A stretch of DNA of 64,000 nucleotides, from the NCBI GenBank assembly GCA_026645815.1, contig JAPKMR010000012.1, positions 26,728-90,727 on the forward strand, given 5' to 3'. How positions within the stretch are numbered: position 1 is the first letter of the stretch; every line of letters begins with the position of its first letter. Source of the DNA: Anaerolineae bacterium (lineage in GTDB: Bacteria > Chloroflexota > Anaerolineae > B4-G1 > SLSP01). A program made the position numbers and the translations under genes. Below the pieces are notes generated by a model. That model did not search any database, was not told the origin of the DNA, and was given only the letters and a program-made list of their open reading frames with translations. Shown in pieces: positions 1 through 64,000 of the stretch.

Positions 1-23
1 TATCTTATCAGGGGGAAAGCGCT

Positions 24-272
24 ATGATGCAGATAGGATTGCTCTGGTACGATAACGGCAACAGTGAATTGCCACTCAAGGTCTCGCAAGCCGTCAAACG
101 CTATCGAGAGCGTTTTGGCGCAGAGCCGAATGTCTGCTATGTGCCGCCAGAGAATCTACCGAATGGCGAACAGCAAGTCGAAGGGGTTGCGGTGCGTGCC
201 TCACCCAGAATACTGCGCCATCATCTATGGGTAGGGCGGGAACAGCTCAGCCAGGAGTACGTCGCAGCCTGA
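24..272 (+). CDS. hypothetical small protein (82 aa)
   Basis: Intact ORF in an otherwise uncovered region, ATG start. No motif recognised. Confidence 0.4.
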   Translation: MMQIGLLWYDNGNSELPLKVSQAVKRYRERFGAEPNVCYVPPENLPNGEQQVEGVAVRASPRILRHHLWVGREQLSQEYVAA

Positions 273-310
273 ACGGCATGGGCATTACTGCCCCGATTCT
301 CCCACTTATA

Positions 311-1273
311 TCACAGGCGACACAACTGCGCGATGAGCAGTTCTAACGCCATGGCATAGGGCAGTTGCCCGGTCTTCAACGCCAAATCGGTTTGGTGCAA
401 TAACCGATAGGCCTCGCGCAGCTGCTCCATGGAGAACTGCCGCGCCTGAGCCAACATCTTTTCCCCCACATAGGGATGTAATCCCAGCTGTTGCGTGATC
501 TCTTGTTGCGTTGCGCCGCTATCTGCCAACCAACGCGTCTGAATCAACAGCCGAAACTGGCGTACCATCATGCCGAAAATGCGCAGGAATTCATCCGTTT
601 TGGTAGCCGGATCAATCAACCGGTGCAGGTGACGCACCGCAGCTCCGGGGCGACGTTGCCCAATCGCGTCCACCATATCAAAAACCACATCCGCCAGCGC
701 TGCATATGGCATCATCACCCGCACATCTTCAACTGTGATATTCCCCGCACCACCACGGTAGGCGAGGAGTTTACGCAATTCCTGGTCCACTAACTGGACT
801 TGATTTCCCAGGTTCTGCGATAGCAGCTGCAATGCCGCAGGCTCAAGGCGCAAGCCGAGTTTCTGTGCACGGCGCATCACCCAAGCGGAGACCTCTTTGG
901 GTTTAGGGAGCTCGTTCAAGGTAACCCGGGCGCCAAGCTGGCGCGCGGCCTTGAGGATGGGATGTGAAAGCGGGATATTCTTCAGCTCCACAAAAAACAA
1001 ATGCGTAAAAGATGGCAGCGATGGCAGATATTCCGCGACCTGTTTGGCCCAGGCTTCATTTTCCTGTGCCAATGCGCCACGTATCAACACCAGGCGACCA
1101 TCACCGAAGAAGGGGAATGTATCGCATGCCTGGCGCAAATCGGCGAAATTCACCGGCGGTTCAAAAACCACTTTGTTCATTCCGCCGAAATCTTCGAGGC
1201 GCAGTTCAGCAAGAAGCGCTGCAATAGCTTCTTCTTGCTCCAGCCGGTTTTCGCCGTGAAAAATGGCTAACAT
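311..1273 (-). CDS. holA: DNA polymerase III subunit delta
   Basis: Size and pattern of the delta subunit: N-terminal MLAIFHGEN...EEAI and a helical C-terminal domain. I trimmed the start to the internal ATG at 1273 (MLAIFHGEN), 4 nt downstream of the preceding gene's stop. The longer tracked ORF overlaps the upstream gene. Confidence 0.7.
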   Translation of the reverse strand: MLAIFHGENRLEQEEAIAALLAELRLEDFGGMNKVVFEPPVNFADLRQACDTFPFFGDGRLVLIRGALAQENEAWAKQVAEYLPSLPSFTHLFFVELKNIPLSHPILKAARQLGARVTLNELPKPKEVSAWVMRRAQKLGLRLEPAALQLLSQNLGNQVQLVDQELRKLLAYRGGAGNITVEDVRVMMPYAALADVVFDMVDAIGQRRPGAAVRHLHRLIDPATKTDEFLRIFGMMVRQFRLLIQTRWLADSGATQQEITQQLGLHPYVGEKMLAQARQFSMEQLREAYRLLHQTDLALKTGQLPYAMALELLIAQLCRL

Positions 1274-1277
1274 GATA

Positions 1278-1781
1278 TCAGGGATGCCGGGTCTGGACGT
1301 AGACGCGCCGGAAAGCGCTGCCCGAATCTGTGGTAATCGAGGCAATCTCCAAATCACCGATATTGGAATCCACGGTGAGTTTAGCCTGTACCAACATCCC
1401 CAATCGGGGAGCCAAAAGCAAAGCCAGGGCATTCAACAAGATGGCCTTCAACACACGGTCCAAACGCTCTTGCGCGTTGGCAGAGGGCTTGCCCTGCAGC
1501 ACTAAAGATGTGGTACCCACCGTGAGAAGAGCAGCTGTCAACAAATTGGTCCCACAATTAGGATGATAGGCTAACGCGGCTTCACCGCGCCGCAAACGCT
1601 CCAGCGCCTCTTGAACTGCCGGGTAGACCTCTTTCATCGAGAGGTTGGTGTACAACGTAAAACCCAAAGGCCCTGAAAAGCCAACCATTTGCGCGTTGGA
1701 TTGCCGCCCTGATAGCAGAGCAATCGTAGCGTGTTCAAGGGCATGGTTCTGACGAATACGACGGATCAATGTAGAAAGCAT
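1278..1781 (-). CDS. conserved hypothetical protein with HxxEH and HPNCGT motifs
   Basis: ORF trimmed to the ATG at 1781 (MLSTLIRRIRQNHALEHATI), which abuts the sortase stop at 1784. Contains NHALEHAT (HxxEH) and YHPNCGTN motifs and a hydrophobic C-terminal half. Confidence 0.5.
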   Translation of the reverse strand: MLSTLIRRIRQNHALEHATIALLSGRQSNAQMVGFSGPLGFTLYTNLSMKEVYPAVQEALERLRRGEAALAYHPNCGTNLLTAALLTVGTTSLVLQGKPSANAQERLDRVLKAILLNALALLLAPRLGMLVQAKLTVDSNIGDLEIASITTDSGSAFRRVYVQTRHP

Positions 1782-1783
1782 GA

Positions 1784-2629
1784 TTATTCTCCTTCTGCCG
1801 GCAACGTAGCAGGCGCCGGGCGCGCAATGACGATAAGGCGATTCTGGATACTGCCATAAGGGTGGCAAGTCACCAAGGTCAACCGTTCATCCGTGGTAGG
1901 CAAAATATAACGTGCATTTTCCAGACGCACTTCCAGGGGTTGGTTTGCCTCTCTGAGGATGTAGAGTGATTCCACTGTGTAGGTATAGGTCAAAGCATCT
2001 TCACCCTCGAGAAGAATTTCTGCTCCAACTTGCAACTTATAGAGGTCACGGAAAACTTCACCATAAGTGGTATTGTGACCATTCAAGACGGTATTGCCAG
2101 GAACACCTAACAGGGCTGAGGTGTTATGCCAGCCCGCCGCACGCCAATCAGGGACTTTCCAGATTCCCTGCACGCCATCAACCGTTTCAAGCACCTCCCA
2201 ATCAATGGGCACTACGGGTGCATCCAGCCGAATAGCGGGAATGTGAATGCGCGCCGGCGCAATGCCCGTAAATTGAGGCGTCGCCGCCGGCTGAGGCACT
2301 GCCGCAGGTGTTGGGGTCGGCGTCGTGTCGAGCATGGCAGGCGTGGCCTGCCGATTAACGGGAGGCAGAGAAGCAGAGCGCGACACCGCCACTGTGGGCG
2401 AAATCACAGCAGGAGGCGGTGTTCCCTCAAAAGGTAATAACGCCACAACAGTCGCATCTTCAGCGAGGATGGCATCATCCAAGGGCGGCGCTGTAGGAAT
2501 ATCACGGTCTTGCCACAAGGTCTCCAGGTATGGTCGAAAGGTCGGGTAAGACCACACAATGCCCACTAGCAGCAAGCCAATGCCCAAAACAATCAAGAAA
2601 TCAGCGATTTTCAGTGCCTTCATACTCAC
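1784..2629 (-). CDS. sortase family transpeptidase, membrane-anchored
   Basis: N-terminal TM helix and a Pro/Ala/Thr linker. Catalytic signature LTLVTCHP (TLxTC), conserved His in NTVLNGHNTTYG, and a C-terminal Arg (RLIVIARP). Confidence 0.85.
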   Translation of the reverse strand: MSMKALKIADFLIVLGIGLLLVGIVWSYPTFRPYLETLWQDRDIPTAPPLDDAILAEDATVVALLPFEGTPPPAVISPTVAVSRSASLPPVNRQATPAMLDTTPTPTPAAVPQPAATPQFTGIAPARIHIPAIRLDAPVVPIDWEVLETVDGVQGIWKVPDWRAAGWHNTSALLGVPGNTVLNGHNTTYGEVFRDLYKLQVGAEILLEGEDALTYTYTVESLYILREANQPLEVRLENARYILPTTDERLTLVTCHPYGSIQNRLIVIARPAPATLPAEGE

Positions 2630-2699
2630 AGTTAACCCTCACCCTTTGAGGTGCATGTATTATACCCATATTTGGGACACTTGTCATCATCAGATCGGG

Positions 2700-2945
2700 T
2701 ATGGGACAAATTATTGGGAAGTTCAGAGGTCAGATTGGTGAGACCATGGGTTTAGCACTTTGACGCGCCAAAGCGACGCAGAGGGAGGTTGTTTTATCAT
2801 TTTCGTGGACGGCGAAGCCCACCTGTGGGCTTTTACCCCGTCCACGAAAATGACATGCAGAAAGAAACGCCGAGTACGGCAGCGCAGAGATGTGAGCGCT
2901 GATGAAGGCCGTCTACAAGATGGCGGCCTTATTTTCCCAATAGAC
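2700..2945 (+). repeat. repeat family A, copy A1 (full length, about 250 bp) with long hairpin at 2797..2853
   Basis: Alignable by eye to 29737..29985 and 18022..18148. Shared core: ggacaaatNattgggaagttcagaggtcagattggtgagaccatgNgtttagNcactttgacgcgccaaag. Perfect 16-bp stem tcattttcgtggacgg/ccgtccacgaaaatga. Ends with a small hairpin aaggccg..cggcctt followed by attttccc. Confidence 0.8.
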
Positions 2946-2968
2946 TACGGCTTTCAGCCGCCCCGCGC

Positions 2969-3529
2969 TCAATCGTTGACGTGGGTGTAGACTTCTGGTT
3001 TGAGCACCCCGATGAAGGGCAGATTGCGATACTGCTCCGCGTAATCCAATCCAAAGCCCAGAACGAACTCATCAGGAATCTCAAAACCCACAAAATCCAC
3101 CGGGATATCAAAAATCTCGCGGCGACTGGGTTTGTTCAGCAACGTAGCAATACGGATCGAGGCAGGGTGGCGGGTTTCCAGGTTGTGAAGAATATAGTTC
3201 AGGGTGTGGCCCGTATCAATGATGTCCTCGACGATGATTACGTGACGACCCTCGATGTTGGCCTCCAGATCGAGCAAAATCCGCACAATCCCACTACTGC
3301 GGGTTCCGCTGCCATAGCTGGAAACGACCATAAAATCCATCTCGTGACGGAAATCGAGGTGACGCACCAAATCAGAGAGAAACATCACCGCCCCTTTGAG
3401 GATACACACGAGCAAGGGCACGTCATCATCAGTATAGCGAGCATTGAGTTCTGCGGCTAGATCCCGAATGCGCACCTGAAGCTGTTCCTCAGTGATAAGA
3501 ATTTTTTCGATGTCATCTAGCATAGTCAT
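2969..3529 (-). CDS. hpt: hypoxanthine phosphoribosyltransferase
   Basis: Typical HPRT sequence: LLVCILKGAVMFLSDL, PRPP loop VIIVEDIIDTGHTL, and FVLGFGLDYAEQYRNLPFIG. Confidence 0.9.
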   Translation of the reverse strand: MTMLDDIEKILITEEQLQVRIRDLAAELNARYTDDDVPLLVCILKGAVMFLSDLVRHLDFRHEMDFMVVSSYGSGTRSSGIVRILLDLEANIEGRHVIIVEDIIDTGHTLNYILHNLETRHPASIRIATLLNKPSRREIFDIPVDFVGFEIPDEFVLGFGLDYAEQYRNLPFIGVLKPEVYTHVND

Positions 3530-3634
3530 GGGAAGGTCTCCTTTGATAAGACAATATCACGCCAAAGGCACAAAAAAGGTCATCGCAGATGCATCCACAG
3601 GGTGAGGAAAGCCGGCTAACTCCCGGGCGCTCTC

Positions 3635-4198
3635 TCACTTTTCGTAAGCGCTGCGCTTCAATGCCGCAATATAGGGTAAGGTACGGAAACGGTCATTGAA
3701 ATCAAGTCCATAACCGACCACCCACACATCGGGAATCTCAAAACCCAGGTAATCCACGGGGACCTCTACCTTGCGACGCTCGGGTTTGCTCAACAACACA
3801 CAGGTGCGCAATGAAGCCGGTCCACGAGCATTGAAGACGCGTTGCAAGTAAGCAAGGGTATAGCCGGTATCGAGAATATCTTCCACGATGAGCACATGCC
3901 GTCCTGGAATTGACGCGCGGGTGTCCATAATCAGCCGAACGGCACCAGGGATATCGGTAGCATCTGAATAACTGGATAGCGCAATGAAATCCACGCGATG
4001 AGGCACGGTAAGCCTACGCGCCAGGTCAGCCAAAAAGATGAACGAGCCCTTAAGCACACCTACCAGGATGAAATCCTCATTGCGTATTCCAACATAATCA
4101 CGGCTGATCTGTTCTGCAAGCGCCTCGGTACGCGCGAGGATGGTTGCCTCATCCAACAACACACGATCTACGGAATCTGGGATCGGAATGTTTGTCAT
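3635..4198 (-). CDS. hpt: hypoxanthine phosphoribosyltransferase, second tandem paralog
   Basis: Same HPRT motifs: [49 protein letters not shown]. Its start overlaps the tdk stop (ATGA). Confidence 0.9.
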
Positions 4199-4800
4199 TG
4201 CTCCTCCTCACATTGCGATGATACACGGTGCGGGACCTCATGACAGCCCCGGCATCGCGCTTGATAAACTTCACTAGCTCCCACCAAAACAACAGGGTCC
4301 TCATAACATGCAGGTTCGCCATTGATCAGCCGTTGAGTGCGGCTCGCAGGTCCACCACAGATGACGCAAATCGCCTGCAGTTTCTCGACCTGCTCGGCGA
4401 CTGCCAATAGCCGGGGCAAGGGACCAAAAGGCTCACCACGGAAATCCATGTCCAGCCCGGCACAGATGACGCGCTTGCCATTATTGGCAAGTTCGACGCA
4501 AAGGTCAGCTACCCCATCATCAAAGAACTGTACCTCATCAATCGCAATGACTGTGGATTGAGGGTCTATTTGAGCACGTATCTCAGCCGAACTGTTGACC
4601 GGAAGAGCCTGTGCTTGCAGGCCGTTGTGAGAAGCAATCGCAGTTTCGCTATACCGTTGATCAATTGCAGGTTTGAAAACCTGCACGCGCTGTCGAGCAA
4701 TTTGAGCACGGCGGAGACGACGAATCAGCTCTTCCGTCTTGCCACTAAACATACTCCCACAAATCACCTCAATCCAACCGCCTTGGGGCATTCCGTACAC
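4195..4800 (-). CDS. tdk: thymidine kinase
   Basis: P-loop [15 protein letters not shown] and C-terminal zinc motifs CVICGGPA and CRGCH. I chose the GTG start at 4800 because AAAGGAGG lies 10 nt upstream. The tracked ORF extends to 4836. Confidence 0.85.
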
Positions 4801-5048
4801 GGTATTGATTCCTCCTTTAGATGCAGCTAAAATCACCTGTTAACGGCCCTTAGGCCGAAATTGATCGTTTTAACGCGGGATTAAGCAGTAACCACTTTAG
4901 GGTGAATTCTACAAACGGTGATAGCGAAGAAGTCAGGAATGAGAAAGAGCTACTGACACTAGGATTACCTGATGACCTGGTTGAAGGAACGAAGCCCAAC
5001 ATTGATGGCACAAAGAAGCAGGGCACAGACGACCCAGAAAATAAAGAA

Positions 5049-5076
5049 ACAGGGCAGGGTATGAACCCTGCCCTGT
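5049..5076 (-). terminator. intrinsic terminator downstream of rpmE
   Basis: Perfect 12-bp stem acagggcagggt/accctgccctgt with a 4-nt loop. On the minus strand it is followed by ttctttattttc (U-rich). It lies 10 nt after the rpmE stop. Confidence 0.8.
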
Positions 5077-5086
5077 GCAGTTAGTG

Positions 5087-5566
5087 TCAGGCGGCGTTTG
5101 CCTCAGCGGCATCACCCGGGAGGGTGAAGCCCTGTGCACGAAGCAGTTTCTTCAAGTCAGCCAAGGCTTTGAGACCAAAACCACGGATATTGGTGAGTCC
5201 CTCATCGCCCGATTCTGCCATGCGCGCGAGGACATCGCTCACCGTCACAATGCCAGCCTCCTGGAGGCTGTTCTGGACACGCTGCGACAATCCCAGGTCC
5301 GCAATGCCAAGATTGGGAGAAGTACGGGCGTCTTTGCGCTCCTGCACTTCCCGGATGGCATCTTCGCGGGCCTTCAGGCGGCGCATGAAGCGATCAACCT
5401 GTCCCTCGGTGTCCACAATGCGCTGTTCCCCGGTGAAGAAGGGATGGCACTTAGAGCAGACATCCGTACGAATCTCAGGAACCGTAGCTCCTACGGTCCA
5501 GGTGTTACCACACGCACAAATGACCTGTGCGTTTTCATACCATTTGGGGTGAATTTTGGGTCTCAT
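5087..5566 (-). CDS. rpmE: 50S ribosomal protein L31 fused to an RNA polymerase alpha C-terminal-domain-like (HhH) module
   Basis: The N-terminal 70 aa is canonical L31 ([26 protein letters not shown]). The C-terminal 70 aa ([24 protein letters not shown]...[24 protein letters not shown]) matches the alpha-CTD pattern DLELSVRSxNCLKxAxIxTxxDL...NFGKKSLxEIKxxL. Confidence 0.85.
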
Positions 5567-5841
5567 GCTTCAATCCCTTCCTGCATCGGTGCCTGCATCT
5601 GTGCCTGTACGTTCACGCGTTTGCGACCGCGAACGATATCATAGAACACATTGCCATCCGTCAAAGCAAAGAGGGTATAATCACCGCCCATGCCCACGTT
5701 GACACCGGGCTTAATTCGCATTCCGACCTGGCGAACAATAATGTTGCCAGCGCGCACCGATTGACCGCCGTATTTCTTGATGCCGCGGCGCTGCGACCGG
5801 CTATCGCGTCCGTTAGTACCTGTTGCCTTTTTGCGTCCCAT
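5563..5841 (-). CDS. rpmA: 50S ribosomal protein L27
   Basis: [35 protein letters not shown] is the L27 signature. Its stop overlaps the rpmE start (ATGA). Confidence 0.9.
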
Positions 5842-5843
5842 CT

Positions 5844-6164
5844 CTAAGCCGCTCCCTTCACAATCTCATCCACGCGCAGGCGCATATAGGTCTGCCGATG
5901 GCCCTGGCGCCGGCGATAGCGCTCCTTGGGCTTGTGCTTGAAGATGCGGATTTTTGGTCCACGAAATTCCTCGAGAATGGTGGCGCGAACCCGTGCACCG
6001 GGCACGGTTGGTTGACCGACCACAATCTCATCGCCCTCGGCCATCAGGTAAACGTCTTCTAGCTCGATTTGCGCGCCTATCTCTTGGGGGAGACGCTCAA
6101 CAATGAGCTCGCCCCCTACAGTTGCCTTATACTGGTGTGTGCCTGACTTAACGACTGCGAACAC
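5844..6164 (-). CDS. rplU: 50S ribosomal protein L21
   Basis: [24 protein letters not shown] is an L21-type N-terminus. The GTG start at 6164 is preceded by GGAGG 8 nt upstream. The tracked ORF begins earlier, at 6188. Confidence 0.85.
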
Positions 6165-6221
6165 GACTGCATCCTCCATTATACACAATAGAAGCCAACC
6201 TCTTAGGTCGGCTGCGAGTCA

Positions 6222-6249
6222 ATTATATCTAGCTCGAGGATTTTGTCAA
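6222..6249 (-). promoter_or_regulatory. sigma-70-type promoter for rplU-rpmA-rpmE
   Basis: Minus strand reads TTGACA, a 16-nt spacer, then TATAAT. A short leader hairpin (GCCGACC..GGTTGGC) follows before the SD. Confidence 0.65.
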
Positions 6250-6433
6250 CCACTGCAAAAAATGGGCATTCGTAGCAGTTCAGAAAGGCTCTCTGCGTAC
6301 CCTATGAGGCTCGCTGTGCGATTGGGTTGCTACTACGCAACCTGGAGCGAAGGCCTTGCTGGCGCTTCAGGTGCGGCGTAAGGTGCGTAGCGCGATTTCG
6401 GTCAGCGACCTGCTACGAAATCCCCAATGGGAG

Positions 6434-6480
6434 GCATAGGACAAATTATGGGGAAAACCCAGAAGCTGTGTCAGGATCAA
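6434..6480 (+). repeat. degenerate 5' fragment of repeat family A
   Basis: ataggacaaattatggggaaaacccagaagctgtgtcaggat resembles the first 40 nt or so of A copies (ataggacaaattattgggaagttcagaggtcagatt). It overlaps the 3' end of the Mut7-C CDS. Confidence 0.4.
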
Positions 6481-6931
6481 ACGCGGCAGCAATTCGCCGG
6501 CAGATGCCCTCCCAATGCGTACCACGCCAAAAGATCTTAGCACATTGTTGGCACTGGTGAAAGTCACTATGGGTTGCAGCAATATAGGTAGGGATATGCG
6601 GGCGCGCCAGTTCTAAGGGGATAGGGCTGAGAGTGCCGTTGCAAGCCACACAACGGGGTGTAAGGGGTGGAATTGCCACGTTAGCATGCACTTGCGCCAC
6701 CTGCAGTTCCAGACTTGTCGCAGTCAGCAGGATCACATTGAGTCCCCGGCGCGCCGCAAGTCCTCGGTCGCGTGTGAGCACAATCCGCTCCTCGCTTCTG
6801 GCGCGCTGCGCAATCAGATTATCGCTTTCTTGCGAGTAGAGCGTGTCATAGCCCAACAGACGGAGCCAACGCGCCAACTTACCCAACATCGCGTCGGCGA
6901 TAAAACGTGGTTCAACGCCAGGATTCAACAT
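6446..6931 (-). CDS. Mut7-C RNase domain (DUF82) protein with C-terminal zinc ribbon
   Basis: N-terminus RFIADAMLGKLARWLRLLGYDT is characteristic of DUF82/Mut7-C. C-terminal motifs CVACNG...CQQC form a zinc ribbon. Confidence 0.7.
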   Translation of the reverse strand: MLNPGVEPRFIADAMLGKLARWLRLLGYDTLYSQESDNLIAQRARSEERIVLTRDRGLAARRGLNVILLTATSLELQVAQVHANVAIPPLTPRCVACNGTLSPIPLELARPHIPTYIAATHSDFHQCQQCAKIFWRGTHWEGICRRIAAAFDPDTASGFSP

Positions 6932-7037
6932 TGTGACTGAGCCATCGCTCTCCAGGTTATGACTTAGCGGACATCCTACCTGCTATTTTGAGTATACTCC
7001 TAATTGTTTTGTATTCCAGAATCGGATGACCAAGAAG

Positions 7038-7196
7038 TGTATTTCATGCCGGGGGCGGCAATCTCAAACACCCCTATAGGGCGTGCTAGAAAATTGATTT
7101 TTTGCGGCGTGGCTGCGCCACACCGCAAAAAATCACCCAAAGGAAAAGTATTTGCGTGATAATCGTCTTTTTTGCCCCAGAGGTGAAACGCACCCC
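7038..7196 (+). repeat. repeat family B, copy B1 (MITE-like, central long hairpin)
   Basis: Alignable to 29563..29723, 39677..39852 and 46963..47072. Right terminus tgaaacgcacccc; left terminus degenerate. Central hairpin ttttttgcggcgtgg-ctgc-gccacaccgcaaaaaa. Confidence 0.75.
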
Positions 7197-7303
7197 TCAC
7201 TCAACACCGGTTTGTTTTTCCGGCATTTGGGTGCAGAATAATGGCAGATTCCCTCGCGTTAGAACTAATGTTCTGGTATAATAAAGGGAGGGGAGGCAAC
7301 ATT

Positions 7304-8680
7304 ATGGCAAAAAGTGAAACTCGATGGATCTGTCAGGAATGTGGCTGGAGCTTCGCGCGACATATGGGAAAGTGCCCCCATTGCGGCGCGTGGGACACGC
7401 TCGTCGAGACGGTCCTGGATACTCCCGCGTCCAATGCCGGAGTGCAGCTTGCCACCGGAGCAGCCACTGTTCGACCGCAAAGGCTTAGCCAGGTGGATGG
7501 CTTTCACGAACAGCGGGTGTCTATACCTATGGGAGAATTATCGCGGGTTTTGGGCGGGGGATTGGTGCCCGGTTCCATCGTCCTAATCGGCGGCGAGCCT
7601 GGCATCGGAAAGTCCACGCTATTGTTGCAAACAGCAGCCATGCTGGGAACGGAGGAGCGCCCGGTGCTCTATGTCTCCGGCGAGGAATCACCCGGCCAAA
7701 TCAAACTTCGCGCCCGGCGGCTAAATCTCACGGGCGACACGGTATTTATGCTGCCGGAAACAGAGGTAGATGCGTTACTAGCTCAGGCAGAAACGCTCCC
7801 CACCCTACAAGCGCTCATCGTGGATTCCATCCAAACAGCACATGTGGACGATTTGAATTCGGCAGCAGGCAGCATCAGCCAGGTGCGGGAGTGCGCAGCT
7901 CGCCTGCAACGCTGGGCCAAGCAAAGCGGTATACCCGTCTTGCTGGTAGGTCACGTGACCAAAGAAGGCGCCATCGCCGGACCCAAAGTGCTCGAACATA
8001 TCGTGGATACCGTATTGTATCTCGAGGGCGACCCCTTCCACACCTACCGCCTGCTACGCAGCGTGAAGAATCGTTTTGGCGCGACCTCGGAGGTTGGCGT
8101 CTTCGAAATGCGGGAGGAAGGCCTGGTCGAAGTCGCCAATCCATCCGAAGCATTTCTGGCGGAGCGTATGGTCAATGTTCCCGGTTCCGCAATCGCGGTC
8201 ACCATGGAGGGCACACGCCCACTGCTCGTGGAAATTCAAGCGCTGGCAAGCCATACCAGTTTTGGCAACCCGCGCCGCACAGTAAACGGCCTCGACTTCA
8301 ACCGGTTACTGCTGGTGGTCGCGGTACTGACGCGGCGTGTGGGCCTGCGACTGGCAGACCAGGATGTATTTGCCAATGTGGTGGGCGGGCTACAGATTGC
8401 CGAACCAGCTGCAGACCTGGCAGTCGCAGTTGCACTGGCTTCCACCGTACGCGATCGTCCCGTGGCAGCTGATCTGGCGCTTGTGGGCGAGGTAGGGCTT
8501 TCAGGAGAGGTGCGGTCTGTGGGGCAACTTGAAGCGCGTATCAAAGAGGCCGCACGCCTGGGATTCCGCAAAGTGCTCGTGCCGCGGACGTTGGGGCGTC
8601 AGAAAACGCGCTTGCCGGAGGGTGTAGAAGCCATTCCAGTGCGCTCCGTCCACGAAGCCATTGACCTGGCGCTTGCGTGA
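7304..8680 (+). CDS. radA: DNA repair protein RadA/Sms
   Basis: Zinc finger CQECGW...CPHCGAW, Walker A GGEPGIGKSTLLLQ, KNRFG motif, and a Lon-like C-terminal domain. The ATG at 7304 is preceded by GGGAGGGGAGG. Confidence 0.95.
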   Translation: MAKSETRWICQECGWSFARHMGKCPHCGAWDTLVETVLDTPASNAGVQLATGAATVRPQRLSQVDGFHEQRVSIPMGELSRVLGGGLVPGSIVLIGGEPGIGKSTLLLQTAAMLGTEERPVLYVSGEESPGQIKLRARRLNLTGDTVFMLPETEVDALLAQAETLPTLQALIVDSIQTAHVDDLNSAAGSISQVRECAARLQRWAKQSGIPVLLVGHVTKEGAIAGPKVLEHIVDTVLYLEGDPFHTYRLLRSVKNRFGATSEVGVFEMREEGLVEVANPSEAFLAERMVNVPGSAIAVTMEGTRPLLVEIQALASHTSFGNPRRTVNGLDFNRLLLVVAVLTRRVGLRLADQDVFANVVGGLQIAEPAADLAVAVALASTVRDRPVAADLALVGEVGLSGEVRSVGQLEARIKEAARLGFRKVLVPRTLGRQKTRLPEGVEAIPVRSVHEAIDLALA

Positions 8681-8717
8681 GACTTTGAGGTATAATGCCC
8701 CTGTAGAGTAAAAGATT

Positions 8718-11174
8718 ATGACCAAGAGCCGTTCAAGTCCAAGTAAACCCACGACATCCAGCACACGCCAACCGTCGAACCGACGGCGGCAACGCCCGTC
8801 GAAGCGACGTTCTACGCGCAAGGAGCCGCTCATCCAGCTGAGCCGCGACCAATGGCTGGATTTACTTGGTGGCGCGCTCATACTGGTTGCGCTGGCAACC
8901 ATCCTCAGCCTACTCTCGCCGCAGCAGGGCGCCCTGACCCAATTATGGCTGGTGGGGCTGAAAAAAGTCTTCGGTTGGGGCATGTTCATCGTTCCCCTCT
9001 TTATAGGCGCTTTAGGGCTGTGGCTGATTCTGCGGCGCTTTGATGACCGTCTGCCGCGCCCACAACCTGAACAGGTCGCCGGAGTAGGCATTGGTTTTCT
9101 CACCGCACTCATGACGCTACACCTGATTGCTGCACGCATTTTCTGGCCCGGCGTTGGTCACTTTCAACTTGTGGAGCTAGGAGAAGGTGGGGGACTGATT
9201 GGTGCAGCCCTGCTAGATCTGTCCGTGAAGTTGATTGGTGTAGCCGGCGCCGTGGTGACGCTGCTGATGCTCTGGCTAATCGTCATCACACTGGTCGTGG
9301 GCATTTCACCAGCTGAGGCTGCGCAGCTGCTGCTCAACTGGCGCGCCCAATCCAAACGCCAGGCTCCCGTAGTCGAACAACTATCCTTCCCCACTCTACC
9401 GCCTGAGGAACCACCACCAGCAGTGGGGACCAACGGCATGAATGCCGCGTCCACAGGGAAAATCTCTGCCCCGAAGCCCTCACCCGTGGTGCTCGGAGGG
9501 GAGGCGCCCGCTCGCAGCGGGCAAGAAAAGCCACCGTTCAAGATCAATGGCAACCGCCCAGAAGAAGAGCATCTTGACTTCAAAATCCCGCCCACACCTT
9601 CCGGATCGCCCTGGCGTTTGCCCGCGATTGCGGAAATTCTCGAGGTTGGAAGTGAACAGAGCTTCAGCGATGATCTCATCCGCAAGCAAGCGCGCACCAT
9701 CGAGGAAACCCTCACCAGCCTCGGCGCGCCCGTCAAAGTGCTGGAAACCAACACAGGACCGGTCGTGGTGCAATTTGGCGTAGAGCCGCTGTTCATTGAT
9801 CTTCGAGGCGGCAAACGCACCAAGGTCAAGGTCAGCAAAATCGCCTCGCTAGCAGACGACCTGGCGCTGGCGCTTTCCGCTCGCAGCATTCGCATTGAGG
9901 CGCCGATTCCGGGCAAAGGTCTGGTGGGTATTGAAGTGCCCAATATCGAGCCTTCGGTGGTGGCATTGCGAGATGTGCTCGAATCCCGCGCATTCGCCAA
10001 GCTCAAAGGTTCATTGCGCATGGGCCTGGGTCAGGATGTCTCCGGGCAGGCAGTCGCTGCGGACTTACGCGTCATGCCCCACCTGCTCATCGCCGGAACC
10101 ACAGGCTCCGGGAAATCGGTCTGTGTAAATGCCATCATCGCCGCGCTTATCCTGCAGAACACCCCGGAAACGCTGCGCATGATGATGGTAGACCCCAAAC
10201 GGGTAGAACTCACGCAGTACAATGGGATTCCGCACCTCCTGACCCCCGTGATTGTAGACGTGGACCGGGTGGTGCCGGCGCTGCGGTGGGTAATGCGAGA
10301 AATGGACACGCGCTACCGACGCTTTGCCAAGGTGGGAGCGCGCAACATCGAAGACTTCAACCGTCGTGCCGGCAAGAAGGGCAGCGAGGACGAGGCCATA
10401 CCCTATATCGTGGTCATCGTAGATGAGCTCGCAGATTTGATGATGCAATCACCGGAGGAGACGGAGCGTGTGCTCTGTCGTTTGGCACAGATGGCACGGG
10501 CAACGGGCATTCACCTCATCGTGGCAACCCAACGCCCCAGCGTCAACGTGGTCACCGGGCTGATCAAAGCCAACTTCCCCGCGCGCATAGCCTTCGCCGT
10601 GGCCTCTTCTGTAGATTCCCGCGTGATTCTGGACATGCCGGGCGCAGAACGCCTGCTCGGGCGCGGCGATATGCTCTTCATGCCTCCAGATGCGGGGCAA
10701 CCCTTGCGCTTGCAGGGAACTTTTGTCTCAGATCGCGAACTGGACCGGCTGATTCAGCACTGGCGCCAGGGGAACGCGGCAACGGTAGTTACCACCGGCA
10801 TGAATGCCGCGCCACCTACCTCCAGCCCGCTCGGCATGAATGCCGCGCCGTTGAAAGATACTCCGCCAATCCCCGCGCAGGAACCCCTTTTCCCGGAATT
10901 CGCTGCGCCCGCGCCCCAATTCGAGGATGAGCTCCTGCCCACCGCCGTGGAGATTTTGCTCGCCGAAGACCGCGCGAGCATCTCCCTACTGCAACGCCGA
11001 ATGCGCATCGGCTACACCCGCTCCGCACGGCTTGTGGATTTGATGACAGATCTCGGCATTGTCACGCCCAATGCTGACCAGGGGCAATTCAGGGGAGTCA
11101 ATCGCGCCGTAGCGGAAGCTTTCCTGCGCTCGATAACCTCCGGGACAAATGAGGATAATGACGAGTCGGCATGA
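8718..11174 (+). CDS. ftsK: DNA translocase FtsK/SpoIIIE (paralog 1)
   Basis: N-terminal TM helices, a long Pro-rich linker and a motor domain (LIAGTTGSGKSVCVN, VVIVDELADLMM, ATQRPSV). Gamma winged-helix at the C-terminus (ISLLQRRMRIGYTRSARLVDLM). Confidence 0.9.
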   Translation: MTKSRSSPSKPTTSSTRQPSNRRRQRPSKRRSTRKEPLIQLSRDQWLDLLGGALILVALATILSLLSPQQGALTQLWLVGLKKVFGWGMFIVPLFIGALGLWLILRRFDDRLPRPQPEQVAGVGIGFLTALMTLHLIAARIFWPGVGHFQLVELGEGGGLIGAALLDLSVKLIGVAGAVVTLLMLWLIVITLVVGISPAEAAQLLLNWRAQSKRQAPVVEQLSFPTLPPEEPPPAVGTNGMNAASTGKISAPKPSPVVLGGEAPARSGQEKPPFKINGNRPEEEHLDFKIPPTPSGSPWRLPAIAEILEVGSEQSFSDDLIRKQARTIEETLTSLGAPVKVLETNTGPVVVQFGVEPLFIDLRGGKRTKVKVSKIASLADDLALALSARSIRIEAPIPGKGLVGIEVPNIEPSVVALRDVLESRAFAKLKGSLRMGLGQDVSGQAVAADLRVMPHLLIAGTTGSGKSVCVNAIIAALILQNTPETLRMMMVDPKRVELTQYNGIPHLLTPVIVDVDRVVPALRWVMREMDTRYRRFAKVGARNIEDFNRRAGKKGSEDEAIPYIVVIVDELADLMMQSPEETERVLCRLAQMARATGIHLIVATQRPSVNVVTGLIKANFPARIAFAVASSVDSRVILDMPGAERLLGRGDMLFMPPDAGQPLRLQGTFVSDRELDRLIQHWRQGNAATVVTTGMNAAPPTSSPLGMNAAPLKDTPPIPAQEPLFPEFAAPAPQFEDELLPTAVEILLAEDRASISLLQRRMRIGYTRSARLVDLMTDLGIVTPNADQGQFRGVNRAVAEAFLRSITSGTNEDNDESA
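9435..9449. repeat. palindromic 15-mer GGCATGAATGCCGCG, copy 1
   Basis: Exact string. Read in frame as GMNAA within the ftsK linker. Confidence 0.9.
10797..10811. repeat. palindromic 15-mer GGCATGAATGCCGCG, copy 2
   Basis: Exact string. Read as GMNAA in ftsK between the motor and gamma domains. Confidence 0.9.
10833..10847. repeat. palindromic 15-mer GGCATGAATGCCGCG, copy 3
   Basis: Exact string, 36 nt after copy 2. Read as GMNAA. Confidence 0.9.
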
Positions 11175-11182
11175 ATGCCGCG
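11168..11182. repeat. palindromic 15-mer GGCATGAATGCCGCG, copy 4
   Basis: Exact string in a different frame. Its internal TGA (11172..11174) is the ftsK stop codon. Confidence 0.9.
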
Positions 11183-11210
11183 CAAACGCTCAAGTGGCGG
11201 AGGGTGAGCC

Positions 11211-11819
11211 ATGGTAAGTTATCATCTCTATCGTGATGCCTTTTCCGAGGTTTACACCTATCGCTATCGCCTGACCGATGCGACAGGAGCTCTCGAATTG
11301 ACTGCCAGTTGGCCTGGAATGCCTGTAGCTGACCGCCCCGAAGAAGTCGCCTTTACGGATGCTCAGGGGCAACGGTTGGCACTCCTGCGATGGGAAGACC
11401 GCTCCTGGTGGTATGGCGATCGTTTCTGGATATCTGACATACCAACAGCAACGGCAAACGCCGCGGCAATCGCCACCGTCGAAGAGCAATGGCGGATCGT
11501 AGACCGCTTATTGCTACGCCTACCCGGTTATAGATTGACCCTCAATGAGGGCCTCACTCGGGAAGGCAGTTTCATCGCAAGAGGCAGTCGTTACAGCCAA
11601 CAGCTATATGAGCTCTTCGCCCTACGGCATGAATGCCGCTCTACAGGCGAGGGAAATCTCGTAGAAGAAATCCGTGTGGGCGATGTAGCACATCCCACCA
11701 GTGGACCAACCTATATCTTGCAGGTCGAGCATCCATACCTGGAAAGCCATCCCGTGCTGCTCGCCGTCCTGGGGGTGATTTTGGACCTATGGGGCGTGCA
11801 GCGGGAGCAGCGAGCTTGA
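11211..11819 (+). CDS. hypothetical protein (202 aa)
   Basis: Intact ORF filling the gap between ftsK and the HAD hydrolase. No motif recognised. Contains palindrome copy 5. Confidence 0.5.
   Translation: MVSYHLYRDAFSEVYTYRYRLTDATGALELTASWPGMPVADRPEEVAFTDAQGQRLALLRWEDRSWWYGDRFWISDIPTATANAAAIATVEEQWRIVDRLLLRLPGYRLTLNEGLTREGSFIARGSRYSQQLYELFALRHECRSTGEGNLVEEIRVGDVAHPTSGPTYILQVEHPYLESHPVLLAVLGVILDLWGVQREQRA
11626..11639. repeat. palindromic motif GGCATGAATGCCGC, copy 5
   Basis: Exact 14-mer, read in the third frame as RHECR inside 11211..11819. Confidence 0.85.
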
Positions 11820-12502
11820 ACGAAAACAGCATTCCCTTTGACCAGGTGCGCGCCTGGTTCTTCGATCTCGATGGGACGCTGATGGATACCGACGATCAGT
11901 CCGTGGCATCGCTCTCAAAGTGGCTGCGCTTCCTGGGCGCCACACGCGCACAACGGCTTGCGCGGCGCTTGATCATGTTCTCCGAGACGCCATCCAATGC
12001 GGCGCTCACCTTTCTGGATATATTGCACCTGGATACGGCAGCCTTTGCATTGGAAAAGCGCTTCACCCATGCTGGGCGCAGCTATAATTTCAAAATCATC
12101 GAAGGCGTTGTGCCCATGCTGACACAGCTCAGTTCCCGTTATCCGCTGGTGGTAGTCTCCACACGCGGGACCGCAGCCTCAGAAGCCTTTCTCGCACAAT
12201 ATAGCCTCACGTCTCTATTCCCGGTCGCCGTCACCCGTGAGAGCACCCGACGCCTCAAGCCGCACCCTGCACCGGTGCAATACGCTGCACAAGCGCTCGG
12301 ACTCAAACCCGAAGAGTGCGTAATGGTGGGCGATACGACTGTGGATATCATTTCGGCAAGACGAGCAGGGGCCTGGGCCATCGGAGTCTTGTGTGGTTTT
12401 GGCGAGGAAAAAGAGCTCTGGCGCGCTGGCGCGCATCTCGTGTTGCCCACCACGGCAGACTTGCTCGCCATTCAAGCGCTTTTCCCGGCAGCGCCGGTCT
12501 GA
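11789..12502 (+). CDS. HAD-superfamily hydrolase (phosphoglycolate phosphatase-like)
   Basis: Motif I FFDLDGTLMDTD, motif II VVVSTRG, and motif IV MVGDTTVDIISARRAGA. The start is uncertain: ATG at 11789, or TTG at 11816 overlapping the upstream stop. The tracked ORF start at 11633 overlaps the upstream gene heavily. Confidence 0.8.
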   Translation: MGRAAGAASLNENSIPFDQVRAWFFDLDGTLMDTDDQSVASLSKWLRFLGATRAQRLARRLIMFSETPSNAALTFLDILHLDTAAFALEKRFTHAGRSYNFKIIEGVVPMLTQLSSRYPLVVVSTRGTAASEAFLAQYSLTSLFPVAVTRESTRRLKPHPAPVQYAAQALGLKPEECVMVGDTTVDIISARRAGAWAIGVLCGFGEEKELWRAGAHLVLPTTADLLAIQALFPAAPV

Positions 12503-12523
12503 GCATGGCGCACTCCGGCGCTC

Positions 12524-12537
12524 GGCATAAATGCCGC
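12524..12537. repeat. palindromic motif variant GGCATAAATGCCGC, copy 6
   Basis: One central substitution. Lies in the intergenic gap between the convergent HAD and NYN genes. Confidence 0.75.
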
Positions 12538-12569
12538 ATGCTGCCGGCAAGAGACTCAGCCGCGCAAGA

Positions 12570-13700
12570 TCAATCCTCAGAAGCCTCTCCATAGAGCCGG
12601 AACCATTGCTCCCGCTCCTCAGGGCTAAGGCCATCATCGGTTTGAACTGATTCATCGGGCAATTCAGGTGTACGAGCCTGATGCTTACGCAGTTTGGGCG
12701 AGCGGATAGTCTCCGAATGGCGGCGCCGGGCAACTTTGGGCGCTGTCGCTTTGCCAGTCTCATCCACCGCAGGGCCTTCGAATTGCGGTTCCGGAAACAA
12801 TTCCAGCCAGGCCTCGACCTCTTCCGGCGGCAAACCCGCTTCAGTTTCCTTCGGCAAAAATGCCGCATCCACGGCAAGCGAGGCGGGCTTTTGGGGACGG
12901 ACCTGCGCCTTCAACAAGCGTCGCGGTGGATGGGGTCCCTCCGGCACATCATGGAAAACCTGCAACCAATCTGCTACTTCCTCAGCTGAAACCTCCGCCG
13001 GTTTCCCCATCTCCGTGGTTGCAGGGAGATCCGGTTCCGGCGCCAGGGGCACACCCAAACGCTCTGCCAATGTCGGTGCATACGTAGGAGGCTCCGGAAG
13101 TCGCTTCCCAGGGGGCGCCTCCGAAGGCGCAGGTGTCCTGCCAGCGGCGCCCGAAACCGGTGATGAAGGGGGAGGGGGAGGCTGATGCCTGACAGCCGAT
13201 CGGCATAAATGCCGCGTGTGCGCAGCAGGCTCGGGTGGTTCAGGAAAAACTTCCAACCATTCGTGAACTTCAGCAGTTGATGGCTCGCGCGGTTTCTCAA
13301 ATGCGGGGCGGGCTGCGGGCTGTAATTCCAACGCGAACTCCTGGGAGGTCATCACCCGCGCACCGACACGCCGGGCGACATCGAGAATCGCGTGATCAGA
13401 GCTGACCACGGTCCAATTACCCGAATCACGCAGTTTCTCCAGATGCTTGATGATAATACGATCAGCAGTACTGCGTTTATGCGCAGCAAAAATCACCTCC
13501 AAATCCATGCTGGAGAGCTGCCGAGAATAGCCACCGGGAATGCCACCATCAAAAACAACGGTAGCTTTGCGGCGTTTGTGTCCCAGCCAACCCCGTAGCT
13601 TGAGAATCAGAGCGACCTCGTCCTCCGGGTCTTCAATGTGAATATCCGGCAACGCAGCAATCAGATTATGTCCATCAATCAGAAAAGGCATTGGAATCAA
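12570..13700 (-). CDS. NYN/YacP-like RNase domain protein with a repeat-bearing Pro-rich C-terminal extension
   Basis: The N-terminal 130 aa (FLIDGHNLI...VVFDGG...VVSSDHAI) resembles the YacP/Rae1-type NYN domain. The C-terminal 240 aa is Pro-rich with four EEVxxWLxxF-like repeats. Confidence 0.7.
   Translation of the reverse strand: MIPMPFLIDGHNLIAALPDIHIEDPEDEVALILKLRGWLGHKRRKATVVFDGGIPGGYSRQLSSMDLEVIFAAHKRSTADRIIIKHLEKLRDSGNWTVVSSDHAILDVARRVGARVMTSQEFALELQPAARPAFEKPREPSTAEVHEWLEVFPEPPEPAAHTRHLCRSAVRHQPPPPPSSPVSGAAGRTPAPSEAPPGKRLPEPPTYAPTLAERLGVPLAPEPDLPATTEMGKPAEVSAEEVADWLQVFHDVPEGPHPPRRLLKAQVRPQKPASLAVDAAFLPKETEAGLPPEEVEAWLELFPEPQFEGPAVDETGKATAPKVARRRHSETIRSPKLRKHQARTPELPDESVQTDDGLSPEEREQWFRLYGEASED
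12853..12866. repeat. palindromic motif variant GGCAAAAATGCCGC, copy 7
   Basis: Degenerate left arm. Inside the NYN gene, read on the minus strand as AAFLP. Confidence 0.6.
13202..13216. repeat. palindromic motif variant GGCATAAATGCCGCG, copy 8
   Basis: One central substitution. Inside the NYN gene, read on the minus strand as RHLCRS. Confidence 0.75.
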
Positions 13701-13742
13701 CTCTCTATCTATGGCAAAGATTTGCGGCGAAGCACCAACCCG

Positions 13743-15497
13743 TCATGGCGTATCGGGCAGACGAGTCCACAAAATCACGCGCGTGATTTGTGGGGCAGCA
13801 GGCATCTTCCTGTGGAAATACCACGCCAGAGGATGACCACATACAGGAGGGAACACCCCCGGCTCGCACCCAATAATCCCGCCGCTGTTTTCCAGGAGCA
13901 CCCCAAAAGCCATTCCACTATAAGCAAGGCTCGTCTCCACCGGCGGTGTAACTGTTTCGAGCGTAAGCAGCATCTCGGGCGTGCCGGATGGCCAGGTAGC
14001 AAGGCTGCGCAATGCGGTAGGCTGCAAAGTCCATCGCACCACCGACCACGCATCCGCAAGATTCGGGTCGCTCTCCACGACAACAAGGTCTATCGCGTCA
14101 GGGCTGATCCCACGAGCGATGCGCAAATCCTCAATCACACGGCGCAGGTTACGCACATCCTCTGAAACACCGATTGTCACCAAAGGCTCCGCCGGATTTA
14201 CCGGGGCGATAAACGCAGCCTGGCTGCCGAATCCCACTTGCAGCAGGCATGCCACCACAACGAGTCCCCAAATCAGGCCGTTCACAGCTCGCCGCAGCCC
14301 CGCCAGCGTAGCAAAGCCCGCCATCATCAATCCATGAATGACCAGCACGAGCAGCACCAGTGGAAGTTCGAGGCCGTTGGCATACTGCCCCCCACGAGCC
14401 TGCCGCAGCAAGACCAAGGCGACAAAAAACCACAGCACAATGCCGAGCGCCGTATGTACCCACTCCACCCAGGCATTGTGGGTTAAGCGAGACGGGATGA
14501 GGTGTCGCGCGGCCCACCCTCCCAACAACGCTAATGGCAAGAGCGGGGCAAGAAAGGCTGCCGGCGCCGCACCAGGGCGGAGTACAACCAGCAACGTTGC
14601 CAGAACAGCCCATGCCGCCAGGGCGAGAAGCCGCGACTCGCGGTGACGTATCGCCAGCCCCAGGCCGACGGCAGCGAGCAACAGAATCAGCGGTTCGTAA
14701 AGGAGGAGCAGTAGTGGATTGGCGGAAATCGCCGGGAATTGCCACTCACGGAGCCAAAGCAGCAGCCCCTCAACGGGACCGGCCCAGCCATTCCAGCGCG
14801 CGCCCAATCCCAACGAGATCAAGAGCGCAACCAGCAGTCCCAGGCCCGCGGCGCGACGACACTCACGGCTCAAAGCAGGCACACGCCCTTCAACCCAATG
14901 CCAGATGCCCCAGGCCAATAGACCCGACGTAAAAACATCGTAGAAGGCAGGTCCACCAACCAGCCCGATTGCCAGCCCCGCACCAAGGAGCCACGCACCG
15001 CGGCGGTTATCGCCGTTGAGGGACAGGGCAAAAAGCCCGGTGATCACCAGCACGCCACCGAACGTCCCCAGAGTGGTCGCATTGACCTGCCTTGAGACAA
15101 AAAGCGCGATGGGGGAGAGCAGGAGCAAGAAAGCCGCGCCAAGGACCGGAAAAGCCGGCGGCGCCGGCTCTGCCGGCGGGGCGCCCGCCCGCTCAGACAA
15201 GGGCAGCAGCTCGCGCCACAACCACGGCGTCAGCGCGAGAAGAACGCCAGCCAGGGCGGGCAGAAAACGCGCTATACCACTGCCGCTGCCAAATAGAGTA
15301 AAAAGCAAAGCGTTGCCATTCAGCAACAGAGCGCTGGTGGGGGAAAGGGTCCACTGTCGCTCCTCGACAGCCTCCAATGCCTGGAGCGCGATTTGCGCCT
15401 CATCGGGAGCCAATAACGCCGCATCCAGGGCACTCAACCGTGTGAGCAACAGAAGTAAAAACAGCACACCCCAATACCAACGGAATGATTTCGACAT
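13743..15497 (-). CDS. polytopic membrane protein, GT-C/PMT-like (TIGR03663-like)
   Basis: 584 aa, about 12 or more hydrophobic segments, with a soluble C-terminal domain. Adjacent to the DUF2298 YYY protein, a pairing I recall for Chloroflexi and Archaea. The family assignment is from memory only. Confidence 0.55.
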   Translation of the reverse strand: MSKSFRWYWGVLFLLLLLTRLSALDAALLAPDEAQIALQALEAVEERQWTLSPTSALLLNGNALLFTLFGSGSGIARFLPALAGVLLALTPWLWRELLPLSERAGAPPAEPAPPAFPVLGAAFLLLLSPIALFVSRQVNATTLGTFGGVLVITGLFALSLNGDNRRGAWLLGAGLAIGLVGGPAFYDVFTSGLLAWGIWHWVEGRVPALSRECRRAAGLGLLVALLISLGLGARWNGWAGPVEGLLLWLREWQFPAISANPLLLLLYEPLILLLAAVGLGLAIRHRESRLLALAAWAVLATLLVVLRPGAAPAAFLAPLLPLALLGGWAARHLIPSRLTHNAWVEWVHTALGIVLWFFVALVLLRQARGGQYANGLELPLVLLVLVIHGLMMAGFATLAGLRRAVNGLIWGLVVVACLLQVGFGSQAAFIAPVNPAEPLVTIGVSEDVRNLRRVIEDLRIARGISPDAIDLVVVESDPNLADAWSVVRWTLQPTALRSLATWPSGTPEMLLTLETVTPPVETSLAYSGMAFGVLLENSGGIIGCEPGVFPPVCGHPLAWYFHRKMPAAPQITRVILWTRLPDTP

Positions 15498-15507
15498 AGG
15501 TCTCCCG

Positions 15508-17958
15508 TTATGGAGCGGTCACCTGATAAATGGTGACCCCAGGATTCTGGTAAACGGCAGAGAAAAGCGCCGCGAATTTCTCCAAACCCTCTTCCGGATA
15601 GCGGGCGCGTTCCTCTGGGCCGATGTAGATATAAGCGACATCGTATTGTGTCAGAATGGAGCGCAGCTGTGTCACATCCGTCGTCGTGAAAAGCGTCTCC
15701 AATGCCGCCTCACGCAGCGCCGGTTCATCGTAATTCCCGCGCCACTGTGATTGATGTCCACCCCAACCCAACAAAGCCGGCAAGCCTGTCAGAGCAGAGA
15801 CGCGCCCCTCATAAACGTAGGCACGGTAGCGGTCGCCAGGCACTTCAGCAATCACCGGACGGCCCTCAACGTGGGTGTTGAGCCAGCCTATCGCATCCCA
15901 ATCGTCGGGATGGCGCTGCTGCAGCCACAGGGCGCCATCAAGCACTCCGGCGCCGCCATAAAGGCTCTCGTTCTGCCCGGCACGCGCAGGGATAGCGTAG
16001 CCCGTATAAATCCAACCCGCCGCAATCAGCAACCAGGCGGAGGCCTTTGCCATACGTTTGAGCCATCCTGCCCCGGCAGTTTGCTCTTGTGAAAGCCACC
16101 ATGCCGCAGCTATACTCCACACCACCCAGGCCTGAAAATAGAACTTGAAAATCGTGTTCATCCGGGTGCTGAAGACGTCCTTGAGAAAGACGTATTCAGG
16201 CGCTAACGTCAGCCCAAGACCCAAGAGCACCAGCAAGCCAACAAAGCCCTGATCCTCGCGAAGCTCGTATCGGGGCGCTAACAATGCCAGAAAGAGAGCG
16301 ATACAACCGCAAGCGAGCATAAATGCCGTCCATGGATTCAACAAGCGGGTGCTGAGCGCATTCAAGATGGCATCCATCTCAACCATGCCCACGCCTGAAA
16401 TAGATTGCCCTTGACGCACAGCGGCAAGATACGGACTGCCCACAATCCAGCCCACCAGCAATCCAGCAGCGGTGAGCAAGACAAGGATTAACGCGCTCCA
16501 GCCAAGCACCTGCTTCCAACGCACGCCGGTTGCTTTCGCCAGTTCCAGGACCAGACACACCAGCGGCAGCGCAAATGGGGCGAACATCACCAAAAACTGC
16601 GGCAAGCGAGTGGCATTGAAGACATTGGGCAATACGCCACCCGCCTGCGAGCGCAAAGCAAACCAAAATGGTGCGTAGAGAAGCACACTTACCACCGCGA
16701 GCGCCAGTGCGGCGGGAACGAGAGCCAGCAATTGATCCAACAAGGGCTTTTCCGGAAATGCCTCGCGGCGCTTGAGGAGCATCACGGCAACAATGAGCGC
16801 CCAGTAAATGGGGAAATCCCAGGTATTGAGGAAACCCAGCGCTCCTAACGCGACCGCGATGCCCAACCATGGCGCCAGGGCAAACAGACGGTGCGGCAGT
16901 GAGGTGCCGCTTTCGCGCTCGCGTGGCTCTGAGGGCTTACCCTTCCAGAGATTGAGCGCCAGCGCGATGACCAGCAGCACAAAGGGCAGCGCCAGCAGAT
17001 GCGGGTGCATGTCACCCAAGATGAAACTGAATGCCGGGAACTCATCAATGACCTCTTGGGAGACAGGGTTCTGCGCAGTGCCGATAGGGGCATAGTCGTG
17101 CAGCACGCGAGATGCCTGCCACCAATCAAAACGTGACGCGGTCATCCAGCCTGTGTTTTCCGATGCGGGGGCAAGGGATTTGAGATCAAGCCAGCGCCAG
17201 AAGCCGGCAGGCAGCAATCCCGAGCCATGAATGACCTGCAACAAGCCATTGGCATTGCCGGTGAGCAAGAGCAGTAACGGCGCGAACAGCGCCTTGATGA
17301 CACGCACACCATGCGTGAGGTCGTAGACAATGCTATACGCCATAACTCCCGCCAGGGCAAACCAGGCAGCGTTGCCGAGATTAAAGGCAACCGTCGCGGG
17401 GATTGCAGCTACCTGCGTCACCATGCCCAACAGTAGATAACCCAGGTAGTAATAGGAGATAGCAAAACCCGAAAGCCAGGGGTCATGCGGGGGCAAGGAA
17501 GGAGAGCGCAGCACGGCATTGAGAAAGGCTATTTCCATCCATTTCTCACCGCCGGCGGTCACGATTTGCGGTTGGGTGGCGCGGACGGCAGCCCAGGCAG
17601 CGAAAAGCACCGCAAAGAGCAGCTCGGTGAGCACGACAAAACGACGATGCTTAGCCCACCACGGCGAGAGCTCGTTCCAATGCCCACGCAGCGCCAGCAG
17701 CCCACAGCCAAACAACAGGAGGGCGGCGGCAAGAGCTGCCGCAGCAGTATTGGGCCACAGATGCAGAATCGCGCCCCACCACAGAATCACGCCGCTGAAA
17801 AGCAATCCTGAAGCCTTAGCCACGGCATACCCACGTGAGGGCAGGTTCCGTAGCCAGGCCAATGACAGGGGTAAACCTGCCAGCGCAAAACCCTGCAACA
17901 CAAGATACCAAATCAGGGGAGACCACAGTTTCATGGGCGCAGGCTGTTCCTTAGACAA
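15508..17958 (-). CDS. DUF2298 / Chlor_Arch_YYY-domain integral membrane protein
   Basis: 816 aa, highly hydrophobic. Contains the diagnostic ISYYYLGY (YYYxG) motif and a soluble C-terminal domain. Confidence 0.7.
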   Translation of the reverse strand: MSKEQPAPMKLWSPLIWYLVLQGFALAGLPLSLAWLRNLPSRGYAVAKASGLLFSGVILWWGAILHLWPNTAAAALAAALLLFGCGLLALRGHWNELSPWWAKHRRFVVLTELLFAVLFAAWAAVRATQPQIVTAGGEKWMEIAFLNAVLRSPSLPPHDPWLSGFAISYYYLGYLLLGMVTQVAAIPATVAFNLGNAAWFALAGVMAYSIVYDLTHGVRVIKALFAPLLLLLTGNANGLLQVIHGSGLLPAGFWRWLDLKSLAPASENTGWMTASRFDWWQASRVLHDYAPIGTAQNPVSQEVIDEFPAFSFILGDMHPHLLALPFVLLVIALALNLWKGKPSEPRERESGTSLPHRLFALAPWLGIAVALGALGFLNTWDFPIYWALIVAVMLLKRREAFPEKPLLDQLLALVPAALALAVVSVLLYAPFWFALRSQAGGVLPNVFNATRLPQFLVMFAPFALPLVCLVLELAKATGVRWKQVLGWSALILVLLTAAGLLVGWIVGSPYLAAVRQGQSISGVGMVEMDAILNALSTRLLNPWTAFMLACGCIALFLALLAPRYELREDQGFVGLLVLLGLGLTLAPEYVFLKDVFSTRMNTIFKFYFQAWVVWSIAAAWWLSQEQTAGAGWLKRMAKASAWLLIAAGWIYTGYAIPARAGQNESLYGGAGVLDGALWLQQRHPDDWDAIGWLNTHVEGRPVIAEVPGDRYRAYVYEGRVSALTGLPALLGWGGHQSQWRGNYDEPALREAALETLFTTTDVTQLRSILTQYDVAYIYIGPEERARYPEEGLEKFAALFSAVYQNPGVTIYQVTAP

Positions 17959-18021
17959 ATCGGGATTAACGCTCGGTTCTGTTCTACCACAAAGACAAAA
18001 AGAGACAAGGCGTGTAAGGAT

Positions 18022-18148
18022 TATAGGACAAATTAGTGGTGAGTTCAGAGGTCAGATTGGTGAGACCATGCGTTTAGACACTTTGACGCGCCAAAGTGAC
18101 GCAGAGGGTGGGTTTTTTGTGATTTTCGTGGATGGGCTAAGCCCCACC
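18022..18148 (+). repeat. repeat family A, copy A2 (truncated, about 127 bp)
   Basis: Shares the 5' core and the left hairpin arm (gtgattttcgtgg) with A1 and A3, but lacks the right arm and the 3' part. It ends about 10 nt from the comEA stop. Confidence 0.75.
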
Positions 18149-18158
18149 CCCGCGCGAC

Positions 18159-18830
18159 CTAAGGTCCTACAGTAATGTAAGGCGTCAGCCGCTCGTATGT
18201 AGTGGGACCAATGCCTTCCACGTTTTGGAGGTCCTCGACATGCACAAATGGTCCATGCTCCGCACGATAAGCGAGGATGGCTTGTGCGCGAATTTCACCG
18301 ATACCCGGAAGGGTTAGCAAATCCGCAAGCGTGGCGGTATTGAGGTTGATCAATGAAACTGGGGATGCCGGACTCGCAGATGGCACGGACGGCGCTGTGC
18401 GCGTGGGAATGTGGATATGCTGATGGTTGATCAGCGGCGCGGCGAGATTGATGCTCTCAAGATCGGCTTCAGGTGCAGGTCCACCAGCTGCCATCAAGGC
18501 GTCTTCGAGGAGACTGCCGCCAGGTACTTCGACGACCTGGGGTTGCATCACCGCGCCACTGAGGTAGACGCGCAACGTCGTGAGCTCGGGCGTGGATTGA
18601 AGTGCGCCAGCATTGCCGCTTGAAAGGGCACCCGCAGCCTGCGTAACAGGCAATTCCATAGCGGCGCCGGCGTCCGGCTCTGGGGCAGTCAATCGCCCAA
18701 TCAACCCACCAATAATCAGGCAAATCAGAGCGACGAGGGCGACATAGCGCACCGTATATGCCCGCATCTGTCGCCGGATTTCTTCAGGCGCAGGCGGATG
18801 ATCAATCAACCCCAGCTGCTCCACATTCAT
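18159..18830 (-). CDS. comEA: ComEA family DNA-binding protein
   Basis: N-terminal TM, an SLBB-like middle region, and C-terminal tandem HhH (INLNTATLADLLTLPGIGEIRAQAILAYRAEHGPFVHVEDLQNVEGIG). Confidence 0.8.
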   Translation of the reverse strand: MNVEQLGLIDHPPAPEEIRRQMRAYTVRYVALVALICLIIGGLIGRLTAPEPDAGAAMELPVTQAAGALSSGNAGALQSTPELTTLRVYLSGAVMQPQVVEVPGGSLLEDALMAAGGPAPEADLESINLAAPLINHQHIHIPTRTAPSVPSASPASPVSLINLNTATLADLLTLPGIGEIRAQAILAYRAEHGPFVHVEDLQNVEGIGPTTYERLTPYITVGP

Positions 18831-18912
18831 GGCTCACCACCCGCAGTTTGTCACCTGCTGCACGATGCCGGTTGCCGATTGCGAATAAACCGGCGCCGGT
18901 TGCCCCTGATTG

Positions 18913-20013
18913 TTAGATGCTAACCCCCGGACCCGGGATTTCTACCTCATCGGTAAACAGAGTTTCAGGTGCAACCTGCCCGGTGCGGGGTTTACGCCGC
19001 AACAGATTCCATGGAGAGAGTTTGCGCCAACTTTGATACAGAGAGCGTAGGTCGGGCACACGCACATTCCCGCCCGCCTCAAAGTAACGGCGGGCCGTTT
19101 CGCCGATGGCATAAGTGCTTGTCGCCGAAACAACGCTAGAGACGCCCCACCCCAATACCGGGACCAGTTTTGCCAGTTGCATCCCCAGATAGCGGGAGAA
19201 CAAACTCCCCGCTATCGCAGTCAGCAGTTCGCGGGCATGAGAAACACGCATGGATTCACCATAAGCGGCAGCAATCCGCAGCACCATGCGTGTCTGCGAA
19301 GCGAGCAAGATAGGAATATCCAGTCCGGGAATCGGCTGAATCGAAATTGCCGCATTGAACCACGCTGCCTGCCGGATGATACGGGTCACAATCTGCGCGC
19401 GGACGCCCGGCAATTCCCGCGCCATCGCAATAGCCAACGCAGGTTGCGCCTGAAGAATCGCTGGCAGCAGGTTTTCGGTGATTCCCTTTCCCGTCCGAGC
19501 AGAGACCGGAATAGGGCGCAGGCCTAACACTTTTTCAGCATTCTCCAGTACCCAGGGAAGGTCTTTAGCTACCAAATCTGCCTTGTTGAGCGCAACGATA
19601 ATGGGATGGCCAAAACGCTGCAATTCCGCGTAGAGGTCGCGGTCGTTTTGACGCACGCCAGCAGCGGCATCGAGCAACAACAAGATGAGGTCTGCTTCTT
19701 GCGCAGCGGCTTCGGCAATGGTTGCCCGGTCGGTGCCCCAAACCTCACCAAAACCCGGAGTATCCACAAGGTGAAACGGCCCCAGGGGGTGCTCGACGAC
19801 GCCTTTGGTCGTGCCGGGAACAGCGCTAACAGCACTGACACGCTGCCCATGCAGGCGGTTGAAGAGTGTGGATTTGCCACTGTTCACCGGTCCCACAATC
19901 ACCAGTCGCGTCTGCGCTTCCTGAGAGACCTCGTGTTCCAGGGCATGCCAATCTAACCCCTTGAGGACAGTCTGTAAATCATTCACATGCGAGGGCAGCT
20001 TGAGTGGATTCAT
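18913..20013 (-). CDS. GTP-binding protein with C-terminal DUF697-like membrane-associated domain
   Basis: G1 GPVNSGKSTLFNRL, G3 DTPGFG, G4 NKAD. The C-terminal 170 aa is hydrophobic/amphipathic, as in DUF697 proteins. Its start overlaps the upstream stop (ATGA). Confidence 0.75.
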   Translation of the reverse strand: MNPLKLPSHVNDLQTVLKGLDWHALEHEVSQEAQTRLVIVGPVNSGKSTLFNRLHGQRVSAVSAVPGTTKGVVEHPLGPFHLVDTPGFGEVWGTDRATIAEAAAQEADLILLLLDAAAGVRQNDRDLYAELQRFGHPIIVALNKADLVAKDLPWVLENAEKVLGLRPIPVSARTGKGITENLLPAILQAQPALAIAMARELPGVRAQIVTRIIRQAAWFNAAISIQPIPGLDIPILLASQTRMVLRIAAAYGESMRVSHARELLTAIAGSLFSRYLGMQLAKLVPVLGWGVSSVVSATSTYAIGETARRYFEAGGNVRVPDLRSLYQSWRKLSPWNLLRRKPRTGQVAPETLFTDEVEIPGPGVSI

Positions 20014-20972
20014 GCGCCTCCTTCTGCAACCGAGTCAGTTTCGTCATACGGGTGTTCGGCATCGCCATCCTTCAAATCATGCCGCGCGGCAAGCGGTTCA
20101 ATACTGAGAAGAATACCGCTGCGAGGTAAGTGATAAGCCCGGTAAGGCAGGTCATCAATGAGCACTTCAAAAGCCCGCGGAGAAACCGAGAAATGTCGCG
20201 CGCCGATCACGTACGCATAAGGTTGATAAGGTCGTGGCTGTTTCAAACGCCGTCCAATACCCCCGGTCGCCTCTACACGCCCCCGAAGCAGGTCGGACCA
20301 CAGCTGAGACGGGGTAAAATCGCCCGCAATAGTGATGAATCGCGGCAACAAGCGAAGCAACTGCGACGTTGTCAACTCCCCGCGGCGATTGGCGGCTAAG
20401 GTATCCCGATTAAAGTCAAGCACGGCAGAAAGAGCCTCAAGCAAAGCCTCGCGCGTATCTGCCGTCGCCGACTTGCCAATCACCTCGGCGGAGAGCACAA
20501 AACCAGAGCGAGGAAGAAAATAGAAGCGGTAAAGCATATCCGGTCTCAGGTCTAGCGGATTGGAGGGGAGCAACAGAACGCGATTGTCCAATACCGCTTC
20601 ATAGCCGCCTCGGGTATAGAGCAGACGGCCCTCTGCAGATTCAAGGCGCTCTTCAACCAGGTCTCGGCGCAACAACAGCTGGCGTTGGATGAGGGGGGGA
20701 ACCGTGAGCATAAACATCTCGGTGCCGACGATGAGAGCAATGAACAAGAGCACCCAGACCACAATGGCTGGGGCACGCCCTCCCAACAAGAACACCAGCG
20801 CTATCAAAGCGCCAGCGGGAAGGATCACACGCCGCAGCAAATAGGTAAGGCATCCACGCCGACCTCGAGCGGCGCGGGTCGCGCGCTCACGTTGCGCATC
20901 CGTCAGTTCGCCACGTTGGTTGGCTGCGAGGCCCGCCGCGTCCGTCAGGTCAATCTTCACCTTCACCGTCAT
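20010..20972 (-). CDS. hypothetical membrane protein with internal duplication
   Basis: Two TM helices (residues roughly 50-95). Repeated segments: LAANQRGELTDAQ / LAANRRGELTTSQ, and LYRFYFLPRSGFVLSAEVI / PYRAYHLPRSGILLSIEPL. Its start overlaps the ftsK-paralog stop by 23 nt. Confidence 0.55.
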   Translation of the reverse strand: MTVKVKIDLTDAAGLAANQRGELTDAQRERATRAARGRRGCLTYLLRRVILPAGALIALVFLLGGRAPAIVVWVLLFIALIVGTEMFMLTVPPLIQRQLLLRRDLVEERLESAEGRLLYTRGGYEAVLDNRVLLLPSNPLDLRPDMLYRFYFLPRSGFVLSAEVIGKSATADTREALLEALSAVLDFNRDTLAANRRGELTTSQLLRLLPRFITIAGDFTPSQLWSDLLRGRVEATGGIGRRLKQPRPYQPYAYVIGARHFSVSPRAFEVLIDDLPYRAYHLPRSGILLSIEPLAARHDLKDGDAEHPYDETDSVAEGGA

Positions 20973-23292
20973 CCCCCAGAATCACCTGGCGCTTGCGCCC
21001 TGCCGCCGCTTGTGGACCGACAATGCCCATCGCTTCCATTTGCTCCATCAGACGCGCGGCACGGGGATAGCTGATACGCAGGCGTCTCTGAATCGCAGAA
21101 GTAGAGATATTGCCCTGCTGTTGCGCGAGGGCAATGGCTTTTTCCAGCAAATCGGCATCCTCAGTCTCACCCTCAATTCGCCATTGTTCAGGGCTGGCGC
21201 TTTCAGCAACCGCCTCCCAGGGAGCCTGAGAAGGCGTCGCCCCCATCTGCCGCTGCCAGAAATGAATCAAAGCCTCCAATTCCTCGTCAGAGATATAACA
21301 CCCCTGAATACGACGCGGCGCAGCCGCATCAGGCGCCAGGAAGAGCATATCGCCCTGCCCCAACAGGGACTCTGCGCCGGGCGTATCCAGAATGACGCGC
21401 GAGTCCACATTGCTGGTGACCGCAAAACTCACCCGCGCGGGGAAGTTAGCCTTGATGAGACCGGTGACCACGTCGGTGCTGGGGCGTTGCGTAGCTACGA
21501 CCAGATGGATCCCGGTAGCACGCGCCATCTGAGCAATGCGTGTAAGGCTACGCTCCGTCTCATCGGGCGCAGCCATCATCAGGTCAGCGAGCTCGTCAAT
21601 AAGCACCACAATACGCGCCAACGGTTCAAGGCCCTGGCGCTCGGCATGACGGTTGTAATCCTCCAGATTGCGCGCCGGGACACTGGCGAAACGCTTATAG
21701 CGATCCTCCATCTCCAGCGTGACCCATCGCAGCACACGCAAGATGCGCTCCAGCTCAGTTTCGGCCTTGCCCAGCAGGTGCGGCAGGCCATTCAAGTGAC
21801 TGAGCTCAACCATCTTGGGGTCAATGGCAACCAGTTTAAGCTCAGTAGGTGCATTGCGCATGATGAGGCTGGCGGCAATCGCTTTCACGAAGACCGATTT
21901 CCCGCTGCCAGTCGTTCCCGCAACAAGCAAATGGGGCATCGTGCTCAGATTAGCTCCCACAGCCGTCCCGGCGACATCGAGTCCCACAGCAAAACAAAGC
22001 GCTTTGTTGCACCGGGCATATTCTTGACTTTCGAGCACGCGTCGCAGGGTTACGAGGCTAATCTCCTCATTCGGTACTTCGATGCCAACCACGGCACGAC
22101 CGGGCACCGGAGCCTCAACGCGCAGCGAGCGGGCAGCAAGCGCAAGTTTCAAATCGTCAGCCAGTGCTGAAATCTGGCTAACGCGTACTTTGCGCTGGTC
22201 CTCACCATCCTGCCCGCGCGCCACAAAGCCTGGAGTTACACCAAATTGGGTAACCGTGGGACCTTGACGCACTTCTGTGACCTGCGCGGGCACCCCAAAC
22301 TGCGCCAGGGTTTGCTCAATGATACGGCTCTTGCGATCAATCTCAATCTGACTCATACTGGGCGCGCGCGCCGGTTGCAACAGCGTCAATGACGGCAAGT
22401 TGAGCTTAGGTTTGGCCGGTTCCTCAGCAGGAGCCACAGGCAGCAGTGGCGGCGAAGCCGGCGCCTTCCTTGCCCCGCGCTCTGGCGAGGGGGAAACAGC
22501 CACACCAGCCCCCAACAGGCTACCCTCAGCCCGCCGAGCAGCCTCCTTCTCGGCGGCTCGAGCGGTAGCGGCATCCTGTGCCGCTTTGCGCGCAGCCTCT
22601 CTGTTATCCTGGTATTCCCTCCAGGCTACTGCCATCCGCCCCCCCAGGGCACGCAAGTCATCGAGGGTCACATCGAAAACCAGCCCAATGCCCACAAGGA
22701 TGAGCAAGCCCATGAGGAAAACGGTGACCAGAATGTTGGAGTAATAGATGAAAGAGAAACTCAAAGCCCAACCAATTAAGCCCCCGCCCTGCCCAGAGAG
22801 CACAGCGTCCCAGCCGAACTGACGGACAAAGACGTGGCTCAACGCCAATAGACCAAAGAAAGCCAGCTCAAAACCCAAGAGGGGACGCCAACGCCAGGCC
22901 GTCGGGCGATGTACCAGATGCCGCAACCAAAGTAGTCCCAGGCAAACGATCAATCCGGCAGTGACATACGCTCCCCAACCGAAAATGAGCACCAACAGGC
23001 GACTCCAACCAGTGATCAGTGCGCCTGTATTGATACCTGCCAGCGTGACTATGGTAACAAAGCCGAAGAAAATCAAAGCCAAAGCGAGCAATTGTTGGCC
23101 TGTAGCGCTACGTGCAACAGCGCTCAGCGCCGGTCCAAACCTGCGCTCCGGAACAGCCGGAGACGCCTGAGAAGGCGCCGCTTTCCCAGGCGCAGGTTTT
23201 GTCTGCCCACGGCGCTGTGAAGCAGACTTACCCTGTGGGCGCGTCATTCTATAAGCGGGTTGGGACCTTTTAGTAGATTGTCGCTTCGCCAT
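20950..23292 (-). CDS. DNA translocase FtsK/SpoIIIE (paralog 2)
   Basis: N-terminal TM helices, an Ala/Pro-rich linker and a motor domain (LVAGTTGSGKSVFVK, VVLIDELADLMM, ATQRPS). Gamma domain ISTSAIQRRLRISYPRAARLMEQM. Confidence 0.9.
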   Translation of the reverse strand: MAKRQSTKRSQPAYRMTRPQGKSASQRRGQTKPAPGKAAPSQASPAVPERRFGPALSAVARSATGQQLLALALIFFGFVTIVTLAGINTGALITGWSRLLVLIFGWGAYVTAGLIVCLGLLWLRHLVHRPTAWRWRPLLGFELAFFGLLALSHVFVRQFGWDAVLSGQGGGLIGWALSFSFIYYSNILVTVFLMGLLILVGIGLVFDVTLDDLRALGGRMAVAWREYQDNREAARKAAQDAATARAAEKEAARRAEGSLLGAGVAVSPSPERGARKAPASPPLLPVAPAEEPAKPKLNLPSLTLLQPARAPSMSQIEIDRKSRIIEQTLAQFGVPAQVTEVRQGPTVTQFGVTPGFVARGQDGEDQRKVRVSQISALADDLKLALAARSLRVEAPVPGRAVVGIEVPNEEISLVTLRRVLESQEYARCNKALCFAVGLDVAGTAVGANLSTMPHLLVAGTTGSGKSVFVKAIAASLIMRNAPTELKLVAIDPKMVELSHLNGLPHLLGKAETELERILRVLRWVTLEMEDRYKRFASVPARNLEDYNRHAERQGLEPLARIVVLIDELADLMMAAPDETERSLTRIAQMARATGIHLVVATQRPSTDVVTGLIKANFPARVSFAVTSNVDSRVILDTPGAESLLGQGDMLFLAPDAAAPRRIQGCYISDEELEALIHFWQRQMGATPSQAPWEAVAESASPEQWRIEGETEDADLLEKAIALAQQQGNISTSAIQRRLRISYPRAARLMEQMEAMGIVGPQAAAGRKRQVILGDDGEGED

Positions 23293-23304
23293 GATTAAGA
23301 TCGC

Positions 23305-24240
23305 CTATTCCGACAGCTCAGGCAATCCCAACGCGATACGGTGCTCTTGGGGCACAATGTTCAATACCCGCACCGCGACCGTATCGCCGAAACGGTAACG
23401 TTGATAGATAGGATAAGTCTCTTCACCATCGTGACTCAATTCCGAAATGTGCAGCAACCCCTCCAGACCGGACCCCAGATCCACAAACACACCAAAGCGC
23501 TCGACGCCCACAACCTGGCCCGATAATTCATCACCAGGGCTGATCCAGTCATGGACCGAATCCCATGGGTTGGGTTGCAGGCGCTTAAGACTTAGTGCCA
23601 CCCGCTGGTGTTCCACATCAATATTGAGAACCATCACGCGTACACGCAGTCCGGGCTCCAAGAAATCCCGCGGATGGCGTACCCGCCCCCAAGAAATCTC
23701 CGAAATATGCACCATGCCTTCGAGAGGTCCCAAATTGATAAAGGCGCCGAAGGGTCTCACGCTGGTGATTTCACCCTCACAGATAGCCCCCACGCTCAAC
23801 CATTCGGGCCACTCCACCTTTCTGCCTTCACACAACTCCAGCTGTCGCTCGGAGAAAAGGATGCGGTTGCGCAGCGGTTCAACCTCGATAATGCACAGCC
23901 GCAACTCGCGCCCCAGATAATTCTGGAAACACTCCTCGCGCGCGACCAGATCGGCGGGGAAAGGATATGCATAGAGATGCGATGCCGGAATGAAACACTC
24001 AATACCTTTCCAATAGGCTATCAAGCCACCGCGGTTGTAATCTTCAATCGTCAGCTGCATGATGGTGTGGTTCTGGTACAGGCGTTGAGCCTCATCCCAG
24101 ATTTCCTGAGCAACCAGGGGCGCCTCTTGCCATTCCCACAGACCTGGGGCGGCAGATGTGCTCAAGGGACCTTCTTCTAATAATGCCATCCAATAATGTT
24201 CACTGGGACCTTGTTGTGGTGGAATATAGATCCAGTTCAT
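23305..24240 (-). CDS. S1 RNA-binding domain protein (three S1 repeats)
   Basis: Repeated S1 signatures: GEITSVRPFGAFINLG..EGMVHISEIS and GQVVGVERFGVFVDLG..EGLLHISELS. The ATG at 24240 is preceded by AAGGAG. Confidence 0.8.
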   Translation of the reverse strand: MNWIYIPPQQGPSEHYWMALLEEGPLSTSAAPGLWEWQEAPLVAQEIWDEAQRLYQNHTIMQLTIEDYNRGGLIAYWKGIECFIPASHLYAYPFPADLVAREECFQNYLGRELRLCIIEVEPLRNRILFSERQLELCEGRKVEWPEWLSVGAICEGEITSVRPFGAFINLGPLEGMVHISEISWGRVRHPRDFLEPGLRVRVMVLNIDVEHQRVALSLKRLQPNPWDSVHDWISPGDELSGQVVGVERFGVFVDLGSGLEGLLHISELSHDGEETYPIYQRYRFGDTVAVRVLNIVPQEHRIALGLPELSE

Positions 24241-24290
24241 AGAACTCCTTTGAAACAAAAAATCGTAAGTGCTGATGGAAACCCGAACAC

Positions 24291-26183
24291 TTACAAAGCG
24301 GTATCACCATCACGGAGGTGTGTTTCCATTTCCACAATGATCTGAGTCAAGTTTTCAATAGCAATACGTTGCTTGCGATAGTAATCAGATTCGCTCAAGG
24401 CAAGCCGCATGGCTACCTCGCGCACCTTCTGACCACGGATGAATTTCAGCTCCAGGATATTGTATAGCAGCCATTCCGGTGCTGTCAACTTGCGTTCGCC
24501 GTCGGGACGCAATTGCTCGAGCGCTTCGGTCAACACGGCACGTAAGCCCTTGATGGGGCTGCCGTCATGAACCGCAGCTGCGCGTTGAACCACTTTCAAA
24601 TTCAGCAAGGGATTTTCGGTCAGACGGGGACCACCCCAATAATGCGCTAAGGCGTCATGCACCCATTGCGGAAGATCCTCCGAAGCAGTGAGCGTGAAAT
24701 CGCGCGCCGAAGCGCCACCGTAACGCAACAATCCCTGCCGGCGCTGAATCTCACCCAGTTCGCCGAGAATTGGCGTCAGCGCACTGAAGACTGCCTGCTG
24801 TAAGCGACGATCATCCAGGGCAACCTGGGCCTGCAACAACAACTGATCAAAAAACTCGCGCCGCTCCGGATGCAGGGGCAGGGTCAGCCGCGGCTTAAGG
24901 ATACCCGCCAACCCCAGCATCTCCGCACCATTGCGATCATAGATAGGGACGAGCCAATAATCATTCCACAAAATGAAGCCGTCTTGGGATTGCGCTGCAG
25001 CACCCTCTGTCAGAGGAAAACCGGCGATTTCCTCCGCCACAATGTTGAAACCGCACCAAATCTCACGCTGCAAAGCCCCGTCTTCCAAAGCGGCGATGAA
25101 GCCGGCATTGCTCTGCACAAGCTCACACAATGCCGCGAGAATGTTTTCCAGGAATTGCCGCAAATCGGCGGTGGTCAGCACGCTCTGGCTGAGTTCTTGG
25201 GCGCGCGCAATCTCTGCGCGTCCCTCACGATAGAGAGCCAAATCCAGCAATGGCTTGCCCAGTTCCACACCCAGTTGCACCAAAATGATAGCAGCAGCGG
25301 TGGCAAGCAAGGCCAGGGTATATTGCCCCACCCCCAATGCACGCTCGATGGTACGGCCAAAGCCAAAAGCAATTAGTGCCAGCAATGCGGCTACAGGACC
25401 CCGCAGCAAAAAACGCACCAACCGGTGTTTGACTACCCGATCAGGGGTGAGCGCACCGATAAAGGCAACGGCGTAAGACATAAGCGCCAGCATAACACCC
25501 ACAGCAATGTTGCCCAGAATCAACATGATCCACAGCATCGCATCGGGCAACACCGCGGGCCAACCCATGATCAGCAAGTAAGGGAACACGCCCAGTGCCG
25601 GGGCAATGAAACCAATCGAAAGATAAGTCATCCGCCGGCGGGCAGCATGTGTATAACAACGGCTACGCGCCGCCAAGGTCTGCTGTAAACCCCAGGCTAG
25701 AGCTAGCACAAAGAGCAGCACAAAAGAATAGAACAAAGGTCCCGGTTGCAGAAATGCGGCACGACGCAATGCGGCGCCTTGACCCACGGTTCCATTATGC
25801 ACCACAAGGTCAGTTGTTACCGCCAACAGGGTAATGACGCCGCTCAGAACATAGCTTCCTATACGTAACCAGAGGGGGAAATGATCCTGTTGTACCACGC
25901 GGCGAATAGCGCGGGTGAACTCGAGATAGAGGGTAGGCGTGAATGCAATACCCAACCACTGCCAACGGAGTAGAGATTCAGTCAAATGCGGATTTTGAGC
26001 ATTCCCCATCAACAAGTCGGTGAGGTAAACATAGACCACACAAATTAACAGGCCCCCAAAGCTGCGTGCGACCCGGCTTTGCCGATTGTAAAAGAACAAA
26101 TACAGCTGTAGGGCAAAGGCGGTCGCGCCGATCCCTACGCTAAGAACGTTGTTCGCTCCAATGAGCAGCTCTAGCCAGTTCAT
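24291..26183 (-). CDS. polytopic membrane protein with cytoplasmic sensor-like region and C-terminal sigma-70 region-4-like HTH
   Basis: About 7-9 TM helices in the first 300 aa, resembling the histidine-kinase N-terminal 7TM domain. The middle region is GAF-like in length. C-terminus WLLYNILELKFIRGQKVREVAMRLALSESDYYRKQRIAIENL looks like a region-4/LuxR-type HTH. No kinase motifs. Confidence 0.55.
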   Translation of the reverse strand: MNWLELLIGANNVLSVGIGATAFALQLYLFFYNRQSRVARSFGGLLICVVYVYLTDLLMGNAQNPHLTESLLRWQWLGIAFTPTLYLEFTRAIRRVVQQDHFPLWLRIGSYVLSGVITLLAVTTDLVVHNGTVGQGAALRRAAFLQPGPLFYSFVLLFVLALAWGLQQTLAARSRCYTHAARRRMTYLSIGFIAPALGVFPYLLIMGWPAVLPDAMLWIMLILGNIAVGVMLALMSYAVAFIGALTPDRVVKHRLVRFLLRGPVAALLALIAFGFGRTIERALGVGQYTLALLATAAAIILVQLGVELGKPLLDLALYREGRAEIARAQELSQSVLTTADLRQFLENILAALCELVQSNAGFIAALEDGALQREIWCGFNIVAEEIAGFPLTEGAAAQSQDGFILWNDYWLVPIYDRNGAEMLGLAGILKPRLTLPLHPERREFFDQLLLQAQVALDDRRLQQAVFSALTPILGELGEIQRRQGLLRYGGASARDFTLTASEDLPQWVHDALAHYWGGPRLTENPLLNLKVVQRAAAVHDGSPIKGLRAVLTEALEQLRPDGERKLTAPEWLLYNILELKFIRGQKVREVAMRLALSESDYYRKQRIAIENLTQIIVEMETHLRDGDTAL

Positions 26184-26238
26184 AATAACGCTACCCCGGC
26201 ATCATCAAGCATCAGCCAGATCATGCCAGGCGAAATGC

Positions 26239-26766
26239 TCAGATGCGTTTGCGGAAAAATAGCCCCACTTCCTGTCCGGGCCAATATGCTTCCTGAAAAC
26301 CACACGCAACAAAGCGATGCTTCTGCGCAAAGGCAATCGCAGGCTGCGCTTTGAGGGTGCATTCCAGCACGATCTGCTCAACATTGCGCCGCAGACACCA
26401 AGCGATGGCGTGTTCCAGCAGCTTCTCGCCGATACCCTTCCGCCGGAATGCGGGAGCGACTACCAAATCGCCGATCCGCGCCTGCCGGTGCTCCGTTTCC
26501 ACAACGGTAGCCAGATAACCCACAATCTTATTACGCTCAACTGCGACCCAAAATGCATCACGACGTTGCCACGCCGCGAGGCGCTCCTCGGGGGTGTAGA
26601 AGGGCACAATGGTCTGCTTGCGGGGCAGACGAATCTCGCGGAATCGCATTCCCCATTCCTTCTCGCCGCGCAATTCTTCCACTTGCCAGGCAATTTCGGT
26701 TTCGTAGCCAGCGTCCAGTTCCAAACACGCCTTTAAGTCATCGTTACGGGCCGAACGAATGCGCAC
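26239..26766 (-). CDS. GNAT family N-acetyltransferase
   Basis: Acetyl-CoA motif A VVAPAFRRKGIGEKLLEHA. The GTG start at 26766 is preceded by GGGAGG, which removes the overlap seen in the longer tracked ORF. Confidence 0.8.
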   Translation of the reverse strand: MRIRSARNDDLKACLELDAGYETEIAWQVEELRGEKEWGMRFREIRLPRKQTIVPFYTPEERLAAWQRRDAFWVAVERNKIVGYLATVVETEHRQARIGDLVVAPAFRRKGIGEKLLEHAIAWCLRRNVEQIVLECTLKAQPAIAFAQKHRFVACGFQEAYWPGQEVGLFFRKRI

Positions 26767-26855
26767 GTGCTGCCTCCCTGATCCATAATTTGCGGCATGT
26801 TGCCCTATCCCATGGCAAAGCCGCGTAATATTCCAGCAGTAGGGTCCAGCCCATG

Positions 26856-27665
26856 TTATGGGCTGATGAACACGGGGATGATGCAATTGGTCGTATTCCC
26901 GTAGACATCCACTGCCACTAAACGGAAACGATGTGGCCCACCCACAGGATACTCTCCAGTAATCGTCCAGTATCCCAGGATGCCACTACTCACAGGGCGC
27001 TCGAATTGCGCGATGAAATTCGGTGAACTAGAACCCTGAAATTGAATCTCGAATTTGTAATAGGCAAACGAATTGAGCTGTGCCGTGCCCCATACCTCAA
27101 CCGTGCCCTTGACAGAACTACCCGCCACCGGCGCCGTAATCTGCACATCAGGCGAAGGGCAATTGGGCGGTTCCAACGGAGCAAGCGGTGTCACAGCCGG
27201 CGCAGGTGTCAGAGTAGGCGTCGCCGCCGGCGCGCCGGCGCCCGGCGGCGTTGCAGTTGCAGTGAGCTGCAAGCCAGGAGTACCAGAAACAACTGTGCCG
27301 GTCAAAACAGCGATTGGTGGGGTCGGTGTGGCTGTTGGCGCGCCGGCGCCCGGCGTTGCCGTTGCCGTAGGAATCGGTGTGATGCCCGCCAGCTGCTGAG
27401 GTGGCTCCGGTGGTGTCAACGCTTGCTCTGGGGCGCTTAACATGTGAATCGAGAAAACGAGCAAGCCCAGGGCAACAAACAGCCCAACCATCACCCAGGC
27501 GCGTGTCTGCTGTTGCTGCGTGATTTCGCGTTCCAGAGAAAATTGGGCTGCCTGAGCACGGCGACGAGCGGCCAATGCCATAAAGACATAGACCAGAGCG
27601 CCCAACCCACAAGCCACATAGAATAGCACGGCTTGCCGTGCTAGCCAATTCAGGATCGTTTCCAT
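26856..27665 (-). CDS. membrane-anchored hypothetical protein (TM helices + Pro/Thr/Ala linker + beta-rich C-terminal domain)
   Basis: Two N-terminal hydrophobic helices, a PTATATPGAGAPTATPTPP-type linker, and a C-terminal domain of about 110 aa. No named motif. Confidence 0.55.
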   Translation of the reverse strand: METILNWLARQAVLFYVACGLGALVYVFMALAARRRAQAAQFSLEREITQQQQTRAWVMVGLFVALGLLVFSIHMLSAPEQALTPPEPPQQLAGITPIPTATATPGAGAPTATPTPPIAVLTGTVVSGTPGLQLTATATPPGAGAPAATPTLTPAPAVTPLAPLEPPNCPSPDVQITAPVAGSSVKGTVEVWGTAQLNSFAYYKFEIQFQGSSSPNFIAQFERPVSSGILGYWTITGEYPVGGPHRFRLVAVDVYGNTTNCIIPVFISP

Positions 27666-27675
27666 AGGCGAGAAT

Positions 27676-28530
27676 TTACAGCGAACCGAGAGCTGGCGAG
27701 TTCAAAACCCCACGAATAATAGTCTCCAGGCGTGGCACCAAAATCCGACCTGCCTCCAGGACCTCCTCGTGATTCGGCGGAGGGCTGCCCTCCTCACCCA
27801 CGAGCCGATTAGAAATGCCCGAAAGACCCAGAACCTCCATGCCACAGTGCCGCGCAGTGATGACCTCTGGAACCGTGGACATGCCGACAGCGTCCGCGCC
27901 AATCAAACGCAGGAAGCGCACATCAGCGGGTGTTTCGAAAGCGGGTCCCGCCAGACAGATGTACACGCCCTGATGATGGGGGATTCCGGCGCGCAAAGCG
28001 ATCTCATGAGCAACGGCGCGCAAACGCGGCGCATAGGCATCATTCATACTTGGGAAACGCGGGCCAAATTCCTCTAGATTGGGTCCAAAGAGAGGGTTGT
28101 GCCCCGCCATACCCAGCAGATTGATGTGATCACGCAGAATCATCACATCGCCCGGCTGATAGGACAGGTGCAGACCACCGGCGGCATTGGTTACAATGAA
28201 AGTCTCTACGCCCAGCAGTCGCATCACGCGCACCGGCAAGCCGATTTGCGCCATGCTGTTGCCCTCGTAGAAGTGCCCTCTGCCCTGCATCGCAATGACA
28301 CTGCGCCCCTCCAGGGCTCCTATGACCAACCTGCCCACGTGCCCCTGGACATGTGCTGCCGGGAAATAGGGAACATCCCCAAAGGGAATCACCGTTGCGC
28401 CCTCAATAGACTCCGCTAACGCATTCAACCCCGAACCCAAAATCATCCCAACAGTGGGTCGAAGCCCACTGCGCTGTTGAATGACGTCCGCAGCTTGCCG
28501 ATAGGCGTCCATAGTGAAATACTCTGTCAT
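27676..28530 (-). CDS. punA: purine nucleoside phosphorylase (trimeric PNP/MTAP family)
   Basis: Matching segments: GMILGSGL, GHVGRLVIGALEGRSVIAMQGRGHFYEG, VTNAAGG, and VGMSTVPEVI. Confidence 0.9.
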   Translation of the reverse strand: MTEYFTMDAYRQAADVIQQRSGLRPTVGMILGSGLNALAESIEGATVIPFGDVPYFPAAHVQGHVGRLVIGALEGRSVIAMQGRGHFYEGNSMAQIGLPVRVMRLLGVETFIVTNAAGGLHLSYQPGDVMILRDHINLLGMAGHNPLFGPNLEEFGPRFPSMNDAYAPRLRAVAHEIALRAGIPHHQGVYICLAGPAFETPADVRFLRLIGADAVGMSTVPEVITARHCGMEVLGLSGISNRLVGEEGSPPPNHEEVLEAGRILVPRLETIIRGVLNSPALGSL

Positions 28531-29492
28531 TCTGTTTCCTCCTCCGTGTGATGGGCAGGCTCAACACCTGCCTCAAAAGCGCGCGGGTGAGCTTGATCAT
28601 AAGCCGCACGTTTACGCTGGCTCGATACTTCGGTATAAATTTGTGTGGTGGTGATACTGGCATGCCCCAGGAACTGCTGTACCTCACGTAAGTCGGCGCC
28701 GCCATCTAAGAGGTGGGTAGCAAAACTATGACGCAAAGTGTGCGGCGTCACACGATCTTCTAATCCAGAATCCTGAGCATACTGCCGAATAATGAACCAT
28801 AAGCCCTGCCGGGTAAGGGGACGCCCCACCCGGTTGAGAAACAAGGTGGTCTCATTGGCGTTGGTGAGCAGAAAAGATCGTGCATCTGAAAGATAACGGC
28901 TCAGAATCTGCTGTGCCCGCGGGTGCAAAGGAATCAGACGCTCTTTGTTACCCTTGCCCACACAACGAAGCATACCACCGGACAAGTCCACATCAGCGGT
29001 TCGCAAGGCGATGACTTCTGTGGCGCGCAAGCCAGCTGCGTAGAGCACTTCCAGGAGCGCACGATCGCGCAACTTAAGCGGCGTCTCCGCCCCAGAAGCC
29101 GCCTGCAATAGCTGTTCAACTTCATGCTCAGAAAGCGCATGAGGGAGACGGTGCCCCACCTTGGGTTGCGGCAGCCATGCAGTGAGCTCGCGCGTGAGCT
29201 CACCCTCAGAGTACAGGAAATGCAAGAATGAGCGCGCGGCAGCAACTTTGCGAGCCACCGTTGCGAGGCTATAAGAGAGTTCCTGTAAGCTCGCAACGAA
29301 ATGTTCAAGCAACTCTGGCGTCAGATCAGACCATGAGTGAAGGTCCTGTGCCTCCATGAAGCCAAGTAGTTGCTCTAAATCGCGGCGATAAGCCGCCAAC
29401 GTGTTGGCGGCATATCCCCGTTCATATTGCATATAGTTCAAGAAGCGATCGAGGCGTGTATGCATTGCTTTCCACAGAATCCTGTTTGCCAA
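28527..29492 (-). CDS. xerD: site-specific tyrosine recombinase XerD/XerC family
   Basis: SAM-like N-terminal domain (YERGYAANTLAAYRRDL). Catalytic residues in GLRATE, LRHSFATHLL and HASITTTQIYTEV. The XerC versus XerD assignment is not certain. Confidence 0.85.
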   Translation of the reverse strand: MANRILWKAMHTRLDRFLNYMQYERGYAANTLAAYRRDLEQLLGFMEAQDLHSWSDLTPELLEHFVASLQELSYSLATVARKVAAARSFLHFLYSEGELTRELTAWLPQPKVGHRLPHALSEHEVEQLLQAASGAETPLKLRDRALLEVLYAAGLRATEVIALRTADVDLSGGMLRCVGKGNKERLIPLHPRAQQILSRYLSDARSFLLTNANETTLFLNRVGRPLTRQGLWFIIRQYAQDSGLEDRVTPHTLRHSFATHLLDGGADLREVQQFLGHASITTTQIYTEVSSQRKRAAYDQAHPRAFEAGVEPAHHTEEETE

Positions 29493-29562
29493 AGGCAGAG
29501 GTTCGATAACCTAACGGAAATTATAACATAACAAAAAAGAAAACCAAATGCGCGCTCAGATA

Positions 29563-29723
29563 GGACGCGTTTCAAAACGGGGGTGAAAATCTCAGGCGCC
29601 ACTACAAGGCACAGGAGAAATTTGATTTTTGGCGGCGGGGTAAAGCCCCGCCGCCAAAAATCAATCAAAAAAGGCATTTGTATGATAGTCGTCTTGCTCG
29701 TGCCCTGAAGCTAAAACGCACCC
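29563..29723 (+). repeat. repeat family B, copy B2
   Basis: Termini gacgcgtttca ... aaaacgcaccc. The central hairpin tttttggcggcgggg-taaa-gccccgccgccaaaaa differs in sequence from B1/B3 but keeps the pairing. Confidence 0.8.
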
Positions 29724-29736
29724 TCGAGGTAGGGGG

Positions 29737-29985
29737 TATAGGACAAATCATTGGGAAGTTCAGAGGTCAGATTGGTGAGACCATGCGTTTAGACACTTTG
29801 ACGCGCCAAAGAGATGCAGAGAGTGGTTTTTTGTGATTTTCGTGGACGGGCCAAGCCTCACCACGAAAATCACGCTTGCAGAAAGAAGCGCCGAAGGGTG
29901 TGCTAAGCACCCCTACGGCGGTGCAGAGAGTTAATCGCTAATGCGAGTTGGTTGCAAGATGATGGTCTCATCTTTCTCCAATATT
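29737..29985 (+). repeat. repeat family A, copy A3 (full length)
   Basis: Begins 13 nt after B2. Hairpin gtgattttcgtgg/ccacgaaaatcac. The 3' portion aligns with A1 through caagatg...ttctccaata. Confidence 0.8.
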
Positions 29986-30060
29986 CTGTCGTATACCCCC
30001 AGGTAGGGCATTTGTAGCAGTTGGAGGGGTTTCGTGGTCTGCTGCAGCGTTCGAGTTGAC

Positions 30061-31197
30061 TCACGCTCGGTTTGCCAACTTCCACAGGGCATCACCAATA
30101 ACGATAGCCGAGGCAGGTCGCGCCAACGCGCGGGCAGCTGCCGACATTTCAGCGCGCAACCGAGGCTCGGCAAGCAATGTGGCTACCGTGGTCGCCGCAC
30201 GCTCCGGGTTTGGCGCCCAGAAGCCCGCGCCCTGATTCAGCAGCCACTTCACATTACCCGTTTCCTGTCCTGGAATAACGTGATACAGCACCATGGGCAA
30301 GCCCATGACCAGGGCTTCTGCGACTGTGTTGGGGCCTGCTTTGGTCAACAGCACATCAGCCGCACGCATCCACATATCCATGTTTTCAACAAATCCCTCA
30401 ATATGCGCAACTCGGATTTGTTCCGCCAACACCTGGCGAAGTCTGGCATTGTTTCCCGCAATGACCACCAGGCAGGCCTCAGGCAACCTCGCTGCGATAG
30501 CACGAATAACCTTGAAGAGTGGACCGCCGGCATCACCCCCACCTGCTACTAAAATCACAGGTCCTTCTGCCGGCAATCCCAACTGCACGCGCACATCAGC
30601 CGGGTCCAGCTGTGCGGTAGCAGCAAAGCGCGGGTGGATGGGCAATCCCGCACATTCCAGGCGCTCAGGAGAAATGCCCCAGGCAAGCGCGCGCGCCGCG
30701 GCCTGAGGTGTAGGCACGAAAATCTGCGTGCAATCAGGCGAGCACCATGCCGCATGGATGCTCACCAGGTCGAGGACCACGCTTACCAGTGGCGGCGGTT
30801 GAATGCGACGCCGCAACACGCTACCAAACGTGTGGGTAAAGAGGGGATGGAGGCTAACCACTACGTCAGCGGGATTTTCGAGCAGTAGCCGCCCAACAGC
30901 AGCGCCAGTCAAGGGCAACAGCGAGCGCGCAAGCATTTGCTGTAAAGCCGGGGAATTGGTCAGGCGATAAAAGGCGCCCCATGGCACACCCCCCAATCGC
31001 ACCATGAAAGGCCACCAACGCGGGAAACGATCCAAGGGCCAGAGGCGTAGCGCTTGCAGACCATCGCAAAGGATGACTTCAGCACGGCTCCCGTAACGAG
31101 AGTGCAGTGCATCGCGAATCGCCAATGCAGCTGCACGATGGCCCGCACCAGTAGTGGAATAAAGGAATAAGAAACGCCGGCGAGGCAGGAAGCTCAT
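30061..31197 (-). CDS. MGDG-synthase/UgtP-like glycosyltransferase (GT28 family)
   Basis: N-terminal GAGHRAAALAIRDAL motif typical of monogalactosyl/diglucosyl-diacylglycerol synthases. C-terminal GT-B nucleotide-sugar domain (LTKAGPNTVAEAL). Confidence 0.75.
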   Translation of the reverse strand: MSFLPRRRFLFLYSTTGAGHRAAALAIRDALHSRYGSRAEVILCDGLQALRLWPLDRFPRWWPFMVRLGGVPWGAFYRLTNSPALQQMLARSLLPLTGAAVGRLLLENPADVVVSLHPLFTHTFGSVLRRRIQPPPLVSVVLDLVSIHAAWCSPDCTQIFVPTPQAAARALAWGISPERLECAGLPIHPRFAATAQLDPADVRVQLGLPAEGPVILVAGGGDAGGPLFKVIRAIAARLPEACLVVIAGNNARLRQVLAEQIRVAHIEGFVENMDMWMRAADVLLTKAGPNTVAEALVMGLPMVLYHVIPGQETGNVKWLLNQGAGFWAPNPERAATTVATLLAEPRLRAEMSAAARALARPASAIVIGDALWKLANRA

Positions 31198-31203
31198 GCC
31201 GCC

Positions 31204-31413
31204 TCACGTCTCTGTAGCGGTGCCTCGCTCCAGGAACTGCTTGATACGGATCTCAAATTGACTGCGCGGGACGAGTATATAGCGCTGACAGGTCAGGCAC
31301 ACTGCGCCAATATCCGCGCCGATACGCTCAAGGCGCCACGTCACGCCACCACAGGGATGTGGCTTGCGAAGAACCACGATATCGCCAACCCGTAAATCCA
31401 TAGGAGGTCGCAT
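31204..31413 (-). CDS. DUF951 family small protein
   Basis: [16 protein letters not shown]...R.GADI...C..C matches my memory of the DUF951 pattern. Confidence 0.65.
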
Positions 31414-31434
31414 TTCATCACTCCACCCGGAGTA

Positions 31435-32064
31435 TCATAGCCGGACAATACGGGGATGAACCCGACAGTGCTCACTTCGAATGATCGCCAGGATGGTATC
31501 TACTGCCTGGTCCAGGGCGCCTTCAGAGTTCACAACCACATAATCAAACGCTCCCAGGCAACCCAGTTCTTCCTGTGCCGTCTGGATGCGGCGTTGAATT
31601 TGCGCCTCAGTATCGGAAGCACGCGCCCGTAAACGCGCGACAAGCTCTTCTTCCGAAGCCGCACTCAGATAGATGAGCACCGCCTCGGGTAGCAGACACT
31701 TGACCGTAGCCGCGCCCTGCACATCCAAACGCATCACCACATCTTTGCCACTCGCCAACGCGTCGCGTACCTGCTGTTTGGGCACCCCCTTGTACTGTCC
31801 ATAGACGAGGGCGTGTTCCAATAGGGCATCCTCACGAATCATCGCCTCAAATTCCGCCTCGGAAACAAAAACATAATCAACTCCATGGATTTCCTGGGAG
31901 CGTGGCGGGCGCGATGTCGCAGTCACGACGAAATGAAAAGGGTAACCCCGCGCCTGTAATTCCTGCAATACGCTATCCTTGCCCACACCAGAAGGGCCCG
32001 AAATAACGATTACGATTGGGAAATGTTCCGGACGGTACGGATCACGTATGGGCTGTTCATCCAT
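31435..32064 (-). CDS. gmk: guanylate kinase
   Basis: P-loop [11 protein letters not shown], plus TTRPPR-like [20 protein letters not shown]. Confidence 0.9.
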
Positions 32065-32173
32065 GCTTCATCCCTCAACGTTTCTGGTATAATACCGTAG
32101 ACAGCAGGTAACGTTTGACCCGCAAGATTGCGGTACTGGTAACTATACCACATTCAGCACAGGAGAGAAAGAG

Positions 32174-32587
32174 ATGCCAATCTATGAATATCGTTGTTCG
32201 CAATGCCGGCGGCGTTTCTCTATCTTCTGGCGCACCTATAGCGAGGCCGCGGAGGGAGACCCGACGTGTCGTTACTGTGGCGCAAGCAATCCTCAGCGGC
32301 TAATCTCTCGCGTGCGCGTGTTGCGCTCAGAAGAAAGCCGGATGGAGAGTATGGCAGACCCCAGCGCCCTGGGTGATTTCGACGAAAATGATCCCAAAAG
32401 CATCGGGCGCTTTATGCGCAAGATGATGGGCGAGATGGGGGATGAAGGGGGAGACCTCGGGCCAGAATTCGAGGAAGTTGTGGACCGCCTGGAAGCAGGG
32501 CAGGATCCGGAAGCCATTGAGCGTGAAGTACCCGGTTTAGCAGAAGGTTTGGGCGACACCGGTCCCGGCATGGAACCCGATTTGTAA
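32174..32587 (+). CDS. FmdB-family zinc-ribbon protein with acidic tail
   Basis: MPIYEYRCSQC....CRYCG is the CxxC_CxxC_SSSS signature. The C-terminal half is acidic and low-complexity. Confidence 0.75.
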   Translation: MPIYEYRCSQCRRRFSIFWRTYSEAAEGDPTCRYCGASNPQRLISRVRVLRSEESRMESMADPSALGDFDENDPKSIGRFMRKMMGEMGDEGGDLGPEFEEVVDRLEAGQDPEAIEREVPGLAEGLGDTGPGMEPDL

Positions 32588-32623
32588 GCCGTTCTCGCGC
32601 CAAACCCAGGTACGGATGCATCA

Positions 32624-33466
32624 ATGCTATGGAATATGGCAGAGGAGATCCTGATGATGAAGACACCCACAAGCCTTGAAGGACGATGGGCGCTGATTTT
32701 GGGCGCCTCCAGTGGTTTCGGGGCAGCTGCCGCCCGCGCGCTGGCATGCGCCGGCATGCATATCTTCGGCGTACATCTCGACTCCCGCAGCACACAAGCC
32801 CGCGCCGATGCCGTGCGGGCAGATATCGAAGCTGCCGGAAGGCAGGCGCTATTCTTTAATGGTAATGCCGCGGACAGCCAACGGCGCACGCAAATGGTGG
32901 ATGCCATCGCACAAACCTTGCTCACTCAAGAATATCCGGCAGTACACGTGATGTTACACTCGTTGGCTTTTGGCAGTTTGAAGCCCTTCATTGCCGAAGA
33001 CCCGCAAGCAGCGATCACAGAAGCGCAGATGGACATGACCCTGAGAGTCATGGCGCACAGTCTTGTCTACTGGACGCAGGACCTGTTGCGCGCGGGTGTG
33101 CTGAGCGCCGGCAGTCGCATCTTTGCGCTAAGCAGCGCAGGAGCGCAACGCGTGATCAAACCCTATGGTGCAGTCTCGGCGGCTAAGGCAGCCCTGGAAA
33201 GCCACATGCGCCAGCTGGCTCTGGAGCTGGCGCCTCTCGGCATCGCTGTGAATTGCCTTGTGCCGGGGGTAGCAGATACACCAGCCTCGCGAGCGATTCC
33301 TGGGGCGCCAGAGATGTTAGGGCAAGTAGCGGACCGTCATCCCGCAGGGCGTCTCACCACACCAGAGGACGTGGCTGCCGTCATCGTGGCTCTAGCCCAT
33401 CCCCGCATCACCTGGCTTTCCGGTGCGGTAATCCCTGTAGATGGTGCGGAAAGTATCGTTGGCTAG
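32624..33466 (+). CDS. SDR family oxidoreductase (enoyl-ACP-reductase-like)
   Basis: Rossmann motif LILGASSGFGAAAAR and catalytic YGAVSAAKAAL (YxxxK). The start is uncertain (32624, 32654 or 32657). Confidence 0.75.
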   Translation: MLWNMAEEILMMKTPTSLEGRWALILGASSGFGAAAARALACAGMHIFGVHLDSRSTQARADAVRADIEAAGRQALFFNGNAADSQRRTQMVDAIAQTLLTQEYPAVHVMLHSLAFGSLKPFIAEDPQAAITEAQMDMTLRVMAHSLVYWTQDLLRAGVLSAGSRIFALSSAGAQRVIKPYGAVSAAKAALESHMRQLALELAPLGIAVNCLVPGVADTPASRAIPGAPEMLGQVADRHPAGRLTTPEDVAAVIVALAHPRITWLSGAVIPVDGAESIVG

Positions 33467-33653
33467 GCGGCTATCCACAAATTGCTTCTTTGCAGGTTTT
33501 GTAGCCCAAAGGACAATTAAGTGTTTTGCCGCGGCATTCTGCACCGCCGCAAAAACAGCCCTCTGAATTGCAGTTTTAGCCCGAAACAGTGATCCAGACA
33601 CTTCTCATCATAGCAAGCGGGGAAAAGCCGAACAAATATGAATAGCCTCTGGT

Positions 33654-33681
33654 TTGACAATCTCCCTTGGTATGATAGAAT
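33654..33681 (+). promoter_or_regulatory. sigma-70-type promoter upstream of rpsA
   Basis: TTGACA, a 16-nt spacer, then TAGAAT. Confidence 0.6.
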
Positions 33682-33744
33682 ACAGCTCAGTTTGTGGAAA
33701 ATGCCGCCAATGGAAGTTAGCCCCCGGTGCGGTGTGAGGAGCTG

Positions 33745-35160
33745 GAAGTGGAACTGGAATTTGAAGAACGCAAGGGTGAAGTTACTGAGACTGAACCCCT
33801 CACTATGGAGAATTTGGAAGAAGGCGCCCTAGGCTTTGACGAGCCTCGTCGCGGTCAACTGCGTGAAGGCATCATCATGCAACGGCGTGAGGATGGGCTG
33901 GTAGTTGATATCGGCACGAAGCGTGATGGTATTGTGCCAACCGCTGACCTGGCTTATCTGACCGACGCAGCAGTTTTAGAAATCGGACAGACCGTCCCTG
34001 TCATCGTGGTGCTACCTCGCAACAACGATGGCAATGTAGAGCTCTCGATTTCGCAAGCCAAACAGCAAGAAGACTGGCTCAAAGCCGAGCAAATGAAGAA
34101 TGATGAAACCGTCTGCGAAGCTACGGTTCTGGAATCTAATCGTGGCGGGCTGACAGTTGAATTCGGGCGTCTGCGTGGTTTTGTCCCCATGTCCCAGCTC
34201 ATTGGCTTTGGGCGGATTCGACAAGCCTCCGAACGTTATCGCCGCCTGGGCGCACTGGTCGGCAAGAAGATGTTGCTCAAAGTCATTGAAGTCAATCGTG
34301 GTCGCCGTCGCCTGATTCTCTCCCAACAAGCTGCCGCCAAAGAATGGCGAACCGAGCGTCGCCGGCAATTGCTAGACGAGCTCGAGGCAGATCAGGTGCG
34401 GAGCGGACGATTGAGTCAGATTACCAACTTCGGCCTCTTCGTCAACCTGGGTGGTTTGGATGGGCTGGTGCATGTTTCCGAGCTCTCTTGGGGACGCATC
34501 GAGAATCCGGCGGATGTTTATCGCGTCGGGCAGCGGGTTAAGGTCAAGGTTTTGAGCGTAGATCGCGAACGTCAGCGCATCGCGCTCAGCATCAAAGCCC
34601 TCATTCCAGACCCCTGGGAAACCGCGGAAGAACGTTATGCAGTCGGGCAACTCGCCGAGGGCAAAGTCAGCCAGATGGCCGATTTCGGCATTTTCGTTGA
34701 GCTGGAACCAGGTGTCGAGGGCTTACTGCACAATTCCGAATTGCTCGCCCCAGAACAGCGGGAAGAACTCACCATTGGCACTGAGGTGCTAGTGAAAGTT
34801 ATCCGAATCGAACCAGACCGCCGCCGGATCGGATTGAGCGCGCGCCAGGTACGTCGCGAAGAGTGGGAGCAATGGTACGCCGAGGCTGCAGCTCGGGCAG
34901 CAGCCAAAGAGCAAGCCCAACAGAGAATGGCAGAGATTGCCGGTGCCGAGGACCTCGACGAAGAAGATGATTTCCTTGTCGAAGGTGAGAGCCTTGAAAG
35001 TATCAAGGAAATTAGCAGCGATACCGCAGAGGTCATCGAGGATACCATCGAGGATACTGCAGAGGTCGCAGAGGATACTGCAGAGGTCATCGAGGATACC
35101 ATCGAGGATTCGGCAGAAGACATCGTTGAAGAAGGCGCTGAAGATAGCACCGAAGCGTAA
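33745..35160 (+). CDS. rpsA: 30S ribosomal protein S1 with acidic repeat tail
   Basis: Four S1 domains (for example GRLSQITNFGLFVNLGGLDGLVHVSELS and GKVSQMADFGIFVELEPGVEGLLHNSEL). The start is uncertain. GTG at 33745 has GAGGAG 6 nt upstream. The tracked ORF begins at 33727, and an ATG lies at 33805. Confidence 0.8.
   Translation, partial: EVELEFEERKGEVTETEPLTMENLEEGALGFDEPRRGQLREGIIMQRREDGLVVDIGTKRDGIVPTADLAYLTDAAVLEIGQTVPVIVVLPRNNDGNVELSISQAKQQEDWLKAEQMKNDETVCEATVLESNRGGLTVEFGRLRGFVPMSQLIGFGRIRQASERYRRLGALVGKKMLLKVIEVNRGRRRLILSQQAAAKEWRTERRRQLLDELEADQVRSGRLSQITNFGLFVNLGGLDGLVHVSELSWGRIENPADVYRVGQRVKVKVLSVDRERQRIALSIKALIPDPWETAEERYAVGQLAEGKVSQMADFGIFVELEPGVEGLLHNSELLAPEQREELTIGTEVLVKVIRIEPDRRRIGLSARQVRREEWEQWYAEAAARAAAKEQAQQRMAEIAGAEDLDEEDDFLVEGESLESIKEISSDTAEVIEDTIEDTAEVAEDTAEVIEDTIEDSAEDIVEEGAEDSTEA
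35020..35125 (+). repeat. in-frame tandem/interleaved repeat encoding the acidic tail of S1
   Basis: gataccgcagaggtcatcgaggataccatcgag recurs almost exactly about 57 nt later. It encodes DTAEVIEDTIED twice with DTAEVAE in between. Confidence 0.8.
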
Positions 35161-35236
35161 GCTGCTGTGCTGCGAATCGCCATAGTTATTTAGTTCTAAG
35201 CGTAGAGTTTTTTGAGAGGAAGAAGAGGCTCACTGC

Positions 35237-35488
35237 ATGAGTGCCAAGGAAGATAAGATTGTTGTTGAAGGCATCATCGTCGAGGCATTGCCTGCGACGC
35301 AATTCAAGGTCAAACTGGATACCGGGCATGAGGTTTTGGCTTATCTCTCCGGTAAGATGAGAAAGTATTACATTCGTATTCTCCTTGGTGATCGTGTACG
35401 ATTGGAGCTTTCGCCGTATGATTTGACTCGAGGGCGTATCGTTTACCGGCACAAACGCCGTTCCGGAGACGAAGACGTCGAGGGATAA
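35237..35488 (+). CDS. infA: translation initiation factor IF-1
   Basis: [68 protein letters not shown] is canonical IF-1. Confidence 0.95.
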
Positions 35489-35501
35489 ATCCATTGTGAT
35501 T

Positions 35502-35539
35502 AAATCGGGGGGCTTGCGCATGCGCAAGCCCCCCGATTT
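35502..35539. terminator. bidirectional hairpin between convergent infA and prmA
   Basis: Perfect palindrome aaatcggggggcttgcgca/tgcgcaagccccccgattt. The flanking T tracts are short. Confidence 0.65.
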
Positions 35540-35563
35540 CTGAATAACGTCTTGATGCTACGT

Positions 35564-36463
35564 TCACACGGAACGCACGCGCCCGGCGACCAATACCACC
35601 CAATCGCTTATGTGACGGGCACTCAGCAGTTCCATGGCGTTCTGTTGCAGGGCAAGCACCACATCTGCCTGCTGCTCAACCAGAATCCCCGATGCGATCA
35701 GCTTGCCCTCAGGACGCAATCGCGCACCCAAGCCGAGCTGCGCCATCTCAACGATGACGGGCGCCAGGATATTTGCCAGAATCAGATCATACGTACCACT
35801 GACATCGCTCAGTGAACCGTGCAACAGTCGAATGCTGGCGCTGACGCCATTCATTCTCGCATTGCGCCGCGCCACGGCGATAGCGTTTGGGTCGTTGTCT
35901 ACGGCGAGAATTTCCAGAGGGGAGGCCAACTTCGCAGCTGCCAGGGCAAGGATGCCCGTTCCGGTCCCCAAATCTAAGATGCGCATACCCGGCTGAACCA
36001 GCGTCTCAAGAGTTTCAAGACATAATTGGGTTGTGGGATGTAGACCTGTACCAAAAGCCTGTCCTGGATCCAGCTCCAGGACAATCTCATCGGTCCGGGT
36101 AACATCAGGTTTAGGGGTATATTCACGCCAGGAAGGTTTGATGACGATGCGACGTCCAAGGTGGAGTACCGGCAAGGTTTCGCGCCATGAAGCTGTCCAA
36201 TCCTGGTCGGCGATAGAGGTGAAAGTGGGCTCCGGCATGGGCCAAATCTGACTCAGGTGCCAAAGCCCCTCTTCGACCTGGCGTTGGCGCTCGGCAAGTG
36301 TTTCATCACGGGCGAGATAGGCCCGCACCGTAACCTGCTCAGCGGCAGATGTGTTGTCACCCAGGTCAATGGCGACTCCCTGAGGCGCATAACGACTGAG
36401 CACCTCAGCGACTGCCTCGGCAGCTTCAGCCTCAACAGTAAGTTTAACTTCGAGCCACTCCAT
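35564..36463 (-). CDS. prmA: ribosomal protein L11 methyltransferase
   Basis: MEWLEVKL... N-terminus, SAM motif ILDLGTGTGILALAA, and its position downstream of dnaJ, as in Firmicutes. Start trimmed to 36463. Confidence 0.85.
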   Translation of the reverse strand: MEWLEVKLTVEAEAAEAVAEVLSRYAPQGVAIDLGDNTSAAEQVTVRAYLARDETLAERQRQVEEGLWHLSQIWPMPEPTFTSIADQDWTASWRETLPVLHLGRRIVIKPSWREYTPKPDVTRTDEIVLELDPGQAFGTGLHPTTQLCLETLETLVQPGMRILDLGTGTGILALAAAKLASPLEILAVDNDPNAIAVARRNARMNGVSASIRLLHGSLSDVSGTYDLILANILAPVIVEMAQLGLGARLRPEGKLIASGILVEQQADVVLALQQNAMELLSARHISDWVVLVAGRVRSV

Positions 36464-36537
36464 ATCAGTCCCCTCCAGCGGAATATGCCCGCCCACAAAC
36501 CGGCTTTTTCACAAAACCGCGTCCCCGCTGCAAGCTC

Positions 36538-37650
36538 TCACAACCCCAGCGCATCCTTGATGCGGTCCACAATCCCCTGCTTTTCCTCGACCACCACAGC
36601 AGTGCCGAGGCTTTCGGCAAGATTCTCAAAAAGGTGACGTTGCGACTCATTGATTTTAGTCGGAATGGCAACCTGCACGACGATGAGATGGTCACCACGC
36701 CCGTTGCCACGCAAGTGCGGAATACCCAATCCCCGCAGCCGTAGCACAGAGTTGGGCTGTGTCCCCGGCTGCAAGGTAATTTCCTGCGTCCCATCCAGGG
36801 TGGGCACGGGAACTGTTGCGCCCAATGTTGCCTGCGCCACATTGACCTTCAATTCAACGATGACATCGTTATCCCGGCGTTTGAAATAGGGATGCGGTTG
36901 CACACGCAAGCCCACGTATAAATCGCCCGGCGGGGCATTGTGCTCACCGGGTTCGCCGCCACCGGCAAGCCGAACACTGATTCCATCATCCACACCCGCA
37001 GGTACGCGGACCGGAATTCGACGCGCTTTGCGCACCCGCCCCGACCCGTGGCAGCTGTGACACGGGGTGCGGATAATCGTGCCGGAACCATTGCAGGTGG
37101 GACAAGGCGTGATATTGACGAAAGCACCGAGGAAGGTCTGCTGCGTGCGACGCACTTTGCCAGCGCCGTTACAATCGGTGCAACGTTCAGGACGTGTGCC
37201 CGGTTCTGCACCGGTACCATGGCAGGTATCACAGGCTTCCGCCCGCTGCACCTCAATGGTTTTCTCGACACCAAAAGCCGCTTCTTCAAAGGTGATATCC
37301 AAAGAGACCCGCAGGTCACGCCCCCGCGGGGCGCTCTGGCGTCCCTGGCCAAAACCAAATCCACCCAGGTTCCCAAAAACTTCCGCGAAAATATCAAAGG
37401 GGTCTCGGTAATCACCAAAGCCATTCCCGGTCGGTGAAACAGTGCCAAAGCGATCATACATCTGGCGTTTCTCCGGATCGGAGAGCACCTCATAAGCGCC
37501 ATTGATCTCTTTGAAGCGCTCTTCGGCATCGGCCTCGCTGCTCACATCGGGGTGAAATTTACGCGCCAGCTGCCGGTAAGCCTTCTTGATCTCTTCCGGG
37601 CTGGCGTCGCGAGAGACTCCCAAAACGCTATAATAGTCCTTGTCTGCCAT
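36538..37650 (-). CDS. dnaJ: molecular chaperone DnaJ
   Basis: J domain (DYYSVLGV...HPD), a G/F region, and four CxxCxGxG repeats (CDTCHGTG, CTDCNGAG, CPTCNGSG, CHSCHGSG). Confidence 0.95.
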   Translation of the reverse strand: MADKDYYSVLGVSRDASPEEIKKAYRQLARKFHPDVSSEADAEERFKEINGAYEVLSDPEKRQMYDRFGTVSPTGNGFGDYRDPFDIFAEVFGNLGGFGFGQGRQSAPRGRDLRVSLDITFEEAAFGVEKTIEVQRAEACDTCHGTGAEPGTRPERCTDCNGAGKVRRTQQTFLGAFVNITPCPTCNGSGTIIRTPCHSCHGSGRVRKARRIPVRVPAGVDDGISVRLAGGGEPGEHNAPPGDLYVGLRVQPHPYFKRRDNDVIVELKVNVAQATLGATVPVPTLDGTQEITLQPGTQPNSVLRLRGLGIPHLRGNGRGDHLIVVQVAIPTKINESQRHLFENLAESLGTAVVVEEKQGIVDRIKDALGL

Positions 37651-37689
37651 GAATACCTATCCTTTGTGGCACGCGATGGGGTTATGAGG

Positions 37690-38346
37690 TTATTCTTTCT
37701 CGGCAGACGCCGCCTCTGTAGGCGCCGCCTCTGTAGGCGCCGCCTCGGCAGGCGCCGCCTCTACAGGCGCTGCTTCTTCAAGCCCCTTAGCTACGACAAC
37801 TTGCGCCGGGCGCACAATGCGTTGCCCTAGCCGATAGCCGCGCTGCACCTCAGCAATGATTTGCCCTTCTTCATAACCCGGAAGCACCTGCTGCAAAATA
37901 GCCTGGTGGAAAAAGGGGTCGAAGAGGTCCCCTGGTTGGATCACGATAGGCTCGACACCCTCAAGAGTCAGGACGTGTCGCAATTTCTGTTCAATGAGGC
38001 GCACGCCATTAGCCCACGGTTCATCCCGCAATTTTTCAGGGAGATTGGTAAAAGCGCGCTCAAAGTCATCAAGAACGGGCAAGAGCCGTGCCAGGAGAAT
38101 GATGTTGGCATTCACCGTCCACTCAACGCGCTCTGCCTCCGTACGCTTGCGATAATTCTCGTGGGTCGCTTGCGCACGCTGCCAACCAGCCAAATTCTGG
38201 GCAGCTTGAGCCTCAGCGGCCTCAAGCGCAGCTCTAAGTTGCGCGATTTCATCCGGCAAGGATGTTGACGGCGCTGCTGCCGGTTCGATCACAGTTTCCT
38301 GATCCGCAGCAGCGTTTTCTGACGATTGCACTTCAAGTTCTTCCAT
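37690..38346 (-). CDS. grpE: nucleotide exchange factor GrpE with AAPxE repeat tail
   Basis: GrpE core (VLDDFERA, FDPFFHQA, GYRLGQRIVRPAQVVV). Start trimmed to the ATG at 38346 (MEELEV). Confidence 0.9.
   Translation of the reverse strand: MEELEVQSSENAAADQETVIEPAAAPSTSLPDEIAQLRAALEAAEAQAAQNLAGWQRAQATHENYRKRTEAERVEWTVNANIILLARLLPVLDDFERAFTNLPEKLRDEPWANGVRLIEQKLRHVLTLEGVEPIVIQPGDLFDPFFHQAILQQVLPGYEEGQIIAEVQRGYRLGQRIVRPAQVVVAKGLEEAAPVEAAPAEAAPTEAAPTEAASAEKE
37701..37775 (-). repeat. 15-bp tandem repeat (5 units) at the 3' end of grpE
   Basis: Plus-strand units cggcagacgccgcct / ctgtaggcgccgcct x2 / cggcaggcgccgcct / ctacaggcgctgctt. They encode (E/V)AAP(V/A/T)EAAP... at the GrpE C-terminus. 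Confidence 0.85.
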
Positions 38347-38458
38347 GAAACCCTTACTCCAAGAGAAGAATATGCCTCCCGGCGACCAAATCGCCAGCGA
38401 GGAAAATGCTGACAGGTCTGGCGCGATGCGACCAAGCCACGTCGCGCTAAACCTACAA

Positions 38459-39559
38459 TTAAACCTGCTCCTCAAAATCGCCCGGGAAATGCGGAGCGGT
38501 CAAATCGCGCTCCCCCGGGCTAAAAGTCGCATAGGTGAGCTCGCTAAGCACATCCGAGACAAATCGCAGCACGGATATAGCGCGCCCATAAGCCATTCGC
38601 ACCGGTCCCACGACGCCGAGGGCGCCGGTTGCATAATTAGCCACACCATAGCGGGTCAGGATAACGCTGCAAGCGCGCAACGAATCCCAACGCCCCTCGC
38701 CTCCAATAAGGATACGCATACCACCGATGCCGAGCGCCGGGCTTAAGGCATCAGCGATGACTGCCTGCAACAGGTTCTGCTCCTCCAGGACCTGAATCAA
38801 GCCCTGCGAACGCTCTTCACCTTCGGCAAATTCCGGTTCCTGCAACAGCTGCGAAAGCCCATGGCGATAAACCGCCTCGGAGGGCAATTCTTTCGCTTCC
38901 ACCATCAAACCCAGCACAAGTTGAGCGAAATCCCGCTCCAAGGACGCCAATTCTGCGAGACGATGATGAATAGCCCCTGCATTCAGCCCGCTGAATAATT
39001 GGTTCAGCCGGTCCGCAATATCGCTGAGCGTGTTCTGAGGCAAGTATTCTGGCAAAACCAACGCTTGCTGCCGCACGGCGCCGCCCTCAAGTACCAGGAC
39101 CAGAAGCACAGCCCGCCCATGGGTGCTCAGAAGCTCGATGTGCCGGAAACTCGCAGTCACTGCCAGTGGCGGGGTCACCAACGCCGCGCTACGTGTGGCG
39201 CTAGCCAATACCGAAGCCGCTAATGGCAACCATTCATCTACATGGTCCCGCGCCTGATAGAACTGGTGAGCGATGCGACGCTGCTCCGCCAAGGGCAGCG
39301 TCTGCTCCTCCATCAAGCGTTCGACAAAATAGCGAAAGCCAGTCTCTGTGGGCACTCGTCCGGCAGAGGTGTGGGGTTGTGAAAGGTAGCCGAGTTCTTC
39401 CAGACGCGCCATTTCATTGCGCACAGTCGCCGGACTGACATCAAGGTTATAGTAATCCACCAATAGCCGTGAGGCTACAGGCGCAGCAGTGCGGATATGT
39501 TCTTTGACAATATATCCAAGCAACTGCGCTTGCCTGTGCGTAAGTTCCGGCGTTTCCAT
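38459..39559 (-). CDS. hrcA: heat-inducible transcription repressor HrcA
   Basis: N-terminal winged helix (LTHRQAQLLGYIVKEHIRTAAPVASRLL...SPATVRNEMARLEELGYL). A CIRCE element lies directly upstream. Confidence 0.9.
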   Translation of the reverse strand: METPELTHRQAQLLGYIVKEHIRTAAPVASRLLVDYYNLDVSPATVRNEMARLEELGYLSQPHTSAGRVPTETGFRYFVERLMEEQTLPLAEQRRIAHQFYQARDHVDEWLPLAASVLASATRSAALVTPPLAVTASFRHIELLSTHGRAVLLVLVLEGGAVRQQALVLPEYLPQNTLSDIADRLNQLFSGLNAGAIHHRLAELASLERDFAQLVLGLMVEAKELPSEAVYRHGLSQLLQEPEFAEGEERSQGLIQVLEEQNLLQAVIADALSPALGIGGMRILIGGEGRWDSLRACSVILTRYGVANYATGALGVVGPVRMAYGRAISVLRFVSDVLSELTYATFSPGERDLTAPHFPGDFEEQV

Positions 39560-39598
39560 ACGAAATTCCTCTGAATCTGTACAGCAAGATGGACTACG

Positions 39599-39625
39599 TT
39601 AGCACTCCAAGCAAAAGAGTGCTAA
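39599..39625. promoter_or_regulatory. CIRCE operator (HrcA binding site)
   Basis: TTAGCACTC-N9-GAGTGCTAA, an exact match to the CIRCE consensus inverted repeat, 40 nt upstream of the hrcA ATG. Confidence 0.95.
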
Positions 39626-39633
39626 ACATCATT

Positions 39634-39661
39634 ATCATACCACGAAGAGACCGCCTGTCAA
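39634..39661 (-). promoter_or_regulatory. sigma-70-type promoter of the hrcA operon
   Basis: Minus strand reads TTGACA, a 16-nt spacer, then TATGAT, immediately followed by CIRCE. Confidence 0.75.
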
Positions 39662-39676
39662 TGAAAACAGGGTATG

Positions 39677-39852
39677 GATGCGTTTCATGCTGAGGCGGCA
39701 ATCTCAAACGCCCCTATAAGGCGCGCCCTGTAGGGGCATGTTAGAAAGGTGATTTTTTGCGGCGTGGCTGCGCCACGCCGCAAAAAATCACTCGAAGAAA
39801 AGGTATTTACATGATAGTCGTCTTATTTCTGCCGGGGGCGGTCGCTTCAGGC
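39677..39852 (+). repeat. repeat family B, copy B3
   Basis: Left terminus gatgcgtttca. Central hairpin ttttttgcggcgtgg-ctgc-gccacgccgcaaaaaa. The right terminus is degenerate. Carries a 14-nt insertion relative to B1. Confidence 0.75.
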
Positions 39853-39861
39853 TTAAAATGG

Positions 39862-39889
39862 TTGCGGGCTAGTTTGTCCGTGTTACAAT
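39862..39889 (+). promoter_or_regulatory. candidate promoter of pcrA (near-leaderless transcript)
   Basis: TTGCGG, a 16-nt spacer, then TACAAT. The -10 box ends 9 nt before the ATG at 39899, and no SD is visible. Confidence 0.4.
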
Positions 39890-39898
39890 AGCGCCATT

Positions 39899-42094
39899 AT
39901 GGTAGATCAAACACATCCGCTACTACGCAACCTCAATACTCAGCAATGCGAGGCAGTCACCGTCTCAGATGGTCCGGTATTGGTGCTGGCGGGACCTGGC
40001 TCCGGCAAGACACGCGTGCTCACGCATCGCATCGCCTGGATGCTGAGCGAGCTGCAAACGCCCGCGTGGCAGATACTCGCCGTTACCTTCACCAACAAAG
40101 CCGCCCGGCAAATGCGGGAACGCCTGACCACCATGGTCGGGCGGGAAACCGCTTTAGATATGTCGGTCGGGACCTTTCACGCCACTTGCGCGCGCATTCT
40201 ACGGCGAGAGGCCGAACACACCCGATTCTCACGCGACTATCTGATTTTAGATGCCGATGATCAACTCGCCCTGATGAAACTTGTGGTAAAAGAGCTAGGC
40301 CTTGACGACAAGAAATACCGCCCCGCTGCGCTGCTCAACGCCGTGTCCCATGCAAAAAACGAATTGCTTACGCCTGAGCAGTACCCCATCCGCACTTATC
40401 ATGACGAGATTGTGGCGCGCGCTTTCACACGCTACCAGGCCTCACTGCGCAACAGCAACGCTCTCGATTTCGATGATCTGCTGGTAGAACCTGTGCGTCT
40501 GTTCCAGACAGACGCAGAGTTGCTTGAGAAATACCGGCGGCGCTTCCGCTATATCCTGGTAGACGAATTTCAGGATACCAATCTGGCGCAATATGTACTT
40601 TTGCGCTTGCTCACCGAGGAACATCGAAGCCTCTATGCGGTAGCAGACGAAGACCAATCCATCTATTCCTGGCGCGGGGCTGATTACCGCAACATTCGCC
40701 GGTTGCGACAGGATTATCCAGAATTGACGCAGATTTTGCTGACCGAGAATTACCGTTCCACGGAGGTGATTCTGGAGGCTGCCCAAGCCGTGATCACGCG
40801 CAACCCCGACCGCACACCCAAGCAGCTCTTTACGAAGAAGAAGGGGGGCGCCACCATCACCCTGCGGGAAGCCTATGATGAGCAAGAAGAAGCTGCGTTT
40901 GTCGCGCGAGAAATCCAAAACCTCCAACGCGCCGGAAAAGCGCTGAACGAGATTGCGGTCATGTACCGCACGAATGCACAATCCCGCGCCCTGGAGGAGA
41001 CCTTTATCCGCGAGAAACTGCCCTACCGGCTCATCGGCGGTGTGCGGTTTTACGCACGGAAGGAAATCAAAGACGTGCTGGCGTATCTGCGTCTGGCTCA
41101 AAACAATAGTGATAACATCAGTTTCCAGCGAGTGGTCAATGTGCCGGCACGAGGGATCGGCACGCGAACGCTGGCAACCATTGTAGAACGTGCCACGCAG
41201 GCGAACTGCAGCACCTATCAAGCCGCACAGCAATTACTACAGGAGCGAGCACTGGGCAGTCGCGCTGAACGCCCCGTGCAGTTCTTTCTCTCACTCGTAG
41301 CCGGTTGGCAGGAAGCGCGTGAGAACATGACGGTGGTTGCTCTACTGGATCGCATTTTGGGAGAGGTTGATTACCAATCCTTCCTGAGGGATGGTTCTGA
41401 AGAAGGCGAATCCCGTTGGGAAAACGTATTGGCATTGCGCGCCGTGACCGCAGAGAAACCGGACCTCACACTCATTGATTTCCTCACCGAGGTGGCTCTG
41501 GTGGCAGATGTGGACGATATTGATGAGCAGGTGCGCGCCGTGACGCTGCTCACCCTGCACAGCGCCAAAGGCCTGGAATATCCCATCGTTTTTATCACAG
41601 GGTTGGAAGAAGGATTACTTCCCCATAGCCGGTCCATCGAAGATTCACCAGAAGCGGTTGCGGAAGAACGCCGCCTCTTCTACGTGGGTATTACCCGCGC
41701 CGAAGAGCGACTCTACTTAAGCTATGCCTTCCGGCGTGGTTGGTATGGGAATTCGGACCCCACAGGGCCCTCGCGCTTTTTGGGTGATCTCCCAAACACA
41801 GGACTGGCTAATCCCAAACCACGTACCGGCGCTCGCTCACAGGGCTGGGAAGCATCAGGCTGGAAGACGGTTGGCACCCAAGCCCCCCCGGCACGACGTG
41901 AGCGTGCCGCCATCCAACCCCGTTTCCGCCGGGGGCAACGCGTCCACCATCGCCGTTTTGGCGATGGTTCAGTGCAGGAAAGCGTGATTGAAGGTAATGA
42001 AGAGATCGTCACGGTATTGTTCTTTGATAACCGCGTCGGCGTGAAGCAATTCCTTGCCAGCATGGCGCCGCTTGAGCCGGTAGCTGAACATTGA
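39899..42094 (+). CDS. pcrA: ATP-dependent DNA helicase PcrA/UvrD
   Basis: SF1 helicase motifs: AGPGSGKTRVLTHR, VTFTNKAA, LVDEFQDTN, YRS, VMYRTNAQSR, LLTLHSAKGLEYP, and LFYVGITRA. Confidence 0.9.
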   Translation: MVDQTHPLLRNLNTQQCEAVTVSDGPVLVLAGPGSGKTRVLTHRIAWMLSELQTPAWQILAVTFTNKAARQMRERLTTMVGRETALDMSVGTFHATCARILRREAEHTRFSRDYLILDADDQLALMKLVVKELGLDDKKYRPAALLNAVSHAKNELLTPEQYPIRTYHDEIVARAFTRYQASLRNSNALDFDDLLVEPVRLFQTDAELLEKYRRRFRYILVDEFQDTNLAQYVLLRLLTEEHRSLYAVADEDQSIYSWRGADYRNIRRLRQDYPELTQILLTENYRSTEVILEAAQAVITRNPDRTPKQLFTKKKGGATITLREAYDEQEEAAFVAREIQNLQRAGKALNEIAVMYRTNAQSRALEETFIREKLPYRLIGGVRFYARKEIKDVLAYLRLAQNNSDNISFQRVVNVPARGIGTRTLATIVERATQANCSTYQAAQQLLQERALGSRAERPVQFFLSLVAGWQEARENMTVVALLDRILGEVDYQSFLRDGSEEGESRWENVLALRAVTAEKPDLTLIDFLTEVALVADVDDIDEQVRAVTLLTLHSAKGLEYPIVFITGLEEGLLPHSRSIEDSPEAVAEERRLFYVGITRAEERLYLSYAFRRGWYGNSDPTGPSRFLGDLPNTGLANPKPRTGARSQGWEASGWKTVGTQAPPARRERAAIQPRFRRGQRVHHRRFGDGSVQESVIEGNEEIVTVLFFDNRVGVKQFLASMAPLEPVAEH

Positions 42095-42215
42095 GAACGT
42101 TTCTTTGCCATATTGCATTTCTACAATAAGCATGTATGCTTTAATCAATCGCCAAGAATGCCTTACACAACCTATACAGATCATGATGATCTATGAGGCA
42201 TAAGGGAGGCTGGAG

Positions 42216-43757
42216 ATGATGAATGCGAAAAAGGTGCTCTGGCTCGCGGGTATCGTGGGCCTGATCGGCGCATTGGCCTTTATCGGCAATGGGATGCTGG
42301 CGCACCGTGAGATGGCCATCGCTGCCATGGTGAATCCGATCCAGAGTCAACCGGTACGCCAGTTAGCGCCCGACATCTTTGCATCCCATAATCTCGAAGC
42401 CGTCGCCATCATGTGTACTCTGGCGACCACCACAACAACCACGCTCTCAAATATCACGACTATCGAAAATGCCGCGATGATTGCCAACTATACTGGTTTG
42501 GCGTTAGCGGTGGGTGGAAAAGGGGCCCAGATCGAACCTCAAAAGAATTTCTTCCGTCTGGACAACGCCATTGTCGGTTGGGAATACCGCGTCCAGGCCA
42601 TTCCAGATGGCGTCGGCAACTATAACCTTGCCATGGTAGTCTATGATCGAGATAAAAATATCATCCTCACTGATGCCAACCCTTTTGATGGAAACTCGGC
42701 CTCGATAGTGCTTTTACCTGCTAATACGGGACCGTATTACTTTGAAATTTCACAGTACAGCGAGCAATGCAGTGGTGGAACTTACCGGTTAGTGGTGAGC
42801 AGCGTGCAACCGACCAACACCCCCACCCCCACCAATACACCCACCGCGCCAACCGTCACCACCACGCCGGCGCCCACCTGGATCCCCGGCTTCGATCAAT
42901 ATGAGCCTAACTTCGATTTCGATACGTCAACCACAGTTGCCCCCGGTGTGACTTACAATCTCAACTTTGTTCCCTGGGGCGGACTTGGCCCTGATAATGA
43001 TTATTTCAGGCTATGGATCAAACCTGGGCTTTTCTTCGCCTGCGAAACCCTGGATCTAAACCCTGGCGTTGATACCAATATGATCCTCTACGATGCCAAT
43101 CGCAACCTGGTTTCTGGCAACGATGACCGTGCGTTAGGCGATTACAGCAGCCGGTTGAGTTATTATGCATCATATGAAGGCTGGTTATATATACTTGTAG
43201 GACACGGCGGGCGCATGGACCTGCGCGACACAGCCGATAGTGATTACGATCTACGCTGCACGATGACGGTGCCGGGAACACCTGCCGCCGGGCAACCCAC
43301 TTCACAACCGGTGGATAAAGATATCACACCCGCACCAACGCGCACCCCCCAACCACCTTCCTCACCAGTAGCCACACCCACATCAGCACCCGCCACAGAG
43401 AACGTGACGCTTTCCTTCCGCTCAATAACGATACCCACACCACTTGCGCCAACGCCAACCCCCTCGGGATTCCGCACCTTCCGTGTGATCATCTTCTACG
43501 ATACCAATAACGACGGGCTGTTTGGCGCGGGTGAAGGTGTTCCGGGCTTTTTCATCCGTGTGTTACACGCCGTCAGCAATGAGGAACTGGCACGCAGTTA
43601 CACCGACGATCAAGGACAACAGTCTTTTACTGTGCCCACACCCGGTGCAGTGCGGTTGTTAATTCCGCTACTGGGCCTGGACCGCCTGGTGGACCCCAAC
43701 ACACCAGAAGTAAAAGTGCGTATCGTGCCCTCAACGCTGCCCGCCACCATTCCCTAG
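42216..43757 (+). CDS. secreted/anchored protein with two pre-peptidase-C-terminal-like domains and a Cna-B/CarboxypepD_reg-like domain
   Basis: N-terminal hydrophobic signal/anchor. Two segments have the PPC pattern (YYFEISQY..GGTYRLVVSS and DYFRLWIKPG...MILYDANRNLVSGNDD...YDLRCT), separated by PT-rich linkers. C-terminal FRVIIFYDTNNDGLFGAGEGVPG. Domain names come from pattern memory. Confidence 0.55.
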   Translation: MMNAKKVLWLAGIVGLIGALAFIGNGMLAHREMAIAAMVNPIQSQPVRQLAPDIFASHNLEAVAIMCTLATTTTTTLSNITTIENAAMIANYTGLALAVGGKGAQIEPQKNFFRLDNAIVGWEYRVQAIPDGVGNYNLAMVVYDRDKNIILTDANPFDGNSASIVLLPANTGPYYFEISQYSEQCSGGTYRLVVSSVQPTNTPTPTNTPTAPTVTTTPAPTWIPGFDQYEPNFDFDTSTTVAPGVTYNLNFVPWGGLGPDNDYFRLWIKPGLFFACETLDLNPGVDTNMILYDANRNLVSGNDDRALGDYSSRLSYYASYEGWLYILVGHGGRMDLRDTADSDYDLRCTMTVPGTPAAGQPTSQPVDKDITPAPTRTPQPPSSPVATPTSAPATENVTLSFRSITIPTPLAPTPTPSGFRTFRVIIFYDTNNDGLFGAGEGVPGFFIRVLHAVSNEELARSYTDDQGQQSFTVPTPGAVRLLIPLLGLDRLVDPNTPEVKVRIVPSTLPATIP

Positions 43758-43774
43758 TAACAGGAAGGGATATC

Positions 43775-45226
43775 ATGCTCGACACACCAGAGGTTAAACC
43801 TCACGAAGAGACATCACAGGCCTTCCCGTATCCGCCGGTTGCCGAAGTGCCCGCGGATACGGCGTGCACCCCTATCACAGCGCCTGCGGAACCGATTTCC
43901 GGTCTTCCGCCGTTGCCTCCTGATCCACATGCCGAAGCTCGGGGATTTCCTCCCACCTGGGCGCTGCTGCTCATCGTTCTGGGGGTTTTGTTGATCATTG
44001 CAGCGGCAATCGGCACACTGCTCAGCAATCAACGCGCACAACCCACAGGGGGCGCTGAGCCGCAAGCCGTTGAGAAAATCTCGACCTTTATATCACCGCC
44101 GGACTTGCCAGCAGAGATGATCGTGTTGCAGGAAAACGGGAATCCACTGCCAGCAGCGATTCCCCTGTACCTGAGCGTGAAAGATCAGGAATTTACGATT
44201 ACACCTGTGACAATGGAGGACTACCGGTGGCCCATCCCCGCAGTCGCCGATCATCAAACGGTGTGGATCTATGGCACGGTCATCAACTATGTGATCGGTA
44301 TTCCCTACACACAAATGAGCGAGACCTTGCTCGCCGGACTGGACTCGGCTTCGCGGATTACCGTTACACTGAGCACCGGGACAGAACTGGTCTTTGGTAG
44401 CCCGCAGGCACAACGCATACCGGAAGACGATATCAGTGCGTTGAATCAAAGCCGACCAGGTCTCACCCTGGTATTGCTGAGCAGTGCAACTACCGACCGC
44501 TTGATCATTCAAGCGCGCTATCTGCCAGAAGAGGGCGCCACAACCGGCAACAGCCAGAAGGTGAGCGCAGTGCAGGTATCGGTAGCGGATTCCGGTGTTC
44601 TCGATGCCGACAACAGCGGTTTACAGCGTTTCATTGTTGAGTATGAGGTTACGAATGTTGGCACTGCAACGGTGGACCCCAATCTCTTCGACATGGTGAT
44701 GGAGGATGGCTTGGGACAACGCTATCCCCTGAACCCGGAGACTTCGGCACTGGGTGAAGCGGGGCCATTGCTGGCGCTCGTCCCTGCCGGAACGACAGCG
44801 ACCGGCAGCGCCGGATATCAAGTGCCTCGCGATTTGACTCCACCACTCACCTGGATTTTCCGCGCTGACCCAACTTCCAGTGAAAGCGCGCGTTTCTCAC
44901 TACCCTACCAACCGCCCGCGCCAGCTCCGGGGCAACCTCAAGTTGAACTGAGCTCTGCCTTTGTGGATGGCAGGCGCAATCTGATTGTGATCAATGGGGT
45001 AATTCGAAACGTAGGCGAATCTCCCTTAGCCGTGTCATTCGATAACGTGAAACTGACCTCGAGCATGGGACAGACTACCTTGCAGGCAGCAACGCCGGCG
45101 CTACCCTGGAGCCTACCCGCGGGAGGGCAACAGCTTTTTGAGCTTCAATTTGTGAAGCCCACGGGTGTGGAGTCAGTCTTGTTGGATGTATGGGGTTTCA
45201 CCTTCCAAATCGAAGACCTGCCATAA
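43775..45226 (+). CDS. membrane-anchored hypothetical protein with two DUF4352-like beta domains
   Basis: Pro-rich N-terminus and a single TM (WALLLIVLGVLLIIAAAIGTLL). Two segments resemble the DUF4352 pattern (FIVEYEVTNVGTATV...F.MVMEDG and VINGVIRNVGESPLAV..DNVKLTSS). Confidence 0.5.
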   Translation: MLDTPEVKPHEETSQAFPYPPVAEVPADTACTPITAPAEPISGLPPLPPDPHAEARGFPPTWALLLIVLGVLLIIAAAIGTLLSNQRAQPTGGAEPQAVEKISTFISPPDLPAEMIVLQENGNPLPAAIPLYLSVKDQEFTITPVTMEDYRWPIPAVADHQTVWIYGTVINYVIGIPYTQMSETLLAGLDSASRITVTLSTGTELVFGSPQAQRIPEDDISALNQSRPGLTLVLLSSATTDRLIIQARYLPEEGATTGNSQKVSAVQVSVADSGVLDADNSGLQRFIVEYEVTNVGTATVDPNLFDMVMEDGLGQRYPLNPETSALGEAGPLLALVPAGTTATGSAGYQVPRDLTPPLTWIFRADPTSSESARFSLPYQPPAPAPGQPQVELSSAFVDGRRNLIVINGVIRNVGESPLAVSFDNVKLTSSMGQTTLQAATPALPWSLPAGGQQLFELQFVKPTGVESVLLDVWGFTFQIEDLP

Positions 45227-45246
45227 CACCAGGTTCAGAGTTAACC

Positions 45247-45276
45247 AACGCGGCTCCGTTTGAACGGAGCCGCGTT
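45247..45276. terminator. hairpin between convergent genes (43775..45226 and pgeF)
   Basis: aacgcggctccg-tttgaa-cggagccgcgtt, a 12-14 bp perfect stem. The downstream T tracts are weak. Confidence 0.55.
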
Positions 45277-45300
45277 GCATTTCATCCACAAGTACCGTCA

Positions 45301-46095
45301 CTAACGAAGGCGCATCAGAACACCAAAACGCCCCGTGCGCCCATGCTCGGCGCGATGCGAATACCATTCATCTGTACGCGCCGCAGTATCCAGCTGAGAG
45401 GGGATAACGGTTATCACCCCTACGGCATGGAGCTGTGCAGTGATAGCCGCCGGCAAATCCAGGAACCATTGATTTTGACGTAGCTCAGCAAATGTTGTCT
45501 GCGGCGGTACGGCAGCCTCAATCGCAACCAGAACCTCCGTGCCGACCGCGTAATGACGCAGCCCAATCGCCGGGCCAATCCCCGCCCAGAGGTCTTCCGG
45601 ATGTGTTCCGAAGGAAGCCTGCATTGCCTGCACGGTTGCGGTGACCACCCCCGCGGCCACACCACGCCATCCGGCGTGAGCCAATCCCACTGCATGCCGC
45701 ACACGATCGAAGAACAGCACCGGCGCACAATCCGCGAAACGCATCAGCAAGGCCACTTCCGGTGAGTCGGTGATCAGCGCATCAGTCCCCTGAATGACAC
45801 TGCCGCCCTCCTCGGGACCCACGCGGACCACATGATTCCCATGAACCTGGAAAGGAGTCACCACCATTTCCGGTTGGAGATCAAAGGCAAAACAGATCCG
45901 CTTATAATTCTCGGCAACTGCTGCAGGGTCGTCACCGACAGTGCTGCCCAGATTCAGCTCCGCCAGGTGCCCACGACTGGCGCCACCCAGGCGTGTGAGC
46001 AGCGCATGCTCCACCCCATCTGTTATCTGCGGAAAACGATACCAGGTCAGCCCAGCACCCTGGCAGCGTTCCACAGGTGGCAGCAATGAATTCAT
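45301..46095 (-). CDS. pgeF: YfiH/PgeF (DUF152) family purine nucleoside phosphorylase/laccase-domain protein
   Basis: Matching segments: FQVHGNHVV, TDALIT, ADCAPVLF, AHAGWRG, CT....FYSHR-like TAARTDEWYSHRAE. The ATG at 46095 overlaps the upstream stop (ATGA). Confidence 0.8.
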   Translation of the reverse strand: MNSLLPPVERCQGAGLTWYRFPQITDGVEHALLTRLGGASRGHLAELNLGSTVGDDPAAVAENYKRICFAFDLQPEMVVTPFQVHGNHVVRVGPEEGGSVIQGTDALITDSPEVALLMRFADCAPVLFFDRVRHAVGLAHAGWRGVAAGVVTATVQAMQASFGTHPEDLWAGIGPAIGLRHYAVGTEVLVAIEAAVPPQTTFAELRQNQWFLDLPAAITAQLHAVGVITVIPSQLDTAARTDEWYSHRAEHGRTGRFGVLMRLR

Positions 46096-46535
46096 TTCTT
46101 GAACAGCGATCTCAGCACCAACCCCAACCAGCCAATACACCACATCCCCAAAGCAATCCCCATGAGCGCAATTTTCTGCTCATCCTGAATTGGGACAACC
46201 CTGGCGCCATCAGCCCCTACCTCAATGTAGGCCAATGGGCGCACCCGAACACCTGCGCCGCCACCGCCGAATTCGTTATCATCGTCCTCGCAAGCGCATT
46301 CTTCCGCATCGCTGCAGCAAGCGTCTTCTTCGTGACCGGCGCACGCCTCATCACCGCACTCACAGCTGCACTCTACGGAAGCCGCACCCAATCCCATACC
46401 GAAACCATAGGCGACTTCGGCCACTGGGATCAACACGCGTCCCTGCACCTCCTTAGGCTCACCAAAAACCACGTTGACATCGGCCTTCTCAACAGTAGCT
46501 ACAATCTGGTCCAGCATAGAAGTGAACTTATCCAT
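46092..46535 (-). CDS. GerW/YtfJ-family protein with a Cys/Asp/Glu-rich insert
   Basis: N-terminus VNVVFGEPKEVQGRVLIPVAEVAYGFGMG and C-terminus GGGAGVRVRPLAYIEV fit the YtfJ/GerW pattern. The usual Gly-rich loop is replaced by CSCECGDEACAGHEEDACCSDAEECACEDDD. Confidence 0.65.
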   Translation of the reverse strand: MDKFTSMLDQIVATVEKADVNVVFGEPKEVQGRVLIPVAEVAYGFGMGLGAASVECSCECGDEACAGHEEDACCSDAEECACEDDDNEFGGGGAGVRVRPLAYIEVGADGARVVPIQDEQKIALMGIALGMWCIGWLGLVLRSLFKK

Positions 46536-46590
46536 TGACGTTACCTCCCACTTCGAGACAATGAAATATCAACACTGTAGCGCGCAGCGC

Positions 46591-46887
46591 TCATCTTCTT
46601 ATCAGATGATTCAACAGCAGAATCAAAGACGCGACACCCGCCACGACAAGGGCAGCAGCAGCCATCTGGCTAAGCATGTTCTGAGTCACATCAGGGATAT
46701 TGTGCCAGCGTTTGCCCGCCGTATCCTCTTCGACCACAGAGATAGGACGCATGCGCCTGACATGAAAGATGCCGCCAGAAGCATTGTTTTCGAGTGTGGT
46801 TACCATCACCGAAGGCAAAAAACGCCGCCCGCCAGCCTGGATGGGTGCGCCGGCAATGATCTTCGTGCTTGTAGTCATAGCACTCAT
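46591..46887 (-). CDS. hypothetical protein with C-terminal TM helix
   Basis: 98-aa ORF directly upstream of the GerW-like gene. C-terminal hydrophobic helix AAALVVAGVASLILLL. Weak GerW-like pattern (IAGAPIQAGGRRFLPSVMV...MRPISVV). Confidence 0.45.
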   Translation of the reverse strand: MSAMTTSTKIIAGAPIQAGGRRFLPSVMVTTLENNASGGIFHVRRMRPISVVEEDTAGKRWHNIPDVTQNMLSQMAAAALVVAGVASLILLLNHLIRR

Positions 46888-46962
46888 GTTGAGCTCCTTT
46901 GAAATACAGAGTGTTAGTTATTATAACCCTGCATGAGCTTGTCGCAACTTCAAGGGGATAGG

Positions 46963-47072
46963 GGGGTGCGTTTCAAAACGGGCGTAAAAATCTCAGGCGC
47001 CCCTACAGGGCGCAGAAGAAAAGGCATTTATAGGATAGTCATCTCGCTTTTACCCGAAAGTTGAAACGCATC
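46963..47072 (+). repeat. repeat family B, copy B4 (central hairpin deleted)
   Basis: Best-preserved terminal inverted repeats: ggggtgcgtttcaa ... ttgaaacgcatcc. The internal hairpin segment is missing relative to B1-B3. Confidence 0.75.
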
Positions 47073-47096
47073 CGGACATAGGGGATATTCGGTCGC

Positions 47097-47125
47097 TTGT
47101 CACGTTGCACTCCTTGGGGTATGAT
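47097..47125 (+). promoter_or_regulatory. candidate promoter upstream of the moeA-fusion gene
   Basis: TTGTCA, a 17-nt spacer, then TATGAT, 36 nt upstream of the ATG at 47162. Confidence 0.5.
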
Positions 47126-47161
47126 ATAGGTAATTGAATCTATACAAGATGCAACAATCCT

Positions 47162-49093
47162 ATGGAACATACACGCGACATCTATTTGAGTGAAGTCTCC
47201 CTGGAAGAGGCCTGGAGGCAGATGCGACAGGCTCTGGAAGAGGCCGGTCGCTGGTCGCCCTTACCGGGAGAGACGCTCCCCTTGGATCAGGCATTGGGAC
47301 GTGTCACAGCCGAGCCAGTTTGGGCCAGGCTTTCTTCGCCGCACTACCATGCCTGCGCAATGGATGGTTATGCCCTCCGCGCCGCTGATACGGTTGGCGC
47401 AAGTCCGGCGCATCCCATTCGACTGGAACTCGAGAGACAGGTGCTGGCAGTAGACACCGGAGACCCGCTGCCCTCCTGGGCTGACGCCGTGGTCATGGTA
47501 GAAAACGTGCAGCGTACAGATGAGGCCATCGTTTTGCAAGCGCCTCTTGCCCGGTGGCAGAATGTACGCTCGGTGGGCGAGGACATTGTTGCAACCGAAT
47601 TGCTTTTGCCGGCCAACCACCGGCTGCGCCCGGTGGATTTAGGTGCGCTGGCTGGCACCGGTTACACGACTGTAAATGTGAGGCGACGCCCCCGGGTGGC
47701 GGTCATCCCCACAGGTGATGAATTGGTGACACCGCGGCCCAATCCACGCCCGGGCGAGCTCCTAGAGTACAACAGCCTGGTATTGGGCGCTCAAGTCGAG
47801 GTGTGGGGCGGTGAAGCGTCACGCTTTCCCATTATTCCCGATATTCCTGAGGCGCTCATCGCAGCGGTGACTGAGGCAGCGCAATGGGCAGATTTGATTT
47901 TGCTCAATGCCGGGTCTTCCGCCGGACGAGGCGATTTCTCCGCTCGTGTCGTTACTGCTTTGGGCAAGCTGCTGGTCCATGGCATCAATGTACGCCCCGG
48001 ACATCCCGTCGTGATGGGCGTGATTGGCCCTGAGGCTATTCCCATCATCGGTGTACCGGGTTATCCAGTCTCGGCAGCATTAACCGGTGAACTATTTGTG
48101 CGGCCCCTGTTACACCGGTGGCAGGGATTGGCAGAGCCACAACCTCAAACCGTGAAAGCTCATATCACACGCAAGTTGCTTTCCCCGGCAGCAGATGACG
48201 AATTTGTGCGGGTCGTGGTCGGGCGCGTGGGTGAGCGGGTGCTCGCGGCACCGCTCTCACGCGGCGCCGGCGTCCTCACCTCGCTGGTGCGGGCTGATGG
48301 ACTGGTGCGCATTCCCCGTTTTCAGGAAGGCTTGGATGCCGGGGACGAGGTAAGTGTAGCCCTGTATCAGAGTCCGGAGATTTTGGACCGGACCATTCTA
48401 GCCATCGGCAGCCACGATTTGACCCTGGATCTCATGTCACAATTCCTGGCAGAACAAGAACCACCCCGCCGCCTTGCCAGCGCCAATGCGGGCAGTCTGG
48501 GTGGGCTGATGGCGTTACGACGCGGCGAAGCTCATGTGGCAGGCTCACATCTCCTGGACCCTAAAACCGGCGAATACAATTTACCCCATCTAGCGCAGTA
48601 TCTGCCTGACACCCCTGTTGTCGTAGTCACATTGACGCGCCGGGAACAGGGCTTTATGGTAGCCCCAGGAAATCCCAAAGGCATCTTCACCATCAATGAC
48701 TTAGCGCGGTCCGACGTGACACTGATCAACCGGCAACGAGGTGCAGGTACGCGCATCCTATTGGATTATCTCCTGGAACAACACGGGATCCTGCCAGCGA
48801 ACTTGCGAGGGTATGATAGGGAAGAAGTCACCCATTTGGCCGTAGCGGTGGATATCGCAACCGGACTGGCAGACTGTGGGATGGGGGTACGCGCCGCGGC
48901 TGAAGCATTGGAACTGGATTTTGTGCCAGTGAGCTGGGAACGCTATGATTTGGTGATTCCCCGCGAACATTGGGAGAATGAGTTATTGGCGCCATTGCGC
49001 GCGTTATTGCACAATCCAGTATTCCGCGACGCCGTGGCAGCACTGCCAGGCTACGATCCTGGTTCTATGGGTACGGTAATAGAACAGACTTAA
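47162..49093 (+). CDS. moeA: molybdopterin molybdenumtransferase MoeA fused to a periplasmic-binding-protein-like domain
   Basis: N-terminal 400 aa has MoeA features (SPHYHACAMDGYA, RPRVAVIPTGDEL, LLNAGSSAGRGDF, VRPGHPV). C-terminal 230 aa looks like a PBP-type molybdate/tungstate-binding domain (IGSHDL...AGSHL...INRQRGAGTR). Confidence 0.8.
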   Translation: MEHTRDIYLSEVSLEEAWRQMRQALEEAGRWSPLPGETLPLDQALGRVTAEPVWARLSSPHYHACAMDGYALRAADTVGASPAHPIRLELERQVLAVDTGDPLPSWADAVVMVENVQRTDEAIVLQAPLARWQNVRSVGEDIVATELLLPANHRLRPVDLGALAGTGYTTVNVRRRPRVAVIPTGDELVTPRPNPRPGELLEYNSLVLGAQVEVWGGEASRFPIIPDIPEALIAAVTEAAQWADLILLNAGSSAGRGDFSARVVTALGKLLVHGINVRPGHPVVMGVIGPEAIPIIGVPGYPVSAALTGELFVRPLLHRWQGLAEPQPQTVKAHITRKLLSPAADDEFVRVVVGRVGERVLAAPLSRGAGVLTSLVRADGLVRIPRFQEGLDAGDEVSVALYQSPEILDRTILAIGSHDLTLDLMSQFLAEQEPPRRLASANAGSLGGLMALRRGEAHVAGSHLLDPKTGEYNLPHLAQYLPDTPVVVVTLTRREQGFMVAPGNPKGIFTINDLARSDVTLINRQRGAGTRILLDYLLEQHGILPANLRGYDREEVTHLAVAVDIATGLADCGMGVRAAAEALELDFVPVSWERYDLVIPREHWENELLAPLRALLHNPVFRDAVAALPGYDPGSMGTVIEQT

Positions 49094-49190
49094 AGAGGAT
49101 TGCGCTCTAGTCAGTCAACGGCAGATTGTAAGTTTGCCAGGTCCGCTGCACAGGCAGCGCAACAGGTTCATACAAAAAGAGGACAACGCC

Positions 49191-50009
49191 ATGACACGAG
49201 GACAGACTCTCATTTTGATGATACTCGCGGTGTTGGTGATAGCCGTCATAGCAGCGATGGGATTTATCATCTGGCGCAGCTCACGACTGGAACAGGTGGT
49301 GGTCACTCCCCTGACACTGGAGATTGCAGAAGTGCGCACCGTCATTCCCACGTGGACGCCTACGCCCGCCGGCACGGCGACGCCCACCCTGCCACCCGCG
49401 CCGACCCGCACGCCACTTCCGACGCGCACCCCCTTCCCTACCGCTACACCCACAAATACCCCGACGCCTATACCGGTGGAGCTGGTAAATGGTGAATTTG
49501 ATGGGATCATGCCGAATCGCATCCCGGGATGGGAGTGGAGCGCCGACATCAATTATATGCCCGGTGGTAACTATGATCCCCAAAACTCCTATGCCGAACC
49601 GAGTTTCTCTGCAGCTGATGATCCGGCGCGGCGCATCAATGGCTCGACCCTGAAAATCGAGACCATCCGGTGGCTCAAATTTCGAGCGTGGGTTTACCAA
49701 ACAGTCACGGCAACAACCGGGAGTACCGTCTATCTCCAGGTGAAAGCCAGCGCCTTCTCGTCTATAGACCAATTAAAGTTGCGAGCAGGAATTGACGCTC
49801 AAGGCAACGCGGGTTGCTCGAACGCGCGCTGGGGTGAGGTCATCATCAATCAAGATGATGGCGTCATAACCATCACATCGCCCAGAGTTGTGGTCGGTGC
49901 TGCGGGTCGCGTTACAGCCTGTTTGTACGCAGAACCGCTGTATCCAGATACTAATAATGCAGCCTTCTTTGATCGCGCCGTATTGGTGGTCTCACCGCCA
50001 CGGCCCTAA
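49191..50009 (+). CDS. membrane-anchored hypothetical protein (TM + PT-rich linker + beta-sandwich-like domain)
   Basis: The ATG at 49191 is preceded by AAAGAGGA. TM LILMILAVLVIAVIAAMGFII, a PTPAGTATPTLPPAPTRTP linker, and a C-terminal domain of about 170 aa starting NGEFDG (CBM-like; weak). Confidence 0.55.
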   Translation: MTRGQTLILMILAVLVIAVIAAMGFIIWRSSRLEQVVVTPLTLEIAEVRTVIPTWTPTPAGTATPTLPPAPTRTPLPTRTPFPTATPTNTPTPIPVELVNGEFDGIMPNRIPGWEWSADINYMPGGNYDPQNSYAEPSFSAADDPARRINGSTLKIETIRWLKFRAWVYQTVTATTGSTVYLQVKASAFSSIDQLKLRAGIDAQGNAGCSNARWGEVIINQDDGVITITSPRVVVGAAGRVTACLYAEPLYPDTNNAAFFDRAVLVVSPPRP

Positions 50010-50054
50010 TCACCTTAACGGTATTTGCCCGACTGCAAACAGGAGGGGTTACTT

Positions 50055-51119
50055 ATGTCTTCAGTCATGCCTCCCACGTGTGATGTGGCTGTCATCGGCG
50101 CTGGTCTGGCAGGCGCCTTAATCGCACGCCATCTGGCACAGCAGAATCTGAATATCATTGTGCTGGATGCCAACGATGTCGCTACCGGCGCCACCGGTAA
50201 CAGCGCGGAAATTGCGCTGTTAGGCACCTCGGAATTTCACGCTGTACTAGAAGAGCAACATGGACCCGCTTTTGCCACAGAGACCTGGGAATTAAGCGCG
50301 CAGAACCTGGAACTGCTGGCGGCAACGGCACTGAGCCTGGGATTAGCGGCGCCGGCAGTGGGCAGTTTCCGTTTGATCGGCACCAGCGCCGAGGCCATTC
50401 TGGTGCAGCGTTCGGTACAACGCCTTACACACCAGGGCTTCAATGTATTGCTGGAAGACGCCATGGAATTGGGCTATCTGATTGGCTTGCAGACCTACGA
50501 CGACCTGGCTTTCAATCCTGTTGAGATGACGCAAAGGCTGCTCATGCACGGGCGGATAACACTGCGTCCGCGCACCGAGGTACAACACCTGGAAGCTGAC
50601 AGCAACGGGGTAACCCTGAAGGCAAAACGGAGTTCCTTGCGAGCTAAAGCGGTGGTCGTCGCAGCAGGCGCTTTCGCCACGCGCCTCTGCCCAAGCCTGG
50701 CGCCACATATGAGCATGTTGCCGGTGCAAATTGCCGAATGCCGTACCAATGAGACGCTCCCCATGCCGCTCTTGTTCAATGAGGGGCAAGTATTACTTCA
50801 GGATCGCGGAGAATTTTGGCGCCTCAGCGCCTGGACCCCTCAGGTTGACGAAAACCCCTGGACACAGATAGAAAAATACGGGAAGCAATTCTGCCCTGAG
50901 GCCATCATGACCCGCAGATATACCAGCTGGGTGGCGCAAAGCAGCGATGGATTACCGCTGGTGGGGCAGCTTTCAAAGACGCCCCACATTTACACCCTTA
51001 CCGGTCTGGGACCATGGGGCTTGAGCTGGGCATTCATAGCAACCCAGCAGCTGCTGGGGTTGATGTTGCACGATGAGGACCCAGGGCTTTTCAACGTGCA
51101 GCGCTTTGAGACCATCTGA
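50055..51119 (+). CDS. FAD-dependent oxidoreductase (DAO family)
   Basis: N-terminal dinucleotide fold DVAVIGAGLAGALIARHLA. Size and pattern fit glycine/D-amino-acid oxidase-like enzymes. Confidence 0.75.
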   Translation: MSSVMPPTCDVAVIGAGLAGALIARHLAQQNLNIIVLDANDVATGATGNSAEIALLGTSEFHAVLEEQHGPAFATETWELSAQNLELLAATALSLGLAAPAVGSFRLIGTSAEAILVQRSVQRLTHQGFNVLLEDAMELGYLIGLQTYDDLAFNPVEMTQRLLMHGRITLRPRTEVQHLEADSNGVTLKAKRSSLRAKAVVVAAGAFATRLCPSLAPHMSMLPVQIAECRTNETLPMPLLFNEGQVLLQDRGEFWRLSAWTPQVDENPWTQIEKYGKQFCPEAIMTRRYTSWVAQSSDGLPLVGQLSKTPHIYTLTGLGPWGLSWAFIATQQLLGLMLHDEDPGLFNVQRFETI

Positions 51120-51221
51120 CAGTGATCTTAGCAGGCTCTGGATTTAAGCCGGCACATCCTGACTAAGCGATTATGTTTTCCTATTCAATATAGGTTTTGG
51201 CTTGGGATATGAGGATAAGTT

Positions 51222-51911
51222 ATGAACGCACAGAATACAACTTCAAAGGTTATACGAGTGGCAATCGTAGACGACCATCCCTTCTTTCGACAGGGTGTCA
51301 GCGATGTGTTATCGGCGGAGACCGATATCGAAGTTGTGGCCCAAGCTGCAGATGGTCAGGAAGCATTGGACATCATTCCCAAAGTTGCGCCCGATGTGAC
51401 ACTGATGGATGTAAACCTGCCCTCAATAAATGGCTTGCGCGCAACGCAACAGCTCAAAAATGCCAACCCACAGCTGAACTTCATTATCCTTACCGCCTAC
51501 GACGATCAAGAGCAGATTTATCATGCCATTCGTATTGGGGCTTCTGCCTATTTTTCAAAAGATGTTGATCCAATGCAACTCATAGACACTGTACGTGCCG
51601 TGGCTGAAGGCTATTACGTGATTTCGGGAAGGCGTATGACCCCCGAGCAGGCAGAACAATGGTTATTATCAGGTTACAAACGTTACGGCGTGACTCCAGA
51701 AGATGATGCTTTCACGCCTTTGACCACGAGAGAGATGCAAATCTTGGAACTCATCATTGAAGGGTTGAGCAATAAAGAAATATCATACCGGCTGGGCATT
51801 AGCCAGCAGACGGTCAAGAATCATATCACGTCCATTCTGGCGAAATTGAATCTCGCCGACCGCACTCAGGCGGCTATCTACGCCTTACGGCGTGGATGGG
51901 TGCGTCTGTAA
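51222..51911 (+). CDS. NarL/LuxR-family response regulator
   Basis: Receiver domain (VAIVDDHPFFR, DVTLMDVNLP, ILTAYDD). LuxR HTH (LTTREMQILELIIEGLSNKEISYRLGISQQTVKNHITSILAKL). Confidence 0.9.
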   Translation: MNAQNTTSKVIRVAIVDDHPFFRQGVSDVLSAETDIEVVAQAADGQEALDIIPKVAPDVTLMDVNLPSINGLRATQQLKNANPQLNFIILTAYDDQEQIYHAIRIGASAYFSKDVDPMQLIDTVRAVAEGYYVISGRRMTPEQAEQWLLSGYKRYGVTPEDDAFTPLTTREMQILELIIEGLSNKEISYRLGISQQTVKNHITSILAKLNLADRTQAAIYALRRGWVRL

Positions 51912-51967
51912 GTGCTCGCTACTGCTGCGCTCGAGCGTGAAGCGAAACAATCATGGGGAGGTAAGGT

Positions 51968-53008
51968 ATGACTGATGATACGTGGAGCCAGTTTCTAGAA
52001 GCCTGCCGTCGCGGGCACGATAAAGTGCAGCAAGATCTCAAAGAAGTGGATATGCTCATCCAACAGACCTCGGGAGAAGTGGACCGTCTGGTGCAGAACA
52101 ATGCCCGCGCCGCGGCACGAGTCCGGCAGGTAGAATCACAATTCGAGACAGTGCCACGTGAGGATATCAAAACAGCTTATTCAGCGATGCTCGAAAACCA
52201 GCAACGCTTATTCACAATGCGCGGGCAATTGGAGAAGCTGCAAAGCGATCAGAAGAATTTGGCGCGCATTGAAGAAATCTATAAGCGCGTTCTAGAACAG
52301 ACTGAACCGGTGATGGACCTGCCAACAACCAGCCCCACCACCCCCAAATCACCGCAGGCAATGGTCACCAGCATCATCGAGGCGCAAGAACGCGAACGGC
52401 AACGGCTCTCAAGGCAGATGCACGACGGGCCGGCGCAATCGCTGACCAATCTGGTGCTACAAGCCGAGATTTGTGAGCGTTACTTCGATCGCAGCCCGGA
52501 GCGCGCGAGGGCAGAACTGGCGGAGCTCAAGAAGAGTGTGGTAGGCACCTTTCAAAAGGTCAAGGGCTTCATTTTCGATTTGCGCCCCATGATGCTAGAC
52601 GACCTCGGACTCATGCCGACACTCAAACGTTATGTGGAAGGGCTTGCCGACAGCGGTTATCCTGGGGTGACCCTGACCATCACCGGAAAGGAACGGCGCC
52701 TCGTGGGCTATAAAGAGGTCACTATCTTCCGTCTGGTTCAGGAATTGGTAAACATTGGACGGGAACACGGGCAAGCGAGCAACATCAAAATCACCCTGGA
52801 TATGGGAGAGACTGTGGCGCGCATCACCATTGAAGACAATGGCAGCGGCTTTGAATTGGATGAGGCATTAACTTCAACCAACGCCACACGCCTCGGATTG
52901 TTGCCCTTGCGCGAGCGGATAGAAATGTTGGGAGGACAAATCAATTTTGCCAGCAATATCGGGCAAGGAATGCGCACAACTTGCACGCTGCCTATTGAAC
53001 AAGCCTGA
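51968..53008 (+). CDS. cytoplasmic HisKA_3-type sensor histidine kinase (DegS-like architecture)
   Basis: No TM segments. N-terminal coiled-coil region, H-box ERQRLSRQMHDGPAQSL, and HATPase motifs (DNGSGF, GLLPLRERIEMLGG). Confidence 0.85.
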   Translation: MTDDTWSQFLEACRRGHDKVQQDLKEVDMLIQQTSGEVDRLVQNNARAAARVRQVESQFETVPREDIKTAYSAMLENQQRLFTMRGQLEKLQSDQKNLARIEEIYKRVLEQTEPVMDLPTTSPTTPKSPQAMVTSIIEAQERERQRLSRQMHDGPAQSLTNLVLQAEICERYFDRSPERARAELAELKKSVVGTFQKVKGFIFDLRPMMLDDLGLMPTLKRYVEGLADSGYPGVTLTITGKERRLVGYKEVTIFRLVQELVNIGREHGQASNIKITLDMGETVARITIEDNGSGFELDEALTSTNATRLGLLPLRERIEMLGGQINFASNIGQGMRTTCTLPIEQA

Positions 53009-53157
53009 AAAGGGGCTGCGGGAGAATGCAGAATGGCGGCTCAGCCAGATATCCGGGCGCCATTGCACGATAACAAAGGGCCACATGGCAAAACGGTGCG
53101 ATATATTCAGCCAAAGTCTAGTCCTTTTGTGAAGCGTGGCCCCAATGCAGGCAACTA

Positions 53158-53185
53158 TTGACATCACGTTAAGCCGTGCTACACT
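53158..53185 (+). promoter_or_regulatory. sigma-70-type promoter upstream of the Tad operon
   Basis: TTGACA, a 16-nt spacer, then TACACT, about 135 nt upstream of the cpaB ATG, which has its own AAGGAGG SD. Confidence 0.6.
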
Positions 53186-53318
53186 AAAGTTACTCTTATC
53201 TAACTTTTGCATTGCGTCAGGAAATGGTAAAATTAGGGTGTTCTTGCCAATTTCAACGCACAATAAGTAGCTCAAAATTCTTGAAACCGATTCTGAACTG
53301 TTAAGGAGGTTCCCCAAA

Positions 53319-54404
53319 ATGCGCAGTAATCGAGGTTTATTGCTGATCATCTTGCTGTTAATCTTGGTCGGTATCGGTGGGTTTTTCTGGCTGCGCTTGC
53401 GTGGTGCTCAGAACACACCAGAGAGTGAAATGACGCCTACAGAACCGCCACAGGAGCTGGTGGAAATCGTGGTAGCTGCGCAAGACATCCCCCGTGGACA
53501 GCGGATTATCGTTGAGGATTTGGCGGTGGTGTTACAACCCTGGCCAAAGGAAGCCCTACCTCTGGAGTACTTTAACACCACTCAAGATGTAGATCAGAAA
53601 TTTGCGCGCATGGATATCGCACGCGGCATGCCGCTGGCACCCAGTATGTTGGGGCAACCAGGAGGAATGCTTTCAGTGGGAGGTTCCGCTGCGGCACTTT
53701 TCGAAAGTGGGTATGTGGCTTACACCATTCCCATGGATGCGCAGGGGGCAGTAGCCTGGGCGCCCATGCCTGGCGATCGTGTGGATGTGATTGCCGCGAT
53801 CCAGCTGGTTACCGTGGACCCAGAATTCCAGAGCGGCTTACCCAACAGATTCATCTCATTGCCCGCCGGAGAAGGAGAACAGGTCCTTAGCGGAGATTAC
53901 GGGCGCTTCGAGGCTTTACCCAACGGACAAGATGCCTTCATCTACCAGTCTGGTCCGGGCTTTCCCAACCTTGCCGTGCTAATGACCGTGCAGAATGCCA
54001 TCGTTTGGCGTGTGGGCACCTGGAATGAGCCCGAAACGCAAGTAGCTGCTGAGCCCGAAACCCGAACAGAGCAAGCCGGTGGGTTACTCGGCTCAACTGC
54101 GGCGCAGCCTCAGGCAACGCCAGTGGCAGCGCCGGTGCTACGGGGTGATGTGGAACCAATAACCCTCCTGGTTTATCCACAAGACTCACTGGTACTCAAA
54201 TACTTGATGGAAATGGGTGCAGATCTGGACCTGGTACTACGCTCCGCCGCCGATACGGACCTGGTCATTACTGAGCCAGTATGGTTACGATACATTATGG
54301 ACAAATACCAACTTCCCGATCAACCCTCGGATTTGCCTGTAGCGGTGACGCCTATCCGGCCACCACTAGTTTTGCCGACGGTTGTGGTCACTCCCCAACA
54401 ATAG
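53319..54404 (+). CDS. cpaB: Flp pilus assembly protein CpaB/RcpC
   Basis: N-terminal TM, SAF-like segment (VVAAQDIPRGQRIIVEDL), and first position in a cpaE-cpaF-tadB-tadC operon. Confidence 0.75.
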   Translation: MRSNRGLLLIILLLILVGIGGFFWLRLRGAQNTPESEMTPTEPPQELVEIVVAAQDIPRGQRIIVEDLAVVLQPWPKEALPLEYFNTTQDVDQKFARMDIARGMPLAPSMLGQPGGMLSVGGSAAALFESGYVAYTIPMDAQGAVAWAPMPGDRVDVIAAIQLVTVDPEFQSGLPNRFISLPAGEGEQVLSGDYGRFEALPNGQDAFIYQSGPGFPNLAVLMTVQNAIVWRVGTWNEPETQVAAEPETRTEQAGGLLGSTAAQPQATPVAAPVLRGDVEPITLLVYPQDSLVLKYLMEMGADLDLVLRSAADTDLVITEPVWLRYIMDKYQLPDQPSDLPVAVTPIRPPLVLPTVVVTPQQ

Positions 54405-54430
54405 CCTGAACAAGAGAGGATCAGCAACCA

Positions 54431-55723
54431 GTGGCTGGCGAGAAAATTCGAGTCATGATTGTGGATGATGTCGCAGAAACGCGTGAGCAACTGCGCAAGC
54501 TGCTCACGTTTGACGCTGACATACAAGTGGTAGCGATGGCGGGCAGCGGCGAGGAAGCGATCAAAACGGTCGCCGGCGCCAAACCTGATGTCGTACTGAT
54601 GGACATCAATCTGCCAGGCATAGATGGCATCACCGCGACTGGCAAACTTCTGGAAGTATTGCCTAGCGCCCAGGTAGTTATGCTTTCGGTGCAGGGTGAA
54701 TCTGATTATATGCGTCGTGCAATGATGGCGGGTGCCCGAGATTATTTAACCAAACCGCCAAGCGCTGACGAGCTCATTGACGCCATTCATAGAATGGCGA
54801 AACTCAAACCTATTCGTGGCGGGGAGACCCTGTCACCGGCAGCCGGCATGGGTAGCGGCGGAGCGGGTGTGGGCACGCCAGCGCGACTAGGGAAAATCAT
54901 CACCCTATTCAGCCCTAAAGGCGGCACCGGATGCACCACAACTGCAGTAAACCTGGCGATTGCACTACAGAGCTCAGTGGGACCAGAGGTCAAGGTTGCG
55001 CTGATTGACCTCAGTCTACAATTTGGCGATGCCGCGATTTTCATGAAATTGCAGCCCCCCCGCACCATCGCGGACCTGGCTTCACGTGCGAATGAGATGG
55101 ATGCCGAACTGCTCGCCACCGTAATGGTGCCCCACCCGTCTGGAGTTAAAGTTCTCGCTGCGCCTCCATCCCCAGAAGATGCAGAAAGCCTGCTAACGAC
55201 TGAAATAGTGGACGAGGCTGGCGGCAATCGCCTGGTGAAATCCATCCTCAAGTTCACCCGACAGGAATTCGATTATCTGATCGTTGACACAGCACATACT
55301 GTAGATGCGGTCATGCTAGCGCTGCTAGATCTCAGCGATATGGTCCTGGTGCTGTTGCGCCCAATTATCCCAGAAATCCGTGGGGCACGGAATTTCCTCG
55401 AACTGTTGCAGAAGATGAACTACCCCATGGAAAAAGCCGGGTTGGTAATCAACAGTGTGGATAATAAACGCATGGGCATTCAACCCGAAGCTATTGAACG
55501 CAACATGATGCCAGCACTAGCACATGTACCTCTAGATGAGCGGATTGCCTTGACCGCTGCCAACTACGGTGTTCCCTTTGTGGTAAAAGAACCGCGTGCG
55601 CCAATCAGTCAGGCAGTCATCAAGCTGGCACAAGTCATTGATAAACAATTCGCCAGTGGGACAGAGGAATCTACACAACCCGCTGAAACACAACGGCGCT
55701 TGGGTCTGGGACGTTTACTTTAG
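54431..55723 (+). CDS. cpaE: response-regulator receiver fused to CpaE/TadZ-type ParA/MinD ATPase
   Basis: Receiver motifs (RVMIVDDVAETRE, DVVLMDINLPGIDG). Deviant Walker A FSPKGGTGCTTTAVNLA. GTG start. Confidence 0.8.
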   Translation: MAGEKIRVMIVDDVAETREQLRKLLTFDADIQVVAMAGSGEEAIKTVAGAKPDVVLMDINLPGIDGITATGKLLEVLPSAQVVMLSVQGESDYMRRAMMAGARDYLTKPPSADELIDAIHRMAKLKPIRGGETLSPAAGMGSGGAGVGTPARLGKIITLFSPKGGTGCTTTAVNLAIALQSSVGPEVKVALIDLSLQFGDAAIFMKLQPPRTIADLASRANEMDAELLATVMVPHPSGVKVLAAPPSPEDAESLLTTEIVDEAGGNRLVKSILKFTRQEFDYLIVDTAHTVDAVMLALLDLSDMVLVLLRPIIPEIRGARNFLELLQKMNYPMEKAGLVINSVDNKRMGIQPEAIERNMMPALAHVPLDERIALTAANYGVPFVVKEPRAPISQAVIKLAQVIDKQFASGTEESTQPAETQRRLGLGRLL

Positions 55724-55749
55724 TTAGGGGCTAACGTAGGAGGACTATC

Positions 55750-57159
55750 GTGTCGCTGTTACGCCGCATTGAGAAGAAAGAACCGGCTGCTGCACCATCG
55801 TCTGGTCAAGCTCCAGCAGGTGGACAGAGGCAGGATCAAGGAGGAGCCGCTGCCACTACACAACGTCGGCCAGTATCGCCTCCACGTGATGCCTATATGG
55901 ATCTCAAAACCAGGGTTCAAAACCGTTTGGTTGCGGAATTGGATCCAAGTATGGATATCTCCCGAACCGATGAGGTGCGCCGCACGATTCGGCAGATGTA
56001 TGAGTCTATCCTTGAAGAAGAGAGCATCGTGCTCAGCCGTGTGGAGCGTGAGCGTCTGTTCGAACAGATCGTGGCGGAAATTCTCGGCCTGGGACCTTTG
56101 GAGCCACTTCTGGCTGATGATACCGTCACTGAAATCATGGTTAATGGGGCGAAGAACGTCTTTGTGGAACGCAAGGGCAAGTTGGAACGCACCTCCGTAG
56201 CATTTGAATCGAATGAACACCTGATGCGCATCATCGAACGCATTGTCGCGCCCCTGGGACGCCGTATTGACGAAAGTAGCCCGCAAGTGGACGCACGCCT
56301 CAAAGATGGTTCGCGCGTCAATGCCGTGATTCCCCCAATTTCATTGGTCGGTCCAGTGCTGACCATTCGAAAATTCTTCAAGGTACCCCTGCAAGTCGCC
56401 GACCTGGTGCGTTTAGGTTCGGTTACCGAAGAAACCATGGAATTCCTAAGAGCATGTGTAATCGCAGCGCTCAATATCGTCGTCTCTGGCGGGACCGGCA
56501 CCGGGAAGACCACTTTCCTAAACATTCTATCCAGTTTCATCCCTGATGACGAGCGCATTGTCACCATCGAGAACGCTGCTGAGCTGCAGTTGCGGCAGGA
56601 CCACGTCGTTACGTTGGAGTCCCGCCCTCCCAACATTGAAGGCAAAGGTGAAATCACCATCCGCGATCTGGTGATCAACGCGCTGCGAATGCGCCCGGAC
56701 CGCATTGTGGTAGGCGAGTGCCGTGGTGGTGAATCGCTGGACATGTTGCAAGCGATGAATACCGGACACGAGGGCAGTATGACGACCCTACACGCCAATA
56801 ACACGCGTGAAGGGCTATCGCGCCTGGAAACAATGGTGTTGATGGCAGGCATGGAGCTACCTCACCGAGCTATTCGTGAGCAAATCGCCGCAGCAATTGA
56901 CCTCATCCTCCAGCTAGAACGCCTACGCGATGGTACGCGACGCGTGGTCGCCATTACCGAGATTCAGGGTATGGAAGGTGATGTCATTACCACCGCAGAT
57001 ATCTTCAAGTTTGAGCAAGTAGGCTTCGAGAATGGCAAGGTCATTGGCCGTCTGCGCCCCACCGGTATCCGCCCCAAGTTCATTGATCGCATTGAGCAGG
57101 CAGGTATCCACCTGCCACCCTCGGTCTTTGGTGTGGGTGAACGGCTGCGCAATTATTAG
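55750..57159 (+). CDS. cpaF: CpaF/TadA family type IV secretion/pilus ATPase
   Basis: Walker A SGGTGTGKTT, Walker B RIVVGECRGGE, and His box TGHEGSMTTLHAN. Confidence 0.9.
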   Translation: MSLLRRIEKKEPAAAPSSGQAPAGGQRQDQGGAAATTQRRPVSPPRDAYMDLKTRVQNRLVAELDPSMDISRTDEVRRTIRQMYESILEEESIVLSRVERERLFEQIVAEILGLGPLEPLLADDTVTEIMVNGAKNVFVERKGKLERTSVAFESNEHLMRIIERIVAPLGRRIDESSPQVDARLKDGSRVNAVIPPISLVGPVLTIRKFFKVPLQVADLVRLGSVTEETMEFLRACVIAALNIVVSGGTGTGKTTFLNILSSFIPDDERIVTIENAAELQLRQDHVVTLESRPPNIEGKGEITIRDLVINALRMRPDRIVVGECRGGESLDMLQAMNTGHEGSMTTLHANNTREGLSRLETMVLMAGMELPHRAIREQIAAAIDLILQLERLRDGTRRVVAITEIQGMEGDVITTADIFKFEQVGFENGKVIGRLRPTGIRPKFIDRIEQAGIHLPPSVFGVGERLRNY

Positions 57160-57189
57160 CGCTCCAGAGAGGAAAGAAGGTACTGGACG

Positions 57190-58128
57190 ATGCTATGGTT
57201 TTTCTTGATCGACGGCGCTTTGATAATCCTACTGCTGGTGTTAGCTCTGCGGCGTAAGCCTACCGGGCAGGATTTGGTTGATGATCGCGTCGGTGGAAAA
57301 ACTCGCGGACGACGCGAGAAAAAAGAAAAAAGCGAAGGTCCCTCAAAGATCGGGAAGGCCGTTGACCGCGCGGTAGCAGGTCGGGGCTTTGCCAACACCC
57401 TCGCCGGACAATTGGCGCGCGCCGATCTAAAACTCACGGTTGGTGAATACATTGTCATCAGCGCTACTGCTGCTCTGGGCGCAGCCCTACTCTTTTACAT
57501 TCTCAACCGTCCCATCCTAATACCCGTTGGATTGATTTTGGGCTTCTTTGGACCACGCATCTACATCTCGCAACGGCAGAGTAAGCGCCTCAAGGCATTT
57601 GATGACCAGCTGGGAGATGGCCTCAACCTGATGGTCAATTCGCTACGCGCCGGTTATAGCACCCTACAAGCAATGGATGTAATATCCAAAGAGATGCCGG
57701 AACCAATAGCCAAAGAATTCGGCCGTGTTGTGATGGAACTACAGCTAGGCATTGACTTTGATACCGCCATGCAGAACCTGATGCGGCGCATGCCCAGTCC
57801 CGATCTCGACTTGATGATCACCGCAATGAGCGTGCAACGCGAAGTCGGTGGTAACCTGGCGGAAGTGCTTGACGCGATCAGTTTCACCATTCGAGAGCGT
57901 GTACGGATCAAGGGCGAGATCAAGGTGCTCATCGCACAGGGTCGTTTTACGGGCTATCTTCTCACGCTATTGCCCTTCGCCTTAGCAGGATTTCTGTATT
58001 TGTATAACCCAGATTTCATCGGGCCCATGTTTCAAGACCCATGTGGTTGGATCATGATTGGTGTGTCGTTGGTTCTGATTGTAGTGGGCTATTTTGTGAT
58101 CAACAAGATCATTTCTATCGAAGTCTAG
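57190..58128 (+). CDS. tadB: type II secretion system F family protein TadB
   Basis: T2SS-F domain pattern (LPDxL..M...L.AG......A) with flanking TM helices. Position after cpaF. Confidence 0.8.
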   Translation: MLWFFLIDGALIILLLVLALRRKPTGQDLVDDRVGGKTRGRREKKEKSEGPSKIGKAVDRAVAGRGFANTLAGQLARADLKLTVGEYIVISATAALGAALLFYILNRPILIPVGLILGFFGPRIYISQRQSKRLKAFDDQLGDGLNLMVNSLRAGYSTLQAMDVISKEMPEPIAKEFGRVVMELQLGIDFDTAMQNLMRRMPSPDLDLMITAMSVQREVGGNLAEVLDAISFTIRERVRIKGEIKVLIAQGRFTGYLLTLLPFALAGFLYLYNPDFIGPMFQDPCGWIMIGVSLVLIVVGYFVINKIISIEV

Positions 58129-58144
58129 AAAATTAGGCTGGGGA

Positions 58145-59080
58145 GTGCGAAACATGGCAGGCATAATTGCCCTGGTGCTATTGTTGGTCAGCGCAACGCT
58201 GTTTCTAGTGTTGCGTGGTAGGGGGGGCAACCAGAATCTGGATGACCGACTCGAGGAAATGGCAGCCCTGGGAGAGCCTATCTCGCTGGAAAAGATTGAG
58301 CTCTCGCAACCGTTCACCGAGCGCGTCATCAAGCCAATGCTGCAAGGCCTTTCGGCAATTGTCCAACGCACAACGCCACAGCAAATGTTGGAGCAAGCCC
58401 GACATCAACTGGAAATGGCGGGAGTGATTAACAAAATCAAACCTGCACAATTTGTCGGCATCCGTTTAGTCACAACAGCTGTCGGCGGCATTCTAGGTTT
58501 TATGGTGGCAGGCCTGTCAGATGACTCCGGCTTCGGGCAGAAACTGCTGATGATTGGAGGCGGAATTCTCTTTGGATACGTTTTGCCACAGTACATGCTC
58601 ACCTCCCAAATCCGAAAACGCCAGGAAAATGTCCTCAAGGCACTGCCGGATGCATTGGACCTGCTCACGATCTGCGTAGAAGCCGGTTTGGGATTTGATG
58701 CCGCGATGTCGAAGGTTGCGGAGAAATGGGATAACGAGCTCAGCCTAGCCTTCACGCGCGCAGTGCAAGAAATGCAGCTCGGGAAATTGCGCCGAGAAGC
58801 ATTGCGGGATATGGCAACCAGTTTGGATGTAGGCGACGTGACTTCGTTCGTAGCAGCCATTGTGCAGGCTGATCAATTGGGCGTAAGCATGGCAAAGGTC
58901 ATGCGCATTCAATCGGAGCAGATGCGTATGAAGCGCCGGCAGCGGGCAGAAGAGAAAGCGCGTCAAGCGCCGGTAAAAATCATGCTGCCGTTGGTGTTCT
59001 TCATCTTCCCGACCATTCTAATCGTGTTACTAGGACCAGCTATCTTACAAATCAAGGAATCTGGTGTCTTTGGCTTATAA
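58145..59080 (+). CDS. tadC: type II secretion system F family protein TadC
   Basis: ALPDALDLLTICVEAGLGFDAAM is the T2SS-F signature. TM helices at both ends. Second F-family gene after tadB. Confidence 0.8.
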   Translation: MRNMAGIIALVLLLVSATLFLVLRGRGGNQNLDDRLEEMAALGEPISLEKIELSQPFTERVIKPMLQGLSAIVQRTTPQQMLEQARHQLEMAGVINKIKPAQFVGIRLVTTAVGGILGFMVAGLSDDSGFGQKLLMIGGGILFGYVLPQYMLTSQIRKRQENVLKALPDALDLLTICVEAGLGFDAAMSKVAEKWDNELSLAFTRAVQEMQLGKLRREALRDMATSLDVGDVTSFVAAIVQADQLGVSMAKVMRIQSEQMRMKRRQRAEEKARQAPVKIMLPLVFFIFPTILIVLLGPAILQIKESGVFGL

Positions 59081-59132
59081 GAGAATCTCGAGATCTTAGC
59101 ACATCAAGGACTCTCACGTAAATAAGGCCCCT

Positions 59133-59861
59133 GTGATCTATAAGCAAATCATGGATGCGCTCGTTCAAAAGCTGGGGTTATCTTATCGGTGGCTACTGGA
59201 TCTCGTTGCACCCCCCTTATGTGTGGGATGTCGAACAGTAGGGGTGTGGTTATGTACTACCTGCGCCGGCAATATCCCGCTGCACGTAGGCGCACAATGT
59301 CCACGATGTGGGCGACCCTGGACGGGCAACGGTCCGTGCGCGGTGTGTCAGGAGCACCCTTTGCAGGTCAACCCGGTACGGTCAGCCTTTCTCTTTGAAG
59401 AACCCATTCGCGGCGCCATACACGCCTTGAAATACCGTGGTGGCATCCAAGTCATCGAGGCCTTGGCAACACCCCTAAGGGAAGCATGGTGCACCCTGGA
59501 TATGACCAGCGATCTTCTTATACCAGTGCCCTTGCACAAACGGCGCGAAGCTCGCCGGGGTTACAATCAAGCGCTGGTGCTGGCTCAGGCTCTTGGATCT
59601 CAACTCAACCTGCGCACCGCCTCACGAGCGTTACAGCGCGTACGGGATACAGCCTCACAAACCCGTTTGAACCGTGAAGTCCGACACCGAAATGTGGCAG
59701 ATGCTTTTGCCGTGTTCCCAGGTTTAGATTTAACGGGTTTGGTTGTTACTCTGGTAGATGACGTGGCGACGACCGGCGCTACGTTGAATGCGTGTGCTGT
59801 TGTATTGTTGGAAGCCGGCGCAAAAGCGGTAAACGCCTTTACGCTGGCGCGCGCCCCATAG
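59133..59861 (+). CDS. comFC: ComF family protein (ComFC-type phosphoribosyltransferase-like)
   Basis: N-terminal double zinc motif (CVGC...CTTC, CPRCG...CAVC) and PRT motif VTLVDDVATTGATL. Confidence 0.85.
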   Translation: MIYKQIMDALVQKLGLSYRWLLDLVAPPLCVGCRTVGVWLCTTCAGNIPLHVGAQCPRCGRPWTGNGPCAVCQEHPLQVNPVRSAFLFEEPIRGAIHALKYRGGIQVIEALATPLREAWCTLDMTSDLLIPVPLHKRREARRGYNQALVLAQALGSQLNLRTASRALQRVRDTASQTRLNREVRHRNVADAFAVFPGLDLTGLVVTLVDDVATTGATLNACAVVLLEAGAKAVNAFTLARAP

Positions 59862-59895
59862 CTGTACCAAAACAAATCTTTCAGGAGGGCATGTC

Positions 59896-60456
59896 ATGAA
59901 CGTACAAATTTACAACCGGAATTTGGAGCTGACCGAACGCTTGAGTGAATATGTGGAAAACAAAGTGGAGAAACTCGGTCGTTACCTGGCAGATATTGAG
60001 GATGTGCGGGTGGATCTCAGCACCACCAATGCACGCGATGCATCGCGCCGGATGGTTGCACAGATCACGATCCGCGTCCGCCGGTCAGTCTTGCGGGCCG
60101 AAGAACGTGCAGGGGATATTTTCTCAGCCTTCGACGCCGTGATGGATAAGATGGAGCGACAGATTCGACGCTACAAAGATCGCAAGATGAGCCATCGGGG
60201 TGAGGCAGTGACGCCCGACGATGTGGAGAAAGCCGCCGCGATGGAAATTGCTGCTGAAGAAACCGAGATGCTCGGCGGTAAGATTGTACGCGTGAAGCGT
60301 TTCGAGGTCAGCGCCATTCCACCGGAAGAAGCCGTGGAGCAAATGGAACTGTTGGGACATTTCTTCTACATCTTCATGGATGCCACCGATGGGCGCTTGA
60401 GCATTGTCTATAAACGCGAGGATGGGGATTACGGATTGATCAAACCCACCTACTAA
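59896..60456 (+). CDS. hpf: ribosome hibernation-promoting factor, long form
   Basis: Sigma-54-modulation/RaiA N-terminal domain (MNVQIYNRNLELTERLSEYVENKVEKL) and the long-HPF C-terminal dimerisation domain (KRFEVSAIPPEEAVEQMELLGHFFYIF). Confidence 0.9.
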   Translation: MNVQIYNRNLELTERLSEYVENKVEKLGRYLADIEDVRVDLSTTNARDASRRMVAQITIRVRRSVLRAEERAGDIFSAFDAVMDKMERQIRRYKDRKMSHRGEAVTPDDVEKAAAMEIAAEETEMLGGKIVRVKRFEVSAIPPEEAVEQMELLGHFFYIFMDATDGRLSIVYKREDGDYGLIKPTY

Positions 60457-60477
60457 GCTTAGTGAAGACCAGGAAAA

Positions 60478-60514
60478 ATCGCGCGGTGCATGAGAAACTC
60501 ATGCACCGCGCGAT
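60478..60514. terminator. hairpin terminator between convergent hpf and lon
   Basis: atcgcgcggtgcatgag-aaa-ctcatgcaccgcgcgat, a 17-bp stem. The minus strand continues with tttttcc, so it best fits a lon terminator. Confidence 0.7.
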
Positions 60515-60538
60515 TCTATGTCTGTAGCTATCCGGCAC

Positions 60539-63010
60539 TCATTCCACAGCTACGCTCTCGCTATCCGTATCCTGCTCAGTTTGCGCCTCATCATCCAGAT
60601 CGTCTGGCGCAGGCAACAGGGCTACCTCGAATACCTGCTCCATTGTCTCAGCGAACACCAGATCAAGCGTTCGCAGAATATTCTTGGGGATTTCCTGCAA
60701 ATCTGGCTCATTGCGCTTGGGAAGAATCACGATCTTCACGCGAGCACGGTGCGCAGCCAACAGCTTCTCCTTTAGACCGCCTACGGGCAAAACCCGTCCA
60801 CGCAGGGTAATCTCACCGGTCATGGCCACATCGTGCCTTACCGGACAACCGGTAAAGGCAGAAATCATGGCGGTGGCCATGGTGATGCCACCAGAAGGTC
60901 CATCCTTGGGAATGGCGCCATCCGGCAGATGCACATGGACGTCAGTCTTATCGAATTCCTCAGGGTCAATGCTCCAAATATCGGCGTGAGAACGCAGATA
61001 AGTGCTGGCGGCCTGCGCTGATTCCTGCATGACATCGCCCATCTGCCCTGTCAGTGTCAATCCACCCTTGCCAGGGATAAGCGCCACCTCCACCGGCAAC
61101 AAATCACCGCCATTAGGAGTCCAGGCCATCCCCATCGCCAGTCCCACCTGGTCTTGCTTTTCCAAACGTTCGTGGAGATAGCGCGGCGCACCGAGATAGC
61201 GCTCGGTCGTACGTGTGGTAATCGTAGTCAGGGGGCGCTTTTCTTCAGCCAGGCGGCGAGCGGCTTTGCGGCAGAGGCTGCCGATTTCACGCTCCAGGTT
61301 CCGGACGCCGGCTTCGTAAGTGTAGCCTTGGACCAACAAGTGCAAAGTGCTATTGGTGAAGTGCGGCGGCTGAGTTTCCAGGCCATTCAAGTCCAATTGC
61401 CGGGGAATCAAGAAGCGCCGCGCAATCTCGATTTTCTCTTCCTCAGTGTACCCCGGAAATTCGATGACCTCCATACGGTCCTCAAGCGCCGGAGGGATCG
61501 TATCGAGAATGTTAGCCGTGGTGATAAAGAGCACCTGCGAGAGATCGTAGGAAATCTCAAGATAGTGGTCGGAGAAGGCGTGATTCTGTTCAGGATCGAG
61601 CACCTCAAGCAACGCCGAAGAAGGGTCGCCACGGAAATCCTGCCCCAGTTTATCAATTTCATCGAGCATGAAGACAGGGTTGAGCGTGCCTGCGCGCCGC
61701 ATCGTTTGGATGATGCGACCCGGCAATGCTCCGATATACGTGCGGCGGTGCCCTCGAATCTCCGCTTCATCACGCACTCCGCCCAGGGAAACGCGCACAA
61801 ACTCACGCCCCAGGGCTTCGGCAATAGAGCGCCCCAGCGAAGTTTTGCCCGTACCCGGCGGGCCAACGAAGCAGAGAATCGTGCTGCGAATCTTCTCCGG
61901 CGCCAGTTTGCGCACGGCGATATATTCCAGAATGCGCTCCTTGGCTTTAGGCAAACCATAATGCCGGGATTCAAGCACCTGGGCCGCATTCTGCAGGTTG
62001 AGATTGTCTACGGTGGCCTTCGTCCAGGGCAGAGTGAGAATCCAATCGAGGTAATTACGGATAATGCCAATCTCTGGAGCCATCGGGGGCATCATTGAAA
62101 GCCGCGCCAGTTCCTCTTCAGCACGCTGCCGCACATGCTCAGGCAACTCCGCCTGCTCCAGCTGCTCGCGGAGCTGCGTCACTTCCTGCGTAAACACATC
62201 CGATTCACCCAACTCGCGCTGAATGGCGCGCATCTGTTCGCGGAGGAAGTATTCACGTTGTGAACGATCTACCTCTTGCTGCACCCGCGACTGAATCTGG
62301 TCTTCCAGTTCAAGCACATCCAATTCGCGAGCCACGTGCGCGCTAATCTTCTGTAGCCGCTCGACGGCATCCAGAGTCTCCAGGAGTTCCTGACGCTCTT
62401 CAATATTCAGGTCCACCATTTGCGCCACCAGGTCCGCCAGGGGACCCGGTTGCTCGACGTTCATGGCATAGATATAAGCCTCTTCCGGCAGGCTATGATT
62501 AAGGTGGACGACTTTCTCGAACATCGCCAGCACGGCGCGCATCAACGCTTCTACCAGGGGCGTGTTCTCAGAAGTCTCCTGAACGTTCTCCACCAGTGCA
62601 ATCAGATAAGGCTCAGTCTGGATAAACTCCAGAATCCGTACGCGCGCATAGCCCTGCGCAATGACGCTCGTTGTACCATCGGGCAAACGAATCGAACGCG
62701 CAATAGTGACTTCCGTTCCCACGCGATAGATTTGTTCAGGTGTGGGATAAGTATCCTCATCGTCATCAAAATCCTCGGCAACAGGAATCTGAGCCACCGT
62801 CACGAGAGGCCACTCTTCTTTAGATGCAGCTTCCAGAGCAATGAGCGATGGCGTACGTCCCACGTAAAGCGGTGTAACCATCTGGGGGTAAACAACGAGC
62901 TCCCGCAGAGGCAACAAAATCGCCTCAAAGGGTCCGTCCTCCAGCTCCCGTTCATCGCTGGGGTCAAAGAATTCATCCGGCAAAATGGGCAAATTGTCCC
63001 AATCCATCAC
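60539..63010 (-). CDS. lon: ATP-dependent Lon protease (endopeptidase La)
   Basis: LON N-domain, AAA+ Walker [10 protein letters not shown], and catalytic [14 protein letters not shown] plus Lys in the protease domain. Confidence 0.95.
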
Positions 63011-63024
63011 TTAACCTCAATATC

Positions 63025-64000
63025 CTATGGCAAAGTCGTCACATTGTCACTCTGCCACGGCTCATCATCCCAATCACTCTGTGGCAGATTCAATGAGGCT
63101 GTTTGAGCATATACAGCGCGAATATCGGCAACCAGAAAAACCGAACCAGTGACAAGAATTCCCACCTCGGCGCCAGCACGGCTGCAAGCCTGCTCCAGAG
63201 AACGCTGAGGGCTAATAGCAATTTCCGCGCCACGACCCAGGTCGGCACACAAGTCCGCCAGTTGATAAGGCGCCACGGCGCGTGGATGGTAAGAACGCGT
63301 AACAATCACGTGCTCGGTAACAGGAAGCAGGGCACGCAACATGCCGGTGAGGTCTTTGTCGCTGGAAGCACCATAGATAAGAATCCATTTCTTCCCTGGA
63401 AACCACTCTTCCAGGGAACTCACCAACATCTCCGAGGAGTAGGCATTATGCGCGCAATCCACTATCAACAAAGGGTCCCGGTGCAAGATTTCCATGCGAC
63501 CAGGCCAGACTACCTGCTCTAGCCCCTGCCGAACCGCTTCGGGCGTAAATTGTGGCAGCCCATGTTCCCGCAACACCGCAGCCGCAGCAACAGCCGTGGA
63601 GGCATTTTCCCGCTGGAAATTGCCAATAAGAGGCAGTTCATAATCTCCCTCAAAGGCATCCGGCGCCCCTATATGGCGCAAGGCAAAACGCTGGCGATGA
63701 TAATGGTGTTCCTGCGCCTCACAGGTCCAGCTACGCTCAACCAGGGTAAGTGGAGCGTGCCGGGTCGCAGCCACAGTCTCAAAAACCTCGCGCGCCTCTG
63801 GACGCTGGGGCGAGACTACTACCGGCACTTCAGGCTTGATGATGCCGGCCTTCTCGCCAGCGATGGCTGCGAGCGTATCGCCCAACAAGTAGGTGTGGTC
63901 CAGGCTAATGGAAGTGATCACGCTCGCCAGCGGCGTAATGACATTAGTAGCATCCAGGCGTCCCCCCAGACCCACTTCCACTACCGCCAAATCCACATTC
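63025..64000 (-). CDS. folC: bifunctional folylpolyglutamate synthase/dihydrofolate synthase (partial; N-terminus beyond window end)
   Basis: Mur-ligase middle and C-terminal domain pattern (VVEVGLGGRLDATNV, SLDHTYLLGDTL..IAGEKAGIIK, DCAHNAYS). The reading frame is open to the window edge. Confidence 0.85.
   Translation of the reverse strand, partial: NVDLAVVEVGLGGRLDATNVITPLASVITSISLDHTYLLGDTLAAIAGEKAGIIKPEVPVVVSPQRPEAREVFETVAATRHAPLTLVERSWTCEAQEHHYHRQRFALRHIGAPDAFEGDYELPLIGNFQRENASTAVAAAAVLREHGLPQFTPEAVRQGLEQVVWPGRMEILHRDPLLIVDCAHNAYSSEMLVSSLEEWFPGKKWILIYGASSDKDLTGMLRALLPVTEHVIVTRSYHPRAVAPYQLADLCADLGRGAEIAISPQRSLEQACSRAGAEVGILVTGSVFLVADIRAVYAQTASLNLPQSDWDDEPWQSDNVTTLP

What the first reader, a model, noticed from the sequence alone, without database searches (positions are those of the whole stretch)
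2700..2945. Repeat family A: a roughly 250 bp structured element in three co-oriented copies, with compensatory hairpin changes
Copies at 2700..2945, 29737..29985 and a truncated one at 18022..18148, plus a possible 5' fragment at 6434..6480, share a highly conserved 100-nt core. That core is followed by a long hairpin. The hairpin arms differ between A1 (tCatttt.../...aaaatGa) and A3 (tGatttt.../...aaaatCa) by a paired C-to-G / G-to-C change, while the loops are unrelated. The stem is therefore preserved and the sequence is not. The full-length copies end in a small stem followed by a T-rich run on the plus strand (aaggccg..cggcctt attttccc in A1). All copies are in the same orientation and lie in gaps between two minus-strand genes, that is, antisense to their neighbours and just 3' of hpt, comEA and the GT28 gene. 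This fits a multi-copy small RNA gene or a non-autonomous structured mobile element. I could not match it to any RNA family I know.
Basis: seen in the sequence. Interest (0 to 1): 0.6.

Follow-up and report, generated by a model that had tools for sequence, protein, structure and literature searches.

The report
Promoter-seeking miniature transposon family (MITE)
Repeat family A is a small non-coding jumping element (a MITE), not a small-RNA gene; it is present in dozens of copies in this Anaerolineae bacterium and its close relatives, and it lands at a fixed spot just upstream of gene promoters, as ISKra4-type insertion sequences do.

Summary
The three copies are real (A1 2697-2942, A2 18019-c.18148, A3 29734-29998). 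The '5' fragment' at 6432-6480 is the end of a different, related family.

- **Abundance.** Metagenome contigs put the 100-nt core at about 35-60 copies per genome equivalent.
- **Relatives.** Two related Chloroflexota MAGs hold 17 and 9 further copies.
- **Transposon anatomy.** Full-length copies are 235-370 bp. They have dissymmetric terminal inverted repeats (GGGTATAGGACAAATTATTGGGAAG ... CTCCAATATTCTGTCGTATACCC) and 9-bp target duplications. Six duplications are perfect; A3's matches 8/9.
- **Promoter spacing.** In 29 copies with a unique 5' flank, a -35-like hexamer lies exactly 16 nt from the 5' repeat end in 10 (background 4%, p about 1e-7). A -10 box follows. The 3' flank shows nothing.

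This matches the published signature of ISKra4-group Mutator-like transposases: GGG ends, 9-bp repeats, oriented insertion 15-17 bp upstream of sigma-A promoters. It explains the shared orientation and the B-A-C stacks.

The 'RNA structure' is terminal-repeat pairing plus a DNA palindrome. Rfam gives no match, and G.T pairs are not favoured over A.C mismatches.

Verdict: a new member of a known kind.

The parts
2697..2942 (+). Copy A1, a decayed MITE. Its 5' inverted repeat is intact; the last ~15 nt of the 3' repeat and the target duplication are lost.
   Evidence: other copies diverge from A1 after about 2936-2942
2697..2721 (+). A1 5' terminal inverted repeat, GGGTATGGGACAAATTATTGGGAAG
   Evidence: 1 mismatch to the consensus; the left boundary is sharp, and flanks of other copies have no consensus before 2697
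2796..2854 (.). A1 long palindrome (16-bp stem with an extended top); carries the C2798/G2852 compensated pair
2867..2885 (-). Mini-hairpin insertion CGCCG-AGTA-CGGC(A)G. On the minus strand it is followed by TTCTTTCT, so it is terminator-like for hpt read-through.
   Evidence: absent from the Zod and UR copies
2659..2687 (-). Sortase-gene promoter ATGACA-17-TATAAT, 9 nt from A1's 5' end
   Evidence: 11/12 match; the orthologous promoter in L125 lies 16 nt from its A copy
18019..18148 (+). Copy A2: mutated 5' repeat (GATTATAGGAC), core and left hairpin arm. The right part is replaced, and the right boundary is uncertain (18148-18175).
   Evidence: In variant strains the sequence left of 18159 differs.
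29734..29998 (+). Copy A3, a full-length MITE of 265 bp with both terminal repeats
29725..29733 (.). Left copy of A3's 9-bp target duplication, CGAGGTAGG
   Evidence: 8/9 match with the right copy
29999..30007 (.). Right copy of A3's 9-bp target duplication, CCAGGTAGG
29833..29873 (.). A3 long palindrome, GTGATTTTCGTGG...CCACGAAAATCAC
29888..29924 (.). A3 mini-hairpin CGCCGA...ACGGCG with a second hairpin (GGGTG..CACCC) nested in its loop
29563..29723 (+). Family B copy (B2), stacked between A3 and the promoter of the XerC/D-like recombinase gene. Its terminal repeat GG(G/A)(T/C)GCGTTTCA resembles ISKra4-group ends.
   Evidence: supplement of PMC3942029
29520..29547 (-). Promoter-like TTGGTT...TATAAT of the recombinase gene 28527..29492, 15 nt from B2's end
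6432..6480 (+). 5' end of a different MITE family (D) that shares only the terminal GG(G/C)(T/A)ATAGGACA; not a family A fragment
   Evidence: (L128:610)

Best explanation
[quoted passage not shown] A DDE transposase encoded elsewhere moves it. That transposase is most probably a Mutator-like enzyme of the ISKra4 group (p-MULT 4).

The transposase binds the two dissymmetric ~25-nt terminal repeats (GGGTATAGGAC... and ...GTCGTATACCC). It inserts the element 16 bp upstream of the -35 box of a sigma-A-type promoter, with the 5' repeat facing the promoter, and duplicates 9 bp of target.

Every new insertion goes to the same spot. MITEs of several families with GGGT... ends (A, B, C, D) therefore pile up in tandem upstream of promoters, with the youngest next to the promoter.

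**Shown:** the repeats, the duplications, the copy number, presence in three species, the 16-nt spacing, and the orientation.

**Inferred:** the identity of the transposase, current activity in the window's own strain, and the stacking order.

The conserved 'fold' is the terminal repeats pairing with each other plus an internal DNA palindrome. An RNA function is not needed to explain it.
For: **High copy number.** 44-93 DNA contigs per metagenome lie on the element, and assemblies break inside it. Summed k-mer depth over the core is 358-978 against 9-20 for the flanks, which gives about 35-60 copies.

**Copies in other contexts.** They occur at unrelated loci in other metagenomes (L013, L099-L104).

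**Copies in two related MAGs.** There are 17 loci in Anaerolineae Zod_Metabat.1288 and 9 in Chloroflexota UR.bin201.

**Terminal inverted repeats.** They are conserved in 13 full copies, and left and right repeats are 17-20/23 identical to each other.

**9-bp target duplications.**
- Perfect in six copies: L113, L116, L138, L120, L129, L136.
- 8/9 in window A3, and 8/9 in L125 after a 1-nt register shift in its G-run.
- 7/9 in L134.

**Promoter spacing.**
- Of 29 copies with a unique 5' flank, 10 have at least 4/6 of TTGACA exactly at offset 16. The background rate is 4% (binomial p = 1.2e-7).
- TATAAT-like hexamers (at least 5/6) peak at offsets 38-39.
- Seven unique 3' flanks show no signal.

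**Family B behaves the same way.** Its ends lie 15-16 nt from -35/-10 pairs.

**Published signature (Guerillot et al. 2014, PMC3942029).**
- IRs of 18-39 bp with a terminal C.
- Direct repeats of 8-9 bp.
- Insertion 15-17 bp upstream of -35, peaking at 16.
- Orientation set by dissymmetry between the two IRs.

**IR ends in that paper's supplement.**
- ISKra4-group ends are GGGTGCATTT, GGGTGCGGCTC, GGGTGCGACTC, GGGTGCAGTCG and GGGCGTAGCC, with DR 9 in all except ISBeg3, GGGTGCAGTCG, listed as 0.
- ISLre2/TnGBS elements end differently, as ...ACACGGAC.

**Turnover between close relatives.** The orthologous sortase-hpt spacer of the Zod MAG (hpt 98% aa identity) holds a differently placed A copy with a perfect duplication plus C and B modules.
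Against: - No transposase gene with these ends was found: none among the 14 largest ORFs of the window tested against Pfam or NCBIfam, and no transposase-like repeated ORF in the 33 other loci.
- Family A's repeat shares only GGGT with published ISKra4-group ends. Family B's shares 7-9 of the first 10 nt.
- In the window's own lineage, the distance from A's end to the best -35 is 7-12 nt (A1: 9), not 16.
- Three full copies (L100, L128, L110), all abutting other elements, have no recognisable duplication.
- No clean empty site for a window copy was recovered.
- The palindrome keeps its pairing through compensated changes at 9 of 17 stem positions. Plain neutral decay would not do this, so some constraint or copying process acts on it.
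Confidence: 0.8

Rival explanations
1. Family A is a MITE, but a different transposase moves it. Candidates are the ISLre2/TnGBS branch of Mutator-like enzymes (p-MULT 3), which also targets promoters, or another family that makes 9-bp duplications (IS4, the IS903 group of IS5, IS1, IS256).
For: - p-MULT 3 elements give the same 16-bp spacing, insert in a strictly oriented way, and have about 72% IR complementarity. That is close to the 74-87% seen here.
- Family A's repeat shares only GGGT with listed ISKra4-group ends.
Against: - ISLre2/TnGBS ends listed in the supplement read ...ACACGGAC...ACACGATC and ...ACACATAC, with no GGG.
- In that study ISLre2 was found in Firmicutes, Fusobacteria and Synergistetes, whereas the ISKra4 group includes Chloroflexi.
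- Co-stacked family B has GGGTGCG ends like ISCasp2/3 and ISAcce1.
- IS256 insertions are reported as random with respect to promoters. For IS4, IS903 and IS1 I know of no promoter targeting; this rests on my own knowledge.
Confidence: 0.12
2. The copies are genes for a structured small RNA transcribed from the plus strand. The conserved core and hairpin are kept by selection on the RNA.
For: - Very stable predicted folds (z = -5 to -7).
- Compensated stem positions.
- One 211-nt metatranscriptome contig covers a copy.
Against: - The minus strand folds equally well (z = -5.3 and -7.7).
- No Rfam match.
- No promoter-like site on the plus strand and no conserved terminator.
- The covariation term is +1.34.
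- G.T pairs (8) are not favoured over A.C (12).
- The closing helix is simply the transposon's terminal repeats.
- The RNA contig has depth 2 and includes 35 nt of upstream flank.
- Interiors are interrupted by variable hairpin insertions and tandem arrays.
Confidence: 0.05
3. The element is mobile, but its interior has also been co-opted by the host. The palindromic cassette and the minus-strand terminator-like mini-hairpin would insulate the targeted promoter from upstream read-through or alter its strength. This reading does not exclude the best explanation.
For: - 94% of 525 stem cells are Watson-Crick, and 9 of 17 positions are compensated.
- Palindromes in different families share the base GTG(A/T)TTTT...AAAA(T/A)CAC but have different tops.
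- In window-lineage copies, a GC hairpin followed by TTCTTTCT faces the upstream gene.
- Every copy sits directly upstream of a promoter.
Against: - The long palindrome is preceded by a T-run and followed by an A-run on both strands, so it is not an intrinsic terminator in either direction.
- The mini-hairpin is absent from the Zod and UR copies.
- No expression data are available.
- Perfect palindromes can be kept by copying between arms at the DNA level.
Confidence: 0.15
4. The element is a REP/BIME-type or IS200/IS605-type hairpin repeat, moved by a single-strand HUH (RAYT/TnpA) enzyme.
For: - It is hairpin-rich and occurs in mosaic clusters with other repeats.
- The same window holds tiny hairpin insertions (note e1-3085443).
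Against: - It has ~25-nt terminal inverted repeats and 9-bp target duplications, which those elements lack.
- It sits at a fixed distance from -35 boxes.
Confidence: 0.02

Closest known systems
ISKra4-group insertion sequences (p-MULT 4 prokaryotic Mutator-like elements; ISKra2/4/5/6 of Ktedonobacter, ISAcce1, ISCasp2/3; Guerillot et al. 2014, PMC3942029)
   Same: - Ends start GGG (terminal C).
- Inverted repeats are within the 18-39 bp range.
- Direct repeats are 9 bp.
- Insertion is 15-17 bp upstream of the sigma-A -35 box.
- Members occur in Chloroflexi.
- Family B's end GGGTGCGTTT matches ISCasp2/3 and ISAcce1 in 7-9 of the first 10 nt.
   Different: - No transposase gene; the element is 235-370 bp against 1.4-3.7 kb.
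- Family A's repeat shares only GGGT.
- The two repeats are 74-87% alike and insertion is oriented. The published ISKra4-group elements with 83-100% complementary IRs were found in both orientations.
- The cognate IS was not identified.
[quoted passage not shown]
   Same: Oriented insertion with one repeat 16 bp from the -35 box; 9-bp direct repeats; dissymmetric repeats.
   Different: Their ends read ...GACACnnAC, not GGG. Their hosts are Firmicutes, Fusobacteria and Synergistetes. They are autonomous or conjugative elements.
Modular intergenic MITE-like repeats of other bacteria: Correia elements of Neisseria and BOX elements of Streptococcus pneumoniae (from my own knowledge, not tested here)
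   Same: Short non-coding elements with terminal inverted repeats, present in tens to hundreds of intergenic copies. They have variable internal modules and fold into long hairpins when transcribed.
   Different: Correia elements duplicate TA. Neither is known to sit at a fixed distance from -35 boxes. There is no sequence similarity.

Membership tests
MITE (non-autonomous DDE transposon) | Terminal inverted repeats at both ends | tested here: met
   13 full copies; IRL and IRR are 17-20/23 identical to each other
MITE (non-autonomous DDE transposon) | Target-site duplication of fixed length flanking independent copies | tested here: met
   9 bp: six perfect, two 8/9, one 7/9; three copies abutting other elements have none
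MITE (non-autonomous DDE transposon) | Small, non-coding, many copies at unrelated loci | tested here: met
   235-370 bp; no reading frame is conserved across copies; about 35-60 copies by depth; 26 loci in two other MAGs
MITE (non-autonomous DDE transposon) | Filled and empty sites between strains | tested here: inconclusive
   - Variant strains read a family C element at A1's 5' junction.
- The orthologous spacer in the Zod MAG has a different element content.
- No clean empty site was recovered.
MITE (non-autonomous DDE transposon) | Autonomous partner with the same terminal repeats | not testable with these tools
- None found among the window's tested ORFs or in 33 other loci.
- A padded-query protein search found nothing.
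ISKra4-group (p-MULT 4) dependent element | IRs of 18-39 bp with a terminal C, ends GGG | tested here: met
   GGGTATAGGAC... / ...GTCGTATACCC against the listed ISKra4-group ends
ISKra4-group (p-MULT 4) dependent element | 9-bp direct repeats | tested here: met
   DR 9 for ISAcas3, ISAcce1 and ISCasp2/3
ISKra4-group (p-MULT 4) dependent element | Insertion 15-17 bp upstream of the -35 box of sigma-A promoters | tested here: met
   Peak exactly at offset 16 in 10/29 copies (p = 1.2e-7), with a -10 box at offsets 38-39. The window's own A copies lie at 7-12 nt; window B copies lie at 15-16 nt.
ISKra4-group (p-MULT 4) dependent element | IR sequence similarity to a classified ISKra4-group IS | tested here: inconclusive
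   Family A shares only GGGT. Co-stacked family B shares GGGTGCG(T)TT.
ISKra4-group (p-MULT 4) dependent element | ISKra4-family transposase present in the same genome | not testable with these tools
Small-RNA gene or known Rfam family | Match to a curated covariance model | tested here: not met
   0 hits at gathering threshold; only noise at E up to 10
Small-RNA gene or known Rfam family | Conserved own promoter and terminator on one strand | tested here: not met
Small-RNA gene or known Rfam family | Covariation that favours RNA pairing (G.U tolerated) | tested here: not met
   Covariation term +1.34; 8 G.T against 12 A.C among 525 stem cells
Small-RNA gene or known Rfam family | Discrete transcript | not testable with these tools
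   Only direction-less contigs were available, with one metatranscriptome contig of depth 2.
REP/BIME or IS200/IS605-type hairpin element | No terminal inverted repeats and no target duplication | tested here: not met
   Both are present.

The most novel reading that the evidence does not exclude
The interiors of these promoter-seeking MITEs may be selected modules rather than passive cargo. The modules in question are the conserved 100-nt core and the exchangeable perfect palindromes, which share a GTGATTTT/AAAATCAC base. They could act as insulators or roadblocks, or as processed structured RNAs, delivered exactly 16 bp upstream of promoters. On this reading, MITE stacks would form a lineage-wide layer of promoter regulation in Anaerolineae. 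A second, unknown process would add mini-hairpins (NNNNN-AGTA-NNNNN) and their tandem arrays inside the elements.
Probability: 0.15. Interest if true: 0.6.

Novelty: new member of a known kind. Interest (0 to 1): 0.4.

Why it matters
- **Annotation.** It removes a false lead. These intergenic 'structured RNAs' in Anaerolineae MAGs are transposon copies and should be annotated and masked as such. They also explain why short-read assemblies of this lineage break every ~15-20 kb.
- **Promoter markers.** Each young copy marks a sigma-A promoter to the nucleotide (-35 at +16), which gives free promoter annotation for uncultured Chloroflexota.
- **Published record.** In the library I could search, no paper describes MITEs of the promoter-targeting Mutator-like transposases. 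The stacking of several families at the same promoter is direct evidence of repeated homing to one site.
- **Possible effects on expression.** Whether the stacks change promoter output is untested.

Tried and rejected

**Searches that found nothing**
- Exact core patterns (26-mer, 18-mer, 23-mer) gave only chance hits in 185,579 species genomes. Only the 5' repeat pattern found relatives.
- The single metagenome scan gave one real copy, L013.
- TIR-like pairs 1.7 and 4 kb apart in L134 and L128 enclose ordinary genes, not a transposase.
- Looking for a coding remnant of the parent transposase inside the element: the frames are not conserved, and a padded-query search with MRLDTLTRQRDAEGG... 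found nothing.
- No transposase among 14 large window ORFs tested against Pfam or NCBIfam.

**Ideas dropped**
- A Tn3-like element with a 5-bp duplication (AGGTA around A3): dropped once nine further copies showed the duplication is 9 bp.
- An IS200/IS605 omega-RNA or PATE, and a REP/BIME element: dropped because of the terminal repeats and duplications.
- The long hairpin as an intrinsic terminator: rejected, because a T-run precedes it and an A-run follows it on both strands.

**What worked as a workaround**
A spurious ORF across B2+A3 was used as a protein query to harvest copies from metagenome contigs.

Full report
**1. The observation**

The three copies are real.
- A 104-nt core is shared at about 90% identity.
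- An 18-mer from the core occurs three times in the window against 0.04 expected.
- The paired C/G to G/C difference in the long hairpin is there. A1 is the odd copy: nearly all other copies in four metagenomes have G at 2798 and C at 2852.
- Both strands fold far better than shuffles, with z from -5 to -8.
- Rfam finds nothing at gathering thresholds, and only noise at E up to 10.

**2. Copy number and spread**

- Between 44 and 93 contigs per run lie on the element, and assemblies break inside it.
- Summed k-mer depth over the core is 358-978, against 9-20 on the single-copy flanks. That is about 35-60 copies per genome equivalent.
- The first ~48 nt are higher still, at 70-130 times the flank depth.
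- Core patterns gave nothing in 185,579 species genomes. One copy turned up in a metagenome contig, L013.

To harvest more copies I used a spurious ORF across B2+A3 as a protein query. I then fetched the contigs that encode its 'homologues'. This yielded L099-L104, which hold copies in unrelated contexts.

A degenerate pattern for the 5' end then found 17 loci in the MAG 'Anaerolineae bacterium Zod_Metabat.1288' and 9 in 'Chloroflexota bacterium UR.bin201'. The Zod MAG is a close relative: hpt is 98% identical at the protein level and the sortase 90%.

**3. Anatomy**

Thirteen full-length copies align end to end.
- They start with GGGTATAGGACAAATTATTGGGAAG and end with CTCCAATATTCTGTCGTATACCC. 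These are terminal inverted repeats that are 17-20/23 identical to each other.
- They are flanked by 9-bp direct repeats. Six are perfect: CAAGTGTTC, CTGGTTGAG, GCCAAATGG, CAAGTGTGG, ACAGCTGCG and TGTCAATAG.
- Window A3 matches 8/9 (CGAGGTAGG and CCAGGTAGG). L125 also matches 8/9 once the G-run is put in register. L134 matches 7/9.
- Three copies that abut other elements show no duplication.
- No reading frame is conserved.

Family A is therefore a MITE.
- A3 is a complete copy, 29734-29998.
- A1 (2697-2942) has lost the last ~15 nt of its 3' repeat.
- A2 has mutated ends and a replaced right half.
- The 'fragment' at 6432-6480 is the end of another family that shares only the first dozen bases.

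**4. Where it lands**

In every locus, the gene to the left of the element is on the opposite strand, with its start 60-120 nt away. I read the 5' flanks outward from the repeat.
- Among 29 copies with a unique flank, the mean match to TTGACA jumps from about 1.5 to 2.97 at exactly offset 16.
- Ten copies have at least 4/6 there, against a 4% background (binomial p = 1.2e-7).
- TATAAT-like hexamers (at least 5/6) peak at offsets 38-39.
- Seven unique 3' flanks show nothing.
- Examples: L116 TTGACA-17-TAGAAT, L113 TTGACA-16-TATACT, L125 GTGACA-17-TATAAT.
- Family B ends behave the same way. In the window, B4 has TTGCGA-16-TATAAT at 16 nt and B2 has its promoter at 15 nt.

**5. Comparison with what is known**

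Guerillot et al. 2014 (PMC3942029) describe prokaryotic Mutator-like transposases.
- Their inverted repeats are 18-39 bp with a terminal C.
- Their direct repeats are 8-9 bp.
- Two lineages insert 15-17 bp upstream of sigma-A -35 boxes, peaking at 16: TnGBS/ISLre2 and the ISKra4 group. The ISKra4 group includes ISKra2/4/5/6 of the Chloroflexi member Ktedonobacter.
- Orientation is set by dissymmetry between the two repeats.

The supplement lists element ends.
- ISKra4-group ends are GGGTGCATTT (ISAcce1), GGGTGCGGCTC and GGGTGCGACTC (ISCasp3/2), GGGTGCAGTCG (ISBeg3) and GGGCGTAGCC (ISAcas3). DR is 9 for all except ISBeg3, listed as 0.
- ISLre2/TnGBS ends read ...ACACGGAC, without GGG.

Family A meets the three structural criteria: GGG ends, 9 bp, and 16 nt to the -35 box. 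Family B, which is stacked with A, also resembles the published ends in sequence (GGGTGCGTTTCA).

The one defining feature I could not test is the transposase gene itself.
- None turned up among the 14 large window ORFs tested against Pfam or NCBIfam.
- None is in the 33 other loci.
- I found no paper on MITEs of these transposases in the library.
- Earlier AI notes of this scan report similar elements in other Anaerolineae. I saw them only after reaching this reading, and they are not independent evidence.

**6. What this explains in the window**

- **Orientation.** All three copies face the same way because the three promoters they sit upstream of are all on the minus strand. These are the promoters of the sortase gene, the DUF2298 gene, and the XerC/D-like recombinase gene.
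- **Stacks.** Contigs also show A followed by B, and A followed by A, 8-22 nt apart. B2-A3-C at 29563-30045, and A-C-B in the orthologous Zod spacer, fit repeated homing to the same promoter, with the newest element nearest to it.

**7. RNA or DNA structure?**

RNAalifold's consensus consists of the terminal-repeat helix plus the palindrome. Its covariation term is +1.34, so there is no net support.

I examined 31 palindromes from families A, B and others.
- 494 of 525 stem cells are Watson-Crick.
- 9 of 17 positions show two or more pair types.
- G.T pairs (8) are not commoner than A.C mismatches (12). This argues against selection on RNA pairing as such.
- A T-run precedes each palindrome and an A-run follows it on both strands, so it is not a terminator.

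Something keeps the arms matched, but what it is remains open. The options are copying between arms or selection on the DNA hairpin. In window-lineage copies only, a mini-hairpin followed by TTCTTTCT on the minus strand could terminate read-through from the upstream gene.

**8. Loose ends**

- In the window's lineage, the A ends lie 7-12 nt from the best -35 box rather than 16. A1 is 9 nt from ATGACA-17-TATAAT.
- Strains with 96-98% identical flanks read a family C element directly after 2696, yet they also carry A1's right half.
- RNA evidence is one 211-nt contig of depth 2.

**Verdict**

Family A is a real, abundant, lineage-specific MITE with the ISKra4-type promoter-homing signature. It is a new member of a known kind. 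The small-RNA reading is not supported.

Noticed in passing
window 7038-7196, 29563-29723, 39677-39852, 46963-47072: Family B is the same class of element.
- Its ends are GGGTGCGTTTCA...TGAAACGCACCC, like the ISKra4-group IS ISCasp2/3 and ISAcce1.
- -35/-10 pairs lie 15-16 nt from its ends: B4 TTGCGA-16-TATAAT, B2, and the 3' end of B1.
- It sits upstream of radA, pcrA/hrcA and moeA.
   Followed up: partly
window ~30001-30045 and ~6380-6431 (inverted); L138:96, L125:4960-5110, L104:1-75: A third family (C) has the consensus start GGGTATAGGAGGGCATTCGTAGCAGTTCGAGGGGC. It shares A's first 10 nt and often lies next to A copies. Decayed copies flank A3 on the right and the element end at 6432.
   Followed up: partly
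window 2867-2885, 29888-29924; L101, L107, L112, L113, L117, L118, L120, L124, L128, L129, L137: Mini-hairpins of the form NNNNN-AGTA/TACT-NNNNN occur as insertions inside MITE copies.
- They are sometimes nested, as in A3.
- In UR.bin201 they are amplified into tandem arrays of 4-9 units of GCGTTGAGTACAA(C/T).
- The mechanism is unknown. They may be related to the 15-nt hairpin insertions reported for 9435-13216 of this window (e1-3085443).
   Followed up: no
window 2696/2697 (runs X3, X4): Strains whose flank is 96-98% identical read AGGATAGGCATTCGTAGCAGTTCAGCGGGC (family C) directly after 2696. That is the same junction as A1's 5' end. It is a strain polymorphism whose history I could not resolve.
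   Followed up: partly
L125:4640-5336 against window 2630-2968: The orthologous sortase-hpt spacer of the close relative Zod_Metabat.1288 is 690 nt and holds A (perfect duplication), C, B and a further palindrome. The window's spacer is 339 nt with A1 alone. The repeat content turns over quickly while hpt stays 98% identical.
   Followed up: partly
L099:4890-4978: A truncated A copy abuts a perfect TTGACA-17-TACAAT promoter in front of alaS. The element's right hairpin arm was replaced by promoter sequence.
   Followed up: no
L102:924-2090: A DDE_Tnp_1 / DDE_Tnp_1_assoc (ISAs1-like) transposase gene lies on the same metagenome contig as a B copy. It is unrelated to these MITEs, and no matching ends were seen.
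   Followed up: no

What the first reader, a model, noticed from the sequence alone, without database searches (positions are those of the whole stretch)
5087..5566. Ribosomal protein L31 fused to an RNA polymerase alpha-CTD-like helix-hairpin-helix domain
The first 70 residues or so are an ordinary L31. After a charged linker of about 20 aa, the last 70 residues follow the alpha-subunit C-terminal domain pattern closely. [24 protein letters not shown] aligns with the DLELSVRSxNCLK..I.T..DL helix pair, and [24 protein letters not shown] aligns with NFGKKSLxEIKxxLxxxGL. L31 sits at the subunit bridge B1 region. An alpha-CTD-like module there could contact DNA, UP-element-like nucleic acid or RNAP-associated factors, which suggests a physical link between ribosome and transcription machinery. 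I do not know whether this architecture has been described.
Basis: partly seen in the sequence, partly recalled or inferred. Interest (0 to 1): 0.6.

Follow-up and report, generated by a model that had tools for sequence, protein, structure and literature searches.

The report
Ribosomal protein L31 carrying RNA-polymerase alpha-CTD domain
In this Anaerolineae bacterium, the ribosomal protein that bridges the two ribosomal subunits (bL31) carries a conserved extra domain of the type RNA polymerase uses to grip promoter DNA and activators; the fusion is real, transcribed and under selection, but what the domain binds is still unknown.

Summary
The ORF at 5087..5566 (- strand, 159 aa) has four parts:
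- a zinc-type bL31 (Pfam 92.8 bits);
- an Arg/Glu-rich helical arm;
- an RNA_pol_A_CTD domain (41.3 bits against a cut-off of 23.8; the model superposes on a solved alpha-CTD at TM 0.90, 1.1 A);
- a short tail.

It is not a frameshift or assembly artefact. Independent DNA and RNA-run contigs cover the junction without indels. Eleven of 12 strain variants are synonymous. dN/dS of the extra domain is 0.03-0.07.

The 120 best homologues listed are all 154-183 aa, and every named one is from Anaerolineae or Chloroflexota. The gene sits in the rplU-rpmA-rpmE slot that unfused rpmE occupies in other Chloroflexota, so it is the orthologous L31.

The domain keeps the alpha-CTD residues R265, G296 and K298 and adds a basic stripe. 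It lacks N268, C269 and the 287 determinant.

Its nearest relatives are not ordinary RpoA. They sit on bS16, NusA, a two-CTD RpoA, membrane proteins and tandem arrays.

The ligand is inferred, not shown. My best guess is duplex nucleic acid or an acidic partner from the transcription machinery.

I found no published description. This is a new variant of known parts, of moderate interest.

The parts
6222..6249 (-). Promoter-like site with perfect sigma-70 consensus (TTGACA, 16 nt spacer, TATAAT) upstream of rplU. Probable operon promoter.
   Evidence: 12 of 12 matches. This is a consensus match only, not a tested function.
6193..6213 (-). 9-bp hairpin between the promoter and the rplU start. 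Possibly a leader or attenuator element; function unknown.
   Evidence: One search lists it as terminator-like. No Rfam family matches there.
5844..6188 (-). rplU (bL21), first gene of the operon.
   Evidence: Pfam Ribosomal_L21p, 111.2 bits.
5563..5841 (-). rpmA (bL27). Its stop codon overlaps the L31 start codon (ATGA), which suggests translational coupling.
   Evidence: Pfam Ribosomal_L27, 96.8 bits. The overlap is read directly from the sequence.
5087..5566 (-). rpmE-alphaCTD: the whole fused ORF, 159 aa plus stop.
5375..5566 (-). bL31 type A core, residues 1-64, with the zinc ligands C17, C19, C37 and C40.
   Evidence: Pfam and NCBIfam are above cut-off. The four Cys are invariant in 47 homologues. 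The fold matches L31 chains of 70S structures.
5315..5374 (-). Arg/Glu-rich arm, residues 65-84. It is part of one predicted helix (54-81) and ends in the conserved T-S-P hinge.
   Evidence: AF2 model helix 54-81, with pLDDT 73-85 for residues 61-80. R67 is R in 70/73 sequences, R77 in 63/73, S83 in 67/73, P84 in 62/73.
5111..5314 (-). alpha-CTD-type (HhH)2 domain, residues 85-152.
   Evidence: PF03118 scores 41.3 bits against a cut-off of 23.8. Foldseek match to 9dvt_A (cyanobacterial alpha-CTD): TM 0.90, rmsd 1.1 A over 63 columns. In 73 sequences G129, G131, K139 and G146 are invariant; R96 is R in 68, K133 is K/R in 68, P150 is P in 70. dN/dS is 0.03-0.065.
5090..5110 (-). Short Ala/Glu tail, residues 153-159. 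It is longer and strongly acidic in most homologues.
   Evidence: mean tail 11 aa, mean charge -4. pLDDT is below 50.
5049..5076 (-). Intrinsic-terminator-like hairpin (12 bp stem, 8 GC pairs) followed by a T-run, 11 nt after the stop codon. Marks the end of the operon.

Best explanation
SHOWN. The gene is this organism's orthologous rpmE. It is the last gene of a compact rplU-rpmA-rpmE operon. It encodes a zinc-type bL31 whose C-terminus continues into a helical Arg/Glu-rich arm of about 28 residues and then a well-folded RNA polymerase alpha-CTD-type (HhH)2 domain. The fusion is fixed in a large Anaerolineae/Chloroflexota clade and is under strong purifying selection.

FROM ESTABLISHED KNOWLEDGE. 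The bL31 N-domain binds the 50S central protuberance. Its C-domain lies on the 30S head along S13 and S19, reaches S14, and ends at 16S helix 41 (PMC9966373). The arm therefore starts on the 30S head, at the end of bL31's C-domain, near S14 and 16S helix 41. If it is a stiff helix, it holds the extra domain a few nanometres off the head.

INFERRED (about 0.4). The domain works as a ribosome-borne polyanion-binding module, using the same face as the alpha-CTD '265 determinant'. R96, G131 and K133 correspond to R265, G296 and K298. A family-specific basic stripe (K139, K140, R143) reinforces that face. The ligand lies outside the ribosome core. The most likely ligand is duplex nucleic acid, meaning the DNA next to the transcribing polymerase. 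An acidic partner that mimics DNA, as NusA AR2 does on E. coli alpha-CTD, is the alternative. Binding would keep the 30S head of translating ribosomes close to the transcription complex or nucleoid. The identity and position of the parts are near certain (0.95 or more). The ligand is not shown.
For: Domain identity.

Real and conserved:
- The 120 best homologues are all 154-183 aa and 62-98% identical. Every named one is labelled Anaerolineae or Chloroflexota.
- 26 species genomes carry the fusion.
- DNA contigs of four runs from four different studies, and contigs of four RNA-labelled runs (two of them metatranscriptomes), cover the junction with no indel.
- 11 of 12 strain variants are synonymous; the twelfth is V112I.
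- dN/dS of the CTD is 0.03-0.065, against 0.013-0.07 for the L31 core.

Orthologous slot: L27 lies directly upstream in 25 of 26 fused loci (within about 260 nt in the 26th) and in the unfused Chloroflexota loci listed in full. tdk lies downstream in most.

Binding face, in 73 sequences: R96 is R in 68; G131 is invariant; K133 is K/R in 68; K139 is invariant; position 140 is basic in 72; position 143 is basic in 72. The HhH2 half carries a mean charge of +3.8 and the first half -4.1. E. coli alpha-CTD has the same dipole, +3 and -3.

External rather than local ligand:
- The same module subfamily is fused to bS16. From my own knowledge bS16 sits on the 30S body, far from the head.
- It is also fused to NusA, a two-CTD RpoA, the cytoplasmic ends of membrane proteins, a sigma-70 region-4 protein, and arrays of up to 11 copies.
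- L31 appears to have acquired modules of different subtypes more than once.
- The arm has an ER/K-type composition, with a mean of 8.2 K/R and 6.1 D/E in 31 residues. Unfused Chloroflexota L31 already carry a charged tail of 20-60 aa.
Against: No binding experiment or complex model exists.

N268 and C269, which are needed for UP-element binding in E. coli, are not conserved here (N in 27/73; L, A or V at position 100). S299 is mostly Ala. UP-element-type recognition is therefore not supported.

The whole domain is slightly acidic (mean -1.2) and is followed by an acidic tail.

The arm contains conserved residues (R67, R77, S83, P84). These could mean it lies on the ribosome rather than projecting freely.

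The AF2 model is only moderately confident (mean pLDDT 74, pTM 0.42). It says nothing about the orientation on the ribosome.

The position relative to RNAP docking sites could not be computed, because no coordinates were available for docking.
Confidence: 0.4

Rival explanations
1. Protein-protein docking module for transcription-translation coupling. The L31-borne domain pairs with another (HhH)2 module of the transcription apparatus, such as the NusA C-terminal alpha-CTD-like domains or acidic region, or RpoA's own CTDs. The precedent is E. coli NusA-AR2 binding to alpha-CTD. The pairing would dock the 30S head directly to the elongation complex.
For: Close paralogues of the module sit on NusA fragments (P0265, P0125 and P0240, with one or two copies followed by a poly-acidic region) and on an RpoA with two CTDs (P0130). 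One L31 lineage (P0249) carries a module that groups with NusA modules at 95/91 support. The charge classes are complementary: L31, RpoA and membrane-N types are near neutral (-1.2, -1.25, 0), while S16 and NusA types are acidic (-5.5, -5). From my own knowledge, the E. coli AR2-alpha-CTD contact uses the 265 face, which is the face conserved here.
Against: The taxonomy of the NusA and RpoA hits is unknown, because those clusters carry no organism names. Membrane proteins, a GH18 protein and 11-copy arrays carry the same module, which argues for a more generic ligand. The 287 determinant used for activator contacts is not kept: there is a 3-residue insertion and different residues.
Confidence: 0.25
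2. Intra-ribosomal stabiliser. The arm and the domain lie on the 30S head (16S h41/h42, S14 and neighbours) and simply enlarge bridge B1b/c or brace the head, with no external ligand.
For: HhH motifs bind the nucleic-acid backbone without sequence specificity (my own knowledge). The arm has conserved basic residues (R67, R77, R/K81) and a conserved T-S-P hinge. The C-terminus of bL31 already contacts h41 and contributes to subunit association (PMC9966373). Many lineages extend r-proteins to contact rRNA (my own knowledge).
Against: The same module is also fused to bS16 on a distant part of the 30S, and to non-ribosomal proteins. L31 lineages carry modules of different subtypes, which is unexpected if a specific rRNA patch had co-evolved. 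Sister Chloroflexota manage with only a charged tail. The arm has the composition of a free-standing ER/K helix.
Confidence: 0.2
3. Extraribosomal moonlighting. Free L31-CTD acts off the ribosome, for example as an autoregulator of its own operon or as a small DNA-binding or regulatory protein.
For: E. coli bL31 autoregulates rpmE at its mRNA leader (PMC7297116, abstract seen). A hairpin lies between the promoter and rplU.
Against: There is no specific evidence. The L31 core is under selection as strict as any r-protein (dN/dS 0.013-0.07), and the gene is the only L31 in the conserved slot. The hairpin has no Rfam match.
Confidence: 0.05
4. Artefact. A sequencing frameshift or misassembly has merged rpmE with a separate small gene.
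For: None found.
Against: No indels appear in contigs of eight public runs, four DNA-labelled and four RNA-labelled, all assembled separately from this window. The same architecture occurs in the 120 best homologues and in 26 species genomes. Selection is frame-consistent across the junction.
Confidence: 0.01

Closest known systems
Bacterial ribosomal protein bL31 type A (zinc-binding RpmE; E. coli 70 aa, T. thermophilus 71 aa)
   Same: Residues 1-64 match the family models end to end. They are 51-59% identical to L31 chains in solved 70S structures. The four zinc cysteines are kept. The gene lies in an r-protein operon.
   Different: The protein is more than twice as long. Where canonical L31 ends on the 30S head, it continues into a helix of about 28 residues and a 68-residue (HhH)2 domain. 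rpmE is joined to rplU-rpmA, a linkage conserved across the Chloroflexota loci examined.
C-terminal domain of RNA polymerase alpha subunit (RpoA alpha-CTD, Pfam PF03118; structures 1doq, 9dvt_A, 1LB2-type complexes)
   Same: HMM score is above the gathering cut-off. The fold is the same (TM 0.90, rmsd 1.1 A, 32% identity to 9dvt_A). The R265, G296, K298 and K304 equivalents are conserved. The charge dipole is the same. Like alpha-CTD, it hangs at the end of a linker.
   Different: It is not attached to an RpoA N-terminal domain. N268, C269 and S299 are not conserved. The 287 determinant is replaced and carries a 3-residue insertion. There are extra conserved basic residues (K140, R143) and a conserved G-[FY]-x-L-P-G-D ending. 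The linker is a conserved helix, not a flexible coil.
NusA C-terminal acidic repeats AR1/AR2 of E. coli ((HhH)2 domains; AR2 binds alpha-CTD)
   Same: It is an (HhH)2 module appended to the C-terminus of a factor of the gene-expression machinery. Paralogues of the L31 module occur on NusA-like proteins.
   Different: The L31 module is near neutral with a basic face. It scores as alpha-CTD rather than as an AR-type HhH. No AR2-like acidic surface is present.
bS16-alphaCTD fusions of Chloroflexota (uncharacterised; annotated only as 'S16')
   Same: It is a second ribosomal protein carrying the same module at its C-terminus after a charged linker. The family is conserved, and its named members are Chloroflexi or Anaerolineae.
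   Different: The host protein and ribosomal site differ (30S body). Its modules are more acidic (mean -5.5) and mostly fall outside the clade that holds 30 of the 33 L31 modules, although one L31 module (L023) groups with them.

Membership tests
bL31 type A (Ribosomal_L31, PF01197 / TIGR00105 / NF000612) | Family HMMs matched end to end above the curated cut-offs | tested here: met
   PF01197 scores 92.8 bits (cut-off 27), covering profile positions 1-64 of 65. NF000612 scores 89.6 (cut-off 70). TIGR00105 scores 82.5 (cut-off 38.35)..
bL31 type A (Ribosomal_L31, PF01197 / TIGR00105 / NF000612) | Four zinc-binding cysteines (CxC ... CxxC), which distinguish type A from type B | tested here: met
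   C17, C19, C37 and C40 are present and invariant in 47 homologues. The type B model NF002462 is below its cut-off (48.6 against 86).
bL31 type A (Ribosomal_L31, PF01197 / TIGR00105 / NF000612) | It is the organism's orthologous rpmE, not an accessory paralogue | tested here: inconclusive
   It occupies the same rplU-rpmA-rpmE(-tdk) slot as unfused rpmE in other Chloroflexota. There is no second L31 in the 64-kb window. The rest of the genome could not be searched.
bL31 type A (Ribosomal_L31, PF01197 / TIGR00105 / NF000612) | Full-length protein incorporated into 70S at bridge B1b/c | not testable with these tools
   This needs ribosome proteomics or cryo-EM. Only transcript-level support is available (RNA-run contigs).
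RNA_pol_A_CTD domain (PF03118) | HMM match above the gathering score | tested here: met
   41.3 bits against 23.8, E 1.3e-10, covering profile positions 3-66 of 67.
RNA_pol_A_CTD domain (PF03118) | Compact helical (HhH)2 fold that superposes on solved alpha-CTD | tested here: met
   The model has helices 88-91, 95-103, 109-119, 122-125 and 132-145. Foldseek match to 9dvt_A: TM 0.90 (target-normalised), rmsd 1.1 A, 63 columns.
RNA_pol_A_CTD domain (PF03118) | DNA-binding '265 determinant' (R265, N268, C269, G296, K298, S299) | tested here: inconclusive
   The R265, G296 and K298 equivalents are conserved (68, 73 and 68 of 73). N268 and C269 are not conserved. S299 is mostly Ala.
RNA_pol_A_CTD domain (PF03118) | Activator-contact '287 determinant' (T285-L290, G315, R317, L318) | tested here: not met
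   The region carries a 3-residue insertion and different residues. G315 is replaced by a conserved Pro.
RpoA (RNA polymerase alpha subunit) | alpha-NTD (RNA_pol_L / RNA_pol_A_bac) preceding the CTD | tested here: not met
   There is no NTD. All rpoA equivalog models are far below their cut-offs (at most 43.6 bits against 227 or more). The protein is not an RpoA; only the domain type is shared.
NusA AR-type acidic (HhH)2 repeat | Strongly acidic domain surface | tested here: not met
   The L31 module has a mean net charge of -1.2 with a +3.8 half. The NusA- and S16-borne paralogues are -5 and -5.5.

The most novel reading that the evidence does not exclude
In Anaerolineae, one shuffled (HhH)2 'alpha-CTD' module is displayed on the ribosome (bL31 on the 30S head, bS16 on the body), on NusA, in a second copy on RpoA, and on the cytoplasmic ends of membrane proteins. 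Basic-faced and acidic versions of the module pair with each other or with DNA. This would give a built-in scaffold that ties transcription, translation and the membrane together, as a hard-wired alternative or supplement to NusG-mediated coupling and a molecular basis for transertion.
Probability: 0.15. Interest if true: 0.85.

Novelty: new variant of a known kind. Interest (0 to 1): 0.55.

Why it matters
Known physical coupling of ribosome and RNA polymerase in bacteria runs through separate factors (NusG, NusA) or direct collision. A ribosomal protein that carries RNA polymerase's own promoter- and activator-binding domain would be a different solution, encoded in the ribosome itself and fixed in a large, environmentally abundant class.

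The domain's attachment point is at the end of bL31's C-domain on the 30S head. This makes the question directly testable with one cryo-EM data set or a few binding assays.

Even if the ligand turns out to be ordinary, such as rRNA, the fusion is a clean lineage marker. It is also a natural example of domain shuffling into core r-proteins. The wider family found here shows that 'alpha-CTD' is a promiscuous adaptor domain rather than an RpoA-only part. That family includes bS16, NusA, membrane proteins and arrays of up to 11 copies.

Tried and rejected
These were: a second L31 paralogue, and the architecture of this genome's own RpoA, NusA and S16. A tblastn of both halves against the window found nothing else.

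2. Frameshift or misassembly is rejected.

3. Literature. Five full-text searches and a look into Yutin et al. 2012 found no description of an L31-alpha-CTD protein. This does not prove absence, because subscription journals are not covered. The architecture is visible in precomputed Pfam annotations.

4. Taxonomy of the non-L31 module carriers. The cluster look-up returned no organism names. Only the S16 family could be placed, in Chloroflexi/Anaerolineae.

5. Rfam scan of the operon. The only hit was a sub-threshold DapZ match over the terminator (23.3 bits against 56), which I treat as chance.

6. dS is saturated between the available relatives (1.7 or more in most pairs). The dN/dS values are therefore upper-bound-like estimates, not precise.

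7. The domain tree has only 67 columns, and many forks are unresolved. I use only the starred branches.

8. Docking on a 70S structure was not possible, because neither PDB nor model coordinates are available in the Python box.

9. A UP-element-type, sequence-specific DNA reading is not adopted, because N268 and C269 are not conserved.

Full report
**What is there**

On the minus strand, 5087..5566 is a 159-codon ORF. It is the last gene of a tight operon:
- a perfect sigma-70-type promoter-like site (6249..6222);
- a short hairpin (6213..6193);
- rplU/bL21 (6188..5844);
- rpmA/bL27 (5841..5563);
- the ORF in question, whose ATG overlaps the L27 stop codon (ATGA);
- a strong terminator-like hairpin with a T-run (5076..5049).

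Thymidine kinase and two phosphoribosyltransferase (Pribosyltran-domain, HPRT-like) genes follow downstream. A Mut7-C RNase-domain gene lies upstream.

**Domain identity**

Pfam finds Ribosomal_L31 at residues 1-64 (92.8 bits) and RNA_pol_A_CTD at residues 76-143 (41.3 bits, gathering cut-off 23.8, E 1.3e-10). The last 80 residues alone give the same hit. NCBIfam calls the N-terminal part an L31 equivalog. It shows only local, sub-threshold matches to the C-terminal end of rpoA models. PDB sequence search agrees, hitting L31 chains with residues 1-64 and Thermus alpha-CTD or RpoA chains with residues 73-149.

An AlphaFold2 model built on 47 homologues has mean pLDDT 74. It shows:
- the L31 beta-sheet (residues 10-34);
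- a low-confidence stretch (47-52);
- one long helix (54-81);
- a five-helix bundle (88-145).

Foldseek matches the N-terminal part to L31 in many 70S structures. It matches the C-terminal part to the alpha-CTD of a cyanobacterial RNAP bound to DNA and RpaA (9dvt_A; TM 0.90, rmsd 1.1 A, 32% identity).

**Not an artefact**

- The 120 best database homologues are all 154-183 aa and 62-98% identical. Every named one is called L31 of Anaerolineae or Chloroflexota.
- Logan contigs of four DNA runs from four different studies (bioreactor, sludge, landfill) cover the ORF and the junction without any indel.
- Contigs of four RNA-labelled runs, two of them declared metatranscriptomes, do the same. One spans from the L31 core across L27 into L21. 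This is consistent with co-transcription. Contigs are weak evidence for expression level, and DNA carry-over cannot be excluded.
- Of 12 strain-level substitutions inside the ORF, 11 are synonymous. The twelfth is V112I, and both residues are common in the family at that position.
- Against three relatives at 86-91% identity, dN/dS is 0.03-0.065 in the extra domain and 0.013-0.07 in the L31 core. dS is saturated in most pairs, so these are rough values.

**Distribution and origin**

A scan of one genome per species returned 80 L31 loci. Of these, 26 carry the extra domain, and all 26 are labelled Anaerolineae, Anaerolineales, Anaerolineaceae or Chloroflexota (a few carry the label 'uncultured Chloroflexia').

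Other groups have L31 followed only by a charged tail of about 20-60 aa, with a few longer non-CTD extensions. These groups are Dehalococcoidia, Chloroflexus/Roseiflexus, Thermomicrobiales, Caldilineaceae, Limnocylindrales and three MAGs labelled Anaerolineae. So a charged tail that may correspond to the arm is widespread in the phylum, while the domain is confined to one large clade.

L27 lies directly upstream in 25 of the 26 fused loci. It lies about 260 nt upstream in the remaining one, L010. It is also upstream in the unfused Chloroflexota loci listed in full. tdk lies downstream in most. The fused gene is therefore the orthologous rpmE, not an added paralogue. The window contains none.

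**Anatomy of the extra domain**

I aligned 73 fused proteins with E. coli alpha-CTD.

| Position here | E. coli equivalent | Conservation in 73 sequences |
|---|---|---|
| R96 | R265 | R in 68 |
| G131 | G296 | invariant |
| K133 | K298 | K/R in 68 |
| K139 | K304 | invariant |
| 140 | D305 | basic in 72 |
| 143 | A308 | basic in 72 |
| G129, G146 | N294, G311 | invariant |
| P150 | G315 | P in 70 |
| N99 | N268 | variable (N in 27) |
| S100 | C269 | variable (L, A, V) |
| A134 | S299 | mostly Ala |

The 287-determinant region carries a 3-residue insertion and different residues.

The domain is a charge dipole. The first half has mean charge -4.1 and the HhH2 half +3.8, like E. coli alpha-CTD at -3 and +3. 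An acidic tail usually follows.

The arm is rich in Arg and Glu, with a mean of 8.2 K/R and 6.1 D/E in 31 residues. It has a few near-invariant positions (R67, R77, S83, P84).

**Relatives of the module**

I ran a phmmer search with the extra domain alone against 1.84 billion representative proteins. It found only 430 hits at E of 1e-3 or lower, so ordinary RpoA proteins are mostly out of reach. The best hits are a particular subfamily found in many architectures:
- L31 fusions;
- bS16 with the module at its C-terminus (P0183);
- NusA fragments (KH domain, one or two modules, then a poly-acidic region and a basic tail: P0265, P0125, P0240);
- an RpoA with two CTDs (P0130);
- membrane proteins with the module at the cytoplasmic N-terminus (P0135, P0148, P0155, P0264; longer ones add GH18 and Ig-like domains, P0153 and P0180) or at the C-terminus (P0200, P0245, P0166);
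- a protein with sigma-70 region 4 plus seven modules (P0129);
- arrays of up to 11 modules (P0122).

The S16 fusion is itself a conserved family. Its named members are Chloroflexi or Anaerolineae.

A domain tree (67 columns, limited resolution) places 30 of 33 L31 modules, including this window's, in one clade with the membrane-protein modules. One L31 module falls with NusA modules (95/91 support) and one with S16 modules (98/98 support). Modules have therefore been exchanged or acquired more than once.

The charge classes differ. L31, RpoA and membrane-N modules are near neutral. S16 and NusA modules are acidic.

**How it most likely works**

The architecture is shown. Placement comes from the literature. 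The bL31 N-domain binds 5S rRNA and uL5 at the central protuberance. Its C-domain runs over the 30S head along S13 and S19, reaches S14, and ends at 16S helix 41 (PMC9966373). Canonical L31 ends at about residue 66-70. The extra helix therefore begins at the end of bL31's C-domain, near S14 and 16S helix 41, and carries the domain up to about 25-40 A further.

The ligand is inferred. Four observations point to a polyanionic ligand outside the ribosome core:
- the conserved R265/G296/K298 face together with the added basic stripe;
- the ER/K-like arm;
- the same module on a distant r-protein (bS16);
- the same module on non-ribosomal proteins.

I put about 0.4 on duplex nucleic acid, or an acidic mimic of it. 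I put 0.2 on a purely intra-ribosomal brace. The loss of N268 and C269 argues against UP-element-like recognition.

**Comparison with known systems, and novelty**

Both parts are textbook domains. The combination is visible in automated Pfam annotation. I found no paper that describes it in five full-text searches and a targeted look into one comparative r-protein study.

Earlier agents of this scan reached the same reading in other Anaerolineae genomes. I treat those as leads. Here I independently confirmed the S16, NusA and two-CTD RpoA architectures and the rplU-rpmA-rpmE linkage. I did not test the bL21 claim.

I rate this a new variant of a known kind, with moderate interest (0.55). The higher-value reading is a shared (HhH)2 docking code linking ribosome, RNAP, NusA and membrane. 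It is not excluded and not shown (probability about 0.15).

Noticed in passing
window 6193-6249 (-): A perfect sigma-70 consensus promoter-like site (TTGACA, 16 nt, TATAAT) is followed within 10 nt by a 9-bp hairpin, just before the rplU start. This may be an r-protein leader or attenuator. It has no Rfam match.
   Followed up: partly
proteins P0122, P0127, P0128, P0129, P0131, P0136 (representative library): These proteins are built of 4-11 tandem alpha-CTD-type modules. One (P0129) also has a sigma-70 region 4. The origin of these sequences is unknown (metagenomic, no organism names).
   Followed up: partly
proteins P0135, P0148, P0155, P0264, P0153, P0180 (N-terminal module); P0200, P0245, P0166 (C-terminal module): Membrane proteins carry an alpha-CTD-type module on a predicted cytoplasmic end. 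Some have extracytoplasmic GH18 or Ig-like (N_BRCA1_IG) domains, or a bactofilin-like region. Their modules are the closest non-L31 relatives of this window's module (51-54% identity for the four checked in full: P0135, P0148, P0155, P0153).
   Followed up: partly
protein P0183 and homologues P0280-P0398: Ribosomal protein bS16 with a C-terminal alpha-CTD-type module is a conserved family. Its named members are Chloroflexi or Anaerolineae. Many other S16 hits in the same search, two of them named Anaerolineae, are 134-211 aa and lack a Pfam CTD hit.
   Followed up: partly
loci L023 (4001-4471) and protein P0249: Two L31 fusions carry modules that group with S16-type (98/98) and NusA-type (95/91) modules rather than with the main L31 clade. 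This suggests module replacement or independent fusion.
   Followed up: partly
loci L039 (3982-4678), L071 (3994-4777), L038 (3928-4459): Other L31 genes have long C-terminal extensions that are not alpha-CTD. L039 (Chloroflexi) has a 163-aa Pro/Met-rich then Lys/Ala-rich, histone-H1-like tail. L071 (Vampirovibrionales) has a 197-aa repetitive beta-rich extension. L038 (Sphaerobacteraceae) has a 90-aa Ala/Glu/Arg tail.
   Followed up: no
window 2969-4198 (-): Two adjacent phosphoribosyltransferase (Pribosyltran-domain, HPRT-like) paralogues (186 and 187 aa) lie directly downstream of thymidine kinase. The tdk plus two PRTase arrangement is conserved in the close relatives L081 and L082.
   Followed up: no
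loci L004, L008, L019, L021, L022, L024-L026 (between the L21 and L27 matches): A gap of about 200-550 nt separates rplU and rpmA in several relatives, whereas they are 2 nt apart in this window. An extra small gene may sit there, such as the L27-processing protease known from Firmicutes. I did not examine this.
   Followed up: no

What the first reader, a model, noticed from the sequence alone, without database searches (positions are those of the whole stretch)
9435..13216. Local cluster of eight copies of a 14-15 bp palindrome (GGCATGAATGCCGCG) read in every frame across four genes
The exact 15-mer GGCATGAATGCCGCG occurs at 9435, 10797, 10833 and 11168. The 14-mer occurs at 11626. Close variants (GGCATAAATGCCGC, GGCAAAAATGCCGC) occur at 12524, 12853 and 13202. 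Arms GGCAT/ATGCC, extended to CGGCAT/ATGCCG in most copies, flank a 2-nt centre. By eye I found no other full copy in the remaining 60 kb, only a half-like fragment near 16316. A given 14-mer is not expected even once by chance in 64 kb. The copies sit in ftsK (three times translated as GMNAA, once supplying the TGA stop codon itself), in the hypothetical gene 11211..11819 (read as RHECR), in an intergenic gap, and on the antisense strand of the NYN gene (read as RHLCRS and AAFLP). Use of all reading frames and both strands indicates that the nucleotide motif is being maintained, not a peptide. Possible readings are a cluster of binding sites for a dimeric DNA-binding protein (parS/NBS/matS-style chromosome landmark or a local regulator), or footprints of a very small palindromic insertion element that is tolerated in disordered linkers.
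Basis: seen in the sequence. Interest (0 to 1): 0.7.

Follow-up and report, generated by a model that had tools for sequence, protein, structure and literature searches.

The report
Tiny 15-base hairpin insertions, locally clustered
Eight identical-looking 15-base palindromes in a 3.8-kb stretch of an Anaerolineae chromosome are each a separate, seamless and recent insertion of one hairpin-forming DNA unit, which is smaller than any described mobile repeat and, in all DNA I could examine, occurs only around ftsK and its neighbours.

Summary
There are eight copies of CGGCA-NNNN-TGCCG-C at 9434-13215, all in one orientation. None occur in the other 60 kb (chance of such clustering about 2e-8).

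Comparison with syntenic loci of close relatives (96%, 86% and 79% nucleotide identity) shows that every copy is a precise 15-nt insertion with no target-site duplication. Copy number runs 0, 1, 2, 8 and 11 across lineages. Two contigs that differ by 0.08% differ in one copy. Twelve 15-nt sites and one 12-nt variant are known in the clade, and all lie in the same 3.8 kb.

Surviving copies sit in FtsK linkers, at the FtsK stop codon, in loops of a tubby-like protein, in an intergenic gap and in the NYN protein tail. Target sites are sequence-biased (C at -4, pyrimidine at +2). Stems drift at about the background rate.

Best reading: a REP-like but much smaller, untagged, non-autonomous hairpin element that is copied locally. 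The route is probably single-stranded DNA at the replication fork, but this is inferred. No transposase lies in the 64 kb.

The binding-site-array reading is not supported. Genome-wide distribution could not be tested.

The parts
9434..9448 (+). Copy 1, CGGCATGAATGCCGC. It lies in the FtsK linker between the 4TM and alpha domains (TK-S becomes TN-GMNAA-S).
   Evidence: Precise 15-nt insertion ACCAA^GTC relative to L121, L122, L124 and L126. Absent from 14 FtsK orthologues. Present in P0122, P0123 and L127.
10796..10810 (+). Copy 2, in the FtsK linker between the motor and gamma domains. There is a T>C change right at the 5' junction.
   Evidence: 15-nt insertion relative to relatives. In the L127-L129 lineage its 4-nt loop is exactly inverted (TGAA to TTCA) while position 15 is unchanged.
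10832..10846 (+). Copy 3, in the same FtsK linker, 36 nt from copy 2.
   Evidence: Precise insertion CCGCT^GCC. Absent in P0122 and P0002.
11167..11181 (+). Copy 4, the oldest copy. Its loop supplies the FtsK TGA stop codon (11172-11174).
   Evidence: Present in all contigs of the roughly 96%-identity clade (L121-L123, L127-L131, L262-L269). Absent (16-nt gap) in L124 and L126.
11452..11463 (+). 12-nt insertion CGGCAAACGCCG ('ANAA' in the 202-aa protein). It is a possible shortened relative of the variant CGGCAGAAACGCCGC seen in L127.
   Evidence: Insertion relative to L121, L122, L124 and L131. Its relation to the family is inferred from sequence resemblance only.
11625..11639 (+). Copy 5, in a loop of the tubby-like 202-aa protein (RHECR, aa 139-143).
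   Evidence: Precise insertion CCCTA^TCT. Polymorphic among cluster members. It falls in the pLDDT dip at residues 141-150 of the model.
12523..12537 (+). Copy 6 (loop TAAA), in the 67-nt gap between the convergent HAD and NYN genes.
   Evidence: Present in the window, L130, L127, L121 and L263. Absent in L122, L262, L264, L267 and L268, which differ from L121 by about 0.08%.
12852..12866 (+). Copy 7 (loop AAAA; TAGA in L127), antisense in the NYN C-terminal tail (AAFLP).
   Evidence: Precise insertion TCCTT^ATC. Polymorphic among NYN proteins.
13201..13215 (+). Copy 8 (loop TAAA), antisense in the NYN tail (RHLCR).
   Evidence: Precise insertion CCGAT^GT. Present alone in P0302.
8718..11174 (+). 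ftsK (818 aa), host of copies 1-4.
   Evidence: Pfam FtsK_4TM 83-203, FtsK_alpha 313-409, FtsK_SpoIIIE 417-609, FtsK_gamma 736-788. The insertions lie between domains.
11211..11819 (+). Conserved 202-aa protein with a tubby/LURP-one-like beta-barrel. It hosts copy 5 and the 12-nt insertion.
   Evidence: No Pfam hit. AlphaFold2 model pLDDT 82. Foldseek hits 1zxu, 3c5n and 2fim. It is not a nuclease or transposase.
12570..13700 (-). NYN_YacP-domain protein with a long C-terminal tail of about 240 aa. It hosts copies 7 and 8, and in relatives also sites a, b and c.
   Evidence: Pfam NYN_YacP aa 7-135. Haplotype alignment A6.

Best explanation
The eight palindromes are members of a family of discrete 15-nt units, 5'-CGGCA-NNNN-TGCCG-C-3'. 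As single-stranded DNA the unit folds into a 5-bp stem with a 4-nt loop.

Shown:
- Each copy was inserted separately and seamlessly, with no target-site duplication, into a 3.8-kb stretch (ftsK, tubby-like gene, HAD gene, NYN gene) of one species-level Anaerolineae lineage.
- Insertions are recent and still segregating.
- All window copies have the same DNA-strand orientation, whatever the direction of the gene they sit in.
- Insertions land at sequence-biased targets.
- Surviving copies are only where 5 extra codons, or a stop at the very C-terminus, are harmless.

Inferred: the unit behaves as a non-autonomous, REP-like miniature hairpin element. It is copied over short distances, tens of nt to about 1.4 kb from an existing copy, through single-stranded DNA at the replication fork. 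The most likely agent is a trans-acting hairpin-recognising HUH/Y1-type (RAYT or IS200/IS605-like) enzyme encoded elsewhere in the genome. Purifying selection then removes insertions in structured protein regions. On this reading the copies are selfish or neutral, not a selected array of binding sites.
For: Insertion:
- The FtsK alignment shows the three GMNAA blocks only in this lineage.
- The nucleotide alignment shows all 8 copies as exact 15-nt gaps in relatives, with unambiguous boundaries and no duplicated flank.

Ongoing dynamics:
- Copy numbers are 0 (L126, L258-261), about 2 decayed or odd copies (L124), 1 (L122), 2 (L121), 8 (window and the independent assembly L130) and 11 plus one 12-nt variant (L127).
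- L121 and L122 differ by 0.08% yet differ at site 6.
- Sites assort among near-identical proteins.

Locality:
- All 12 sites plus 1 variant in the clade lie within window 9434-13215.
- None occur in the other 60 kb of the window or in the 10-kb flanks of relatives.
- Loop variants are spatially sorted: TGAA on the ftsK side, TAAA/TAGA/AAAA on the NYN side.

Defined unit and enzyme-like features:
- Length and ends are constant in 11 of 11 clean sites.
- Orientation is the same at 8 of 8 window sites and 11 of 12 sites in the clade.
- The target is biased: C at -4 in 10 of 11 (P=5e-5), pyrimidine at +2 in 11 of 11 (P=5e-4), CYAC at +2/+3 in 4 of 11 against 1.5% background.
- On the other strand, that CYAC reads GT[GA]G 2-3 nt 5' of the hairpin foot, which resembles the REP layout described in PMC6006769.

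Hairpin in vivo:
- The DNA fold is about -5 kcal/mol.
- One allele shows an exact inversion of the 4-nt loop.

Strand: third-codon skews mark the - strand as the lagging-strand template across the whole window.

Neutrality: stems differ between the window and L127 at 3 of 88 positions, about the 3.6% background, with no compensation. The L124 copy at site c has 3 of 15 changes.

Precedent: intragenic REPs in linkers, and REP ends supplying stop codons, are known (PMC3733652).
Against: - No transposase, RAYT, reverse transcriptase or other HUH gene lies in the 64 kb or in the Pfam tables of relatives' flanks.
- The central uncharacterised gene is a tubby-like barrel, not an enzyme of this kind.
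- At 15 nt with a 5-bp stem, the unit is below the size and stem length of any described REP or IS200/IS605 end, and it carries no GTAG or CGTC tag of its own.
- Known REP families are dispersed genome-wide, whereas this one is confined to 3.8 kb in everything I could see. Local hopping is an assumption.
- One copy in L124 is in the opposite orientation.
- Recombination in the population is frequent, so excision cannot be shown.
- The target-site statistics are post hoc on 11 sites.
- The rest of the genome could not be searched.
Confidence: 0.5

Rival explanations
1. Enzyme-free templated insertion. During replication or recombinational repair the nascent strand briefly switches to a nearby existing copy, copies the hairpin and switches back (template switching or short-tract ectopic gene conversion). 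New copies therefore arise only within a kilobase or so of old ones.
For: - Strict locality and very short distances between neighbouring sites: 36, 51 and 59 nt.
- Loop variants are sorted by position.
- The exact loop inversion at site 2 in L127 is a classical intra-hairpin template-switch product.
- The 12-nt variant at 11452 sits on a target that already began with CGGCAA.
- Some pairs of sites share 3-4 nt of flank, for example CGCT at sites 3 and 6 and CCAA at sites 1 and c.
- No mobility enzyme lies nearby.
Against: - Ends are identical in 11 of 11 clean insertions, even where neither flank shares a base with any possible donor (sites 1 and 5).
- Orientation is almost invariant, although inverted switches should be common for a near-palindrome.
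- The strongest flank signal is at -4, not at the junction base where annealing would be needed.
- SNP density next to the sites is not raised.
Confidence: 0.25
2. The copies are a selected array of binding sites for a dimeric DNA-binding protein, for example a centromere-, Noc/SlmA- or MatP-like landmark or a local regulator. Insertion is only the way new sites arise.
For: - The symmetric 5+5 arms with a 4-bp centre have the shape of a dimer site.
- Stems are intact in all 8 window copies while loops vary.
- Insertions recur in the same region in separate lineages (L124, L127, window).
Against: - The sites are absent from orthologous loci at 79-86% identity and beyond.
- The number of sites ranges from 0 to 11 among close strains.
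- Stem changes in L127 and L124 are uncompensated and occur at about the background rate.
- The motif is unrelated to the conserved parS consensus (own knowledge).
- No ParB or other candidate binder lies in the window.
Confidence: 0.1
3. The hairpins act in RNA, for example as processing, stability or translation signals in the ftsK operon and NYN transcripts, and are retained for that reason.
For: - The stem reads CGGCA/UGCCG on either transcript, because it is palindromic.
- Copy 4 overlaps the ftsK stop, 36 nt before the next start codon.
- Copy 6 lies between convergent genes.
- The two stem changes in L127 give G-U pairs.
- REPs are often proposed to work as RNA elements (PMC3733652).
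Against: - Most copies lie inside coding sequence, where ribosomes would unwind them.
- There was no Rfam match.
- Presence/absence polymorphism and lack of conservation argue against function, as for the binding-site reading.
- Orientation follows the DNA strand, not transcription.
Confidence: 0.05
4. An assembly or sequencing artefact inserted a palindromic 15-mer.
For: Palindromes can confuse assemblers, and all the data are metagenomic assemblies.
Against: - The same alleles recur in independent assemblies and sources: the NCBI MAG, JGI/IMG, ENA, and Logan assemblies of more than 12 different runs.
- Alleles are lineage-specific and carry their own later point mutations.
- All intragenic copies keep the reading frame open.
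Confidence: 0.01

Closest known systems
REP / REPIN elements mobilised by RAYT (TnpA-REP) Y1 HUH enzymes
   Same: - A short G+C-rich hairpin repeat with no coding capacity.
- Seamless presence/absence between strains.
- Occasional in-frame location in protein linkers, with ends that supply stop codons (PMC3733652).
- Strand-specific single-stranded DNA logic tied to the lagging-strand template (PMC6006769).
- A GT[GA]G lies 2-3 nt from the hairpin foot at 4 of 11 sites, on the - strand.
- REPs can cluster around one locus (the REPtron).
   Different: - 15 nt with a 5-bp stem, against 20-40 nt with stems of at least 7 bp.
- No GTAG or CGTC tag inside the unit. Where GT[GA]G is present it belongs to the pre-existing target.
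- Mostly intragenic.
- No RAYT gene within the cluster or the 64 kb.
- Confined to 3.8 kb rather than dispersed.
- Single units, never inverted doublets.
Small dispersed repeats (SDR) of heterocystous cyanobacteria (Elhai et al. 2008, Genome Res 18:1484; cited in PMC3116915; content from my own knowledge because the paper is not held)
   Same: Very small hairpin-forming units, shown to be insertions by comparing orthologous loci, with no known enzyme.
   Different: SDRs are 21-27 nt, occur in many copies dispersed through the genome, and are mainly intergenic. The present unit is 15 nt and local.
Rickettsia palindromic elements (RPE; Ogata et al. 2000, 2002; cited in PMC3733652)
   Same: Palindromic selfish DNA inserted in frame in functional protein genes and tolerated in surface loops or linkers.
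   Different: RPEs are about 100-150 bp, ancient and dispersed. Here the units are 15 nt, young and local.
IS200/IS605 'peel-and-paste' single-strand transposition
   Same: No target duplication, seamless joints, hairpin recognition, a fixed orientation relative to replication, and insertion next to a short sequence-specific target.
   Different: Those elements need two different hairpin ends plus guide sequences (about 100 nt or more) and a tnpA gene. A single 15-nt hairpin has room for neither.
Template-switch (quasipalindrome) mutations that create or invert hairpins (e.g. 10.1101/2021.04.15.439925)
   Same: A local, replication-linked process. It explains the loop inversion at site 2 in L127 and could explain de novo origin of the first hairpin.
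   Different: Such events copy the reverse complement of adjacent sequence. They do not explain about 12 insertions of the same foreign 15-mer with identical ends.

Membership tests
REP (repetitive extragenic palindrome) / RAYT system | Unit of 20-40 nt with a fully paired basal stem of 7-20 bp and a loop of 2-5 nt (PMC6006769, PMC3733652) | tested here: not met
   The unit is 15 nt with a 5-bp stem and a 4-nt loop.
REP (repetitive extragenic palindrome) / RAYT system | GT[AG]G (or CGTC) tetranucleotide 0-2 nt from the hairpin foot, as part of the repeat | tested here: not met
   There is no tag inside the inserted unit. GT[GA]G occurs in the pre-existing flank, 2-3 nt from the stem on the - strand, at 4 of 11 sites. 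This is enriched (P about 2e-5, post hoc) but not universal.
REP (repetitive extragenic palindrome) / RAYT system | A cognate RAYT (Y1 HUH) gene in the genome, typically flanked by the repeats | tested here: inconclusive
   None in the 64-kb window or in relatives' flanks. The central unknown gene has a tubby-like fold.
REP (repetitive extragenic palindrome) / RAYT system | Many copies dispersed through the chromosome, mostly extragenic | tested here: not met
   In the window, 8 copies lie in 3.8 kb and 0 in 60 kb, and 7 of 8 overlap coding sequence. The genome-wide part is not testable.
IS200/IS605-type single-strand transposition (works-like test) | No target duplication, a fixed orientation relative to the replication strand, and a sequence-specific target next to the insertion | tested here: met
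   Junctions are seamless. Orientation is the same at 8 of 8 window sites and 11 of 12 clade sites. The skew shows one replication direction across the window. The target is biased at -4 and +2.
IS200/IS605-type single-strand transposition (membership) | Two distinct subterminal hairpin ends with guide sequences, and a tnpA gene in the family | tested here: not met
   There is a single 15-nt hairpin and no tnpA in the window.
parS / NBS / matS-like chromosomal binding-site array | Sites conserved at orthologous positions in related genomes, under purifying selection | tested here: not met
   The sites are absent from orthologous loci of relatives at 79-86% identity, polymorphic within the species, and show uncompensated stem changes.
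parS / NBS / matS-like chromosomal binding-site array | A cognate DNA-binding protein that binds the motif | not testable with these tools
   No ParB, Noc, SlmA or MatP-like gene is in the window. Testing this needs ChIP or DAP-seq.
HIP1-like genome-wide over-represented oligomer | Similar density throughout the genome | tested here: not met
   There are 0 copies in the remaining 60 kb and none in relatives' flanking 10 kb. Whole-genome density was not testable: the 596-Gb scan was swamped by single chance hits.
Template-switch (quasipalindrome) mutation | The new sequence is the reverse complement of adjacent sequence, with variable ends and microhomology | tested here: not met
   The same 15-mer with identical ends appears at 11 sites with unrelated flanks. 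The feature is met only for the loop inversion at site 2 in L127.

The most novel reading that the evidence does not exclude
A 15-nt DNA hairpin is itself a self-propagating unit, the smallest mobile DNA yet seen. It spreads by short-range copy-and-paste at the replication fork, either without any dedicated transposase or through a host hairpin-processing enzyme, and adds 5-residue peptides to proteins in real time within a natural population.
Probability: 0.25. Interest if true: 0.85.

Novelty: new variant of a known kind. Interest (0 to 1): 0.65.

Why it matters
If real, this pushes the lower size limit of repeat units that spread by insertion from about 21-40 nt (SDR, REP) down to 15 nt. 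That is too short to carry the tag and guide sequences that current models of REP and IS200/IS605 mobility require.

It also provides a natural time series (0, 1, 2, 8 and 11 copies at under 4% divergence, with one gain or loss at 0.08%). Target choice, locality, strand bias and the fate of 5-residue insertions in essential proteins such as FtsK can be read directly from that series.

The strict confinement to 3.8 kb is not explained by any described system. It makes the question of how hairpin repeats are actually copied experimentally approachable.

Tried and rejected
The only Anaerolineales hit (L021) is the centre of an unrelated long palindrome.

2. tRNA and Rfam searches of the window found nothing.

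3. Two look-ups of window-edge proteins, meant to extend the source contig, failed, probably because I chose the wrong start codons. The 34 kb of the 98.5-kb contig outside the window were therefore not seen.

4. REPtron idea: the unknown gene at the centre of the cluster might have been the enzyme. It was rejected because the fold is tubby/LURP-one-like and the gene is conserved in relatives that have no copies.

5. Footprints of a larger, locally hopping transposon were rejected. No full-length element appears in any of the nine or more haplotypes, and the insert is always the same 15 nt.

6. Mutagenic repair around the sites was rejected. Flanking SNP density is 4.4% against a 3.8% background.

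7. Precise excision inferred from incongruent site distribution could not be supported, because sliding-window divergence shows a mosaic, recombining population. The shared site c in L124 and L127 remains unexplained.

8. The candidates at 16316 and 15125 are conserved coding sequence, not copies.

9. The paper by Elhai et al. 2008 could not be read.

Full report
**Observation.** The exact 15-mer GGCATGAATGCCGCG occurs four times (9435, 10797, 10833, 11168), with none expected in shuffles. The looser pattern GGCATNNATGCC with at most 1 mismatch adds 11626, 12524, 12853 and 13202. All eight are on the + strand, and the remaining hits in the window are one-mismatch chance matches. Alignment of the copies with their flanks shows no similarity outside a core of about 16 nt. 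Eight random points spanning 3,767 nt or less of 64,000 has probability about 2e-8. The 'half copy' at 16316 is conserved coding sequence in all relatives and is a chance resemblance.

**Context.** Pfam gives these genes:
- radA (7241-8680, +)
- ftsK (8718-11174, +)
- a 202-aa protein with no family (11211-11819, +)
- a HAD hydrolase (to 12502, +)
- an NYN_YacP protein (12570-13700, -)
- a 584-aa unknown protein (-)
- DUF2298 (-)

The rest of the window holds housekeeping genes: holA, sortase, tdk, Mut7-C, comEA, a second ftsK paralogue, an xerC/D-like recombinase, hrcA-grpE-dnaJ, uvrD, moeA and a Tad pilus locus. It has no transposase, reverse transcriptase or HUH gene. There are no tRNA genes and no Rfam matches. 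FtsK homologues identify the source as an uncultured Anaerolineae bacterium (Chloroflexota).

**Each copy is an insertion.** An alignment of FtsK with 15 orthologues of 98-66% identity shows the three GMNAA blocks only in the window's protein; even 98%-identical proteins lack them. I fetched syntenic DNA from relatives:
- L121-L123: 96% nucleotide identity
- L124: 86%
- L126: 79%

In a nucleotide alignment, each of the eight copies corresponds to a clean 15-nt gap in relatives. The inserted string is always CGGCAT[G/A]AATGCCGC (once CGGCAAAAATGCCGC). No flanking base is duplicated. At sites 1, 3, 5, 6, 7 and 8 the boundaries are unambiguous. Site 2 has a T>C change at the junction. Site 4, at the ftsK stop, is a 16-nt gap against diverged sequence.

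Of 13 indels separating the window from L122, seven are this unit. One is a 12-nt look-alike (CGGCAAACGCCG at 11452). The others are ordinary tandem-repeat slippage or a nearby duplication.

**Population dynamics.** Copy numbers by lineage:
- L126 and the L258-L261 lineage: none
- L124: two old or odd copies
- L122 and six sister contigs: only site 4
- L121 and L263: sites 4 and 6
- Window and an independent Logan assembly (L130): eight
- L127: all eight plus three more 15-nt insertions in or next to the NYN gene

L121 and L122 differ at 8 of 10,600 positions (0.08%) yet differ in site 6. Protein clusters show further haplotypes:
- FtsK with site 1 only
- the 202-aa protein with or without RHECR and ANAA in all four combinations
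- NYN proteins carrying only site 8, only site a, or all but one site

The same alleles recur in NCBI, JGI, ENA and more than 12 Logan runs, so they are not assembly artefacts. Sliding-window divergence shows mosaic relationships between the three main lineages. Recombination therefore shuffles these alleles, and losses cannot be told from gains. More distant relatives (75-46% protein identity) have no copies. In total the clade has twelve 15-nt sites and one 12-nt variant, all between window positions 9434 and 13215.

**Anatomy.**
- As single-stranded DNA the unit folds into a 5-bp stem (CGGCA/TGCCG) with a 4-nt loop, at about -5 kcal/mol, and leaves a 3' unpaired C.
- The loop varies (TGAA, TAAA, AAAA, TAGA) and the variants are spatially sorted: TGAA at the five ftsK-side sites, the others on the NYN side.
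- In the L127 lineage the loop of site 2 is the exact reverse complement (TTCA) while position 15 is unchanged. This is an intra-hairpin template-switch product and indicates that the hairpin forms in vivo.
- Between the window and L127 the stems and tail differ at 3 of 88 positions (all C>T, uncompensated) against a 3.6% background. The loops differ at 4 of 32.
- The L124 copy at site c has 3 of 15 changes.
- There is thus no sign of purifying selection on the motif.

**Where copies survive.**
- FtsK copies lie between Pfam domains, at aa 240, 694 and 706.
- The one frame that creates a stop codon is used only at the extreme C-terminus, where it became the stop.
- In the 202-aa protein, the insertions fall in loops, and the 15-nt one (RHECR) coincides with a confidence dip at residues 141-150. 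I modelled this protein (pLDDT 82) and found it to be a tubby/LURP-one-like barrel.
- In the NYN protein all sites are in the long tail after the domain.
- This is the pattern expected from insertion followed by selection against damage.

**Target and strand.** Across 11 clean sites the + strand flank has C at -4 in 10 (P=5e-5). It has a pyrimidine at +2 in all 11 (P=5e-4). It has CYAC at +2/+3 in 4, against 1.5% of random junctions. Read on the - strand, that CYAC is GT[GA]G 2-3 nt 5' of the hairpin foot, which recalls the REP layout (PMC6006769). These statistics are post hoc.

Orientation is the same at 8 of 8 window sites and 11 of 12 clade sites, in genes of both directions. The exception is an inverted copy with altered ends in L124. 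Third-codon-position skews are C- and A-rich on the + strand in genes of both orientations. The - strand is therefore the lagging-strand template throughout the window, and no origin or terminus lies inside it.

**Interpretation.**

Shown: discrete, seamless, oriented, target-biased, recent and local insertions of one 15-nt hairpin unit.

Inferred: the constant ends, even where no flank base matches any possible donor, together with the constant orientation and a target signal four bases from the junction, point to recognition of a defined unit rather than microhomology. This matches the logic of Y1 HUH single-strand systems (REP/RAYT, IS200/IS605): no duplication, hairpin recognition, and strand specificity tied to the lagging-strand template. 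Very short hops (36-59 nt between several neighbours; whole range 3.8 kb) would fit re-insertion into single-stranded DNA at the same fork.

Against this:
- No such enzyme is in the window.
- The unit is below every published size and stem criterion.
- It carries no GTAG or CGTC tag.
- Known REP families are dispersed.

The main rival is enzyme-free template switching from a neighbouring copy. It explains the locality, the loop inversion and the 12-nt variant on a CGGCAA-containing target. It does not explain the invariant ends and orientation.

The sites are absent in relatives, vary from 0 to 11 among strains, and drift neutrally.

**What remains unexplained.**
- Why three separate lineages (L124, L127, window) gained insertions only in this interval.
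- Whether the shared site c in L124 and L127 reflects an old insertion lost precisely elsewhere, or recurrent use of a CCCAA^ target (site 1 uses ACCAA^).
- Whether other clusters exist in the genome. The whole-collection scans were swamped by chance matches, and the contig could not be extended.

**Comparison and novelty.** The closest known kinds are:
- REPs (20-40 nt, tagged, RAYT-associated, sometimes intragenic, known in Chloroflexi; PMC3733652)
- cyanobacterial small dispersed repeats (21-27 nt; Elhai 2008, cited; content from my own knowledge)
- Rickettsia palindromic elements (in-frame in genes, but about 100-150 bp)

The present family works like these but fails the REP membership criteria that could be tested. 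It is smaller than all of them and strictly local. I file it as a new variant of a known kind, with a meaningful chance that the mechanism is new.

Noticed in passing
window 20950-23292 (-) and 28527-29492 (-): A second FtsK paralogue (alpha, motor and gamma domains; 780 aa) lies 10 kb from the first, and an XerC/D-type tyrosine recombinase lies nearby. The paralogue has similar linkers but carries no hairpin insertion, so it serves as an internal control for locality.
   Followed up: partly
window 11211-11819 (+): The conserved 202-aa Anaerolineae protein with no Pfam family is predicted (pLDDT 82) to be a beta-barrel around a C-terminal helix. Its best structural matches are At5g01750 (LURP-one/DUF567) and Tubby C-terminal domains.
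   Followed up: yes
L127:3734-3748 (site 2 of the L127-L129 lineage): The 4-nt loop is exactly inverted (TGAA to TTCA) while the stems and the asymmetric 3' C are unchanged, turning GMNAA into GIHAA. This is a textbook hairpin loop inversion.
   Followed up: yes
L124:12991-13005 and L124 site c (aligned to window ~11827 and ~13055): The 86%-identical relative has two 15-nt insertions of its own. One is in the opposite orientation with altered end bases (TGGCATAAATGCCGG on the - strand). The other is a decayed copy (CTGCGTAGATACCGC) at exactly the position where L127 has an intact copy with the same TAGA loop.
   Followed up: partly
window 8771-8782, 11544, 12757, 13167-13172, 15154-15171: The other indels against close relatives are ordinary: a 12-nt near-duplication of sequence 25 nt downstream in the basic N-terminus of FtsK, copy-number change of a 12-nt EGLD repeat, and 9-, 6- and 18-nt tandem duplications.
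   Followed up: yes
window 53319-60456 (+): A Tad/Flp-type pilus locus is present: SAF-domain protein, response-regulator-ParA/CpaE-like ATPase, T2SSE ATPase and two T2SSF proteins. It is preceded by a LuxR-type two-component pair.
   Followed up: no
loci L001-L120 and L138-L257 (random hits): 32 of 240 loci that were fetched for a single chance match hold a second CGGCA-N4-TGCCG elsewhere in the locus, against about 6 expected from my rough composition estimate. A few have inverted pairs 50-140 nt apart (L019, L020, L075, L095). This hairpin shape may be a common component of unrelated repeats or terminators.
   Followed up: no
window 1-64000: Third-codon-position skews are C- and A-rich on the + strand in genes of both orientations. 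The whole window therefore lies on one replichore, with the - strand as the leading strand. The radA-ftsK-HAD operon is oriented head-on to replication.
   Followed up: partly
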